Shown here: piece by piece, positions 1-64,000 of the stretch
Layout of the letters: each line of letters starts with the position of its first letter
How positions within the stretch are numbered: the stretch's first letter is position 1
Source of the DNA: Hypanus sabinus
Lineage: Eukaryota
Assembly (NCBI RefSeq): GCF_030144855.1
Contig: NC_082720.1
Span: 79,732,001-79,796,000 of the forward strand
Direction: 5' to 3'
DNA: 64,000 nt
The notes under the pieces: generated by a model
Database searches by the model: none
The model's input: the letters and a program-made list of their open reading frames with translations, nothing else
Told to the model about the DNA's origin: nothing
Made by a program: the position numbers and the translations under genes

Positions 1-848
1 TCATTTTCAGCTAGCTCTGATAGAAAGGCCATATCATTTGCATGCCTAATACCACAGTCTCAAATTGGTACTCTATTCCAAGCTCCATCGTAGCAAAAGA
101 GTAAAAGATGGACAAAGTAAAATTATGAAGGAAGCTCTCAAAGCCTTCTTGAAAATATGTAATATGCTCACTCACTCCAGGGAATTGCTATCCGTAATCA
201 AATAGAAGAAGCATTTGGAGAACACTAAGAACTTCAATGAAGGTATAGTGAAAACTGTATAAACTGCACAGCCTCCCATACTGCCTACTTGCCATCCTAT
301 TAAGTATCTTCTATCATCTAAGTGGCAGAATCTATGCATTGCACATAGGATTTCAGAGAACACAAAAGCTACTCATCTAGAGCGGAAGCCAGACGTCCAT
401 GACCCCAAGAGACTGTCTGCGAAAACCAGGCCTGGTATCAAATTACTGTTCACTCTGCACACTTCTAGTATGCATGTATGCAACTTGTGCTGTTGCTTTT
501 ACCAAAGTAGATTAAGTGCTTTGTACAACAAAAATTGCATAGATTTGTCAAAGGAAATTTGTACCTATTATGTTTAATTAACAGGCATTATGGTGCTGAA
601 TTATGTGCCCTTTTGTATCTTAGGCAGTTTTCATTAGCTGTAGATTGTCACTGTGGTTTATGATGTCACAGATGTCCTCCAGAATGTGGTATGCTAGAAC
701 AGAACATGATGGACTCTGAGAAAAAAAACTTTGTGGGCTTCAGACATTGAGCTGAATACTGAATGCATGTTTGAAATTACTTTGCAGTATTGTCTGATAT
801 ATTCCAAAAACCAACACAATGATGTTTATATTATGCCAGTTAAGATTA

Positions 849-1160
<312 letters not shown>

Positions 1161-1241
1161 TTAAGCAATTTAAAAACAAATCATGATTAATATTTAAAAT
1201 GGATCGGGCAATTGATTTTGTAGACTAATAATTATTTTAAA

Positions 1242-1522
1242 ACATAGAAACATATAAAACCTACAGCACAATACAGTCCCTTCAGCCCACAATGCTGTGT
1301 CGAACATGTACTTACTTTAGAAATTACCTAGGGTTACCCATAGCCCTCTATTGTTCTAAGCATGTACCTATCCAGGAACCTCTTAAAAGATCCTATTGAT
1401 TCTGCCTCTCCCACAGTCGCTGGCAGCCCATTCCACGCACTCACCACTCTCTATGTAAAAAACTTACTCCTGACATCCCCTCTGTACCTTCTTCCAAGCA
1501 GCTTAAAACTGTGCCCTCTCAT
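1242..1522 (-). mobile_element. CR1 LINE 3' fragment
   Basis: Reverse complement of the CR1 ORF2 end, 3'UTR and ttctatg tail also seen at about 55450-55637. Boundaries approximate. Confidence 0.8.
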
Positions 1523-1864
1523 TTTAGTCATATTACTTTTATTTTACTATGATTTTCTTTTCCTTTTATTATACTTAGCAGTACGTAATATTATTTTTAA
1601 CTGAAAAAGCACAGAAACAAGATGTTCCTAAATATCCAGAAAATAGGTTGACTTACTTTTCACTCTGGATTTTATATTCCTAGAATTTCATATAGGACTC
1701 TTATGGTCAGGAGAAGAATATTACAGCACCAATCAGAACAATTTTAGAAATGGACAGAATTAATCCCTTATTACTTATTAGTTTTATAGAAAGTCTTGAA
1801 AAGCAAAGGAAACTAACAGTGCATTGGGAAAATATATACATTAATCAGAAAACAGTAAAATCTG

Positions 1865-2043
1865 TAAAAACAATGTTTCGGGCTGAAACCCTTCCCGAAA
1901 CGTCGTCACTATGCTCCTGATGAAAGGTTTTGGCCCGAAACGTTGTCACTACCTCCTCCCATAGATGCTGTCTCGCCTGCTGAGTTCTGCCAGCATTTTG
2001 TGTTTTTATTTATTTCCAGCATCTGCAGATTCACTCATGTTGC
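1865..2043 (+). mobile_element. Penelope-like element terminal-repeat fragment with a degenerate hammerhead-like core, flanked by a 12-bp direct repeat
   Basis: CTGATGA(1917-1923)...GAAAC(1937-1941); partial tandem and inverted copies at 1875-1911; flanking direct repeat CAGTAAAATCTG at 1853-1864 and 2044-2055. Confidence 0.7.
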
Positions 2044-2191
2044 CAGTAAAATCTGAAACTTGTTTTCTATTAGAACTACATACAATTTACTAACATAAAC
2101 ATCAAACCCAACAGAACACAGGCCTAATAGTTTAGATTCTAAATCACCATACACAATGATATGCAAACAGACATAGTAAAGGTTGCCATAC

Positions 2192-2344
2192 CAGCCACAG
2201 TACGAGCAGGGACAGATTCTTTGTTTATCCAGAACACAACTTGAGACAAAACTACAGTCATGGTGCATGGGATGTAAGTCTGAGTGAGATAATAGCCTAG
2301 TTTTCTCTGTAGCAAAAAATAGACTATCTGCATGGAATATTCAC
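2192..2344 (-). CDS. GABRA6: GABRA6 exon 7B (duplicated, divergent M1 exon; candidate mutually exclusive exon)
   Basis: tttcag|GTGAA...GCTG|gtatgg; 153 nt, same phase as 7A, no stops; [51 protein letters not shown](G). Confidence 0.85.
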
Positions 2345-2429
2345 CTGAAATGGATAAATGTTGATGGTAAATAAACAAAGACTGGACAATGAATACAGTG
2401 GAAACAAGATATGGTAGATCAAGGCATAC

Positions 2430-2582
2430 CGAAAACTGTTCTAGCTGGGACTGACTCCTTATTAATCCAGAATGACACTTGAGAGAGAATTACTGTCATA
2501 ATGCATGGAATGTAAGTCTGAATCATAAAGTATCCCATCTTCCTTTTTAAGTGAAAATACACTGTCATCACTATGTATTCAC
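2430..2582 (-). CDS. GABRA6: GABRA6 exon 7A (canonical M1 exon)
   Basis: aacag|GTGAA...TTCG|gtatgc; 153 nt; [51 protein letters not shown](G). Missed by the ORF track. Confidence 0.96.
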
Positions 2583-4049
2583 CTGTTTAAAGACAAATGT
2601 GAATATTTTTGTCATCAAAACATTAAAATGTACATATTTGTTCTCTGTACATGGATTACCATACTGCAGATTCTGCAATGAAATAAAAGAAGCAAAATGA
2701 AAGTAGAAATTACAGCACAGAAATAAAGAAAAATATAATTGCAAGTGATTAAGTCCCAACTTAGTTTTGCATCTATCCTTACTATATGTAATACATAGCA
2801 TGCTTTCTTATTACATTATGATGATTGAATATGCACAGCTGTATCATATATATATATATATGTTTTAGAACTGTATTAAAGAATACTGTAATAGGGTGGC
2901 AACTTTATGTCTTTCAGTATGTGTTATTTATATCTGCTGCATCTTTCCTGAGATAAGGGACAATCAAACAGAATTATATTGTTAATACCAAAAATAAATC
3001 AGATCCATTGGACTGTTTAGCTGTAAGTTACAGGATGTTTCCGTTCTCAGTTGCAAAATAATATAGATACAAAAAGGAAATTACAATTAATAATTATTTT
3101 AAACTTATACAGTGTATCATTTTAAGAACATAATTTTAACTTTGTACAGATCAACATTTTAGGATATCTTCATCAGTCAATGTTAAAATACCATTTAATT
3201 TGAATATTATATTTCAATTAATTGTATCTTTCAACCAACTACTGGTTATCTCCTCAGCAGTGATAAAAAATATCAGTCACATCATCTATAAGACAGTTTG
3301 AATGCTGAAAAGAATGTTGTTAAATGTAGCCTACTATAAATAAGCAATTTTCTTTTACATTAGGTGACATTTTCCATGCAACATATTTTCCTATCAGAAT
3401 CACCTCATAACATGACAGGTCAAATGAGGTATATTACAAAAGCTCCTCTGCTTAATTATGCAATTTAACATCAATTTACAATGATTGGAATCTGCTGTTG
3501 ATTAATGTATGTCTTTTACTGGGGGCAGTAAATTATCACATTGAAATGTTAAATAAATATCTATTTCATGATTGTATAGCTTAGAAAAATAAATTCTGTT
3601 ACATTTCCACATATAATTTTGACAGTTATATTCAACTTTAATGGAATACTAGTATTGCAAAGATGCAGCAAACATTAAAAATATTTTTTAAAACTGTAAA
3701 GTGCATCCACTACTGTAATCTACACTCTATGTCATTTATATGTTTAACAAGATTTAATTTTGATTTTGTTGTAAAATAAAACTGGTGTACATGATTACTC
3801 AGCAATTCCAAGTACTGTAGTTGCCTCCCATCTGGAAGTATACTACTTAAATCAAATTTTTATTAAATGGCAAGTGCTTATTATAAAATAGGATTACTTT
3901 GGTAGGAATGTAGCTCTAGACAATAATGTATCTTGTATTTGAATGACCATGAATAACATTTGCACTACACAAGGATCTACATGTTAGGTCAGTCCAGAAA
4001 TGATCCAGGATGAGACAGAAAATTAGATTTGCTCAAAATTAGATACAAA

Positions 4050-4950
4050 ATGATGGGTTGTTTTTCAGTTTGGAGACTTATAACCAGTCGTGTGTCATAG
4101 GGATTAGTGCTGGTCCTTCATTTTTGTCAGTTAATGATTTTGAAGAGAATATAGGCATTATAATAAATAATTTTGCAGGTGACACAAACATTGGTCAGTA
4201 GTTTAAGGTTTCATTAAGATCTGGACCAACTGGAAAAGTGAGCAAACGAATGGTTGGTAAAATTTAACTCAAACAAGTGCGAAGTTATGTATTTTTGGAA
4301 GTTAAAACAGTCCACGACAAACAGTAAGGCCCCTGGGGAATTGAATGGTGAGTTATTAAAGTTCAAATGCATAGATCCCTCAATGCAATGACACAGGTAG
4401 AGAGCTGAAGCAGTTGCGTGGTATGTTTGCCCTCATTGGCAAATGAAGGCAAGCATACCACATACCTTTACTTATTATATGAGAGTTCAGTTGTCAAATT
4501 ACTCTTGTGTAAATAATTAGTGAGGCCACAGTTGGGAATAATATGTGTAGTTGTGGTCGCCATGTTGTAGGAAGGATATGATTGAGTTAGAGAGGGTGCA
4601 GGAAAGACACACAGGAATATTGCCTGAACTGGAGGGCTTGAGTTATGAAGAGGAAATTGATAGGCTGAGATTGTTCTCTCTAGAACAAAGGAGGCTTAGT
4701 GGTGGTCTTATAGAGGTTTATAAAATTAAGGGCAGCATAGATTGTCATGGCCTTTTTTTCCCCAAGGTAGGGGAGTCTACAACAAAAAGACAGGTTTTAT
4801 CTGAGAAGGGAAAAAAATTAAGGGTATTTTGAGGAGCAGGTTTTGGCACATCGAGGGTGGTGCAGATAAGGTGGTAGTGGCTGGTACAATTACAACATTT
4901 ACAAGACATTTGGACAGCGATCTGGATGGAAAAGATTTAGAGAGGTACAC
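4050..4950 (+). mobile_element. Degenerate CR1 LINE ORF2 3' relic
   Basis: WSP..RKD..LERVQ...LEQRRL.GGLIEVYK motifs (ORF 4551-4832). Boundaries approximate. Confidence 0.8.
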
Positions 4951-6057
4951 CTGTATAACTCCATAATTTCATTGATGTTAGAGGTATGATGGCTAGAACT
5001 TGGGTTAATCAGCACCAACACAAAGTTTTAACCTGGAGACAGGAGTCAAATTTCACCATGGTAGCTAGAGATTTAAAATTGAAACAATTAAATAAATGCA
5101 GAATCAATGTTACTAATAGTAATCATGAATCTGTAGGTTTACTGTAAAATCCATCCAGTTCATTAATGTTCTTCTGGGAAGGAAATTCGGTTACTTTTTG
5201 TGGTCTGGTATATAAGTGGTTGAATTTTAATGGCATCCTCAGTACAAGAGCATATAGGCCAAGACATTTGTTGAACATGCATATCCAAATACATTCATCC
5301 TAAACTACCTGACGAGCTGACAATTTTCAGCTGGTCAAACTTTTAGAATCAAATAGGGAACTTTGTTATCAATAGAAATATAAACATGATGAGATTCCTT
5401 CGTCATTATGTTGAGGAATCTACTCACAGACCCTGGGGTAGGGCAGACTTGGGTAGGATTGGCAAGGCAATTTATTTCAGTGGATGTTTTGAAACAAACA
5501 TGATGGTTTAATCATTTAAAAAATATTTTGGATGATTTGCACTTCTTAAATTGCTGCAATTTTAAGTTGCTTAATTCTTATTTTATACTTTATACACATT
5601 TTTATACATATATCAGAGACCTTTCCAATTTTCCTTTACTTTTGTAGACTGTCAAGTCTGGCCTACCCATATGGCCATGAATAGGGATTCCATAATCAGG
5701 TTCAGGATGTCCTGGGGAAGTTCAGTTTTGACTATATGCAATAGGTATGTGAGGCACAATTTAGCATCTAAACAGAAAATTTAAGAGGTAGGACCTGATT
5801 ACTTAAATCTGGGCCATTATGTCGATTTCTCAATATGTTTCTCTTTGGAACACAAACTAGGTTATATATTGTTCTGTATTAATCATGTCAATTTTGAAAA
5901 CAGATATTAGAATTTCAAAATCACACATAAAGTCATTAATATTTTTGGACAAGGATACTATCAGCCAGTCTATCCAAAATATTGCTTCAACACATTTCCA
6001 TCTGGTTTTGAAGTTTAAAAAGTCAAAACATTTATCAGAAAAAGTAAATGCACTTGC

Positions 6058-6201
6058 CTGTATTGGACTTCATAGTTTCACTGGATACTGTTTGGCCTAC
6101 AAGGTCATACTGAAGCAGACTCGAAGATTCATCTGGTACTTCTACTGAGTACAAGGGACCCTTTTTCCAGGTGTAAATGATCTCACTTCTTGGATAGGCA
6201 T
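6058..6201 (-). CDS. GABRA6: GABRA6 coding exon 6
   Basis: ttgcag|ATGCC...ACAG|gcaagt (GC donor); 144 nt; (Y)[47 protein letters not shown]. Confidence 0.95.
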
Positions 6202-6904
6202 CTGCAAGTGAATGCCATGTTTCAGCTCTTGCTGCACCTGTATACCGATTTCTATTTTAAATGTCCTAGTAAACATCTATGTTCATCATTAGTAATTCAC
6301 AGGCACAGCAATATAAAGCATACCTTAGCAGCAAATACCAAACAAAATAAAAATATACAGTAGAACATATGCAAACACTTAAATTGATTCAAACATTCTA
6401 ATAGTTCTTTTCTACCAATATGACTTACTTAAATAACTTTGTTTATTCTTCTGGCTTGAAATACATGTATTTTTCTAATTAAAATGCAAATCATTTTAAA
6501 TCTGAGAAGGTACACAAACTGCAATTTGTGATACTTTCCAAATAATAAGGTCACTCTAAGCATTGTTTACAAAGATTTGACTTTGAATTAAAAATATATA
6601 TAGTTGTTTTATTGATCTATTAAGAACTAGCTCAATTTGTCAAGAAGAAAAGTTTGCTTCAATTGTATTGATTATTTCTCAGGGATTCCTTGCCATGTAG
6701 TTTTCACCAGCCTCTGGTTAATATTGGCATGGAATGCATTCACATAAAATGCACATCTTGAAAAAAAAATGTGTAAGATACAGCACAACTACTTTCTAAA
6801 AGGATCATCCCTCAAAGTTTACAAATGTGTTTGGACAACACAAACACATGCCTGGAGTAGTAAACCTTACTGAGAGCATTTGCTCAAATTGGTGTTCGCT
6901 TGTT

Positions 6905-7243
6905 CATTATGTACCATGTCGTATGATGTGAGCGATCATGGTCTCTCCATGACCGTGATTGTTCTTGGCAATTCTGGGCAGCGTCTTTACAAGATGGGTG
7001 CCCCCAGCCATTATCAGTACTTTTCAGAAATTGTCTGCCTGGTGTCAGTGGTTGCATAACCAGGTCTTGTGAAATATGCACCAGCTGCTCATACAACCAT
7101 CCACATGCTTCTGAGGCTTCATGTGACCCTGATCAAGCAGCTAAGCAGGTGCAATGCCTTGTCCAAAGGTGACCTGCAGGCTAGTGGGAGGAAGGAACAC
7201 CTCACACCTCTTTTAGTAGAGACATATCTCCACCCCACCACCC
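6905..7243 (-). repeat. Interspersed SINE-like repeat, copy 1
   Basis: Clearly homologous to 14806-15188 (shared GTGTCAGTGGT..CATAACCAGG..GCACCAGCT.CTCATA..ACCATCCA and GGTGACCTGCA.GCTAGTGG). Strand and class inferred. Confidence 0.65.
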
Positions 7244-7295
7244 CCAATTTGGTGATAACCTTCTAAACATTTTTGTCTCGCATACCACAGTGAGC

Positions 7296-7445
7296 ATAGA
7301 TTATAGGAGCAAAATTAGGCCATTTGGCCCATTGCATCTGCTTTGCCATTCCATCATGGATGATTTGTTATCCTTCTCAACCTCGTTCCCCTGCCTTCAC
7401 CCTATAACCTTTGAAACCTTTGCTAATCAAGAACCTATCAATCTC
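7296..7445 (-). mobile_element. CR1 3'UTR fragment
   Basis: Reverse complement of the CR1 3' end seen at 45025-45183. Confidence 0.65.
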
Positions 7446-7998
7446 CCTTTTATCACTGATTAGCGAATTAGCAACAAAAGTTATGGACATTTTAAGGGAA
7501 AAGAATGAGACCTCTAGCTTATTTACATGTATTCATAATTTTAATATCAATAAAGGTATAACAGACTCAGACTGAAATAAATGAAGCTTTTCAGAAAGCT
7601 GGCTAATTATTAATATTAATCTTTTTAAAACAAATGAAAAACAATATTTCTGAATAGCATTATTACTGCACCCTATACATAGGAAATGTGAATGGGAAAT
7701 TATAAGCTTTGGAAAGCTTATAATTTTATTTTCCTACCCTTGATCTTTCATATTTGATCAAGGGAAAGAAAATAAACACACTTTATGCTCAGTGAGACAT
7801 TTATTGCTGCACGATCAATGACAAATATCTGGCCTGTACTGTATTTGGTTGTTTTGGAGCTATACTTGTTGCACAAGTTTCATCAGTATGTCTACCCATA
7901 CTATCTAAATATTGAAGTGTACACCAGGTCTGCGAGGACAAAAAAACTTATCATCCAACGTCACATGTTCTCACGTTTCCTGTGATAACATCTCAGTA

Positions 7999-9836
7999 CA
8001 AGGGGGGAGGAAGTTATGACATGTCCAAGATGGCACATGCAAAAATTTTGTTGACATGTGACATGAAGTGCCTCCCCCCCCTTAACTATTTAAACCCCAG
8101 CCCCATTTTCTTGGATGCAGAAAATGTGAGTGAGAGTACTTAATGAGTACTTTGCTTCAGTATTTACCAAGGAAAAGGATATGGAGGACCAGGAGATCAG
8201 TGCTATATAAATGTTAGGGCATTTAGAGGTCAATGGGGAAGAAGTCTTGGGTGTCCAAAGGAGTATTATGGTGGATAAGTCCCCATGGCCTGATAGGATT
8301 TACCCCAGGTTATTGAAGGAAGCAAGACACAAGATTTCAGTGCGTTTGACCAGTGTCTTAGTATCCACAGGCAAGGTTCTTACGGACAGGCTCTATGAAC
8401 ATTTGGAAACCCATAGCCTAATTAGGGAGAGCCAGCATGACCTTGTGTATGGCAAGTCATACTTTATCAACTTGGATGAGATTTTTGACAAGGTGACAAG
8501 AGATATTGGTGAGGATGGGGCTGTGGATGTTGTCTACATGGATTTTAGCAAAGTGTTTGACAAAGTTTCTTATGGGAGGCAAATCCAGAAGATTAAGATC
8601 CATGGGATCCACAGTGAATTGGCTGTTTGGATTCAGAACTGGTTTACACTTAGAAGACAGAGGGTAGTGGTTGAAGGGACTTATTCAAGTGGAGGTCTGT
8701 AAGTAGTGGATTTCTACAGGGATCTATGCTGGGACCCCTACTGTTTGTAATGTATATAAATTACCTGGATGAAAATATAGATGTGCGGGTGAGTAACTTT
8801 ATGGATGATGTCAAGATTGGTGGAGTTGTGGATTGTGTAAAAAACTGGGAAAGAATACAATACAATATAGATCAGTTGCAAATATGGGCTGAGAAATGGC
8901 AGATGGAATTTAACCCAGAAAAACGTGAGATGTTGCACATTGGTAGGGCAAATGCAAGGAGACGGGTCACTATTAAGGACAAGCACCTTGCACTTAACAG
9001 TGTTGCTGAGGAGAGAGATCTTGAGATTCAAGTTTATAGCTCCTTGAAAGTGGCTACACAGATTGATAAGGTGGTTAAGAAGGCTTATGAAATGCTTGCT
9101 TCTATTAGTTGAGGCATTGAGTTCAGGAGGTTATGTTATAATTTATAAAACTTGGGTTAGGCCACATCTGGAGTATTGCATACAGTTCTGGTCACCCCAC
9201 TATAGGAAGGATGTTCAGGCTTTGGAGAGGATGCAGAAGAGATTCACCAGAATACTGCCTGGTTTAGAGGGCATGTGCTATCACTAGAGGCTGGACGAAT
9301 AGATTGTTTACTCTGAAGCATTGGAGGCTGAAGGGAGATCTGATAGAGGTTTACAAGATTATGTGATATATATAGAGTGGATGGAGAGTATCTGTTTCCC
9401 ACAGTTGAAATGTCTAATACCAGAGGGTATGCATTGAAGGTTAGAGAGGGTAGGTTCAAGGGGGATGTGAGGGTTAAGTTTTTTTACTCACAGAGTCATG
9501 GATGCCTGGAATACACTGCCTGGCAAGGTGGTAGAGGCAAATACATTAGAAGCTTTTAAGAGACGTTTGGATTGACACATGTGTATAAGGAAGATGGAGA
9601 TATATGGACATGGTTAACTGGTTCGGCACAATATTGTGGGCTGAATGGCCTGTTCTTGTTCTGTACTCTTCTACATTCTATGCTTTTGTTGTAAAAAAAA
9701 AACATCATTTGCTGTGTCATTTGGCCATAAAGATTATGGTTGGGGTCTGAAGAATTAAGGGGTGCCACTGCATGTCACATATCAATAAAATCTTTGCATG
9801 TGCCATCTTGGGCATGCCATAAGTTCACCAGCCCTG
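7999..9836. mobile_element. Old non-autonomous DNA transposon (about 70-bp imperfect inverted termini) interrupted by a CR1
   Basis: About 8000-8072 (...TTATGACATGTCCAAGATGGCACATGCAAA...ATGTGACATG) is the inverted copy of about 9761-9836 (CATGTCACAT...TTTGCATGTGCCATCTTGGGCATGCCATAA...GCCCTG). No TSD recognisable. Confidence 0.6.
8110..9685 (+). mobile_element. 5'-truncated CR1 LINE (RT domain and 3'UTR)
   Basis: VDVVYMDFSKVFDKV, LGPLLF, FMDD and RPHLEYCIQFWSPHY motifs with stops and frameshifts. Confidence 0.9.
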
Positions 9837-10179
9837 CACATGCTCCTCATAATTGCCTTTAACCATAAATGAATATGATTAGTATTGACATAAGTACATA
9901 ATATGATAGTTTCAAGGATGAATGTAAACGTACAATCAAAGTAAAACTCTTAATCATCTTGTAATACATTTTTGCAAGCAATCCCAGTTATGTTTTGTTT
10001 TGTGAGTCCAAAAGTCATGTTTCCTAATAGGAATGACTATCCTATTTTTCAATGATGGAATTTTTTAAAAGTAGTTGCAATTAAAAAGTAGCACGTTTTT
10101 CCTTATTTCCATTAAATTTAATCAATAGTTTAAAAATATACTCCAATTTTATTTTCTTTACTTTGCTTTATGTTCAGAT

Positions 10180-11950
10180 ACTCAGCAGCCAACCTGGATG
10201 GGTATGTCATCACTGTCATGGGCTTTATCAGTGTGTAGAAGACTGTGAGATCATTCCAGGTGTTCTCAAACCAGAAACTATGGATGAACTGAAAGATTCA
10301 CACCCTACTATAGTCCAGGACTGTCCCATTCAAATTAGGTGATCCTGATCTATACAAAAATTGAGTTGCAACTGCCATAAACTTATCAGGGATGTCAAGA
10401 GTCAACACCAGTTTTTACAGGGCTTGCATGCTACAGCAAGCCACAAAACAAATTCATGGAGCATCACCAACAACAACACATCTTATCCTGATGAGATTAA
10501 CACATTCTATGAACATTTTGAGCAGAAGGGAATTGGAGTCTCGCCATCCAACCTGACAGCCTCCAATGCACATGAACCCACAGTCACCTTTCAGATGTCA
10601 GTCTTCCAATGAGTGACTTCATGGAAAGCATCTGGCCTGGATGGTGTCCTTAGATCTTGTGCACATCAGTTCGGGTGTACCTGAGGAAATTTTTAACCTC
10701 TCACTACTTTGATTGATAGTTCCCACTGCTTAAAGATGATCACTATCATCCTAGTACCTAAGAGAAATATCTAGTGCACGTTGCCTGACATCCACCATCA
10801 TGAAGTGATTCAAGAGGCTGGTCATGGCACACATCAATTCCTGCCTCCCAGACAACCTTGACCCACTGCAATTTGTTATTGCCAAGAGAGGTCACAGCAG
10901 ACACCATCCTTCTGGTCCTACACTCATCTCCGGAGCATCTAGACAGTAAAGACGCATATATTAGAGTGCTATATATTGAATTCAACTCTGCCTTCAATGC
11001 TAGAATTCCAAGCAAGCTCACCTCCAAACTCCAAGACCTGGCTCTCAACACCTCCCTTTGCAACTGAATCTTTGACTTCTTGATCAACAGACCTCAATCA
11101 GAAAGAATATACAGCAACACCTCTGCCATGATCATCTTCAACACTTTGCCTTATAAGACTAAGTCCTCAGCTCTCTTCTCTACTTCCTGTACATTCACAA
11201 CTGCGTGGCCAGATTCTGTTCTAACTCCATCTGTAAGTTTGCAGATGACACAACTGTAGTGGAATGAATCTCAAATAATGATGAGTTAGAGCATAGGGAA
11301 GAGTCAAGACAGTTTAATGACATGGTTTCATGATAACAACCTTTCCCTCAATGTCAACAAAAGAGTTGATCATAGATTTCAAGAAAAGGGCAGTGCATTC
11401 ACTCCAGTTTACCTCATCAGTGCTGAGGTTGAGTGTGTTGAAAGTTTCAAGTTCATAAGAATGAACATCACCAATTGCCTGTCTTGGTCCAGCCACATAG
11501 ATGTCAGAGCCAAGATCTGGCATTGCCCCTTTGACCTTTGGCAATTTTTATTGATGCACCTTAGAAAGTATCCTGTCCCAATAATTCATGGCTTGGTATG
11601 GTAACTAGTCTGTCCAGGATTGCAAGGAAATGCTGAGAGTTGTGTATATAGCTCAGCAGATCATGAAAACCAGTCTTCTCTCCATGGACACTATCCATAT
11701 TTCTCATTATTTTGGTAAAGCAGACAAAAATATCAAGGCCTCTGCCCATGCTGGACATTCTCTTTTCTACCCCTCTCATCAGGCATAAGATACAAATCAC
11801 ATACCACCAGGCTGGCTCAAGGACATCTTATATTCCATTGTTATAAGACTATTTAATGGTCCCCTGATAAAAATAAACAGACTTTTGACCTCAATTTACC
11901 TCAGTGTGATCTTGCACCTTATTGTCTGATGCCTTACTGTAAGACTTTTT
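10180..11950 (+). mobile_element. Rex1/Babar-clade LINE relic
   Basis: YIRVLYIEFNSAFN, KFADDTTVV, WFHDNNLSLNVNK and VESFKF motifs, heavily disrupted. Confidence 0.8.
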
Positions 11951-11974
11951 TCTGCATTGCCTTATTGTTTTCTT

Positions 11975-12275
11975 ATAGATAGATAGATACTTTATTCATC
12001 CCCTAGGAGAAATTCAACATTTTTCCAGTGTCCCATACACTTATTGTAGCAAAACTAATTACATACAGTATTTAACTCAGTATAAATATGATATGCATCT
12101 AAAATCACCCTCCCAAAAAGCATTAATAAATAGCTTTTAAAAAGTTCTTAAATAGTTTACTAAAGTGCATTGAGTGGTAACTTAAGCTCAGTCCTAACCC
12201 CGGCACTTAACATGTCTTGCCCCTGGTGGTTGAATTGTAGAGCCGAATGGCGTTGGGGAGTAATGATCTCTTCAT
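11975..12275 (-). mobile_element. LINE 3' end fragment with (TAGA)n tail
   Basis: agatagatagatactttatt is the reverse complement of an AATAAAGTATCTATCT tail like the one at about 59632-59652. Confidence 0.6.
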
Positions 12276-14805
12276 TATGTTATGTTCTACTTCAATGCAT
12301 TGTTGTAATGAAATGATCTATATGGATGGCACACTTAACAAAGTTGGTCACTGTACTTCAGCAGCTGTGATAATAATAAATTAATTTACTACTTTTCCCA
12401 TTGCTACCCAACTTTGCCATATTCCATCAACTTTACTGAAAATACAATGATATGTTGACTGAACATATTATCTCTCTTTGTCTCTTCACAGATGTTAACT
12501 GACCTGTTGAATATTTCACTCTCAGTGTTCTCATTCAGTTTATTAATGCATATTGTGAACAGCCTGGGCCCTGTGGCATCCAACTAATCCCCAATTCACA
12601 GTATATCCTGAAGATATTTTTATTTATACATTGTATTCTGATTGATGAGAATACACTACCTTTATATACACATCCACAGCTTCCTCTTTTTCTATTGTTT
12701 TTTATAATCTGAAAAATTATTGAAGAATTGTCAACTATGCGTTCACTTTTATAAATTATTTTGACTCTAGACAATATTGTATTATGTTATAAAATACTAT
12801 TTTATAAACACTTTGCTACTCATTCCTTCAAAGAAGATTCTACTTGTTCATTAGCCTCTAGCTTTTTTTCCTTCTCTTCTTTTTTAGTTCTGAGAGTTAT
12901 ATTTGCTGTATTGCTATGTGAAGAAACCATACTATGAATGATGGCATTTTGAAAACCAGTGCATAGCCATTTCTTTCAAAAAAAATTAAATGTGAGTCAT
13001 GAGTTCCTAAAGATTTTTTGGCCTTCTATTTCATTAATCTCTCTGATTCTGCTTTTTTTTTCAGTTCCTCATTTGTCTAAATCTGTTGTCCCCTACGATT
13101 TCGGAGGGGATTTTTTTTGTATCGTTATACTTAATGCTCAAAATAATTTCTGTTCTCTCAGTTTGTAAGAGACCCAAGTTAATTTTGACAAATTTTGTAA
13201 CACTTTGTAAGCATTTATCATATTTAAGTTTCAATGTAATCAATGGATATTTACTGAATATTTAAGAATATCAAGACCACAGAGGAACAGACAAATTAAA
13301 AATCCACTAAAGGAATTGAATTACAGTAAATATACAACTATGAATCAGCATGCATTCTGATTAAATAAAAGCTGATGATATATATATATTCCCAAGTAAG
13401 GCCTTGTATCACTTTATTTCAGAATTCATTATGATTTTGGGACAAATAATATTTTTAGACTTCAAAACAGAATAGAAAATTGGGCCATTGTTGTGTATTT
13501 GCATGACTTACCAATCACATTAACAGCAAAAAAAAGGCAAGCACCATAAACTCCCCTTAGAGAGTAAATCTGGGAGAGCAGCTTGAAAGGGAACATCAAG
13601 CTGAGCTGCAAGAACAGAAAGATAAGAAGCTAGCCAAAGTCTATGAATGCCACAAGAAAAAGAAAACAATCAAAGCGGGGCATCAATTTGATGTAAAGAA
13701 GGAAGATTTTGAGAGAAATGGAAATTAACAAGATACTGAAAAGAGAATGGAAATTTGGAAACACGACAATGAGTTAGAGGAAAAAATGTCACTAGTCCAT
13801 ATATTTAACCCTACTATTACAAGGTATGACAGAGAACTAAATGAGAACAAGAATGTAAGTATTTTAAAGGATTCATAAATCATTGGAAATAAACTATTTT
13901 GAATATTTTTGTGAAGTTCTGTAGCATATAATGAGTGGTCCCTTTATTATTATTGCATTTATTACCTTATCCAGGTATAATTCTCAGCATTTATTGAGTT
14001 GGTTGATCTTGGTTAGGACAGGAGTAATGGTCTTCATACTAAGAGAGTGCTTTACCATTGAAGCACTGCTGACACTTAATAGTAAATGTCCGTTACATGT
14101 AATTACACTAAAATCATAGTGCGTTTGGAACTGAGCATATAAAATTCTACAGAGTTCTTGCTTCTGCTAACCAGTGGTAGAAAATGTTCACGTTTTAACA
14201 TCAAAAGTTAGAGTTTTGCTCTGATTAGACAAACATACAAATACCAGGCATAAAAGATTAAATAATATATTTCCTTTGCTTTTGAATGCAGTTCTACGGC
14301 AATAATATAAGTTACATTAAAAATACAAAGTCTTCCAACATTATTGATGCTTTTAAATACACAATCAATGTGCATAGATAATATTTAGATGGCTTGAAAA
14401 GATAACTTCTGTATTGCAAAAAAGGATATAAAGAGAGAGCTGTTTGGTTATTTATGTTGAACATTGCTTTTTTTAAAAAAACAGAATTTTATACTCTGTT
14501 GCATTTTAGTTTATAGTGAAACCTGGATGAACAAATACATTTTTAGTAACTACTGTCAAATTATCTCTCCATAATAAAATTCATTATCACTGAGAATTTA
14601 GGCAAGGGTTAGAATTCACAATGAATTTACCTCAGGACTGACTCTATTAGTGCTCAACGAAGAAAAATGGTTGAATAACAACATGGACAAAAAGCACCAA
14701 CTTCTAAAACTCCATAATGTTGAATGATTCTAACTCCAGTAGAGGGAAGACGTTTTAAAATAACATACACACAAAGCAGATTACAATGAAATTCATCATA
14801 ATTAT

Positions 14806-15188
14806 CATCATTATGTGCTATGTTGTATGAAATGGGTGATCATAGTCTTCTGTCTGTCTTAACCATGATTGCTCTTGGCAAATTTTTTCCACAGAAGTGG
14901 TTTGCCATTCCTTACTTCTGGGCAGTGTCTTTATAGGAAAGGTGACCTCAGTTGTTATCAATACTCTCAGATACTCTCTGCCTTGTGTCAGTGGTCACAT
15001 AACCAGGACGCGTAATGTGCACCAGCTACTCATATGACCATCCATAACATGCTCCAATGACTTCACGTGACCCTGATTGGTGGGCTAAGCAGGTGCTACA
15101 TCTTGCTCAAGGGTGACCTGCAAGCTAGTGGAGGAAAGAAGTGCCTTATACCTCCCTTGCTAGAGACTTATCTCTAACCCACAACCCC
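14806..15188 (-). repeat. Interspersed SINE-like repeat, copy 2
   Basis: Homologous to 6905-7243. Confidence 0.65.
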
Positions 15189-16384
15189 ATCCTGAATAAC
15201 TCTGCAAACTGGTAACTTAGAGCTGCTGACTGACTTCCACCAATTTGTTTCTCCATCAATCTTAATGGAAAAGTAAATCAAGTTGGGTGCAAAAGATGCA
15301 AATTTATTATCACACAATTATACTACTACCCAAGGTGAGGTTCACCCATGCTATAGGTGTAAATATTCCACACCTTATTGTTCTTAGTTTGTTTACTTTC
15401 CTGGTTATATCAACAAAATTGAGTTCAGTGATTTTACAAAATATTGCATGAACAATTTGATAAAAAGATTTTGTTTTGCATTGTATTTATGCTAAAGTGT
15501 GATGCTAAACTAAAAAAAAGATATTAGCCACGTTAGAAAATTATAATTATTTTTCACTTGAAACTCAAGTCTAGCCTTGATCTCAAATTTACACTGATAA
15601 TTTTATGCTTCTGCAAAGTTCACATTGGTTTATATGAATCCCTCATGATTTTCTAATGAAAATGCAACCTTAGACAACATTAAGATATGCAAGATGTTAA
15701 CATGGGAAGTAACTGACAGTGTACTTAAGGATGTAGTCTATGGTACTGGATGTAGCCAAATCATGTTCTGCTGAAACTTGCTTCTTAAAGTAATGCCTTT
15801 AGCAAAAAACTGTGAAAACATATATTGAAAAACTATATATTGCATAACTCATTGAAGTCTTGTTATTAGTTTGCAAAAAACAAAGTTAATTTGCATTCAC
15901 AGAGAGATACACACGGGTATCACAACACACTTTATGAATGATAAATTACTTATTACTCTAATTTAGAAATTGTGGCAGAAATTTATACATGACAAACTTT
16001 CACAAACACCAGTGTGATAATTACCAAGTAATCTGTTAATGGTGATAAATAAACATTGGACAGGGCACAAATGATAAAATCTATTTTAATTCTGAATAGC
16101 ACTAAACTAAGGGATATACTACATTCAATTGCAAGTAGATTTACATTTTGCAGAGCACCAAGCATCAACTGAAATTCAATACTTTAGCCTATTAATTCAT
16201 ATTTTAACCAATAACTTCTGACTCATAAGGCAATGTCAGGGCTGATTCTCTAACACCAAGACTTTTTCCATACTGATTTCGAACTTGTAATCTGCAATTT
16301 GCCATTTTTTGTGAGTAGACTTTGACACTTCCTAAAATCAGTACAATGATTTTAAGTTTCTCAAAATCCCTGTATATTTATTCA

Positions 16385-16567
<183 letters not shown>

Positions 16568-16630
16568 TTAAGGTTATTATTAAGTGTAAAATGGGGCAAT
16601 GCAATGCCTCACCAAACTATTATGGCTAAC

Positions 16631-16851
16631 CTCATTGTGTAAAGTACTGTGCCGTTTTGCATGATCCTGAAAAGCTTGTTGGGAGTAGTCATGTTGTGAG
16701 CAATAGATTTTTTTCCATTTCTGAAAAAAGTATCCGGAGTCCAAATCTTACTGACCATTAAATTATTCAGTCTAAGGATTTCAATGGGCCCTTCAAATTC
16801 CAACCTTTTGTCAATCCAAGTTTGACGAAAGAAGACATCCATGGTATATTC
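16631..16851 (-). CDS. GABRA6: GABRA6 coding exon 4
   Basis: tacag|GAATAT...ATGAG|gttagc; 221 nt; [17 protein letters not shown]...[35 protein letters not shown]. Arg at the benzodiazepine-site His position marks the alpha4/alpha6 class. Confidence 0.97.
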
Positions 16852-17358
16852 CTGTAAAAGAATAATACAGTATTTTAAATAGCGCATTGCATCACTTTAA
16901 CTGCAAGAAGCCAAAATAGTCACTGTGTATGATGTACATAATCCAAAATCTCTAATACCTACCGACACAAAGCTACAACAGCTCAATGGATTATCCAGTG
17001 TCAGTATCCGCTCTAAAAAAAACTTTCTCGTGATTTGACATGTTTAGTTATTTACTTGGCTTCCTTAAGAATGGAAAGCTTTGTTTTTTTAACAATTGCA
17101 GTATTTTGTATAACGCTTATTGTTGGAAACAGAGAAAAGATGATCACTGATACTTTTAGCGGCAGGATAGTCAAACAGATTAAAGAGAATAATCTTCTCG
17201 AATAATATTCTCCCGAGATGCCAAAATAATAAAAGCGATAACAATGTGTCCACCGTCAGTAAAATTGGAGGCGGGAGTTGCTCAGCAATTCTGGTTTGTG
17301 TTTTTCTTTGGTAGAGTAAATATTAGTAATATTGTATCGACCATTGTAAGTATCATAC

Positions 17359-17426
17359 CATTTCAACGTCAGATACAGGACCAAAACTTGTCACATATAT
17401 GTCGGTTTTCACTTCAGTGACAGGAC
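17359..17426 (-). CDS. GABRA6: GABRA6 coding exon 3
   Basis: ctag|GTCCT...GAAATG|gtatga; 68 nt; GPVTEVKTDIYVTSFGPVSDVEM. Confidence 0.97.
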
Positions 17427-17735
17427 CTAGAAAAGATCAAACCATGTGTAAACGACTGTTGGCTGTTCATGGGAATACACCGGTTATTCAACTGTCACAT
17501 GGAAAGAACCAAAAAAGCCCTCAAAGTTTGAGCAACAATGTTTTACAAATGGTAATGCATTCTAAAATTACTTTAAAATACAGAAGTATTAATACGAGCA
17601 CGTGACTGATGAATTTAAATATTTACGATTGGCTAGTCTTCATATTATATCAACTGAGAAGTACGTCATACGAGGCTGCGAAAAGGTTTGAATTTATTGC
17701 TAGACGAATGGTTATGTAGAAAACCTATTGCTTAC

Positions 17736-17866
17736 CTCCAAACCCGGGACGTAGCCTGTTGTCATATCCATCAAGAAGTCTATCGAGAATACGTGTGATG
17801 TTTTCTGAATGTATTCTTACTTCATTGTCATGATTAGAAGACTTTTTTCCGAGCGTCTCTCCTATA
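17736..17866 (-). CDS. GABRA6: GABRA6 coding exon 2
   Basis: tttacag|TATAG...GGAG|gtaagc; 131 nt; [43 protein letters not shown]. Confidence 0.95.
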
Positions 17867-18044
17867 CTGTAAATACAAAATTAATATTGAGGTCAAGGAC
17901 GACTTTAGCAATGTAAGTGTGTTTATTATGCACTTGCGGTAGTCAACTCAAATATGACGTATTTTTTAAATATATATATATTAAATTCAACAAAATACGT
18001 AATTTACCTAACTTATCAGAGAAATGTAAATAAGACGGACTCAC

Positions 18045-18175
18045 CAAAACAGTGCTGTGCAATAGACAAAGATCAGTAAACCCACACGGCTGGTGGACAT
18101 TGCAACCACAGTTCCCATGTCAGCAGTAACCATTTGCATGTCCCATATTCTAAGCCTCTTCACTTTTGCCGTCAT
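18045..18175 (-). CDS. GABRA6: GABRA6 coding exon 1 (signal peptide; start codon uncertain: 18175, 18139, 18133, 18118 or 18100)
   Basis: Donor TTTG|gtgagt in phase with exon 2; MTAKVKRLRIWDMQMVTADMGTVVAMSTSRVGLLIFVYCTALFC; in-frame TGA just upstream. Confidence 0.85.
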
Positions 18176-18622
18176 TGTGCCATTTCAGGAAGAATAAAAG
18201 AAACGATTAAAACCACTTTAGTACCTCAACGTTGAGCCCTTTACGTTCGAAGGAGACAATTTTCCACTCTCCTTTTATTTCTCCGCTGCTGTCTGGGCTC
18301 AACTGAATGCCTCAGTTTAAAACTAAAGAGTTTAACAGCCGGTACGGGATGGCGAGCATTGACAATAATCGAATAAGGCATCATGGGAGATTAAAAACAA
18401 GAAATCCACTGATACTTTTGGCAGGAATTAGCGAGGAGCCGTCAGGAATCCTGGCATGACACGGACAGCCAGCCGAGAGTGATTGCATTACAAATTACAA
18501 CACTTCTTCTGTTACTATATCTATTTAAAAATTCTATTGATATCCTTCTCGTAATGTATCAGTGTTTTGCATTGCCAGCTTCTGAATCAAACTGAGATTT
18601 ATCACAACGTTTCACTTGATTT

Positions 18623-18667
18623 TTCTCTCTCTCTCTCTCAGCCTCAGCGCTCCGCCGCCCCGCCCCA
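18623..18667. promoter_or_regulatory. GABRA6 proximal promoter candidate: (TC)n tract plus GC boxes
   Basis: CCGCCGCCCCGCCCC (Sp/KLF type) about 0.5 kb upstream of exon 1, in otherwise AT-rich DNA. Confidence 0.5.
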
Positions 18668-19679
18668 AGAAATGTGTGACGGGTTGAGAGATTTAGGTGA
18701 CATTGTTAGTTCTTTATTTTTTATAATCTAGGTAATCAGAATTAGGAGGGGTAACATTAGCGATTGCTTATCATATAGCGTAATCCTCGCACTCAACAGT
18801 GTTCTCTAAACCTGTTGGTAAGCATTCAAAATGTTGCTGGCGCTTAATTTCCCAATTGAACTTATAAATGGGCATTTTTAATACACAATTGCTACTAAGC
18901 GCACATGTTCAATCATTCACTTGTGCTACTTCAACAGACCTCTTTGTTACCAAGGTAGGTTGCTTTATTAATGTTTTCATGTTGATAGGCTAATGAGGTT
19001 GGATGCAGGAGATGGTTTGTGTTGACCTTAAATATCACAGGTCAGTTCACTGGCTGGTTTCTCCGCTATGAATTAAATGCAGTGCTATGAATATACAATT
19101 AACCATTCAATGCGTTTGGGGAGTACTAGTCAACAAATGGAAGAAAACTGTTGAGTGGCGTGGGAGCAGAGAGGGATCTTGGAGGGTACCGTCAGATGCT
19201 GAAAGGTAAGACAGTTCCATAAGACCATTAAAAGGTATTCAGTGTTCTTTCCTTATTAGTCTAGACGTAAGAGTAGAGAAGATAGTTTAGAATTATGTTC
19301 TGACATGACTTGTTTCTTCACATTATCACCAAGAGATGATTGCACTAAGGGAGGTACAGGGAGATTTAGGAAGATAATTTGCAAGACTAAAAAATTGTAG
19401 TGATGGGGACATTATCAAAAAGACTGCAATAAAAATATAAAGTGCCAGAAATGCTCAGCAAGTCTGATAATACCTGAAGAAGGAAGAACAGAATTAATGT
19501 TTCAAATCTGAGGAAAGGTCTTTTGACTTTCATCATTAGATATTTATCTTTACCAGAAGGCCTGCAGAGCACTTCCAGGATTTTCTGATTTTATTTCACA
19601 TTTCCAGCATCTGTAGAGCTTTGCGTAGATTCGGGTTGTACTCGTTGGAACAAAAGCAAAAGAAGGCTTTAAAGGGCCT

Positions 19680-19695
19680 GGGGGGGGGGGGGGGG
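19680..19695 (+). repeat. G16 homopolymer
   Basis: Directly visible. Confidence 0.9.
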
Positions 19696-22600
19696 TAAAT
19701 GGGAATAACTAACAAATATATAAATGTTTCTAGCTACCAGTAAAAAATTTTGGGACATAGAATTCATCATTAAAACAAAAGGTGTATAATCACCTGAGAG
19801 TGATGCTCTGGAAGTCATTGGTTCAAAGGGTGTAAAATTCTGACATCTATATAATACTTAAAAATGGGTGTACTATTGATGAATCTTGTTCACTAGGGCT
19901 GCATAAGTAGTGCTTGAACGTGGGATTAGGTTTTCTCTGGCACCATCATGATGAGTTGAATGGCCCCTGTCGTAAATTTTCTGATTCCAAGATTAACACG
20001 AATACAATATGCGATTCTGGAATTCACCACCTTCTAATAAACTTGAAACAACATTTTAATCCTAATTTATATTGATTGTAAGTAACATATTTAATATATT
20101 GATATGGATTAATAGTTCATGAGTAATATATATAGTTATTCCAAACCTTTTCCCTTCCCCGTCTCTATTGCCATTACCAATATTACATGTGGAGCATACA
20201 TATATGAAGCAAAGATAAGCAATTGATAAAATCATACATCTTTCCACAGCTGCATAGGCTTCAATGTCAACTTGAACCTCGGTCAATTTGCCATAATCTT
20301 CTGGATATTTGTGGACATTTTAAATGATCTCCCAAGTTCTATGTTAGTTTTTTTCCTCCTGGTTGCTGGTATAAATACTGCATTCTCATGGACAAACAAT
20401 AATCCAGGAAGTGTTCATGATTACCGATTTCTACATATTTTATCGCAGTAGCCTTGAAGAACAGGACAACCAATCCACGATATATTCTGTTGTGCCTTCT
20501 CTGACGTGATGGTATTCAGTATGGTAGTCATGGTTACTCTAAGTTTGTCTTCCTTTGAAGTAACAATTGTTGACGTTCTTGATCTTACACTTGTTTTAAA
20601 CGCATACAGATATTTCAGTGTGTCGGCCACGAACAGTATATCTGTAAAAAAAACAAAAGCTAGAACTTTATTAAAGTTATTTATTAATCTCTTTTTATCC
20701 TATAGGTCTATGCTGTGGTTTATTAGTTGGTAAGCCAGACCATAACTTGCCAGAATATTTTAGTACTGATCTTTCACGTTTAATATTCATCAATGCTATA
20801 AATTCAACACAATACAAGACAAGTGCTGTTGAATCAAAGGTCTGAAAGTTTGCACATGGAACTTTTTTATTTTCAACCTGCCTTTAAAGATTGCTGCACA
20901 GACCAACTTTAACCTTGAAAACTAATTTTAAAAACAGTAACCATTTCAATATTTAATACTCGTGCTGACTGAAAAGCCTATATAAGAAATAAAACAACTA
21001 TTATTCTGAATGCTAACAGACCTCCACTGTAGTTTTTCAGGTAAATTTTATGCTGAGATCGTGATGCAAAAAGAAAGCATTTGCATTTGTATGTGAATTC
21101 TGTAAAACAGGCATCTTCAGATTTTCTCTTGTTCATAAATGAGAATAAACTGGCCAATGAGCACCAGTTACAGGATAAACCCCAGACTGAAATCTTTAAC
21201 AGACAGATCTTTTATGCAACACAGACTATATTCAATGTTTTGTACTACAAAGGTAGGTGTATTGATATTAACTGATGTGTGAATGGAATTGGGTTAGTTG
21301 AAGTGGTGCAGAGATCAACTAAAGATATGCTAACTGTATATGTTCTCTTCCATTGATAATGGAGAAGTCTTCCATAACCAACACCATCACAGTAACCAGC
21401 AATAATGCTGGAATCTACTTCATCATTCAACTATTGGTACCGCAATTCCCTTTACCTGACTTTGTTCAACAATCAACACCCCTAATAGACAAAAATAAAA
21501 CTCTTGATATTGTCAACTGACCCAGTTTTATAGATCTGAGGTTAATATAATTTTTCATCAAAAATATCAAAGAAGATTGTATAAAACTGGATATCGATAT
21601 ACATGTGATACGTGATCCATGTATCATGTATAATGATAGAAAAGAGTTGAGATGCTAAATGCCCTACTCTTAATCTATTTTACAGTTATCTCATCCTTCT
21701 AACACAAGTCTTTAAATCTCATTAATATTAGCACTATTCAATATATAACAATCAAAAAATCTTCTGGAGTTCAACTTCTTATATGATTAACAATAATCTG
21801 GTCTATCAATTTACCTCTTCATGGCCCTTGCACTTTATCTATCTGCTTTGCACTTTCTCTGTAACTGTACCACTATATTCTGCATTTTTAATTTTTTTCT
21901 TTTTTGTACTGCCTCAATGTACTCATATGAAATAATCTTTCTGGCTGGAAAGCAAATTTCAGGTTGTTTATTATATACATTCTCTGTTATTAAATGGACT
22001 ATTGAACTAAACAAAACTCTGTTTTCTTGCCACATAACAATAATAAACATACACCAATGTCCAAAACTAATCTTCCTACTTTTATTTTTAGTTTCTCCTG
22101 TATTAAGTCTACATTCCATTAGCTTCTATTAAATACAGTTTTTCACTCACATTTAATGATCTCTGTAGAGGACACAATTGCTCCCACATAATACCTAGAC
22201 TCTCACTAATCAAATTAAAACATTTATATTTGTTATTCTATAAAATGTGACGTAATTATAATTCCTTACAATGAGTTTATTATGCTGTAATTTTGCTCAG
22301 TCTCCTAATCACCATTCTTTTCAACTTGGTTCTATCTTCTAAAATAACTACTTTCTCTGTTTAGTGTGACCTGCAAAATTGGATATATGTATAGAAAAAA
22401 AAGTTACCCCAATAGAGATGCTGTTGCAGTATTACACATCCTACAAAAAAAAGAACATTGGCTTTATACCAACTTTCTGCCAATTCTAAAAATATACTAA
22501 AACACATAATTGTCTCTTCTTTAATGTTATTTTATAATCTCTAGTACGATGCAAAAGATGCATGAATAGAACCCATATGCCACCAGCATTTTAGAAAAAT

Positions 22601-25539
22601 CAGTTCTACTTTCCAGGTTTGCAAACATTTGAAGCCAACAATGCTTTTTGCTCACTTTCAGGTAGAAGAAAATGTTTTTTTTTACACTGAAGTTGTTGAC
22701 CCCATTATTTTCTTCCAACAATATACACCACTAGCTTTTTAGTTCAGACTATACTTGTCTAGGTTCCATTTGAATTTTCCAGTGGCCCCATATAATAAAA
22801 TAATTAGTTTATCTTCAAATGTCTACACATATACCTCTGGTGTACCCCCAGCATATATGCAAACAAGGTCCCTCCTACTTTTTCTTATCTATATGCTGCT
22901 GCTATGCTGTCTCAAGACATTTCACAAAGGTTAGTCTGGAGATGAAAGAATTTACAAACTTGATTAGTACATTTTTGCTTTAGATCACATAATTTAATGA
23001 TAATAAATTTCCAATTGCTTCCAAGTTAAAAGTTTGGCACTGCAATTTCTCATGAGTCAAATAAGGGGAAAACGCATATGATAAAAAATAGGAGCAGGAG
23101 CAGACCTCACCATGCCTTACTTATGCTCAGCCGTGCCTTTGATTTCCATAAGACCTATATCATCTCTTCTGCTTAAAATATTTAATGACTCAGCCACTAC
23201 ACCTCTTTGGCATAAAGAATTAAACTGAATTTGTTTGACTCCTTCATTACACACATTTATATTGTGTTAAAGAATTTATTAGGTCTGCACATCTGTCATT
23301 TGTTTGTAATAATGAAGCAAAGGTTGACTGATTTAAATCTCAGTGACCCATTTTGCACAAGTCTGCAGCTTTCAAGCCTTTAGTGACCAGAATGAAATGA
23401 CACTAAATTATTAATAGAACCCATATTACAAATTGTGTTCTACTTTACAGGTTTGTAAACTTTTAAAACCAACAATGCATTTTGCTCATTTTCACATAGA
23501 AGGAAAATGTTATTAATTCTGCTGATAACATCCCCTTCCAACAACCTCCACCATGAACTTGTTGCTTCCGATTTTGCTTGCATTATTCAATGTTTAGCTA
23601 CCCAGTGGCATCATATAAACATAATAAATGGTTTCTCTTGCAAAGTCTTCACATATACTTCTGAAGTCCCCCAAACATTCATATATTAGGTCCCTCTTAT
23701 TTTTCTATCTACATGCTATCTTCTCCAGTATTATCTTAAAATATAAAAGTTACTAAATATATGGTGAGCAAGAACACATTCCATCTTACCAATTTATTGA
23801 TTATCCATTGTTTCCATGATTGCTTTGCTGATGTCCAGTAATAAAGACTTCCAAAAAAAAGTTTGGTTTTTAGTCCATGGAACCAAATCAAACATTGTAT
23901 TTGGTAACTGAACCAGATTGTCTTTAAATAAGTTTTGAACCATTCATTTGTGACATCAGGAATTCTGCTTATTTCCATCACCATTATCTTGCTTGTCTGT
24001 TGTTAAAAAATCTATTCATCCTTTGTGATCCCTATACAATCTCCATTGGCCTCTCTGTTGACAACCTCAAGATCAAGAACTCAGTTGTCCACATTCTAAC
24101 TTATACCAAGATCATTCATCTCTCACCCTTTACTAAACAAACCACACTGAATCCCAGGTAAGCTATATTTTAACATTCTTACATTTGTTTTCAATATTCT
24201 TTATGGCTTTGCCTCTCCTTATTTCCAAAATATTCACCATCCCAATACACCCAAAGTAATGTGCACTTCTAATTTTATTTTCTGGACCTTCACCAAAATA
24301 GATGGATTTCGGGTGTCATTGCCTTGTACTATAATTTTGTTCATAAGCCTCTCTTCTCTTTCCTCTTTAAAATGATTCTAAAAACTCCTTTAGACCAACT
24401 TTCGATCAATTGGTCGAAGAGTCAATTGCGTAATTCGGTTTGAAATGCATTTGACATCACTCGGAGCTTCAGTTTTTGCCACCCAGAGCACATATCATAT
24501 AAAATATATTGATATGTTGTTGGTTAGACTATGTCCTGAACCAGCATCTAAAAGTAGCAGCAGGCCGATTGTGTTACAATGTTTTGTTCATATACGCAAA
24601 CCTGTAATGTTACCTTGATACTTCCACATCTTTGGATAAATCTTCCTTACCTATCCAAAATTAAATGATTCGGATCCTAAAACCTTCCATAACTTTTCAT
24701 CTCATTTATTGCAGGCTAAACTGTCGATATGAATTGTTTTGATTATTCAACAATCTATGACTGGCAAGATAACAGCCGGTAAATTGTCCTTATTGATCGA
24801 TTAGTTGTTAATATCAACCATTGATGATTTTAATAAAAAAAATGAACCAGTCGAAAGTCTTCAACTTAAATAACGAATTACGGGATTTGTGAATGTTTAA
24901 CTCATCCTAAACAAAAATGAAAATGTATCTGGTATAAACTAAAATACGACCCTCCCTGTTTGTTGGCGATACTAACACATCATCTCTGAAATAACATTAT
25001 AGAAGCAGTAAACAACTCTCGATGGCTGTAAACAGGTACAAAACTGCACAGACAACACGCAACTTGTCCTGTATTAAATACTCCTGTTTTGTACTTTGCC
25101 TTGTAGACAGCCATTTAAGTTAGATAAATGGGACAACTTCCATCAATGTAGACTGGATGTTTCCATTTTACAATCTGAAAATCGTAAGACAGAACTGAAG
25201 GGTAGTGCGTTCATCGCTTTAATTTGATCATTTACATCTCCTTGCGGATTATTTGTAACTGAATAGTAAAATTCAGCATCTAAGGCTCCGAGAGCTTCTC
25301 CGTGCAGGTTACTCACAGCACAAAAAGCGAATCAAACCATTTGATTTACCTCTCCCGTTTGAAATGTGGGGGTAAAGAAAACAAGCTGCATTAAAAAAAT
25401 ATTGACATTTTTGAGAACGAAATGAAAACCCAAGCACATATAAAACGACGCAGGTTTCCGATTGAAATCTTTAACACATGCATCAGCGATTTGTGTTACA
25501 TTAGAGCACCGAGACCAGGATATATATATATTAAGTAAA

Positions 25540-25830
25540 ACAGAGATGCTGCACTCTCGTGGATTTCTGTAAGTATCAGTGGGGAAAGCACGGTGGCGAG
25601 GCGAACATTTCATCCGTTCGCTGTGGCGAGCGGCGAGGAGCCGGAATCCCCCTTTTCCCGCCTCGAAGCCGGTCTCACGTGACCCGGCGTCCGTTAGCCG
25701 AGCGGGGTGAAGCCGAGGGGCTCGAGCCGGCGCGCGGGAGCAGCGGCCAACGGCCAACGGCCTGCGGCTCGCTCGCTCGCGCCCCGAGCGCGCGCAGACT
25801 GGGGAGTGCGTTAAAATACAACCCGAGCCA
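25540..25830. promoter_or_regulatory. CpG island upstream of GABRB2 with E-box TCACGTGAC
   Basis: Very high GC and CpG density; TCACGTGAC at 25675-25683; followed by (CA)n at about 25886-25910. Confidence 0.75.
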
Positions 25831-25878
25831 GCTTTTCTGTTTTGTTATCCCTTCTCCTCCACCAACAACAAAAAAAAA

Positions 25879-25910
<32 letters not shown>

Positions 25911-26532
25911 AAAGCAGAGCGAGGATAGGGAGAGGCGATAGATGTGTGCCTGCGTGCTCACGAATATTAATATGGAGCAAGGCGGAAGCTGGCAGACTCC
26001 CATCTCTGCGATTTTCTGCCTTTTTTTTCCAAAGGAAGCCGTGCGTAGTGCGTGTTTTAGCATCCTCCAGGTTTAAGCAAATTTCCTTTATATTCTTCTA
26101 CCCCCACCTCCTCCCCTCCCCACTGTGGGAATGACGATCCGCCTGTGAGGATAACGATCTGGAAGCAGCACCATGCGCCAAGATTTCTGGAAGAGACAAG
26201 CACACGGTGTCCTTCCACCCTGGCATTTTCAGATGCTCTAACAGGCAGCGTCTAAAGACAGGGTTAAAAGAAAACAAGGGGAGGGGGAAAAAGGAGAAAA
26301 CTGCGTTGCTCAATAGAACAGCCACAGACATCTTGTTTTTCTTCACTCCTCCCCCTCTCTCTCTTTCTCTACCCTTCCTCCCTTCCTTCCTCCTCCCCCC
26401 CCCCATTTAGTTCTTTCCATTTTCTCTCCCTCTTACCCCTCTCCTCTGTTGCTGTTATATTTTTATTTAGCGGAGTGGTGCCGCTTTGCCCACATCCACG
26501 GGCTTTGATGTTGAGGAGCGAGTGAGAGAGTG

Positions 26533-26586
26533 TGCGCAGGCGCCCCCACCTTGGAATTACTGCACTGGTCAGAATAAGTTGGATCC
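26533..26586 (+). promoter_or_regulatory. NRF1-like site plus beta-subunit initiator-like element
   Basis: TGCGCAGGCGC (26533-26543) followed by GGAATTACTGC...TAAGTTGG, about 80-130 nt upstream of the ATG. Confidence 0.55.
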
Positions 26587-26664
26587 TCTCTCTCTATCGC
26601 TGTCTTCGCTGGAGAGAGAGAAAAAAAATAAGAGACCCCCCGACATCATCCGCACAACTTAGGG

Positions 26665-26741
26665 ATGCTGAGAGTCCGGAGAAGGGGCTACTTTAGGGCT
26701 TTGTCGTTCCCCTTGCTAGTGGCGATGGTGTGTGCACAAAG
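26665..26741 (+). CDS. GABRB2: GABA-A receptor beta2 subunit, coding exon 1 (signal peptide)
   Basis: MLRVRRRGYFRALSFPLLVAMVCAQ(S) matches the beta2 leader [26 protein letters not shown]; donor AG|gtaagc; 77 nt. Confidence 0.94.
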
Positions 26742-26867
26742 GTAAGCCATGGTGTCCGAGGTCGGCACCTCTTCGTTTGCAGAATGGCACTTTACTCCAG
26801 GCATTTATTTTTTTCCTTTTAAAAAAACATTATGCCATTTACTGTTACATTTTGCTTTCTTATCCAG

Positions 26868-26959
26868 TGTCAAAGACCCCAGTAACATGTCATTGGTGAA
26901 GGAGACCGTTGATAGACTGTTGAAGGGCTATGATATCCGTTTGAGGCCAGATTTTGGAG
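26868..26959 (+). CDS. GABRB2: GABRB2 coding exon 2
   Basis: tccag|TGTC...GGAG|gtaatt; 92 nt; [30 protein letters not shown]. Confidence 0.97.
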
Positions 26960-27629
26960 GTAATTTGTGTTTTTTTTGGTGTTAATGTGATTCCCTGTTT
27001 GATCCCCCCCACCACACACCTCACCCCTCCTCTCCCCTTGCATACTGACTGCCGTCTAACCCACCATAAGGATTTAAAAGTTCAATTATTGGGACACAAG
27101 TTGCTTGGGTTCCACACAAGGTGTTTGGCTAGTGTCCCTTTCAGTGGGGCTACTCTCACCCTCGGTCAGGATCTGATGGCCAAACGTCAGCCTAAATAAG
27201 TTGTGCTGGTAGTTAATAAACCGGATTCCTCTGGTGGAGGGATTCAAAATAATCACGGAACAGCCGACGATTCGGTGCAAAGGTGAATCCGGACCGGTTC
27301 CCATTTGCACCTTCGATTTAATGAAGTTCAGTGTCCAGTGCCACAATTTTAAGTTCTTGCAACATTTCTGAAACAATCGGTGTTGTAAAGCAGAATATCA
27401 CATGCCGGTCACATACTGTAATGTTACATGGAAGCACTGCATTTTGTGGATGTGCTTAGTTGAAAGAAATGTGATTTAAACCAATGCCTTGGGGGAAGGG
27501 GAGGACGGTGACCACGCTGCCTGGAGTCGGGTTGTAGATGCGTGTTTGTGTGTGTATATGTGTCATTTCTGATGTATTATCGAAGAGTTAAATAAATCAA
27601 CGTTGCGGACGGTCTTGTTTTGTTTGCAG

Positions 27630-27697
27630 GTGATCCTGTGCTGGTTGGCATGAACATAGACATTGCCAGTATAGATATGGTTTCAGAAGTCAATATG
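27630..27697 (+). CDS. GABRB2: GABRB2 coding exon 3
   Basis: ttgcag|GTGAT...AATATG|gtgagt; 68 nt; GDPVLVGMNIDIASIDMVSEVNM. Exon 4 was not found, so intron 3 extends past 64000. Confidence 0.97.
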
Positions 27698-27739
27698 GTG
27701 AGTACACCAGTCTCTTGCAGCAACTCTGAGACCTTTGGT

Positions 27740-28230
27740 CGTGGAATTAACGGGAGAAGTTTTCGTTCGATCGCGATAGTTTGGGTAGCCGCACGTTTGG
27801 ACCACTCCAGCGGCAACCAGCCACATTTCTTTGAAACAGTATTTGCCGGCTGCCAGCATCTGCCGTGCGTGTGTGATGAGTCTCAGGAACGGTGTTGGCA
27901 GTACCGGGCGCGGGGGGCTGCCGAGGTGACCGTCCGTCCGGCTCCGGGCGACCTTTCTCCATGAATGGTGTTGGCAAGGCCGGGCACCGTGAGCGGGCTG
28001 CCACGGTGCTGAGGTGATTTTACGTGAACGGTGTAGACAGCAGCGGGCACCTTGAGCGGGGCGGCGGCGGTGGCGGGCTGCGGGCTGCGGGCTGCCATGG
28101 TGCTGAGGTGACCGCCGGGCTCCGGGCGACCTTTCCTCAAGGTGCCCACGTTCTGCCGTCGAGCAATGGCGCCACCTGCTGGCCCTGCCTGCTACCTGCA
28201 GCTTTCTTAGCCTTCATCGCGGTAAATGTT
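27740..28230. promoter_or_regulatory. Intronic CpG island containing a degenerate GC-rich triplicated unit
   Basis: High CpG; three related units start at about 27887, 27963 and 28026. Confidence 0.6.
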
Positions 28231-29043
28231 TTTCTTTTAGGTGATCAATAAACGCAGTTACATAGAAGCCACTAGCTGTTATTGCAAAGCACAGTATAGA
28301 AGTATTACTTATGTTTGAATCTTGTAACTTTCGCTTTAATTCATTAGGTACTGTCAGTGTTCTGTTTTTGTTTTTCGAAGTTTGTAAATTGGTCTGTGCA
28401 GGAACGTGAGGCTGCTGGTTTGTCTGACCTATATGGTTTCAATCAACTTAGTTGTGTTTAGGTGGTTTCCTCTGTGTTGTAACAAACCGGAGGAATTTCG
28501 ACACGCGTTGTCATCTCAAGGTCACCATATGTGCAGATACAACTTTGTAAATGAGCTTACTTACTGACTTACGAGGGTGTGGAATAAGGTTGACAAGGGT
28601 TCCCTTTTGCGTCAGCTTCCCTCTGTAAATTATCTTATGTTGTTTGATCATTTTAGATGTATTATTCTTTAATAGATTAGTGGGGCTGGTAAGACAAGGG
28701 AAAAAAGCGAAGCTCGACTCATCCCGACTGACATCAGAAAACTGACCTAATTTCGTTAACTTACCTGAAAACTTTAAGATCTTTCTTTGATCTTGTCGGG
28801 AGCATGATAGAATTAAGTTTTTAAACAATATTTATTGTAAATTATGATTTTTGAATAAATATTCAACACGGGCAATTAAATTATTTTATTACAGTTAATA
28901 AGTTTAAAGTTTCATAATCAATTGTTAAGGATTATAAGTAGTGGTAATTTCGTTTACGTTATCAACAACTGAAGATACTATTTGCAGAAAAACTTCAGTT
29001 TGAAATGACTTTTATGTAGGCCACTTTAATGTGACCTCTGGCA

Positions 29044-29058
29044 CTGCCATCTAGTGTT
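29044..29058 (-). promoter_or_regulatory. Candidate CTCF site
   Basis: Minus strand reads ACACTAGATGGCAG, one mismatch from the CCACTAGATGGCAG core. Confidence 0.5.
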
Positions 29059-30184
29059 GCAGTATTATGTATTTATACCATTAGCAGCAACTGATGAAGG
29101 GGGACAGTCAACAGGAAGAACAATTAAACTGGAGAATTTTCTAGCTTAATTTATTAAATAGTTTGACTAAAGTTGAGGACCAGAATTTTGAATTAATTTA
29201 AGTGCTAAATATCTTGAAAACGGAATGAAATGACACTTGGATTTGACATGATTTTCCATTATATTTAGTTTTATATTGGAAAAAATAGCCTGTGACTTTT
29301 TAAATCTATTTTACTTAGCTAACAGTTATAAAGCTTTATTAGATAAAATATTTTTAATTCATTTTTTCATGTAACTTCATTCTACATAGAATTCCCAACA
29401 AATGTAATTAGTAATTATATGTAATTTTATGTCTTTGTACTGTATTACTGCATCAAAACAAATATCATATCATATAAGAGAGTGACAATAATTGTGACTG
29501 GGATTCTGATTAGCAAGAAAGAGTTAACATGCTTATTTGTTTGGAAATGAGTTATGAAACATGAACACAATTAGGAACTCAAGACAATATCTGCTTTTTC
29601 ATTGATACTGCTTGGAATCTTAGATTTTTAGTGGTTACTTACAAGATACATAATAAATATTTTCAAAATGCTATTTTGAAAAACATTTATTTATTTATTG
29701 GGTACTTGAAATGTTTCTTACACAATCTTAAACAAAAAAGGGAATGTTTTGATTATTGACTCATTTGGGGAGGGGGAAATGTGAGCACACACATTTTATT
29801 GCTTTTTATTGAATACACTATTCTAGAATTTTCTGAGATAGTAAACTTATACTTTATTGAATATATGATTGTAGATACACTTGCTGATCAAGCATCATGT
29901 AAAATAAATTAACCATCCACATCAAGAGAAAAAAGAACAACTACATATGTACATATAGGTCCATTGAAAACGCTAAGAACTAAATGGAAAGGAAATCTTA
30001 TTTGTGAGACTTGTCTTCATGTTGTTACCTTTTTTTCACTCTACATACTGTGAGCTTTTTGCCTTTAGTTTGACAATTTGCAGTGAGATAGCTGTACTTC
30101 TTTACTGACCTTTGTGTCATTATTCTGACAGATAATGCATCCCAATATAATCTTGCATTAACATGCTAGATAACTGATTTACAC

Positions 30185-31880
30185 CATAAGACATAGAAGT
30201 AGAATTAGATCATTCAGCCCATCGATTCTTCTCTGACATTCGGTTCTGGCTCTTTTATTTTCCTTCTCAATCCCATTTTCCTGCCTTCTCCCTATAACCT
30301 TTGACTCCCTTTCTAATCAAGAATGCTATCAATCCAATGACTTGGCCTCCACAGCTAACTAGTAATTAATTTACAAATTCACTGCCCTGTGGTTAAAGAA
30401 ATTCCTCTTTATCTCTATTCTGAAGGGACATCCTTCTATTCTGCAGCTGTGCCCTCTGGTCCTTGACTTCTCTATTATTGGAAACATACATTCCATGTGC
30501 ACTGTAGTTACGCCTTTCGGTGCTCAGTAGGTTTCACTGATATCCCACTCATTCTTCTAAATTCTGGTCAGTATAGGTCAGAGCCATCAAATATTACTGA
30601 TACATTAAACCTTTCCTTCCCGGGATCATTGTCATAAACCTTCTCAGACCTTCCCCAATGCCAGCACATTCTTTCTTAAATATGAGGCCCAAAACTGCTT
30701 ACAATGCTCCAAATATGGTCTGATTAATACCTTTTAAAGCCACAGCTTTATATACACATGAAAATTTGCAGATACTGGTGTGTGTTTCTCAGCTTTACAT
30801 CCTTGATTTTATCTTCTAGACTTTTCAATATGTATGCTAAGACTGCATTTGCCTTCCTTACTACTGACTAATTAATTTTGAGTTAATTTTTTTGTGATTC
30901 CTTCAATAGAATTTCCAAATCCATTTCCACCTCCAATTTCTGGATTTGCTTGCTGTTTAGAAAATTGTCTACATCTTTACTTCTTTTACCAAGATGCATG
31001 ACAATACAACCAGAATCAGATTTATTACTCGCATATATCATGAAATTTGTGTTTTGCAGCAGCAGTGCAGTGCAATACAAATTTAAAAATATGAGTACAA
31101 GTTACTATGATAAGTACTACAAAAAGTGGGGTAGTGTTCATAATCCACTCAGAAATCTGATGACTGAGGTGAAGAAGTTGTCCCTAAAGAGTTGAGTGTT
31201 TGTCTTCTCTAATGCTAGCAATGAGAAAAGGACATGTCTTGGATGATGATAGTCCTTAATTATGAATGCCAATTTCTTGAGACATCACCTATTGAAAATG
31301 GTCTGGATGGTGGGGAGGCTAATGCCCATAATGGAGCTGTCTAAGTTTACAACCCTTTGCAGCTTTGTCTGATTCTGTGCATTGGTACTTTCATACCAGA
31401 TGTTAATGAGGCCTGTCAGAATGCTCTCCATGGTACACCTGTAGAAATTTGCTTTTGTGATGTACCAAATCTCCTCAAACTCTTAATAAAATATAGCTCC
31501 TGGCATCCCTTTTTTGTAATTGCATCAATATGTCAGAAATGTTAACCTCCAGGAACTTGAAGCTGCTCCCCCATTCCACTGCTGATTCCTAATTAAGGAC
31601 GGGTATGTCTTCTCCCAACATCCCTTTCCTGAAGTCCACAATTAGTTCCTCACTGACAATGAGTTTAAGGTTGTTATTGTGACTGCACTCAACCAACCAG
31701 CCAGTGGATTCCACTATCCCTACACTGTATTACATCTAACAACACTTCTTTGTCCATTCTCTTAATCTGTCCAAGTCTTCTGCAGACCACCTGCTTTCTC
31801 AGCACTGCTTGCCACTCTATTATCTTTCTATCATTCTCAAATTTGGCCACAAAGCCACTCAATCCATTCAGCAGTATTTC
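30185..31880 (-). mobile_element. Degenerate CR1 LINE interrupted by a Rex/Babar-like LINE fragment (about 31010-31700)
   Basis: Reverse-complement CR1 3'UTR/ORF2 to about 31000, a second LINE tail (aatcagatttatt) at about 31013, then CR1 RT resumes at about 31735. Boundaries approximate. Confidence 0.65.
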
Positions 31881-32019
31881 ACATATACAGTATATTAATT
31901 AAGTTGATGTACTTGTATACAGGCAAAAGTGCATGTCTGCTCCAATTTATGTTTTGGTTCAAGAACATGATGCTTTTATTTCTCACAATACTACTTGTCT
32001 TTTTTTGGGCTGTGATATA

Positions 32020-33615
32020 CCAAGGCATGCAAAAGTTTGGGCACAACTGGTCAAAATTTCTGTTACTGTGAATAGCTAAGCGAGAAAAAGATGAACTGAT
32101 CGCCAAAAGTCATAAAGTTAAAGATGAAACATCCTTTTCAACTTTTTAAGCAAGATTAGTGCATTGTTTTTGTTTTGTACAATTTTAGAGTGGGAAAAAA
32201 AGGAAAGGAGCACCATGCAAAAGTTTGGGCACCCCAAGAGATTTGAGCTCTCAGGTAATTTCTACCAAGGTCTCAGGCCTTAATTAGCTTGTTAAGGCTA
32301 TGGCTTGTTCACAGTCAGTGTTAGGAAAGGCCAGGTATTGCAAATTTCAAAGCTTTACAAACACCCTGACTCCTCAAACCTTGTGCCAACAATCAGCAGC
32401 CATGGGCTCCTCTAAGCAGGTGCCAAGCACTCTGCAAATTAAAATAAATGATGCCCACAAAGCAGAAGGCTATAAGAAGATAGCGAAGTGTTTTCAGTTC
32501 GTAATGTAATTAAGAAATGGCAGTTAACAGGAATGGTGGATGTCAAGTTGAGGTCTCGAAGATCAAGAAAACTTTCTAAGAGAACTGCTCATAGGATTGC
32601 TAGAAAGGCAAATCAAAAGCCCCGTTTGACTGCAAAAGACCTTCAGGAAGATTTAGCAGACTCTGGAGTGGTGGTGCACTGTTCTACTGTGCAGCGGCAC
32701 CTGCACAAATATGACCTTCATGGAAGAGTCATCAGAAGAAAACCACTCCTGCATCCTCACCACAAAATTCAGCATCAGAAGCTTGCAAAGGAACATCTAA
32801 ACAAGCCTGATGCAGTTTGGAAACAAGTCCTGTGGAGTGATAAAGTTAAAATAGAATTTTTTGGCCGCAGTGAGCAAAGGTATGTTTGGAGAAAAAAGGG
32901 TGCAGAATTTCATGAAAAGAGCACCTCTCCAGCTGATAAGTACGGGGGTGGATCGATCATGCTTTGGGCTTGTGTTGTAGCCAGTGGCACAGGGAACATT
33001 TCACTGGGAATGAATTCAATTAAATACCAGCAAATTCTGGAAGCAAACATCACACCTTATGTAAGGAGGCTGAAGATGAAAAGAGGATGGCTTCTATAAC
33101 AGGATAATGATCCTAAACACACCTCATAATCCACAATGGACTACCTCAAGAGGTGCAAGCTGAAGGTTTTGCCATGGTCTTCACAGTTCCCTGACCTAAA
33201 CATCATCGAAAATCTGTGGATAGACCTCAAAAAGCAGTGCATTCAAGATGGCCCAAGAATCTCACAGAACTAAAAGCCTTTTGCAAGGAAGAATAGGTGA
33301 AAATCCTTCAAACAAGAATTGAAAGATTTTTAGCTGGCTACGGACAACGTTTACGAGCTGTGATACTTACCAAAGGGGGTGTTACTCAGTACTGACCACG
33401 CAGGATGTCCAAACTTTTGCTTCGGACCTTTTTCCTTTATTGTTATTTTGAAACTATAAAAGATGGAAATAAAGAACTAATCTTGCCTAAAATATTAAAG
33501 AAATGTGTCATCTTTAACTTTATGCCTTTTGGAAATCAGGTCATCTTTTACTCGCTTAGCTATCCACAGTAACAGAAATTTTGACAAGGGGTGCCCAAAC
33601 TTTTGCATGCCACTG
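32020..33615 (+). mobile_element. Full-length IR/DR-type Tc1 transposon with disrupted DD34E transposase
   Basis: TA at both flanks; about 200-bp TIRs (..GGCATGCAAAAGTTTGGGCAC / GTGCCCAAACTTTTGCATGCCACTG) with inner direct repeats at about 32214 and 33407; transposase from ATG 32402 with LWSD, QDNDPKH and DLNIIENLW motifs, frameshifts and stops. Confidence 0.93.
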
Positions 33616-34879
33616 TAGCAATGTTTTCATCTTTTATAAAACAAATATTTTTTTTCCATTCCAAAAGGCTTTTTTTTTGTCTATTGCCTATCAAGTGTTA
33701 ATAAGAATTACAGAAGAAATGAATTTGTGTAGATTCTTGACCACTGAAAACTCAACTTTTGATATGACATACCATTTACTTCCAGGAGTGAAAGCCTTTT
33801 TTCCCCATTTTTTCATGTATTACAAAGCTTGCTTCCATGATCTTTGGAGGAAAAAAATATTATAACACAAAACCAGAAATGCAATAGCCCTTGGGAAGTA
33901 AATCTATTAGCAAATCAGAAAAGAACATCAACATAAAACAAAATTCTAGAATTAAGCAATAAGGCCTTTGAAGTTGGCCACTTAACTGACAGCAAATAGG
34001 TGACCCATTTTACACCGTGCCAATTTTCTTTGAACAGAATGTGAAACAGACTGACAGTTTGCTGGAATCCATATCGTGCTTCCAGCAAGATTAATTTTTG
34101 TTTTTATCTAAAATTTTAATTTTCCTCTCCCCCCCCCTGACCTTTTGAAAACATGTTTCTGATATTTTCTTTTTAACTTTGAATATCTTTTCACATAGAA
34201 GATTTAGTACAGTTTCTACATGTTTAATTTCTAAGGCATATAATTAAACCAATATATGTCCTTGTATGATGTAACCAAGGAATAAAAATAGAGTATTCTG
34301 TTTTTATAATTTATAATTACATTAATTTAGTAACACTTTTTAACACAGCAACACTTCCATTAAAAGTATAAAAATACTCATAAAAATATTTCTTCCAAGT
34401 ATTTTATAATGCATTGTATTTGTTAGTTGCAGAAATTTGATTTTTTTATATTTTACTGAAAGTGAACACTTTAACATGACTGAAGAAAATCAGATGAGTT
34501 CTTCTGTATTATCAATTGAAACCATTCCAGAAGTTATGGAAGTTTGGATAATGGCAACAAATGAATCCAGATCAGTAGGCCATAAGTATTTAGCTTTTCA
34601 GTTCCTTCATTTTTTCCCAATATTATGTTGCTGATGTTAACTTCTTTAAAATCTTATTTCACTTTAAGGTTATTTTTGTTTAGGTTGTTTTCTGGCAAAA
34701 AGGATGTGTGCTAAATGGGAAGCTTTCAATAGTGAAATATTGAGAGTATACAGTTTGTATACTCTGGTTAGAATAAAAGGAAATGTTAACAGGTTTAAGG
34801 AACTAGGTTTTTGAGGGATATGTTGGCTGTCTGAAAGAAAAAGAGGAAGTGAATACCAGCAATAGGCAGCAAGGAACAG

Positions 34880-36810
34880 ATTAAGCATTTGAGTCTAAGA
34901 CATTTAAGAGAATACTTGAGAGGGAAATCAGGAGAGCTGAAAGCAGACATGAGATTGCTCTGGCAGGTGAGGTAAAGGAGAATCCCAATGGCTTCTACAC
35001 ATACATTAAGAGCAAAAGGATAGCAAGGGACAAAATTGGTCTGCTTGAAACTTACCATTGTTATCTATGCATGGAACCAAAAGAAATGAGGGAGATCTTA
35101 AATTGATCTTTTTTTCATCTATATTTACTCAAGAGATGGGAGCAGAGTACATAAACAGAGACAAAACAGTAGTGAAGTCCTGATTATAGAAGTGGAAGTA
35201 CTTGCAGTTCTGAGGAAAATTAGAGTGGCTAAGTCCCCAGGGCCTGCCAAGGTGTCTCCTAGGACGTTATTGGAGTCTAATGCAGGAATTGCAGGGGCTC
35301 CGGCAGAGATACTTAAAATGTTCTTAGTCATAGGTGAAGTGCTGAAGAACTGCAGGATAGCTAATGTTGTTTTGTTGTTCAACAAAGGCTCTAAGAATAT
35401 GCCAGGAAATTATAGGTTGGTGAGACTGATGTCAGTAGTGGGTAAATTATTGGAAAGTATTCTAAGGGACAGGATATGAAAGTATTTGGATAGACAGGGC
35501 CTTTGATTATAAGATTAGTTAGACATGACCTGCCATGCATGTGGTTTGTGCGTGGTAGGTCATGTTTAACCAGTCTTATAGTGTTTTTTGAGGAAGTTAC
35601 CAGGAAAGTTGATGAAGGAATGGCAGTAGACTTTGTCTGCATGGACCTCAGCAAAACCTTTGACAAAGTCTGCATTGAGGCTGGTACAGAAGGTTCAGTC
35701 GCTTGGCGATGAAGTAGTAAATTGGATTCAATATTGGCTTAATGGAAGAAGCTAGAGAATGATAGTAGATAATTGCTTCTGTGACTGGAGGCCTGTGATA
35801 AGTGATATGCTGGAGGGATTGGTACTAGATATATTATTTGTCATATATAGCGGTATGCTGTATTGCTAAAATAACAAAAATTAAAAAATGATTTGAATGA
35901 TAATGTGGTAAACTGGAAACTTGATTATTTGGATGACATCTAGACTGGGGGCATAGTGGACAGTGAAGAAACCTGTCAAAGCTTGCAGTGAGATCTGGAC
36001 CAGGAGAAAAATGTGCTGAAAATGACAGATGGAATTTAATTCAGACAAATGTGAGGTGTTGTATGTTGGAAGAACAGAATTGGTCTTACACAGTGAATGG
36101 TAGGGCACTGAGGAGTGTAGCAGAACGAAGGCATCTGGAACTACAAATCCATAATTCCTTTAAAGTGGAGTCACAAGTAGATAGTGTTGTAAACAGTGAT
36201 TTTGGCACATTGGTCTTCATAAATCAGAGTATTGAGTACAGGAGTTGGGATGCTATGATGAAGTTGTATATGATGTTGGTGAGGCCAAATTTGGAGTATT
36301 GTCTGCAGTTCTTGTCATATACCTACAGGAAACATATCTATAAGATTGAAAGAGTGCAGAGAAAAATTTACAAGGATGTTGCTGGGACTTGAGTCCCAGT
36401 GTTATATGGAAAGGTTGAATAGGTTAAGACTTTATCCATCGAGCATAGGAGAATAAGGAGAGATTTGATAGGTATACAAAATTATGAAGGATATAGATAT
36501 AGTAAATGGAAGCAGGTGTTTTCCACTGAGTTTGGGTGAGACTAGAAATATAGATCATTGGTTAAGGATGAAAGCTGAAATGTTTTAGGGGAAACTTCTT
36601 CACTCAGAGAGCAGTGAAGTTGTGGAGCAATCTGCCAGTGGAAGTGGTGAATGCAGGTTAATTTTTTTTCATTTAAGGAAAGGTTGAATAGGTACCTGGA
36701 AGGGAGCTGCATTGAAGGCTATGGTCTAAGTGCAGGTTGATAGGGCTAGACAGAAAAAGAGGTTGGCACAGGCTAGATGTGCCAAAGAGCCTGTTTTTGT
36801 ACTGTAGTGC
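34880..36810 (+). mobile_element. 5'-truncated CR1 LINE
   Basis: KSPGP, NYRLVRLMSVVGKLLE, MDLSKTFDKV and RPNLEYC motifs; 3'UTR. Confidence 0.9.
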
Positions 36811-37142
36811 TGTATAAGACTTCAGACTGCAGGTTTCCATCATTTCTACTGCTTGTCGAGGCCACCACAAAATATATACCAACTCAAGATACTGCAAATG
36901 CTGGAATCTGGAACAGCACACAATGCTGACAGAACTTACTGAGTCAGGCAGCATCTGTGGAGGGAAATAGCAAGTCCTTCCACAACAGTTTCCAGTCTGT
37001 TGCCAGCTCAGATCAGAGATGAAAGCTGATTTTGTTCACTCTCTGTGATCTTCACTCCTCTCTCCAAGGCACCAGAGACTTTTGCTGTTCCACTGTTGGG
37101 TCAATTTAACTGCTGCCCCAAATAGACTGAAAAGGTAGGGTA

Positions 37143-37610
37143 TTGAATTTGAATTGACTTTACTACTTGCATCCTTCACATACATGAGGAATAAAAATCT
37201 TTGCATTATGTCTCGGTCTAAGTGTGCAATGTGCAATCATAGTAATTTATAATAAATAGAACAGTCAATGTAACAGAGTTATACTCAAATCAGCGTGAGT
37301 TAATCAGTCTGATGGCCTGGTGGAAGAAGCTGTCCCAGAGCCTGTTGGTCCTGCCTTTTGTGCTGCGGTACCATTTCTGGATGGTAGCAGCTGGAATAGA
37401 TTGTAGTTGGGGTGACTTGGGTCCCCAATGATCCTACGAGCCCTTTTTACACACCTGTCTTTGTAAACATCCTGAATCATGGGAAGTTTACAACTACAGA
37501 TGCAATGGGCTGTCTGCACCACTCTGCAGAATCCTGCGATTAAGGGAGCTACAGTTCCCATACCAGGCAGTGATGCAGCCAGTCAGAATGCTCTCAATTG
37601 TGCCCTGTAG
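37143..37610 (-). mobile_element. Rex/Babar-like LINE 3' fragment
   Basis: RVVQTA...RARRIIGDPSHP...FQLLPS motif (ORF 37304-37561). Confidence 0.75.
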
Positions 37611-40600
37611 AAATTGGGATGAGAGTTGATTTTGCTTGTTCTCTGTGGTCGCCATCTCCATGCCACAAAAATTATGAAGACTGCCCCAGCTGCTGTGCTC
37701 TGTAATATGATGAACTGTTAAGCAAGGCTTTGGGCATAGTCTGGGCTGCTTCAGGGTTCAGATCTGAGGACTCTGTTTTGGTTTGGAATGCTGCTGTTGT
37801 TCGCTTCAATTGCTTGCATGATTTTCAAAAAACTTTCTTTTCTCTTGTGCATTGAGTGTTGGTCTTTTATTTTTGTTCCTTTTTTCTTTAATTGGGTTCT
37901 TTTGGGTTTCTTGCTTTGTGGCTACATGTGAGCTAGCAAATCTCAAGTTGTATAATTTATACATTCTTTGATAATAAATGAATCTTGAAGATATTTGCAA
38001 CTTTGCTAATCTGAATAAAGAATCAATTGTGATGTTAGAATCTTAAGATGTATGAACTATAAAATGGTTACATGGCTTGCATTGAACAGTTTAAATCTTT
38101 TTCGTTATGAATAACACTGCTAATGTTCTTTATAATTAAGAAATCAGAATTGTGGCGCAAGTCTGTTGGCACATTTTGAAAATTGAATTTTCTACTGGAA
38201 GTATTTTTACAATGATTTTGTAAATTTGACTGATAAAAGTATAAGATTAGCATTCTGTGTGCTCATGCTGTATTGGTATTCATTTTGAGATGACTGTACA
38301 GAGATGAGATCTAAGTTGTATGCTATTCCAGTGTGTAACAAATGTTGAATTTTAGGTACCTGGTGCTGAATATGCAGGAGGTTGTTACAATGTTGATCAG
38401 TAATTCACCTCAAACTTCCATCACACTTACATAGGTTTATTGTTTCTCTGAATATACTTAGAGGATTAGAGTTTCATTCTTCAAAGCTGGAAAATTTGAT
38501 TATGAAATGTACACTTTATACATTTCCTTATCTGCCTATTTCATTTTATGAAATGAAGTATAGTACAGACCTGGATCATATAAAGTGAACATCCTTAGAA
38601 GGCATTCTTACAAGAGGCAGTCTTGGTGGAATAGTTCATAAATAATTAGAGTGTTGCATAAAAAATGCAAATCTTGGAAATGTTATCATTAACACTAGAG
38701 AAATGAAAGATGTTTTATCTTACTAGGGACACATTTTATTTAAATGTGTAGAATTGGTTGCCTTTATAGTAACTTAAGCAGAGTAATTTGATGATGATAT
38801 TGCTGCAGTCTTTTGAGGTGTCCTCAGTCACTCATTTCTCAAGAATACATAGGACAAGGGTTATATCTGCTCAGTTGATTATGAGTGTTGTGCGAGGTAT
38901 GAAGTCTCAATCTTCAAACACTATTTCTCATACAAGCTTATTGATGGCAATGGTAAATTTCATCTTTGATTTTTGTATCCACTCAAAAATGATTTATCGA
39001 GCATGTTAAGTGGTCTGTGTTTTCCTTTGTCTTACTGTGAACCTTATTTGAGGTGGTTGGTACAGATTAGTAGGTGTTTGATTTGTGGATGTCAGAGGCT
39101 TTTTGTTGATTATTGCATTTATTAATATACCATGCCTTTGTTTCCCTCCCTCTCTCCTGCTGTTATCCTTAGTTATGTACCATTCTGCTCTTGTAACTTC
39201 AGTTAGGGAAAAAAATTATAGGGAGAGTGGTTTCTCTCACCCAATCCTATGAATAATGCTTCACAAACTGATTTTTCACTAATTATGTGTATCAGCGCAG
39301 TACAGAAATGTTCAGTGTCCTTGGTCATCATTTAATTTGGATCAGAACTTTTGAAAGCATGACTCACGTTGTAGCAGGTATATGGAATGAGCTATCTAGG
39401 AAAGTGATAGAGGTGAGTATATTTATTATGGTTAAAAGGGATGGATGGGTGCATCGATAAGAAATATTCAGAGGGATACAGGCTAAATGCAGACATATGG
39501 GACTAGCTTAGAAAGACCTTGGTTGATATGGATGTATAGGTCTGAAAGTCGTGTTTCTATTCTGTATAAAATTAATGACATTTTATCAGTAATAACAGAT
39601 TAAAACACAAAGTAACTAGACTTCAAACATGTTTAATGAAAATAAAATATAAAATATCTTGTATGTCTCTTATGATTGAGCTTCTCAGGATAACGTTATC
39701 CTATATTAAACTGTAGAAAGTATTTTACATGTTCATTTGCAGCTGAATAATATGGAGCAGGGACATTGCAATGAAAGGATATTAGCTTCCCTCAGATCTG
39801 CTCAGCCGTTCTTGTCATCATTGCCTTTCACCCCTTCAACAAATTCTTTCTTTGTCATTAATTTCATTGCTATCACTAGTGGTAGTCAGAAGTTAAATAT
39901 TTCAATATTGCTACCAAATTTTGCTGCATGATTACTTTTAACTTGTTTGTGATAGGCTATTTTAACTCGGTAATATCAGTGACTTTGTTCCTTGTTTGGC
40001 TTATCTACTGATGAAACACTCGTCCATGCCTTCGTTACCTCTAGACTTTGGCTACTCCTGGCTGGTACTTCACACTTTATCTTTAGTAAACCTGCCATTT
40101 AAACTTGGTTGTTTTGTCCTAACTTCTACCTAATTTGCATCACACCTGTGTTCATAGCCTTTACTGGGATACAAATAAAGACTTGCTTTCCAACTTTTTG
40201 ATTTATGGTTCCTCCACAGCTTAGTCAGTCACTGTCACTCCCTCTCGCTCTCGCTCTCCCTCCCTCTCACACACTCTCTTTCTATAATCTCCCTCAGTCC
40301 TACTAATCATCTACCTTTTTGAATCTCTGATCTTGTGTACTCCACTATTGACCATCATAGCTTCAATCATTAACATGCATCCTATTCACTTACATTTGTC
40401 TTCGTCAGATGCTATATTTGATGATTTAATCAGTCTTATGTTGAATGTTGCTTTCATTGAGAGAGCTGCTTGAGAAGGTTAAAATCCAAGCTAACAATGG
40501 TCTATCTGAACCTGACCCAGGCCAGAGTTCTAATTTTTTCCTTTTTCTTATTTAACCCAAATATTGCTTTAATGTACAATTATTGATTTATTCACTTGGA

Positions 40601-40892
40601 AATAAATCATAGAAGGTGTGCAGTATTGCTAACCAAAACATTTAAATGTGGATAAAATACATATTTAAATACTGGAACAGTCCAATCCAATGTGGATCAC
40701 TTTATCCAAATGTTTATTTGGCCCTGAACTCAACAATTTGGGTTGCCAGATTATCCCATCTCTCAGCCACTTGATGGTGCTGCTTCTCTTGTATTGATGC
40801 TTAATGAATCACAATATGGCAGAGAGGATTAGTATTTGATTATTAGAGCTGAGGTGATGGATGGCTCCATCATTCACACCCATAATCTAGAA

Positions 40893-41255
40893 CATAGGTG
40901 TCAAACTCAAGGCCCGCGGGCCATATCTGGCCCGGCGTACAATTATATCCGGCCCGCGAGATCATTTTAGATAGATCTATTATTTTAATTATTAATGGCC
41001 CAGCGATATGAAGCCTATGATTGTAAGTTAATACCAATCATAAAAATAATGCTTGCTCAGCTGTCTTCTTCATAAGAAACGGAATTTGTGAAGTGAAACA
41101 CTTGGTAGTTATAGCAGAGACTGAGACACATGAGAACAGGCTGAAAAAGCGGAGGCAGTGAAAGCTGCGTTCGCATGCGCCCGACTGATCCGGCCCGCAT
41201 GAAGCTGCATTTTGCCCAATCCGGCCCGTGACCTAAAATGAGTTTGACACCCCTG
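40893..41255. mobile_element. hAT (Charlie/Buster-type) MITE, 363 bp
   Basis: TIRs CATAGGTGTCAAACTC / GAGTTTGACACCCCTG; perfect 8-bp TSD ATCTAGAA (40885-40892, 41256-41263); subterminal GGCCC repeats. Confidence 0.93.
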
Positions 41256-42369
41256 ATCTAGAATATTGGTGACAGGAGCAATGTGCTATAACTTTGGAGA
41301 GGTGCAGGGCAGGCCATGAGCAAAGCTTAGGTTATCAAAAGAAAAATTAAAAGCCTTACTGAGATTAAGACAGGAAAAATTGAGTGAGAAAAGAAACTGA
41401 TAATCAAGGATTGGGAACCGGGGGATTTGAATGCCAGAGAGAAAAGACTGAACAACTCCTTGATATTGTTTCAACTAGACCAGACATACTCAATCTTTTT
41501 GCCCTGAAGGGACCCTTGAAATAATTCTCAGTTCTCAGGGAGCCCCTGCATAATAAGTAATATATCTATAGCTCACGGTACGTTAGCATGATGAGTAAGT
41601 AGTTGATGTAATAATCTTAAAAATAATTGTTAATGCTCTTTTGAGTAGATAGTGAATTTTTAGCTAACTTTTCTTGGGGAAAAAACAGGTAGTTAAGTTT
41701 AGCTTATCTTTATTGAAATTAATCTTTCTTTCCCTTTCATAAATTTTAAAAATGTGTAATGCAAACATAATAAATTTCTGTTAAATAACTGGCTTATAGC
41801 TGAAATGCAATTTGATTTTTCTAAAGGTTGGCTTGGTAGATTTAATTTAAATAGAAGTTGCAAATTGATTTTAGTTAAAAGCTATACTGTTTATGTTGAG
41901 ATTTCTACAGCCATTTAAAATAATCAGCACTTTTTCATGTCATATGGCTGTGACGTAGTTAAGTTTGCTGAAGCCATTGCTGCATTTGTAAGTTGCTTGC
42001 CACAGATTAAGCACAATGAAATAGGGGTTAATAAAATGTACAAAAGAACGGCATGATAAATAACTAAATGAGAAAACCAAAAAAAAAATGAACACTTCCC
42101 AATGCAATTCACTTATAACCAACACCATCCACCATTTGTGACAACAGCAAAGTGGCAGGCCAGCAGCTGAGTCATGGCTGGTAAAAATTCCTTCTTTAGA
42201 ATGAAAATTTCCCTCCAAATTTCTACTATACTGGTAGAGCTTGTTTGCTCCCATAAGTCAGTCAGCTGCGCTTAAGGGGAAGTTGGGAAAGGTAATTCGG
42301 AAGGGAGAGGCTGATGTCACAGCGCAAATTGGATGAGTCCATTCAATGCTCAGAAAACACAATTCACAC

Positions 42370-44066
42370 TCCTCATCAGCCAACCATCCTTCCGTCTGTG
42401 CAATACAGTGTTCAGCATCAGCCTACCGTCCTCCCCTCTGTGCAATACAGCGCTCACCATCAGCCTACCGTCCTCCCTTCTGTGCAATACAGCGCTCACC
42501 ATCAGCCTACCGTCCTCCCCTCTGAGCAATATAGCGCTCACCATCAGCCTACCGTCCTCCCCTCTGTGCAATATAGCGCTCACCATCAGCCTACCGTCCT
42601 CCCCTCTGTGCAATACAGCACTCACCATCAGCCTACCGTCCTCCCCTGTGAAATACAGTGCTCACCGTCAGCCTACCGTCCTCCCCTCTGTGCAATACAG
42701 CGCTCACCATCAGCCTACCGTCCTCCCCTCTGTGCAATACAGCGCTCACCATCAACCTACCGTCCTCCCCTCTGTGCAATACAGCGCTCACCATCTGCCT
42801 ACCGTCCTCCACTCTGTGCAATACAGCATTCACCATCAGCCTACCGTCCTCCACTCTGTGCAATACAGCACTCACCATCAGCCTACCATCCTCCCCTGTG
42901 AAATACAGCACTCACCATCAGCCTACCGTCCTCCCCTCTGTGCAATACAGCGCTCACCATCAGCCTACTGTCCTCCCCTCTGTGAAATACAGCGCTCACC
43001 ATCAGCCTACCGTCCTCCCCTCTGTGCAATACAGCGCTCACCATCAGCCTACCGTCCTCCCCTCTGTGCAATACAGCATTCACCATCAGCCTACCGTCCT
43101 CCCCTCTGTGCAATACAGCACTCACCATCAGCCTACTGTCCTTCCATCTGTGTAATACAGTGTTCACCAGAGCTCACCATCAGCCTACCGTCCTCCCCTC
43201 TGTGCAATACAGTGCTCACCATCAGCCTACCGTCCTCCCCTCTGTGCAATACAGCATTCACCATCAGCCTACCGTCCTCCCCTCTGTGCAATACAGCGCT
43301 CACCATCAGCCTATCGTCCTCCCCTCTGTGCAATACAGCGCTCACCATCAGCCTACTGTCCTCCCTTCTGTGCAATACAGCACTCACCATCAGCCTACCG
43401 TCCTCCCCTCTGTGCAATACAGCGCTCACCATCAGCCTACCGTCCTCCCCTCTGTGCAATACAGCATTCACCATCAGCCTACCGTCCTCCCCTCTGTGCA
43501 ATATAGCGCTCACCATCAGCCTACCGTCCTCCCCTCTGTGCAATACAGCGCTCACCATCAGCCTACCGTCCTCCCCTCTGTGCAATACAGCGCTCACCAT
43601 CAGCCTATCGTCCTCCCCTCTGTGCAATACAGCGCTCACCATCAGCCTACTGTCCTCCCTTCTGTGCAATACAGCACTCACCATCAGCCTACCGTCCTCC
43701 CCTGTGAAATACAGCGCTCACCATCAGCCTACCATCCTCCCCTCTGTGCAATACAGCGCTCACCATCAGCCTACTGTCCTCCCCTCTGTGCAATACAGCG
43801 CTCACCATCAGCCTACCGTCCTCCCCTCTGTGCAATACAGCGCTCACCATCAGCCTACCGTCCTCCCCTCTGTGCAATACAGCGCTCACCATCAACCTAC
43901 CGTCCTCCGCCTTGAAATACAGCACTCACCATCAGCCTACCGTCCTCCCCTCTGTGTAATACAGCACTCACCATCAGCCTACTGTCCTTCCGTCTGTGTA
44001 ATACAGTGTTCACCAGATCTCACCATCAGCCTACCGTCCTCCCCTCTGTGCAATACAGTGCTCACC
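42370..44066 (+). repeat. 42-bp minisatellite, about 40 copies
   Basis: Unit CTCACCATCAGCCTACCGTCCTCCCCTCTGTGCAATACAGCG with occasional 40-bp variants; explains all ORFs at 42314-44189. Confidence 0.97.
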
Positions 44067-45024
44067 GATGATCAAAGGCCTTCCTATCTCATGTCAAAAA
44101 CTGAGAATAAACATGGTCCTACTGTTCTTAGTGGTAAAGAAATAGTCGATGTTTCAGATCAAGATCCTGCATTGGGACTGGTAGTGTAAAAGACAGATAG
44201 CCAGTATAAAGATGTTAGGGTGTGGGGAGATATGGGAGTTGGCTTGCAATAGAAGGCTCAAGATAAGGAGTGGTTAATGGCCAGATGGAGCCAGGTAGGG
44301 CAGGGATGTAAGGAGATTGCAACAGCTGCTGGAAGATGGAAATGGGGACAATAAAATGCTGCAGATTATGGACTCCAATTAGTGGGTAGAATGTTTGAGA
44401 AATAAGCTGATGAAATCTCATAAGGGAGGTTAAAAACCTTATAGATGAAACTTTTACTGAGGTGGTCACACCTAGAGTGCTGGCTTCAGATAGTACATAG
44501 GTATCTACCAGGAGATGCAAGTGGAGTACGCTGTTAGTGCAGGTTTCCCCTCTGGCTGTTCTTCTCAGCAACAAGTATATCCCTTTGCAGGCTGCTAGTG
44601 GGCGGGGGGGGTGGAATGACTTATCAGTACATAGCAGCAGTAGCTAAGTCAATGGCACTGAGGCTCAGCAGGGAAGGGTGAGTTCAGGCAGAGCATTAGT
44701 GATTCTCCAATCACTAGATAGTTAGGGGGATGGTCAGGAGACTCTATTGTCATGGAAGAGTGGCCAAGATTATCTGTTGTCTCCCAGGTGCTAAGGTCCA
44801 GGATGTCTCAGGGTGGCTGCAGAAGATTCTCAAGAGGTAAGTGAGCAGCCAGAGGTCATGGTGATATTGGCACCAATGACATAGGTAGAAATGGGGAAGA
44901 GATCATATGCTGTGAATAAGGCAGTTAGGAAAGAAGCTGAAGAATAGTAATCTCTGGATTACTCCCAGTGCCATGTGTTAATTGAGACAGTAATAGAATG
45001 ATAGTGCAGATGAATAATTGGCTA

Positions 45025-45183
45025 AGTTAGATATGGCCCTTGTGGCTAAAGGGATCAGGGGGTATGGAGAGAAAGCAGGTACAAGGTTCTGAGTTGGATG
45101 ATCAGCCATGATCATACTGAATGGCGATGCAGGCTTAAAGGGCCGAATGGCTTACTCCTGCCCCTATTTTCTATGTTTCTATG
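45025..45183 (+). mobile_element. Short CR1 3' end inserted into CR1-A ORF1
   Basis: GATCAGCCATGATC...GGGCCGAATGG..TACTCCTG..TTTCTATGTTTCTATG tail. Confidence 0.75.
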
Positions 45184-45370
45184 AACTAGTACAGAGGGCA
45201 GGGTTTCACGTTCTGAGATAGTCGGAACTTTTTTCTGGAACAAGAATGATATGTATACAAGGGACATGTTGCACCTAAACTGGAGGGGAGCAATATCCTA
45301 GCTGGGAGGTTAGCTAGTGTTATTCAGGAGGGTTTAAACTAGTTTAGGGGATGTGAACCTGAACACAAGG

Positions 45371-46254
45371 TGTTACGGATTCAGCAACAATAAATATATA
45401 AGTGAGGCAGGGTTTTTTTAATATAACAAATAAAACATTTATTAAACACTGAAAAACAAAGCCCCCCCAAAAGTAAATAAACAACTAACGTAACCGGAGA
45501 TCAGCTGCTGTGCAGCAGCTTAAACAGTTCTTAAAGGAATAAAGCAAAAACAGTTCTTAAAGCGATGTTGCAGAAACAGTTCTTCAAAGTAGTACTGCAA
45601 AAGTTTAAAATGTTTACAGTCCATTAAAGGAGAGACTTTTTAGACTATTTAAATTCTCTTTCACGTCATGTTGTTGCAGTTCCCAGTCGAACTATACTTT
45701 TCCCAGAGAATTTATGAAGATGAAAATGAAATGGCTTAAAGGCACTGACCTTTCCTTGACAAAACTGGACCCAACCCTTTCTGCGATTATTTGCAGGGGT
45801 TACCACGGGCACAGCCAATGAACTCCTTCTGAATGAGGATCAAACAAGGTCGAACCTGTTTCACTGTCGAAATCGACTTTCCTCGATCTTTTAGCTCCCA
45901 AACTTCGATCTTCACTCTCCACTGATTTTTAACTGGCAGTATTATAAAGAAACTGCCGGCAATGACCTTTTAAACTTTAGGCATTAAGTAAAACTCCACC
46001 TTTCAAACAAACTGCGTCATAATATTGGATCACGCAGTGGCATGGAGTCAAAATGGCAAATCCAACCATGAACTGCCCCTCCTCACAGAGAGGGGTCCTC
46101 CTTTTATACCCTGTTTTAAAAAAAACCTGTCACATGACCTCTACTAGCGGGAAAATGACGTCACTCCACCATCACAAGACCACTACCTTAAGTCCAGTAT
46201 AGCTTCAACTCCACTGTCACGTGACAAGTACAAGATACCCACGGGTACGTAACG
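45371..46254 (-). mobile_element. Solo LTR (about 884 bp)
   Basis: Termini TGTTACG...CGTAAC(G); on the minus strand a TATAAAA (46102-46108) lies upstream of an AATAAA (about 45438-45443); interrupts CR1-A. TSD unclear. Confidence 0.75.
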
Positions 46255-48394
46255 GGGTCAGAAAGTGGAGGGATGGATAGAAGGTAAACGCAAGGGGCCA
46301 GTAAAAACAGGAGCAAAGTAATCAATATTATGAGACAGTTTGATGTGTGTGCATTTTAATGCTAGGAATATTATGGGTAAAGTTAATCAACTTAGAGCAT
46401 GGATCGGTACATGGAACTATGATATACAGAGACTTAGTTGAGAGAGGGACAGGAATAGATGCTTAATGTCACAGGGTTTCAATGTTTTAGGAAAGATAGA
46501 GAGGGTGGTAAAAGAGGTAGAGGACTTGCACAACTACTCAGACAATATCAGAGCTGCACTTAGGGGACATAATGGAGAGCTTGTTCACTGAGTTTTTATG
46601 GGTAGAATTCAAAAATAGGAAGGGTGCAATCTCTCTGATGGGATTGTACTACAGACACTCCCCCCCCCCCAGCAACCAATAACCTGGGACACTGAGGAAC
46701 TCATATACAGATAGATTAAGGATAGGTGTAAATACAATAGGGTTTGATCAAGGGATGATTGCACAAGCACATGGACGTCAGCGAGTTCAACCAGCGCAAA
46801 GAGTTTAAAAGGAGACAGCTTTATAGCGTGGGCGCCAGAGGAGGAGGAGTCAGAGTAGGAGGGCTTTGGCTCAACAGGACTTTGGTGATAATGGGCTGAG
46901 GTGAGGTAGGTTTCCTGTGAAGAATAGAAACAGGAAGTATGTCTGTGAGGCTGATGTCCCAGCCTCCTAGAAGGCCACATCTACAACAGGTGCATCGAGC
47001 TGCAGCTCCTTAGGGACCGTGTTCGCGAAATTGAGATGCAGCTTGATGACCTTTGTCTGGTCAGGAAAAGTGAGGAGGTGATAGAGAGGAGCTATAGCCA
47101 AGTAGTCACACCAGGGCCTTGAGAGATAGATAGATGGGTAATAGTCAGGAGAGGGAAGGGTAAGAGTTAGATACTAGAGGCTGTGGCTGTCCCCCTTAAC
47201 AATAAGTACTCCTGTTTGAGTACTGTTGGAGGGGACGGCCTACTTGGAAACAACAGTGGCTGCACCTCTGGCACAGAGACTCAGAAGGGTAGGGAGAGGA
47301 AGAAGGCAGCAGTAATAGGGGACTCTAGTTAGGGGAGGAAGACATAAAATTCTGTGGATGCAGGAAAGAAACACGGATGGTAGTTTGCCTCCCAGGTGCC
47401 AGGATCTGGGATGTTTCTGATTGAGTCCACGATATCCTGAAGTGGGAAGGTGAACAGCCAGAAGTCGTGGTACATATTGGTACCAACAACATAGGTAGAA
47501 AAAGGGAGGATGTCCTGAAAACAGGGAGTTAGGAAGAAAGCTGAGAAGCAGGACCTCAAAGGTAGTAATCTCAGGATTACTGCCTGTGCCACGTGACGGT
47601 GAGTATAGGAATAGAGTGAGGTGGAGGATAAATGTGTGGCTGAGGGATTGGAGCAGGGGGCAAGAATTCATATTTCTGGATCACTGGAATCTCTTTTGGG
47701 GCAGACGTGACCTGTACAAAAAGGACGGGTTACACTTGAATCTGAGGGGGATCAACAGCCTGGCAGTGAGATTTTTGAAGGCTATTGGGGAGGGTTTAAA
47801 CTAGAATTACTGGAGGGTGGGAACCAAACTGAAGAGATGGAGGAAGGGGCAGTTGGCTCACAAATAGAGAAAGCTTGGAGACAGTGCAAGAGGGAGGATA
47901 GGCAGGTAATAGAGAAGGGATGCACTCAGACTGATGTTTTGAGGTGTGTCTATTTTAATGCAAGAAGCATCATGAACAAAGCAGATGAACTTAGAGCGTG
48001 GATCAGTACTTGGAGTTATGATGTTGTGGCCATTGCAGAGACTTGGATGGCTCAAGGGCAGGAATGGTTACTTTGAGTTCCAGGCTTTAGATATTTCAGA
48101 AAGGACAGGGAAGGAGGCAAAAGAGGTGGGGGCATGGCACTCTTGATCAGTTATAGTGTCACGGCTGCAGAAAAGGAAAAAGTCATGGAGAAATGTCTAC
48201 TGAGTTTCTGTGGGTGGAAGTTAGAAACAGGAAGAGGTAAATAACTCTACTGCGTGTTGTCTATAGACCACCCAGTAGTAACAGGGACATTGAGGAGCAG
48301 ATAGGGAGACAGAATCTGTAAAGGTATAATAATAACAGGGTTGTCGGGGTGGGAGATTTAAATTTCCCAAATATTGATTGGCATCTCCCTAGAG

Positions 48395-49980
48395 CGGGGG
48401 TCGGCAACCTGCGGCTCCCGAGCCATTTGTGGCTCTTTCACCTCTGTGCTGCGGCTCCCTGTGGCTTTGGGAAATAATTGGTCAGTATTTAATTAAAATG
48501 TATTTTATGTTAGTTTGTTAGCTTTTGAAATGTAATTATGGTGATCTTGTACAACCTAAGTGTAGCGACACATTTCCTGCCACATCCGAAACGGCTCACA
48601 ATTAGCCAGCATTCCGGCTAAGGGAGATAGCCTACGGGGGTTTGTGAGTACGCGTCTTTTGCAGCATCTGCGTCCATGGGGGCTGGGTTGAGGGAGGCTT
48701 AAAAGCAAGGCTGTTTAGTTCGAATAAAGCTATCTTTGACTGCAGTTTACTAACACCGCTACAACGTGTTTTTATCGCTGGCTGTCCAGACGGAAGGTGC
48801 TGAAACGCTTTGTCGCGTGTCTGGAAGAAGTGAAAACTTTCCTGGGCAGCAAAGGGCTCACCTTTCCTGAGCTGGAACAGCCAGAGTGGCTGGAAAAGCT
48901 ACACTTCATGGTAGACATGACAGCGCACCTGAACACGCTGAACACAGCTCTTCAGGGGAAAGGACGTACAGCCCTGCACATGTTGGAGGATGTTTTGGCA
49001 TTCGAGCGCAAGTTGACAGTGCTTGCCAGAGATTTACAGAAAGGCACTTTGTCTCACTTCCCCAATTTGAGAGAGTTCAAACAAGGTCACGACATGATAA
49101 TTTCGGAGTATTTACATTCTGCAATCATCGCAATGCAAACATCGTTTGGGAAACGCTTCTGTGAGTTCAGAGAGGAAAAAAACACATTATCCTTCCCGGT
49201 CACTCCCTTAAGCATCGATCCTTCCCTACTGAATACGACTGCATTGGCAGGTGTGAGTCAACCTGATCTTGAGATGGAACTGGCCGACATAGCCGACAAA
49301 GACATATGGGTGTCCAAGTTTAGACGCTTGACAGCAGACCTTGAAGATGTTGCCCGTCAGAAGGCCGTTCTTGCTCAGAAACACAAATGGAGTGATATTG
49401 AAAACCTCACAGATGACAGCTTGCGATCCTGTGTAAAGATGAAGGTGACATCATACAGCCCTGATGTGCAGACGCTGTGCGCTGAGGTCCAGGAGCAGAA
49501 ATCCCATTAACCAAGTATGATAAATATTTTAATTGCCTATTATTTTACTTATATTCATATTTTTTCATTGTTCAGTGAAATAGTCCTTTCATTTTTCAGG
49601 ATGACAGCTGGCTGACGTTATTTTTGGTTTGCTGCTGGCGGAAAATTTAAGTTCGGCGTTTTTCATAAATACAAGAAGGACTCAAATAGACATTGAATAT
49701 TTTACTTAAAAGTAACTTTCAACCCAACGTCTTTTTTTCGGAGTTCAAAATGTTTTTGTTGCATGCAGAAATGTAATTTCGTTTTCTCTGCAGGAGTTCA
49801 TCAATTTCATAAATGCAACACATTATAGTTTGTTTATACATAGCATAAAGGCAAAAAAAACGTTGTATGCAGTGTTATTTCATTTTAAATGTCAAACGGG
49901 TTTTGCGGCTCCCAGTGTTTTCTTTTCTGTGGGAAACGGGTCCAAGTGGCTCTTTCAGTGGTAAAGGTTGCTGACCCCTG
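48395..49980 (+). mobile_element. Internally deleted hAT (Buster/Charlie, GTF2IRD2-like) transposon
   Basis: TIRs CGGGGGTCGGCAACCT / AGGTTGCTGACCCCTG; perfect 8-bp TSD CCCTAGAG; uninterrupted transposase remnant RWLSR.KVLKRF...LNTLNTALQG...QKSH (about 48776-49510). Confidence 0.94.
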
Positions 49981-50553
49981 CCCTAGAGCAAGGGGTTCAG
50001 ATGGGGTGGAGTTTGTTAGGTGTGTTCAGGATGGTTTCCTGACACAATACATAGATAGGCCTACAAGTGGAGAGGCTGTACTTGATCTGGTATTGGGAAA
50101 TGAACCTGGTCAGGTGTCAGGTCTCTCAGTGGGAGAGCATTTTGGAGATAGTGATCACAATTCTATCTCCTTTACCATAGCATTGGAGAAGGAAAGGAAC
50201 AGACAAGTTAGGAAAGTGTTTAATTGGAGTAAGAGCTGTCAGGCAGGAACTTGGAAGTATAATTTGGGAACAGATGTTCTCATGGAAATGTACAGCAGAA
50301 ATGTGGCAAATGTCCAGGGGATACTTGTATGGCGTTCTGCATAGGTACATTCCAATGAAACAGGGAAAGGAAGGTAGGGTGTGCGAACCGTGGTGTACAA
50401 AGGCTGTTGAAAATCTCATCGAGAACAAAAGAAAAGCTTCCAGAAGGATCAAAAAACTAGGTAATGATAGAGATGTAGAAGATTATAGGGCCAGCAGGAA
50501 GGAGTTTAAGAATAAAATTAGGAGAGTCAGAAGGGCCATAAGAAAGCCTTGGC

Positions 50554-53500
50554 CTTGAAGGTATGTCAAATTTGGTTAGATGGGATACGATGAAATCCTT
50601 TCTTAGGGGACAGATAATTTCATATTCATCAGGTTTAAGAAGGAAAACCAAAGTGGAACTTTTAATGATTATTAATAAAATTAGAGAGATAAATAAAGCG
50701 TATTCAGTAAGACCTAGTGAAGATCTGTATAAGGAAAGGGTTGAACTCCAAACACAGCATGATCTGCTTTTGACCTTCCCCATTGAGCAGCAGAGTTTTA
50801 AATCTAAATGTCATTTTTATATACATGGTGATAAATCAGGTAAATTGCTGGCTGGTCAGTTGAAGCCAAATATGGTCAGAAGATAAATTTTGAAAATACG
50901 TAGACCGGATAGAACTGAAACATTAGACTGTCATGAAATTAATAAGATATTTATGGATCTCTATTCTAATCTATATAAAATTGAATTCTCTGATAATACT
51001 ATCATTATGAATAGATTTTTACAAAAATTAAATGTACCTAAAATTTCTATTCAAGATATTAATACACTAGGAAACATGAGGAAATAGCTAGGGCTATATC
51101 CTCTATGCAACTAGGGAAAGCTCCGGGACCAGATGGATATACAGTGGAATTTTATAAGACCTTTACTGAAATTCTTACATCACGTCTTTGTCAAACTTTC
51201 ACTGATTCTATATCTTCTGGGAATCTTCTGAAAATTTTTTATGATGCATCAATTTCATTGATTCCTAAAAAAGGGAAAGATCTATCTGAATGTACCTCCT
51301 ATAGACCAATTTCCTTATTGAATGTGGATTTTAAAATTCTCTCTAAGATTCTGGCCAATAGGCTTGAGAATCCTTTGCCTACTGTTATTTCAAATGATCA
51401 AACTGGATTTATTAAAAATAGGTATTCACATTTTAATATTAGAAGTTTGTTAAATATTATTTATTCTCAGTTAAAGAATCTGAATGTATTGTTTCTCTCG
51501 AAGCAGGGAAAACTTTTGATAGGGTGGAATGGCCTTATTTTTTTCAGGTTTTGGAGAGATTTAATTTTGGTCCGGGATTTATTTCCTGGATCAAACTGAT
51601 CTATCAAGCCCCGATGGCTGTGGTTATAACTAACAATCAAAAATCTCCTTATTTTAGACTATATAGAGGAACCCGTCAGGGTGGTCCTCTTAGTCTTTTA
51701 TTATTTAATTTGGTTTTAGAACCACTTGCTATCGCTCTTAGGGATTCCAACTCTGTTCAGGGTATTAAGAGAGGGGATAAAGTACATAAGGTTTGGTTAT
51801 ACGCAGATGATTTATTAGTTTACATTTCAGACCCTAGGAAATCTATTCTCTCTATGTTATCCATATTTACTGAATTTAGTACTTTCTCTGGATACAAGTT
51901 AAATTTACATAAACATGAATTAATTACTATTAATAATTATTCTGATCATTATGATCAAATACCTTTTATTATTGCTAAAATTATTTTACCTATCTTGGTA
52001 TTAAAATTACTAAAAATTTTAAAGGTCTATATAAATATAATTTTCTTCCTTTAATTGAATATATACAACAAATGCTTTCCAAATGGTCACCTATGATGAT
52101 GTTGTTAATTGGTTGAATAAATGCTATAAAAATGACAATTTACCAAAATTTTTATACGTTTCAAGCTGTTCCATCCTTTGTCCTGAAAACATTTTTTGAT
52201 AGAATAGATTCTATGATCCTGTCATATATCTGGAATAATAAGAGTTCTAGAGTGAGTAAAACTTTATTGCAAAAATTAAAAAAGATGGAGGCTTGGCTTT
52301 CCCAAACTTTAGATTTTATTACTAGGCAATTAATATTTGTTATATCACTTTTTGGATTCACTGTATAGATAACCAGGACTGTCCTCAATGGTCAGACTTA
52401 GAGGAGAACTCAGTAAGGCAGTTCTCTTTGGCTTCTTTACTGGGAGTTCCTCTTCCTTTTTTGTTTTCCAGGATTGGTAGACAAGATCTTAGTCCCATTG
52501 TTGGACATAGATTAAAAATTTGGTTTCAGTTTCGCAGATTTTTTGACTTAAATAACTTTGTTCTTTCTAGTAATATCCATCTTAACTATTTTTTATAACC
52601 ATGAATTTTAGATAAGGCCTTTTTAACATGGAAAACTGAGGGAATAAAAATGTTTCTAGATTTTTTTTTAAGAGGATTGCTAAATGTCTTTTTCACAGCT
52701 AGTGGACAAATATGATTTATCTAATGCACAATTTTTTAGATATTTACAAGTCAGGAATTTTTTTATGCAATTTGTTACCGAATTACCCATTTGCTCATTT
52801 ACCAGAATGATAGATGTTATCTTTCAGCTTAAACCATTTCAAAAAGGATTGATAGCCATTGTATATAAACGGCAATTGAATTTACGAATGACATCTAATG
52901 ATAAGGTTAAACATGCTTGGGAATTGGAACTTAAAGAGTCACTTTCAGATGATCAATGGAATAAAATTTGTCATTTAGTTAACAATTCATCTATCTGTGC
53001 CCATCACTCCTTGATTCAGTTCAAGGTAGTGCACAGGGCGCATATATCAAAAGATAAACTAACGCATATTCCTTCTAATATAAATCCCACCTGTGACAGA
53101 TGAAACACTGAGGTGGCTACCTTAACTCAATATGTTTTGGTCCCACATAAAGTTAAATAATTTTTGGAGAGATGTTTTTAGAATGTTATCAAAAGTCACA
53201 GGTTTGGACCTACAACCCAATTCATTTATGGCAATCTTTGGGATTATTCCAACGGAAGCAGGAAATGCATGATAGCTTTCTCAACTTTATTGGCTTGGAG
53301 AGCTATTCTATTGTATTAGAAGGATCCCAATCCACCTACTGTTTTTTTCTGGCTGTCCTCCATTATGTTGTGTTTAAGTTTGGAGAAAATTAGGAGTCGG
53401 ACATTTGATACATCTTTGAAATTTGAGCAAATTTGGCGAACTTTTATTCAATATCTTCATATGATCTAATTTGTTTTTCTTTTAAAGTTAATTTTTTTTT

Positions 53501-53835
53501 CTCTTCTCCACAAAATTTTTAGATTTGACCAGAAGGATTTTTCCTTTTTTTAAATTGTATCCTCAAAATGGTCTGCCCAGTCCCTTTTTTTTTGTTTTAG
53601 GTTAGATTAGTGGGTTTTTCCCTCTCAATAACAGAAATTTTTGAGTTTTTTTTCTATAAGTTGTTAAGAGTTGTGGTTCTTTTTTTTCTTTATATTAGCT
53701 TAATACTATATATGATTTTGACAGTGTATATTCCTTTCTTTGTACTATTATTGAAATATGTATTTGAGATGACTTCTCCTCTGACTTGTATTTATCCGTA
53801 TTCTTTTAAATCAATAAAATAAGATTGAAAATGAA
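50554..53835 (+). mobile_element. 5'-truncated L1-clade LINE nested in CR1-B
   Basis: WDTMKSFLRG, GDKSGKLLA, KAPGPDG, YRPISLLNVD, GTRQG and YADD motifs plus C-terminal CDR; AT-rich; AATAAA at about 53813; degenerate 16-bp TSD ATAAGAAAGCCTTGGC / ATGAGTAGGCCTTGGC. Confidence 0.9.
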
Positions 53836-55637
53836 ATGAGTAGGCCTTGGCGAGTGGGATTAAGGAAAACCCAAGGCATTCTACAAGCATGTGAAGAGCA
53901 AGAGGCTAAGATGTGACAGAATAGGACCAGTCAAGTGTGACAGTGGAAAAGTGTGTATGGAACCAGAGATAGCAGAGATACTTAATGAATTCTTTGCTTC
54001 AGTATTCACTACAGAAAAGGATCTTGGTGATTGTAGGGATGACTTACAGCAGATTGAAAAGCTTGAGCATATGGACATCAAGAAAGAAGATGCTGGAGCT
54101 TTTTGAAAGCATCAAGTTGGATAAGTCTCCAGGACCAGATGAGAGGTACCCCAGCCTACTGTGGGAGTCAAGGGAGGTGATTACTGAGCCTCTGACAATG
54201 GTCTTTGCATCATCAATGGGATGGGAGAGGTTCTGGAGGATTGGACTGTTGCATATATTGTTCCCTTATTCAAGAAAGGGAGTAGAGATAGCCCAGGAAA
54301 TTATAGACCAGTGAGTCTTACTTCAGTGGTTGGAAATCTGATGGAAAAGCTCCTGAGAGGCAGGATTTATGAACATTTGGAGAGGCACAATATGATTACG
54401 AATAGTCAGCATCAAAGGCAGGTTGTGCCTTATGAGCCCAATTGAATTTTTTGAGGATGTAACAAAACACATTGATGAAGGTAGGACAGTGGATGTAGTG
54501 TATATGGATTTCAGCAAGACATTTGATAAGGTACCCCATGCAAGGCTTATTGAGAAAGTAAGGAGGCATGGGGATCCAAGGGGATCTTGCTTTGGGATCT
54601 TGCTCACAGAAGGCAAAGAGTGATTGTAGACAGGTTTTCTTCTGTATGGAGGCCAGTGACCAGTGGTGTGCCTCAGGGAACTGTTCTGGGACCCCTTCTC
54701 TTTGTGATTTTTATAAATGACACAGATGAGGAAGTGGAGGGATTGGTTAGTAAATTTGCTGATGACACAAAGGTTGGAGGTGTTGTGGATAGTGTGAAGG
54801 GCTGTCAGAGTTTACAGTGGGACATTGATAGGATGTAAAACTGGGCTGAGAAGTGGCAGATTAAGTTCAACCCAGATAAGTGTGAGGTAGTTCATTTTAG
54901 TAGGTAAAAAATGATGGCAGAATATGGCATTAATGGTAAGACTCTTGAAAGTGTGGAGTATCTGAGGGATCTTGGGTCAAAGTTGATAGGATACTCAAAG
55001 CTGGTGTGTAGGTTGACTCTGTGGTTAAGAAGGTATATGGTGCATTGGCCTTCATCAATTGTGGGATTGAGTTTAAGAGCCAAGAGGTAATGTTACAGCT
55101 AAATAGGACCCTGGTCAGACCCCACTTGGAGTACTGTGCTCAGTCACCTCACTACAGGAAGGAGGTGGAAACCATAGGATGGGTGCAGAGGAGTTTTACA
55201 AGGATGTTGCCTGGAATGGGGAGCATGCCTTATGAGAATAGGTTGAGTGAACTTGGCTTTTTCTCCATCGAGTGTCGGAGGATGAGAGGTGACCTGATAG
55301 AGGTGTATAAGATGATGAGAGGCATTGATTGTGTGGATAGTCAGAGGCTTTTTCCCAAGGCTGAAATGGCTAACATGAGAGGGCATGGTTTTAAGGTGCT
55401 TGGAAGCAGGTACAGAGGAGATGTTAGAGGTAAGTTCTTTTTATGCAGAGAGTGGTGAGTGTGTGGAATGGGCTGCTGGCAACGGTGGTGGAGGTGGATG
55501 TGATAGAGTCTTTTAAGAGGCTCCTAGATAGGAAAGATAGAGGGCTATGGATAACCCTAGGTAATTTCTAATGTAAGTACATGTTCGGCACAGCATTGTG
55601 GGCTGAAGGGCCTGTATTGTGCTGTAGGTTTTCTATG

Positions 55638-57992
55638 TTGTCATTGTGTCTTCAACTTCCCTAATATAAATGGGATTATCTGAGCACAAGGGGTTTAGTT
55701 GGGGGCAGAGTTTGTTAAGTGCATTCAGGAGGGTATTTTAAATCCATATGCAGATAGTTCAACAACAGGAGGGGCTGTACTAGACCAAGTGTTGGGTAAT
55801 GAGTCTTGTTACCTGACCAACTTTTCAATGGGTCAGTAGTTAGGGAACAGTGACCACAAGTTCCTAAGTTTTAAGATAGCTATACATAAGTATGGACTTT
55901 GTTAGAGAGTTTTAAATTAGAACAGGGCAAGTTACAAGAGCATTGGGGAGCAACCAGGGAGAATTAATAGGGTACATCTATTTTTGAGCAGGTCCAAATC
56001 TGATCCATGGAGAGTGTATAAAGACCAACTGTTCATAATACAGGACAGGTATGTTCCAGTCAAAAGGAAGGACAAGGATAGCAAGGTAGGAGAACCTTGG
56101 ATGTTCACATTGGTCATGAATTTAGTGGAGAAGAATAAGGAAATGTGGGTAAAGCTTAGAATGCCAGAACCAAACAAGCCCTTGAAGATTGAAGAGTCAG
56201 AAAAGGCTGCAAGAATAGAATTAGTGAAGAGGGGAGGGGTAAAGAAAATATCCTTGACAGGTAATATTAAAGATAACCCCAAAGGCATTCTATACATACA
56301 TAAAGAGCAAGCGGATAACCAAGGACAGGGTAGGATGACTAAAAGATAAAGGTGAGAACATTTGCTTGAGTGCGGAGGAATTGGGTGAGGTCCTGAATGA
56401 GTACATTACATCAGTATTTACCAAGGAGAAGGATATGAGGTTAGGGAGATCAGTGCTGAGTGTAGTGATATGCTAGGGCATTTCGAGGTAAAGGAGGAGT
56501 TAGTCTTGGGTCTCTTAAAAGAGCATTAAGGTGGATGTTCTCAGTGCCTGATTTGATATATCCTAGGTTATTGAGAGCAACAAGCAAAGAAGTTGCTGGA
56601 GTGTTGATTAATATTGTTATGTCCCCTCTAGCTACAGGTGAGGTCCCAGAGCACTGGAACATAGCTAATTTTATAGCATTTTGCAGGAAGGGAACTAGAA
56701 ATACTCCTAGAAGCTATAGTTGGTGAGTCTCACATCAGTGGTGGGGAAGTTGCTGAAGAGAATTCTTAGGGATATAATTTATGAGCATTTGGGAAATAAT
56801 AGCTTAATGGGGAGATCCAGCATGGCTTTGTGCAGGGCAAGTTGTCTGTAACTAACTCGATAGAGGTTTTTGACAAGGTGACTAGTGTGATGAAAGTAGA
56901 GCTGTGAATGTTGTCTACATGGATTTTCTTAAGGTGTTTGACAAGGTCCCTCATGGGAGGCTCATCCAGATTAAGATGCATGGGATACATGATGAATTGG
57001 CCATTTGGATTTGGAACTGGGTTACCCAAAGAAAGCAGAGGATAGTGGTCAAAAGACTTATCCTAGCTGGAGTTTTGTCAGTAATCTGTACAGGGACCTC
57101 TTCTGTTTGTAATGTATATTTATGACCTGGATGAAAATGTGGATCAGTAGATTAGTAAGTATGCAGATGATACAAAGATTGGTAGAGTTGTGGATAGCAC
57201 AGAAGACTGGCAAAGAGTACAACAGGATATTGATCAATTGCTGATATGGGCAGAGAAATGGAAGATGGAGTTTCACCCTGCCAAATGTGAAGTGTTACAC
57301 CTTGGCGGGTCAAATGTGATTTGTAGAGTGATCTTGGTGTCCAAATTCATAGCTTCCTGCAAGTGGTTGATAGGGTGGTTAAGAAGGCATATGAAGTGCT
57401 TGCCTTTATTAGATGGGGCATTGAGTTCAAAAGTCAGGAGGTTATATTGCAGTTTTATAAAGCTAGTTAGGCCACATCTGGAGTATTGCATACAGTTACT
57501 GTCACCCCATTATAGAGCGATGTTGGGGCTTCGGAGAGAGTGCAGAAGAGGTTTATCAGGATGCTGCATGGATGAGACGGCATGTGTTGTAATGAGAGGT
57601 TGACAAACTTAGGTTGTTTTCTCTGGAGCAATGAAGACTGAGGGGAGATCTGACAGGAATTGAAAGATCATGAGAGGCATTGATGTAGACAGACAGTATC
57701 TTTTTTCAATGTTTTAAATGTCTAATGCTAGAGGAAATGCATTTAAAGTGAGAAGAGGTCATTTCAAAGGGGGTATGACGGCCAAGTTTTTACACAGAAA
57801 GAGGAGGTAGAGGCAGAAACAATAGAGACTTTTAAGAGACATTTAGATAGACAAATGACTGAAGAATATGGAAAGATATGGACATTGTGTAGGCAGAAGA
57901 GATTAGTTAGCTATTTGATTACAAATTAATCGGTTCAACACAATATTTTGGACTGAAGGGCCTCTTCCTGTGCTGTATTATTGTTCTATGTT
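55638..57992 (+). mobile_element. Outer CR1 (CR1-A) 3' part: remainder of ORF2 and 3'UTR
   Basis: Resumes at FNFPNINW where 46744 stopped (CKYNRV); VVYMDF.KVFDKVPH, YADD and RPHLEYC motifs. Confidence 0.85.
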
Positions 57993-58289
57993 ATAAGTTG
58001 TGTCCCAACCACAAGCACCTCTCATTTGTGGTAACTCTATTTTGTTCATAGAGAATTCATTTCTTCAGTGAAAAGACCTTTGGATTTACTTCTACATGCT
58101 ATTTCTGTTGAGTTTATTCCTGGGTAGTAGTGTAGTCTAGTAAGTGGCATGTTGGCTTATTTTAATGGTTCTGCCTCTTTTTGTATGTTATCTGACATTT
58201 TGTTAAATCAAAATAATTGTCTAGTAAACAGGAAGCAACTTTTTAAATTGGATGACTCAAAGGAATCTATGGAAATACCTAACTGGATT

Positions 58290-59653
58290 AGTATAAGTCT
58301 CAGCCTGGAAAGGGTCCTGACTGTGTGGAAAACATCATGTGTGGTCCCTGTACCCAAGAAGGGCCAACCAAAAGTCTTGAATGACTACCATCCAGTGGCT
58401 CTGATCTCACACATCATGAAGAGCCTAGAGAGGCTGTTCCTGGCTCACCTCTGACCCTTGCTCAGATCAGCACACGATCCCCTGCAGTTTGCCCACCAGG
58501 AGCACATTGGAGTTGACGTTGTTGCCACCTACCTGCTGACAGGGCCTCCTCCCCATTTGGATAAGTAGGGTAGAACTATGAGGATCGTATTTTTTTTTCA
58601 TTTCTCTAGTGCCTTCAATATTATTCAGCCATTGCTGGGGGATAATCTCTGTTCATTGCAGGCTGGCACTTCCATTGTATCTTGGATAATGGACTACCTG
58701 TCTGGCAGACCACGGTTTATGCTGTAGACAGATATTGGCTCCCTTCCTGTTTACCTTGTACACCTCAGACTTTAGATACAACACTGAGTCATGTCATCTT
58801 TAGAAATTCTCTGATGACTCAGCAATAGTTGGGTGTATAAAGAGAGGACAGGAGGATGAATACAGGGCCCTGTTGGAGGACTTTGTTAAATGGTGCAAGC
58901 TGAATCATCTGCAGCTCAACATCAGTAAGTCAAAGGAGATGGTGATGGACTTTAGGAAGACAAAGCCTATGCTGCTCCCCGTTACTATTTTTGGTGAGGA
59001 TATGGATGTGGTGAGGACCTACAAGTACCTGGTGGTGCACCTGGATGACAGACTTGAGTGGAGCAAAAACACAGAAGCTATGTACAAGAAGGGCCAGAGT
59101 TGCCTCTATTTCCTGAGGAAACTGAGGTCCCTTGGAGTAAGCTGGACTCTCCTTCACATGTTCTGCCAGTACAATCTTCTATTCTATGCGGTGGTGTGTT
59201 GGGGCATTGGCATCAAGACAGGTGATACCAACAGGTTCAATAAACTGATTAGAAAGGCTAGAAAGATGAGTAAGTTATAGGAGTCAAACTGGACGAGCTA
59301 GAGACTGTGGTAGAACAAAGGACCCTATGGAAATCCTGGCAATTCTGGACAATGTTTTTCATCCTCTGCATACCACCTTGGCTGAACCGAGGGGCACTTT
59401 AAGTAATAGATTAAAACAACTGCACTGCTCCAAAGAGTGCTACGTGAAGTAATTTTTACCCTCAGCTATTAGGCTCTATAATGAGCTAACCTATTGCTGG
59501 GAAAGTGATGACCCCCTCCTGTTAGACTGTTCGAGGTATAGTATCTTTTTTATTATTTCTTATTTCTCCTGTTAATATTTGTATCTGTGCACTTGTTACG
59601 CTACTGTGACAGTCTAATTTCTGTTGGGATCAATAAAGTATCCATCTATCTAC
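58290..59653 (+). mobile_element. Rex1/Babar-clade LINE relic
   Basis: WKTSCVVPVPKK..NDYHPVAL, KFSDD and LQLNISKSKEMVMDFR motifs; AATAAAGTATC tail. Confidence 0.85.
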
Positions 59654-60939
59654 CTAAGTACACTAATTTAAACACAGGCTAATATTAGGTAGGTGAAAAG
59701 TTTAGAAAGCTAGAAATCTACCCATTGCTCCAAACTGCTTAATCTCATGAAAGCCCTTCTAGCAGCTTTTCACTTGTCTTAGAGGAGAAGTAAACAGAAA
59801 ACTATATAAGATCAGGCTTCCTGGTATCCACTTATTAGGGCCAAGAAAGTGATTCAGAAACTGGTTAAGCAAAGCAGTTGAATCACAAGTGAGTAACAGA
59901 GTGTGTTAAAATTTGTAGAGTAGAAGGCTGATAATTTTTGACCTGACATACCAGGAAAGTCATAAAAATGAGTTAAAATCTTGGTTGCTTATGTTTCAAT
60001 TAACATCATTAAGACACAACATGTATAAACAAGGACACAGCTAGTTTGTGTGTATGTACTTGCCAGTTGTTAGCATTATTAATTACTTATTAAAAGTATT
60101 GTTAAAATTGTTAAAATAATTTCAACTTCAAGCAACTCATTGCTTAATGTTCTGTAAGTACACAAGGTGTTCTTAATTGCTTAGTTGTGAAGATAAAGGT
60201 AATATTCAGTCAAGCATCCTTCACAAATGGGAATGCATTTAATGGAGCCAGGTATAAGACTTGTGTGCAATTTTTAAATTCATATTCATATTACCTTACT
60301 ATCATATACATATACCAGGTTGAAATGAAATTTCTTGCTCGCATGAAGTTCAGAGTAAATGGTATACTGGGTAGTAATAAATACAGTGAGTGTTAAGAAA
60401 CAACTAAGTGAGAGTCCAGTCTAAAGTGGTACAAAAAGAAGTGTTGAAGTGACAATAATGGAATAACTGAGAAAGATGGAATTAGGGTTTGAAAATGTGG
60501 TGGCACTACTGGGAAGGGGATGTGAAAGAGGTAATTAGTTTAGAAGTCTGATAGCAGTGGGAAAGTATTTGAGTAATAAAATAAAAAACACACTAGTATG
60601 GTTAATTATATAAAAAAATTCTACACCCCCTACCAAGGCAAAGCTGGTTTGAAAAAAACAAGAGAAAAAGAAGAGTACTTTACCATATAGTGTTTTATAA
60701 CATCAGTATGGGATACCGTGATTGTAAGCATTTTGTGCTATCTTATTTTGGTTTATAGTAAGTATCCTTGTGAACTCTGTATTTGTGTACTGTATATGAA
60801 ATTTAATAAAAATGTTGGAAAAAGAAAAGGAAAGAATTTGTTCTTGAGTTAGCTTGTCTGGGCTTTCAAGTTCCTGTATTGTCTCCCAGGTGGCAGGCAT
60901 CAGTGATGATAGGATCATATAGTCAGGTTTCCCTTAAAC

Positions 60940-61680
60940 GTTAAACATTTCACCTCTAACCTTTGACCTTCAGTTCTAGTCTCACCCTATGTCAGTGGGG
61001 AGAAAGAAACCTTCTTTCATTTACCCTATCTATACCCTTTATAATTTTGTACCCTGATCAAATCTCCCCTCTTTCTCCTGTGCTCCAAAAAATGAAGTCC
61101 TAACATATTCAACCTTGCCTTTAAATCAAGTCCCGAAATCCCAGCAACATACTTGTAAATTTTCTCTGCACTCTTTCAATCATATTGATAACTTTCTTGT
61201 AGGTAGTTGTCTAGAACTGCACACAACACTATATTTGGCTTCACCACCATCTTGTACAGCTTTAATATATCATTCCAACTCTTGTACTCACAACCTTGAT
61301 TCATGAAGGCCTGCATGCCTGAAACTTTTTATAACTCTATCTACCTGTGACATCTCTTTCAGGGAATTATGGATCTATATTGCCAGGTTGTTTTATTTTA
61401 TGGTATATTTCAGACCATTACTGTTCACTGTGTAAGTCTTACCTTGGTTTGTCCTTCCAAAGTGCAACATCTCACATTTGTCTGTATTGAATTCCAACTG
61501 CCATTTTCAGCCCATTTTCCCGGCTGGTCAAGATCATGGTGCAAATTTTAATAACTCTTTGTTGTGCACTATTCCCTCAAACTCAGTGTCATCCACAAAT
61601 TTGCTGATTCATTTTATCACAAGATCATCTGAAGCATTAATATAGACAATCAACAACAAACCCAGCACCAATCCAGTAGT
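60940..61680 (-). mobile_element. CR1 LINE relic
   Basis: Reverse complement of CR1 RT/C-terminal sequence. Confidence 0.7.
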
Positions 61681-61953
61681 TGCAACCTCCAGTCAGAATA
61701 ATGTAAACCACTTCTTGGCTTCCACTAATCTAATGATTTTTATGCTTAATTTTGTTATTTTGGTGCAAATCATATTTTTCTACAGCACTTTTGATTACTG
61801 ACTCTGTGCCAGTGCTACATCATCTGAATATACTTGATCAAGTTTTTTTTCTTGTAATTGGTGTTTTCTTTTGTTATGTTTATTTTTATTTCTTATTGCA
61901 TTTATAGTATAAAAATGTGATCTTGATAGAATCCACCTTTACAACTTCTTCAA

Positions 61954-62965
61954 TTGTGCACTTTGCACTTTGGCAGGAAAATTAATAGAACAAGTTATTA
62001 TCTAAATGGAGAGAAACTGGAAAGTGCTTCTGTGCAAAGGGATCTGGGGGTTCTGGTGCAGGAACAAAAGTTAGTATGCAAGTGCAGCAGGTGGTCAAGA
62101 AGGCCAATGGAATGCTGGCTTTTATTGCTAGGGGGATGGAGTATAAGAACAGGGAGGTCTTACTGCATTTGTACCGGGTATTGGTGAGACCACACCTGGA
62201 GTACTGCGTGCAGTTCTGGTGTCCATATTTAAGAAAGGACATACTGGCTCTTGAGGCAGTGCAGAGAAGGTTCACTAGGTTAATTCCGGGGATGGGTGGG
62301 CTGATGTATGATGAGAGGTTGAGTAGATTGGGACTCTACTCATTGGAGTTCCGAAGAATGAGAGGCGATCTTATTGAAACATATAAGATTGTGAAGGGGC
62401 TTGATTGGGTGGATGTGGAGAGAATGTTCCCAATGATGGGTGAAACTAGGACTAGGGGGCATAATCTTAAAATAAGGGGATGCAGTTCCAGGACTGAGAT
62501 GAGGAGACATTTCTTCACTCAGGTAGTGGGGCTGTGGAATTTACTGCCCAGAGCGCTGTGAAAGCTACTACACTCAATAAATTCAAAACAGAGATAGACA
62601 TTTTCCTGGATAAAAATGGCAATAGGGGATACGGTCAGCAAGCAGGTAAGTGGACATGAGGCTAGGTTTAGATCAGCCATGTGATCTCCTGGGCCAGTTT
62701 TCGATTGCCTGGATGGGTCGGGGAGGAATTTTCCAGATTTTTTCTCCTCAATTGGCAAATCGTTTTTTTTTCCCCCGGGTGATCACATGGGTTTGGGTGG
62801 GATGAATAATAAAATAAAATGGGCGGCATGGTGCCCTGTTGGTTGGCACTGTTGCCTTGTGGGATTTGGTGATAACTGGAGTTAAGATTGGATCAGCCAT
62901 GATCTTGTTAAATGGCGGAGCAGGCTTGAGGGGCCGATTGGCCTACTCCTGCTCCTATCTCTTAT
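61954..62965 (+). mobile_element. CR1 LINE 3' part, relatively young
   Basis: VKKANGML...RPHLEYCVQFW...RRMRGDLIETYKI (ORF 62076-62561) and 3'UTR. Confidence 0.9.
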
Positions 62966-63199
62966 GTGACCATAGAATTCCATTTAAAAATTGAACTTCC
63001 ATAAAATTGAGTTCAACTGATACTTTGCATTATTATAATAGTTAGGGCTACTGACAAGTTAGATGCTGCTTTTCATCCATGTAGGTCCAACCCCATTTCT
63101 TTGCTGTATTTAGCAGGTCTAGTTTACACAAGAGATATACCAAATATGCACAAGGGATTCTGCAGATGCTACAAATCCAAAGTAACTCACATAAGATGC

Positions 63200-64000
63200 T
63201 AGAAGAGTATATAAAGTATATAAAGAGTAAAAGACAGGTAAGAGTAGATATAGGACTGATAGAAAATGATGCTGGAAAAATTGTAATGGGAGATAAGGAG
63301 ATGGTGAAGGAACTGAACGAGTATTTTGCATCAGTCTTCACTGAGGAAGACATCAGCAATATACCGGACATTCAAGGGTATCAGGGAAGAGAAATATGCA
63401 CAGTCACAATTACAACAGAGAAAGTACTCAGGAAGCTGAATAGTCTAAGGGTAGATAAATCTCCTGGATCAGATGGAATGCACCCCCGTGTTCTGAAGGA
63501 AGTAGTAGTGGAGATTGCAGAGGCATTAGCAATGATATTTCAAAAGTCGATAGATTCTGGCCTGGTTCCGGAGGACTGGAAGATTGCAAATGTCACTCCG
63601 CTATTTAAGAAGGGGGCAAGGAAGCAAAAAGGAAATTATAGACCTGTTAGCTTGACATCAGTGGTTGGGAAGTTGTTAGAGTCAATTGTCAAGGATGAGG
63701 TTATGGAGTACCTGGAGGCATATGACAAGATAGGCAAAACTCAGCATGGTTTCCTTAAAGGAAAATCCTGCCTGACAAACCTAGTGCAATTTTTTGAGGA
63801 AATTACAAGTAGGCTAGACAAGGGAGATGCAGTGGATGTTGTGTATTTGGATTTTCAGAAGGCCTTTGACAAGCTGCCACACATGATGCTGCTAAACAAG
63901 ATAAGAGCCCATGGAATTACAGGAAAGTTACATATGTGGATAGAGCATTGGTTGATTGGCAGGAAGCAGAGAATGGGAATAAAGGGATCCTATTCTGGTT
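63200..64000 (+). mobile_element. CR1 LINE RT region, continuing past the window end
   Basis: LNEYFASVFT, DKSPG.DGMHPRVL, NYRPVSLTSVVGK and VYLDFQKAFDK read on the plus strand. Confidence 0.9.

Follow-up and report, generated by a model that had tools for sequence, protein, structure and literature searches.

The GABRA6 gene and its two M1 exons

The whole stretch of 64,000 nucleotides that was analysed (the window) carries a GABA-A receptor alpha subunit gene on its minus strand. We mapped this gene by tblastn, using as probes alpha6 proteins that had come out of the database searches. The alpha-6 proteins of Hemitrygon, Hypanus, Pristis and Mobula showed 94-97% identity across the tblastn segments, and the upstream exons aligned to the ligand-binding domain of alpha6 proteins. 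By these sequence comparisons the gene is the GABRA6 orthologue of a batoid ray, with a protein closest to the alpha6 of stingray, sawfish and manta. One upstream exon (16851-16621) carries an Arg at a site where other alpha subunits have His, which we take to be the diazepam-insensitivity site of alpha4 and alpha6. The last coding exon, with M4, lies beyond the window start, and the remaining parts of the gene are arranged as follows:

18175-18050, 17880-17734, 17433-17359, 16851-16621 and 16543-16460, minus strand: upstream coding exons (approximate limits, from tblastn)
6058..6201, minus strand: exon 6, the last extracellular-domain exon; GC donor (CAG/GCAAGT)
2430..2582, minus strand: exon 7A, encoding pre-M1, M1, the M1-M2 linker and the first M2 residues; ends ARTVF
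2345..2429, minus strand: intron between 7A and 7B, 85 nt, rich in YCAY motifs
2192..2344, minus strand: exon 7B, the alternative M1 exon; ends ARTVA
909..1159, minus strand: exon 8, which codes for the remaining part of M2, for M3 and for the beginning of the cytoplasmic loop; weak AAG acceptor

The two M1 exons, 7A (2582..2430 in the direction of transcription) and 7B (2344..2192), were read from the sequence and recomputed, and both measure 153 nt. Each is made of 2 bases, 50 complete codons and 1 base, so that their phase is identical; the first two bases complete a Gly codon and the last base opens the next Gly codon. Their splice sites are AG/GT, with 7A having the acceptor …aaacag/ and the donor /gtatgc, and 7B the acceptor …tttcag/ and the donor /gtatgg. 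The shared frame is the only one that is open through the two exons, as both other frames contain stops. Codon by codon, 14/50 positions differ by a replacement, 20/50 differ only synonymously and 16/50 are identical, which corresponds to a nucleotide identity of 104/153 and a peptide identity of 72%. The two peptides match the Pfam family PF02932 (Neur_chan_memb, the Cys-loop transmembrane region) above the curated cut-off, as does exon 8. The M1 encoded by 7A is of the type present in mammalian alpha6 and alpha4, and the closest solved structures to the 7A peptide are GABA-A alpha4 and alpha6 chains.

Exon 6 faces the acceptors of both 7A and 7B, and exon 8 serves as their common acceptor. 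A preliminary description of this DNA had reported the 153-nt pair with its phase, splice sites, 85-nt spacing and codon counts, all of which we reproduced exactly; its junction coordinates for the end of exon 6 (6058) and the start of exon 8 (1159) were also right. The GC donor of exon 6 is common to the ray and the zebra shark Stegostoma, with GT at this position in six bony-vertebrate loci, and the AAG acceptor of exon 8 is found in the ray, the shark and the stork.

On the opposite strand, at 26878..26961 (+), alpha6 queries gave a weak secondary tblastn match (E about 4e-4) to a Cys-loop N-terminal motif. This motif is presumably beta-subunit-like, and would as such fit a head-to-head GABRB2-GABRA6 arrangement.

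Distribution and age of the exon pair

Searching with the 7B peptide by HMMER, we typed the best 150 proteins by their ending (ARTVA or ARTMA as opposed to ARTVF). Twenty proteins among these best 150 ended in ARTVA or ARTMA and, save for one decayed Xenopus laevis model, were 74-85% identical to 7B. Most of the twenty were short open reading frames on genomic contigs, in which the exon runs into the intron; one of them (P0001/P0151) reads through 7A, an 84-nt intron and 7B. Tandem 7A/7B pairs were found at five further loci, with AG/GT at every splice site. The species, the source and the length of the 7A-7B intron are:

This ray, the window: 85 nt
Zebra shark (Stegostoma), L006: 84 nt
Sterlet sturgeon, L007: 1449 nt
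Xenopus tropicalis, L008: 121 nt
Skink, L002 (reads; for the sequencing run see PMC12400806): 84 nt
Wood stork, L004: 80 nt

Further protein models were collected by word-indexed protein searches aimed at the exon and typed by regular expressions. RefSeq models with 7B were retrieved in this way from lungfish, reedfish, bichir, bowfin, many frogs, lizards, turtles and very many birds, and the elephantfish Paramormyrops has a diverged 7B behind 7A. The preliminary description had pointed to ray-finned fish alpha6 proteins with a QRKLGYY…ARTVAG version of the segment, and these do exist, in teleost alpha-6a, sturgeon, bichir, reedfish and bowfin. Closer to the ray, RefSeq models of Mobula birostris, Hypanus sabinus and Hemitrygon akajei (X4) have a 7B peptide 100% identical to that of the window, and the 7A peptide of the ray is identical to that of Stegostoma (dN 0). 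Separately, one contig (L003) contains a 7B-type exon; the 7 kb upstream of it hold neither 7A nor exon 6, and the contig was left unassigned.

The relationships between the exons were examined with a maximum-likelihood tree of 47 M1 exon peptides over 50 columns, in which the internal order is without resolution. All 22 7B exons, teleost alpha-6a included, formed one clade with support of 100/99. Together, 7A and 7B were set apart from alpha1/2/3/5-type M1, also at 100/99, with the alpha4 M1 being 7A-like; this tree describes the M1 exon and not the full-length protein.

Rates of substitution (Nei-Gojobori estimates) point to purifying selection on both exons. Between 7B orthologues, dN was 0.026-0.16 and dS 0.16-1.6, giving a dN/dS of about 0.1; the ray and stork 7B exons, for example, differ by a dN of 0.097 and a dS of 0.854. 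Orthologous 7A exons had a dN of 0-0.06, with dS mostly 0.4-2.6 and some values saturated, so that 7A is almost invariant across species and 7B is freer. Within species, 7A and 7B are separated by a dN of about 0.2 and a saturated dS. The single 7B clade at 100/99, combined with a dN/dS of about 0.1, makes it clear at the sequence level that 7B arose once, ahead of the divergence of cartilaginous from bony vertebrates, i.e., before crown jawed vertebrates. The preliminary description had proposed an ancient duplication under purifying selection and had tentatively dated the pair to early jawed vertebrates; the low 7B dN/dS and a 7B clade that reaches from ray and shark to birds bear out both proposals.

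Comparison of the ray and shark loci further delimits the conserved segment. A 488-nt block holding both exons is 87.7% identical between the two species, with identities of 93.5% in 7A, 77.6% in the 7A-7B intron and 94.8% in 7B. Outside the pair, identity drops to about 70% over the nearest 100 nt, and most of the remaining intron cannot be aligned. The ray-shark dS was 0.164 for 7B (where dN was 0.026) as against 0.383 for 7A. This lower dS would be compatible with an extra constraint on the alternative exon.

In mammals, the second exon appears to be gone. The platypus locus (L009) contains 7A, then 2620 gap-free bases, then exon 8. Neither tblastn with 22 7B peptides nor an nhmmer profile detected a relic of 7B on the sense strand of this interval, and local alignment against 300 shuffles gave no sense-strand relic either. 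A weak antisense match of 21 residues contained a stop, and an nhmmer match with an E of 9.5 lay about 115 nt downstream of 7A; we treated both as chance. All mammalian proteins that we retrieved are of the 7A type. Mammals have thus lost 7B, as judged from these sequences, and the single exon that the preliminary description had ascribed to mammalian GABRA6 is indeed what we found, both in platypus and in the retrieved proteins.

In teleosts the two forms appear to be spread over separate genes. Proteins that NCBI names alpha-6a (from herring, arowana, archerfish and others) contain only a 7B-type M1, and the remaining teleost alpha6 models retrieved contain 7A, with none of these explicitly named alpha-6b; at least one teleost gene, that of Paramormyrops, retains both exons. 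One teleost locus (L001) goes from exon 6 to a 7B-type exon and on to exon 8, and the 830 nt that separate exon 6 from 7B contain no 7A; this locus is of the alpha-6a type according to the NCBI naming of identical M1 peptides. From the distribution of M1 types it would seem that, following the teleost duplication, one gene with both exons gave way to two genes with one exon each. In zebrafish, gabra6a and gabra6b have been treated as ordinary paralogues, with the M1 difference unmentioned (PMC5922542).

These data also bear on whether 7B still functions in the ray. If 7B were dead or decaying, the gene would produce the 7A form only, and the open frame and the splice sites would be leftovers. 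Such a state would agree with three Logan contigs of 2.1-2.2 kb, which encode 490-aa 7A-only proteins with a profile of identity to the window like that of the little skate Leucoraja. However, identical 7B peptides are found in stingray and manta RefSeq models that use 7B alone, and the ray-shark identity of 7B is above that of 7A, with few replacements among its substitutions. In addition, the frame and the AG/GT sites are intact at every jawed-vertebrate pair locus examined, and the platypus interval indicates that after a real loss nothing recognisable is left. We therefore regard a dead 7B as extremely improbable, and favour a 7B that is maintained by selection.

Choice between the two exons

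Evidence for how the exons are used came from transcript contigs and from annotated isoforms. A frog cDNA contig (L005, run SRR27929940) of 1840 nt has an unbroken ORF of 458 aa, in which exon 6 is joined to 7B and 7B to exon 8. A bird cDNA contig (L010, SRR23174785) of 3038 nt has an unbroken ORF of 465 aa, also of the 7B type and with the same junctions from exon 6 to 7B to exon 8. Together with the three skate-like contigs, all single-source Logan contigs of cDNA size that were examined (5/5; two with 7B, three with 7A) contain exactly one M1 exon.

Isoform models of the same gene show a similar pattern. In Engystomops, Corvus moneduloides, Erpetoichthys and Pogona, RefSeq contains isoform pairs that match in length and are told apart by the M1 exon alone. 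Among cartilaginous fishes, where pairs were typed by M1 exon and equal length, we found 7A/7B pairs in Hemitrygon akajei (X3/X4), Chiloscyllium punctatum (X2/X3) and Stegostoma (X3/X4), and models that use 7B alone in Mobula birostris, Hypanus sabinus and Carcharodon. An apparent lack of 7B-only proteins in sharks turned out to be an artefact of clustering at 90%, which had hidden these proteins inside 7A-led clusters. It should be noted that the RefSeq X-isoforms are computational models.

The databases also contain RefSeq and GenBank models of 500-540 aa in which 7A is followed in frame by 7B, including Stegostoma X1/X2, Hemitrygon X1/X2, Chiloscyllium X1-X3, a 72-member bird cluster and several frogs. 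Taken at face value, these many models would mean that both exons are normally included together, so that the protein has two M1-like helices or the product is made and then degraded. The 85-nt intron is long enough to be spliced and has canonical sites and a plausible branch point, and the joint product keeps the frame, so that nonsense-mediated decay (NMD) would not remove it. Nevertheless, by the established topology of these receptors an extra helix would turn M2-M4 around in the membrane, and the Cys-loop fold does not allow this. The cDNA-sized contigs, each with a single M1 exon, and the clean single-exon isoform pairs in the very same genes also speak against joint inclusion, and none of the both-exon models listed has a Logan (transcript-assembly) source. 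Models of this kind would be expected from protein-to-genome or ab initio pipelines wherever homologous exons are adjacent and in frame. The both-exon models are therefore probably annotation artefacts, and we consider normal co-inclusion very unlikely.

We infer that an mRNA normally carries exactly one of 7A and 7B, a view that for this ray draws on conservation and on the models of related rays. The one-or-the-other splicing that the preliminary description had predicted is thus found in relatives, in the 7B-only cDNAs of frog and bird and in the four isoform pairs that differ only in the M1 exon. Its stricter form, in which the exons never occur together, agrees with the single-exon cDNAs and the isoform pairs but not with the annotated both-exon models.

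An additional possibility is that each lineage or tissue has one default exon and that the other is used at noise level, in which case there would be no two physiologically distinct channels. Frogs and skates could be read in this way: in frogs, 7B is what the primary models and the cDNA contain, and for several frog species every listed model is either 7B-only or both-exon; the skate-like cDNAs use 7A. The near invariance of 7A, next to a freer 7B, would also be in line with one dominant form. On the other hand, the annotated protein of Xenopus tropicalis uses 7B, and yet 7A remains intact there, with good splice sites, and purifying selection has acted on both exons since before the cartilaginous/bony split. 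The occurrence in teleosts of 7B-only alpha-6a genes and of other alpha6 models with 7A is likewise what would be expected if both forms are needed. We give the default-exon possibility only a small chance, and favour a gene that makes real use of both exons.

Several mechanisms could underlie the choice between the exons. NMD was rejected as the enforcer of exclusivity, since the exon length of 153 nt equals 51 x 3 and the inclusion of both exons or of neither keeps the frame. Steric hindrance was considered because the 7A-7B intron is only 80-85 nt long in ray, shark, skink and stork, with neighbouring introns of about 0.4 to 4.9 kb. In these short introns, candidate branch points (yUnAy, picked by eye) are about 58-62 nt away from the 7A donor, close to the minimum branch-point distance known from work on alpha-tropomyosin; splicing of 7A to 7B would thus be borderline. 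As a general mechanism steric hindrance was rejected, since the intron measures 121 nt in Xenopus and 1449 nt in sturgeon and the pair therefore does not require a short intron. It may contribute where the intron is 80-85 nt long.

The sequence of the inter-exon intron offers a further candidate mechanism. YCAY motifs occur 4-6 times in each of five inter-exon introns, as compared to 0-2 times in seven control intron ends, and the fraction of shuffles that reached the observed count was 0.01-0.08 per intron. This conserved YCAY cluster suggests regulation by NOVA-type factors. The weak sites that both splicing routes share, namely the GC donor of exon 6 in ray and shark and the AAG acceptor of exon 8, would also fit a regulated choice.

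Two probable alpha6 subunits and comparison with known systems

The segment that is exchanged between the isoforms begins at the end of beta10/pre-M1 and runs through M1 and the M1-M2 linker into M2, of which it takes in the first four residues. Across all aligned species, the consistent changes from 7A to 7B are I/V3 to S/A, M5 to Q, M15 to L/I, F18 to Y and F50 to A, with otophysan teleosts and Paramormyrops being exceptions for F18 to Y. In most lineages 7B also has S36 changed to V. S36 adjoins a Gln and a Trp that we take to be residues of the neurosteroid site, and F50 is presumably the 3' position of M2, with the swapped segment reaching M2 positions 0' to 3'. In other subunits (alpha1 and others) the swapped regions couple agonist binding to gating and line intersubunit pockets for lipids and drugs, and the intracellular end of the pore is linked to desensitisation. 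The solved alpha4 and alpha6 structures all have a 7A-type M1, and none has the 7B type; nor did the literature searched yield any physiological work on a 7B-type subunit.

Our data are best explained by a tandem-duplicated pair that is older than the last common ancestor of today's jawed vertebrates and of which both members were kept. With one of the two exons per mRNA, the gene would make two alpha6 subunits that are otherwise identical. The corresponding channel types would be expected to differ in gating, desensitisation or sensitivity to modulators. Overall, we hold it highly probable that 7A and 7B are an ancient, selected and alternatively used pair of GABRA6 M1 exons that gives rise to two alpha6 subunits.

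The expression of alpha6 in the eye raises a more specific idea. Zebrafish gabra6a is found mostly in the photoreceptor layer, and the same study cites robust photoreceptor expression of Xenopus alpha6 (PMC5922542); the listed Xenopus models use 7B. Since the alpha-6a genes are 7B-only, these observations allow the tentative and rather doubtful reading that 7B forms the ancestral photoreceptor or retinal alpha6 channel and 7A the cerebellar type. Under this reading, splicing factors specific to neuron types would make the choice by acting on the conserved, short, YCAY-rich intron, F50A and the M1 changes would alter desensitisation or tonic current, mammals would have lost the 7B channel and teleosts would have hard-wired it in gabra6a.

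Isoforms with 7A and 7B are already present in RefSeq for many non-mammals, and what is new here is the recognition and dating of the pair. Our full-text searches, outside of which subscription-only papers lie, returned no paper that describes the exon pair, and none that dates it or deals with its mammalian loss or with the teleost gene split. Since RefSeq isoforms exist and no describing paper was found, the pair appears to be annotated but undescribed.

The diversity of GABA-A receptors is usually counted in genes, of which mammals have 19. In most non-mammalian jawed vertebrates, one of these genes would encode two alpha6 subunits that differ in M1 and at the cytoplasmic mouth of the pore, in regions implicated in gating, desensitisation and the pockets for anaesthetics and steroids. 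For studies of expression or pharmacology, the alpha6 of chicken, frog, lizard or shark should therefore not be regarded as a single entity. The pair may also be seen as a natural experiment on the roles of individual residues, having been kept since before the cartilaginous/bony split, apparently divided between genes in teleosts and deleted in mammals, and it shows cleanly how duplication of an exon and duplication of a gene can stand in for one another.

Among known systems, the closest within vertebrate Cys-loop genes is GLRA2, whose exons 3A and 3B are, like 7A and 7B, adjacent, homologous, equal in length and alternatively used. The GLRA2 exons encode part of the extracellular domain, differ by two residues and are kept in mammals, whereas the GABRA6 pair exchanges pre-M1, M1 and the beginning of M2, with 12-15 residues differing, and was lost in mammals. 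GLRA2 3A/3B is also a classic NOVA target with intronic UCAU repeats, a signature that the conserved YCAY cluster between the GABRA6 exons resembles; NOVA dependence of GABRA6 is a prediction from this resemblance.

A second parallel is the insect nAChR alpha6 gene, in which exon 8a/b/c encodes a transmembrane part (TM2). The preliminary description had placed the exclusive exons of other Cys-loop genes in the extracellular domain, which agrees with GLRA2 but, if this location of insect exon 8 holds, is wrong as a general statement. PMC1919356 describes the alternative exons 8a/8b/8c, as well as exon 3, and their conservation. Insect exon 8 resembles 7A/7B in being a set of tandem-duplicated, exclusive Cys-loop exons with a conservation over hundreds of millions of years and lineage-specific loss of copies. 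It differs in belonging to the cation channel branch and in having three copies, and represents an independent duplication.

Outside the channels, exons 5a/5b of SNAP25 (PMC2581893) are likewise an ancient vertebrate tandem exon duplication that yields two exclusive neuronal isoforms, with duplicated genes in teleosts. SNAP25 is a soluble SNARE rather than a channel and, unlike GABRA6, retains both exons, 5a and 5b, in mammals. For GABRA6 itself, the zebrafish genes gabra6a and gabra6b are the teleost descendants, in which the two forms would be carried by two genes and not by two exons.

Splice sites of the exons shared by 7A and 7B

The tandem alternative M1 exons of GABRA6 (7A and 7B) share the exons on either side of them, and the sites by which these are joined depart from the usual consensus.

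6056-6057, minus strand: donor of exon 6, CAG/GCAAGT
1160-1162, minus strand: acceptor of exon 8, AAG in place of YAG

Since the intron downstream of exon 6 begins with GC, it is a GC-AG intron. Among the loci compared, the ray of the window and the zebra shark have this GC donor; the donor is GT in sturgeon, Xenopus, skink, stork, platypus and one teleost. Ray, shark and stork all have the AAG acceptor at exon 8, a weak site through which both 7A and 7B have to be spliced.

Sequence upstream of GABRA6

25300-27000: GC-rich stretch between two putatively divergent genes, including an (AC)n-like run
42300-44200: long tandem array, GC 0.53, strongly C-skewed
8200-9100, 32500-33100, 48800-49500, 51100-52050, 55000-55460, 57190-57600, 58870-59280 and 62080-62560: many broken, transposon-like open reading frames, assigned on their translations alone

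The GC-rich stretch may be a shared promoter region of the two genes; the highest-GC 2-kb bin in that part of the window is 26001-28000 (GC 0.49), and the possible beta-subunit exon at 26878-26961 (plus strand) falls inside the stretch. The tandem array translates, in several frames and on both strands, into unending repeats of about 14 residues (…PTVLPSVQYSAHHQ…), and looks like a minisatellite and not a gene. The broken reading frames resemble reverse transcriptases and Tc1/mariner-type transposases, with possibly a hAT-type transposase among them, and are probably interspersed repeats occupying the region upstream of GABRA6.

7A and 7B in other loci and gene models

In several public models (P0003; fusions P0252, P0253, P0256 and P0356-P0359) an identical M1 exon occurs twice, or alpha6 is run together with alpha or beta subunit genes next to it. 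These duplications and fusions are annotation errors, of a type that can pass for exon duplication.

A divergent 7B-type exon with good splice sites lies at 7109-7258 of a contig from ENA assembly ERZ26222911 (L003); neither 7A nor exon 6 was found within 7 kb upstream of it. At the platypus GABRA6 locus (L009), the first ~70 nt past exon 7A (7713-7785) end in a good pyrimidine tract and TAG, and are like a remnant of the short inter-exon intron, a resemblance that is not significant. Nor is there significance in a 21-residue 7B-like match, interrupted by a stop, that lies 1.7 kb downstream on the other strand (9396-9458).

Both exons are present in a model of the lungfish Protopterus annectens named alpha-4-like isoform X3 (P0261), which is either a misnamed alpha6 or a sign that lungfish alpha4 likewise has a 7A/7B pair. 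In the 300-aa Xenopus laevis model XELAEV_18016985mg (P0002), 7A and 7B are both decayed and part of exon 8 is missing; this looks like a degenerating second GABRA6 copy of the allotetraploid frog.
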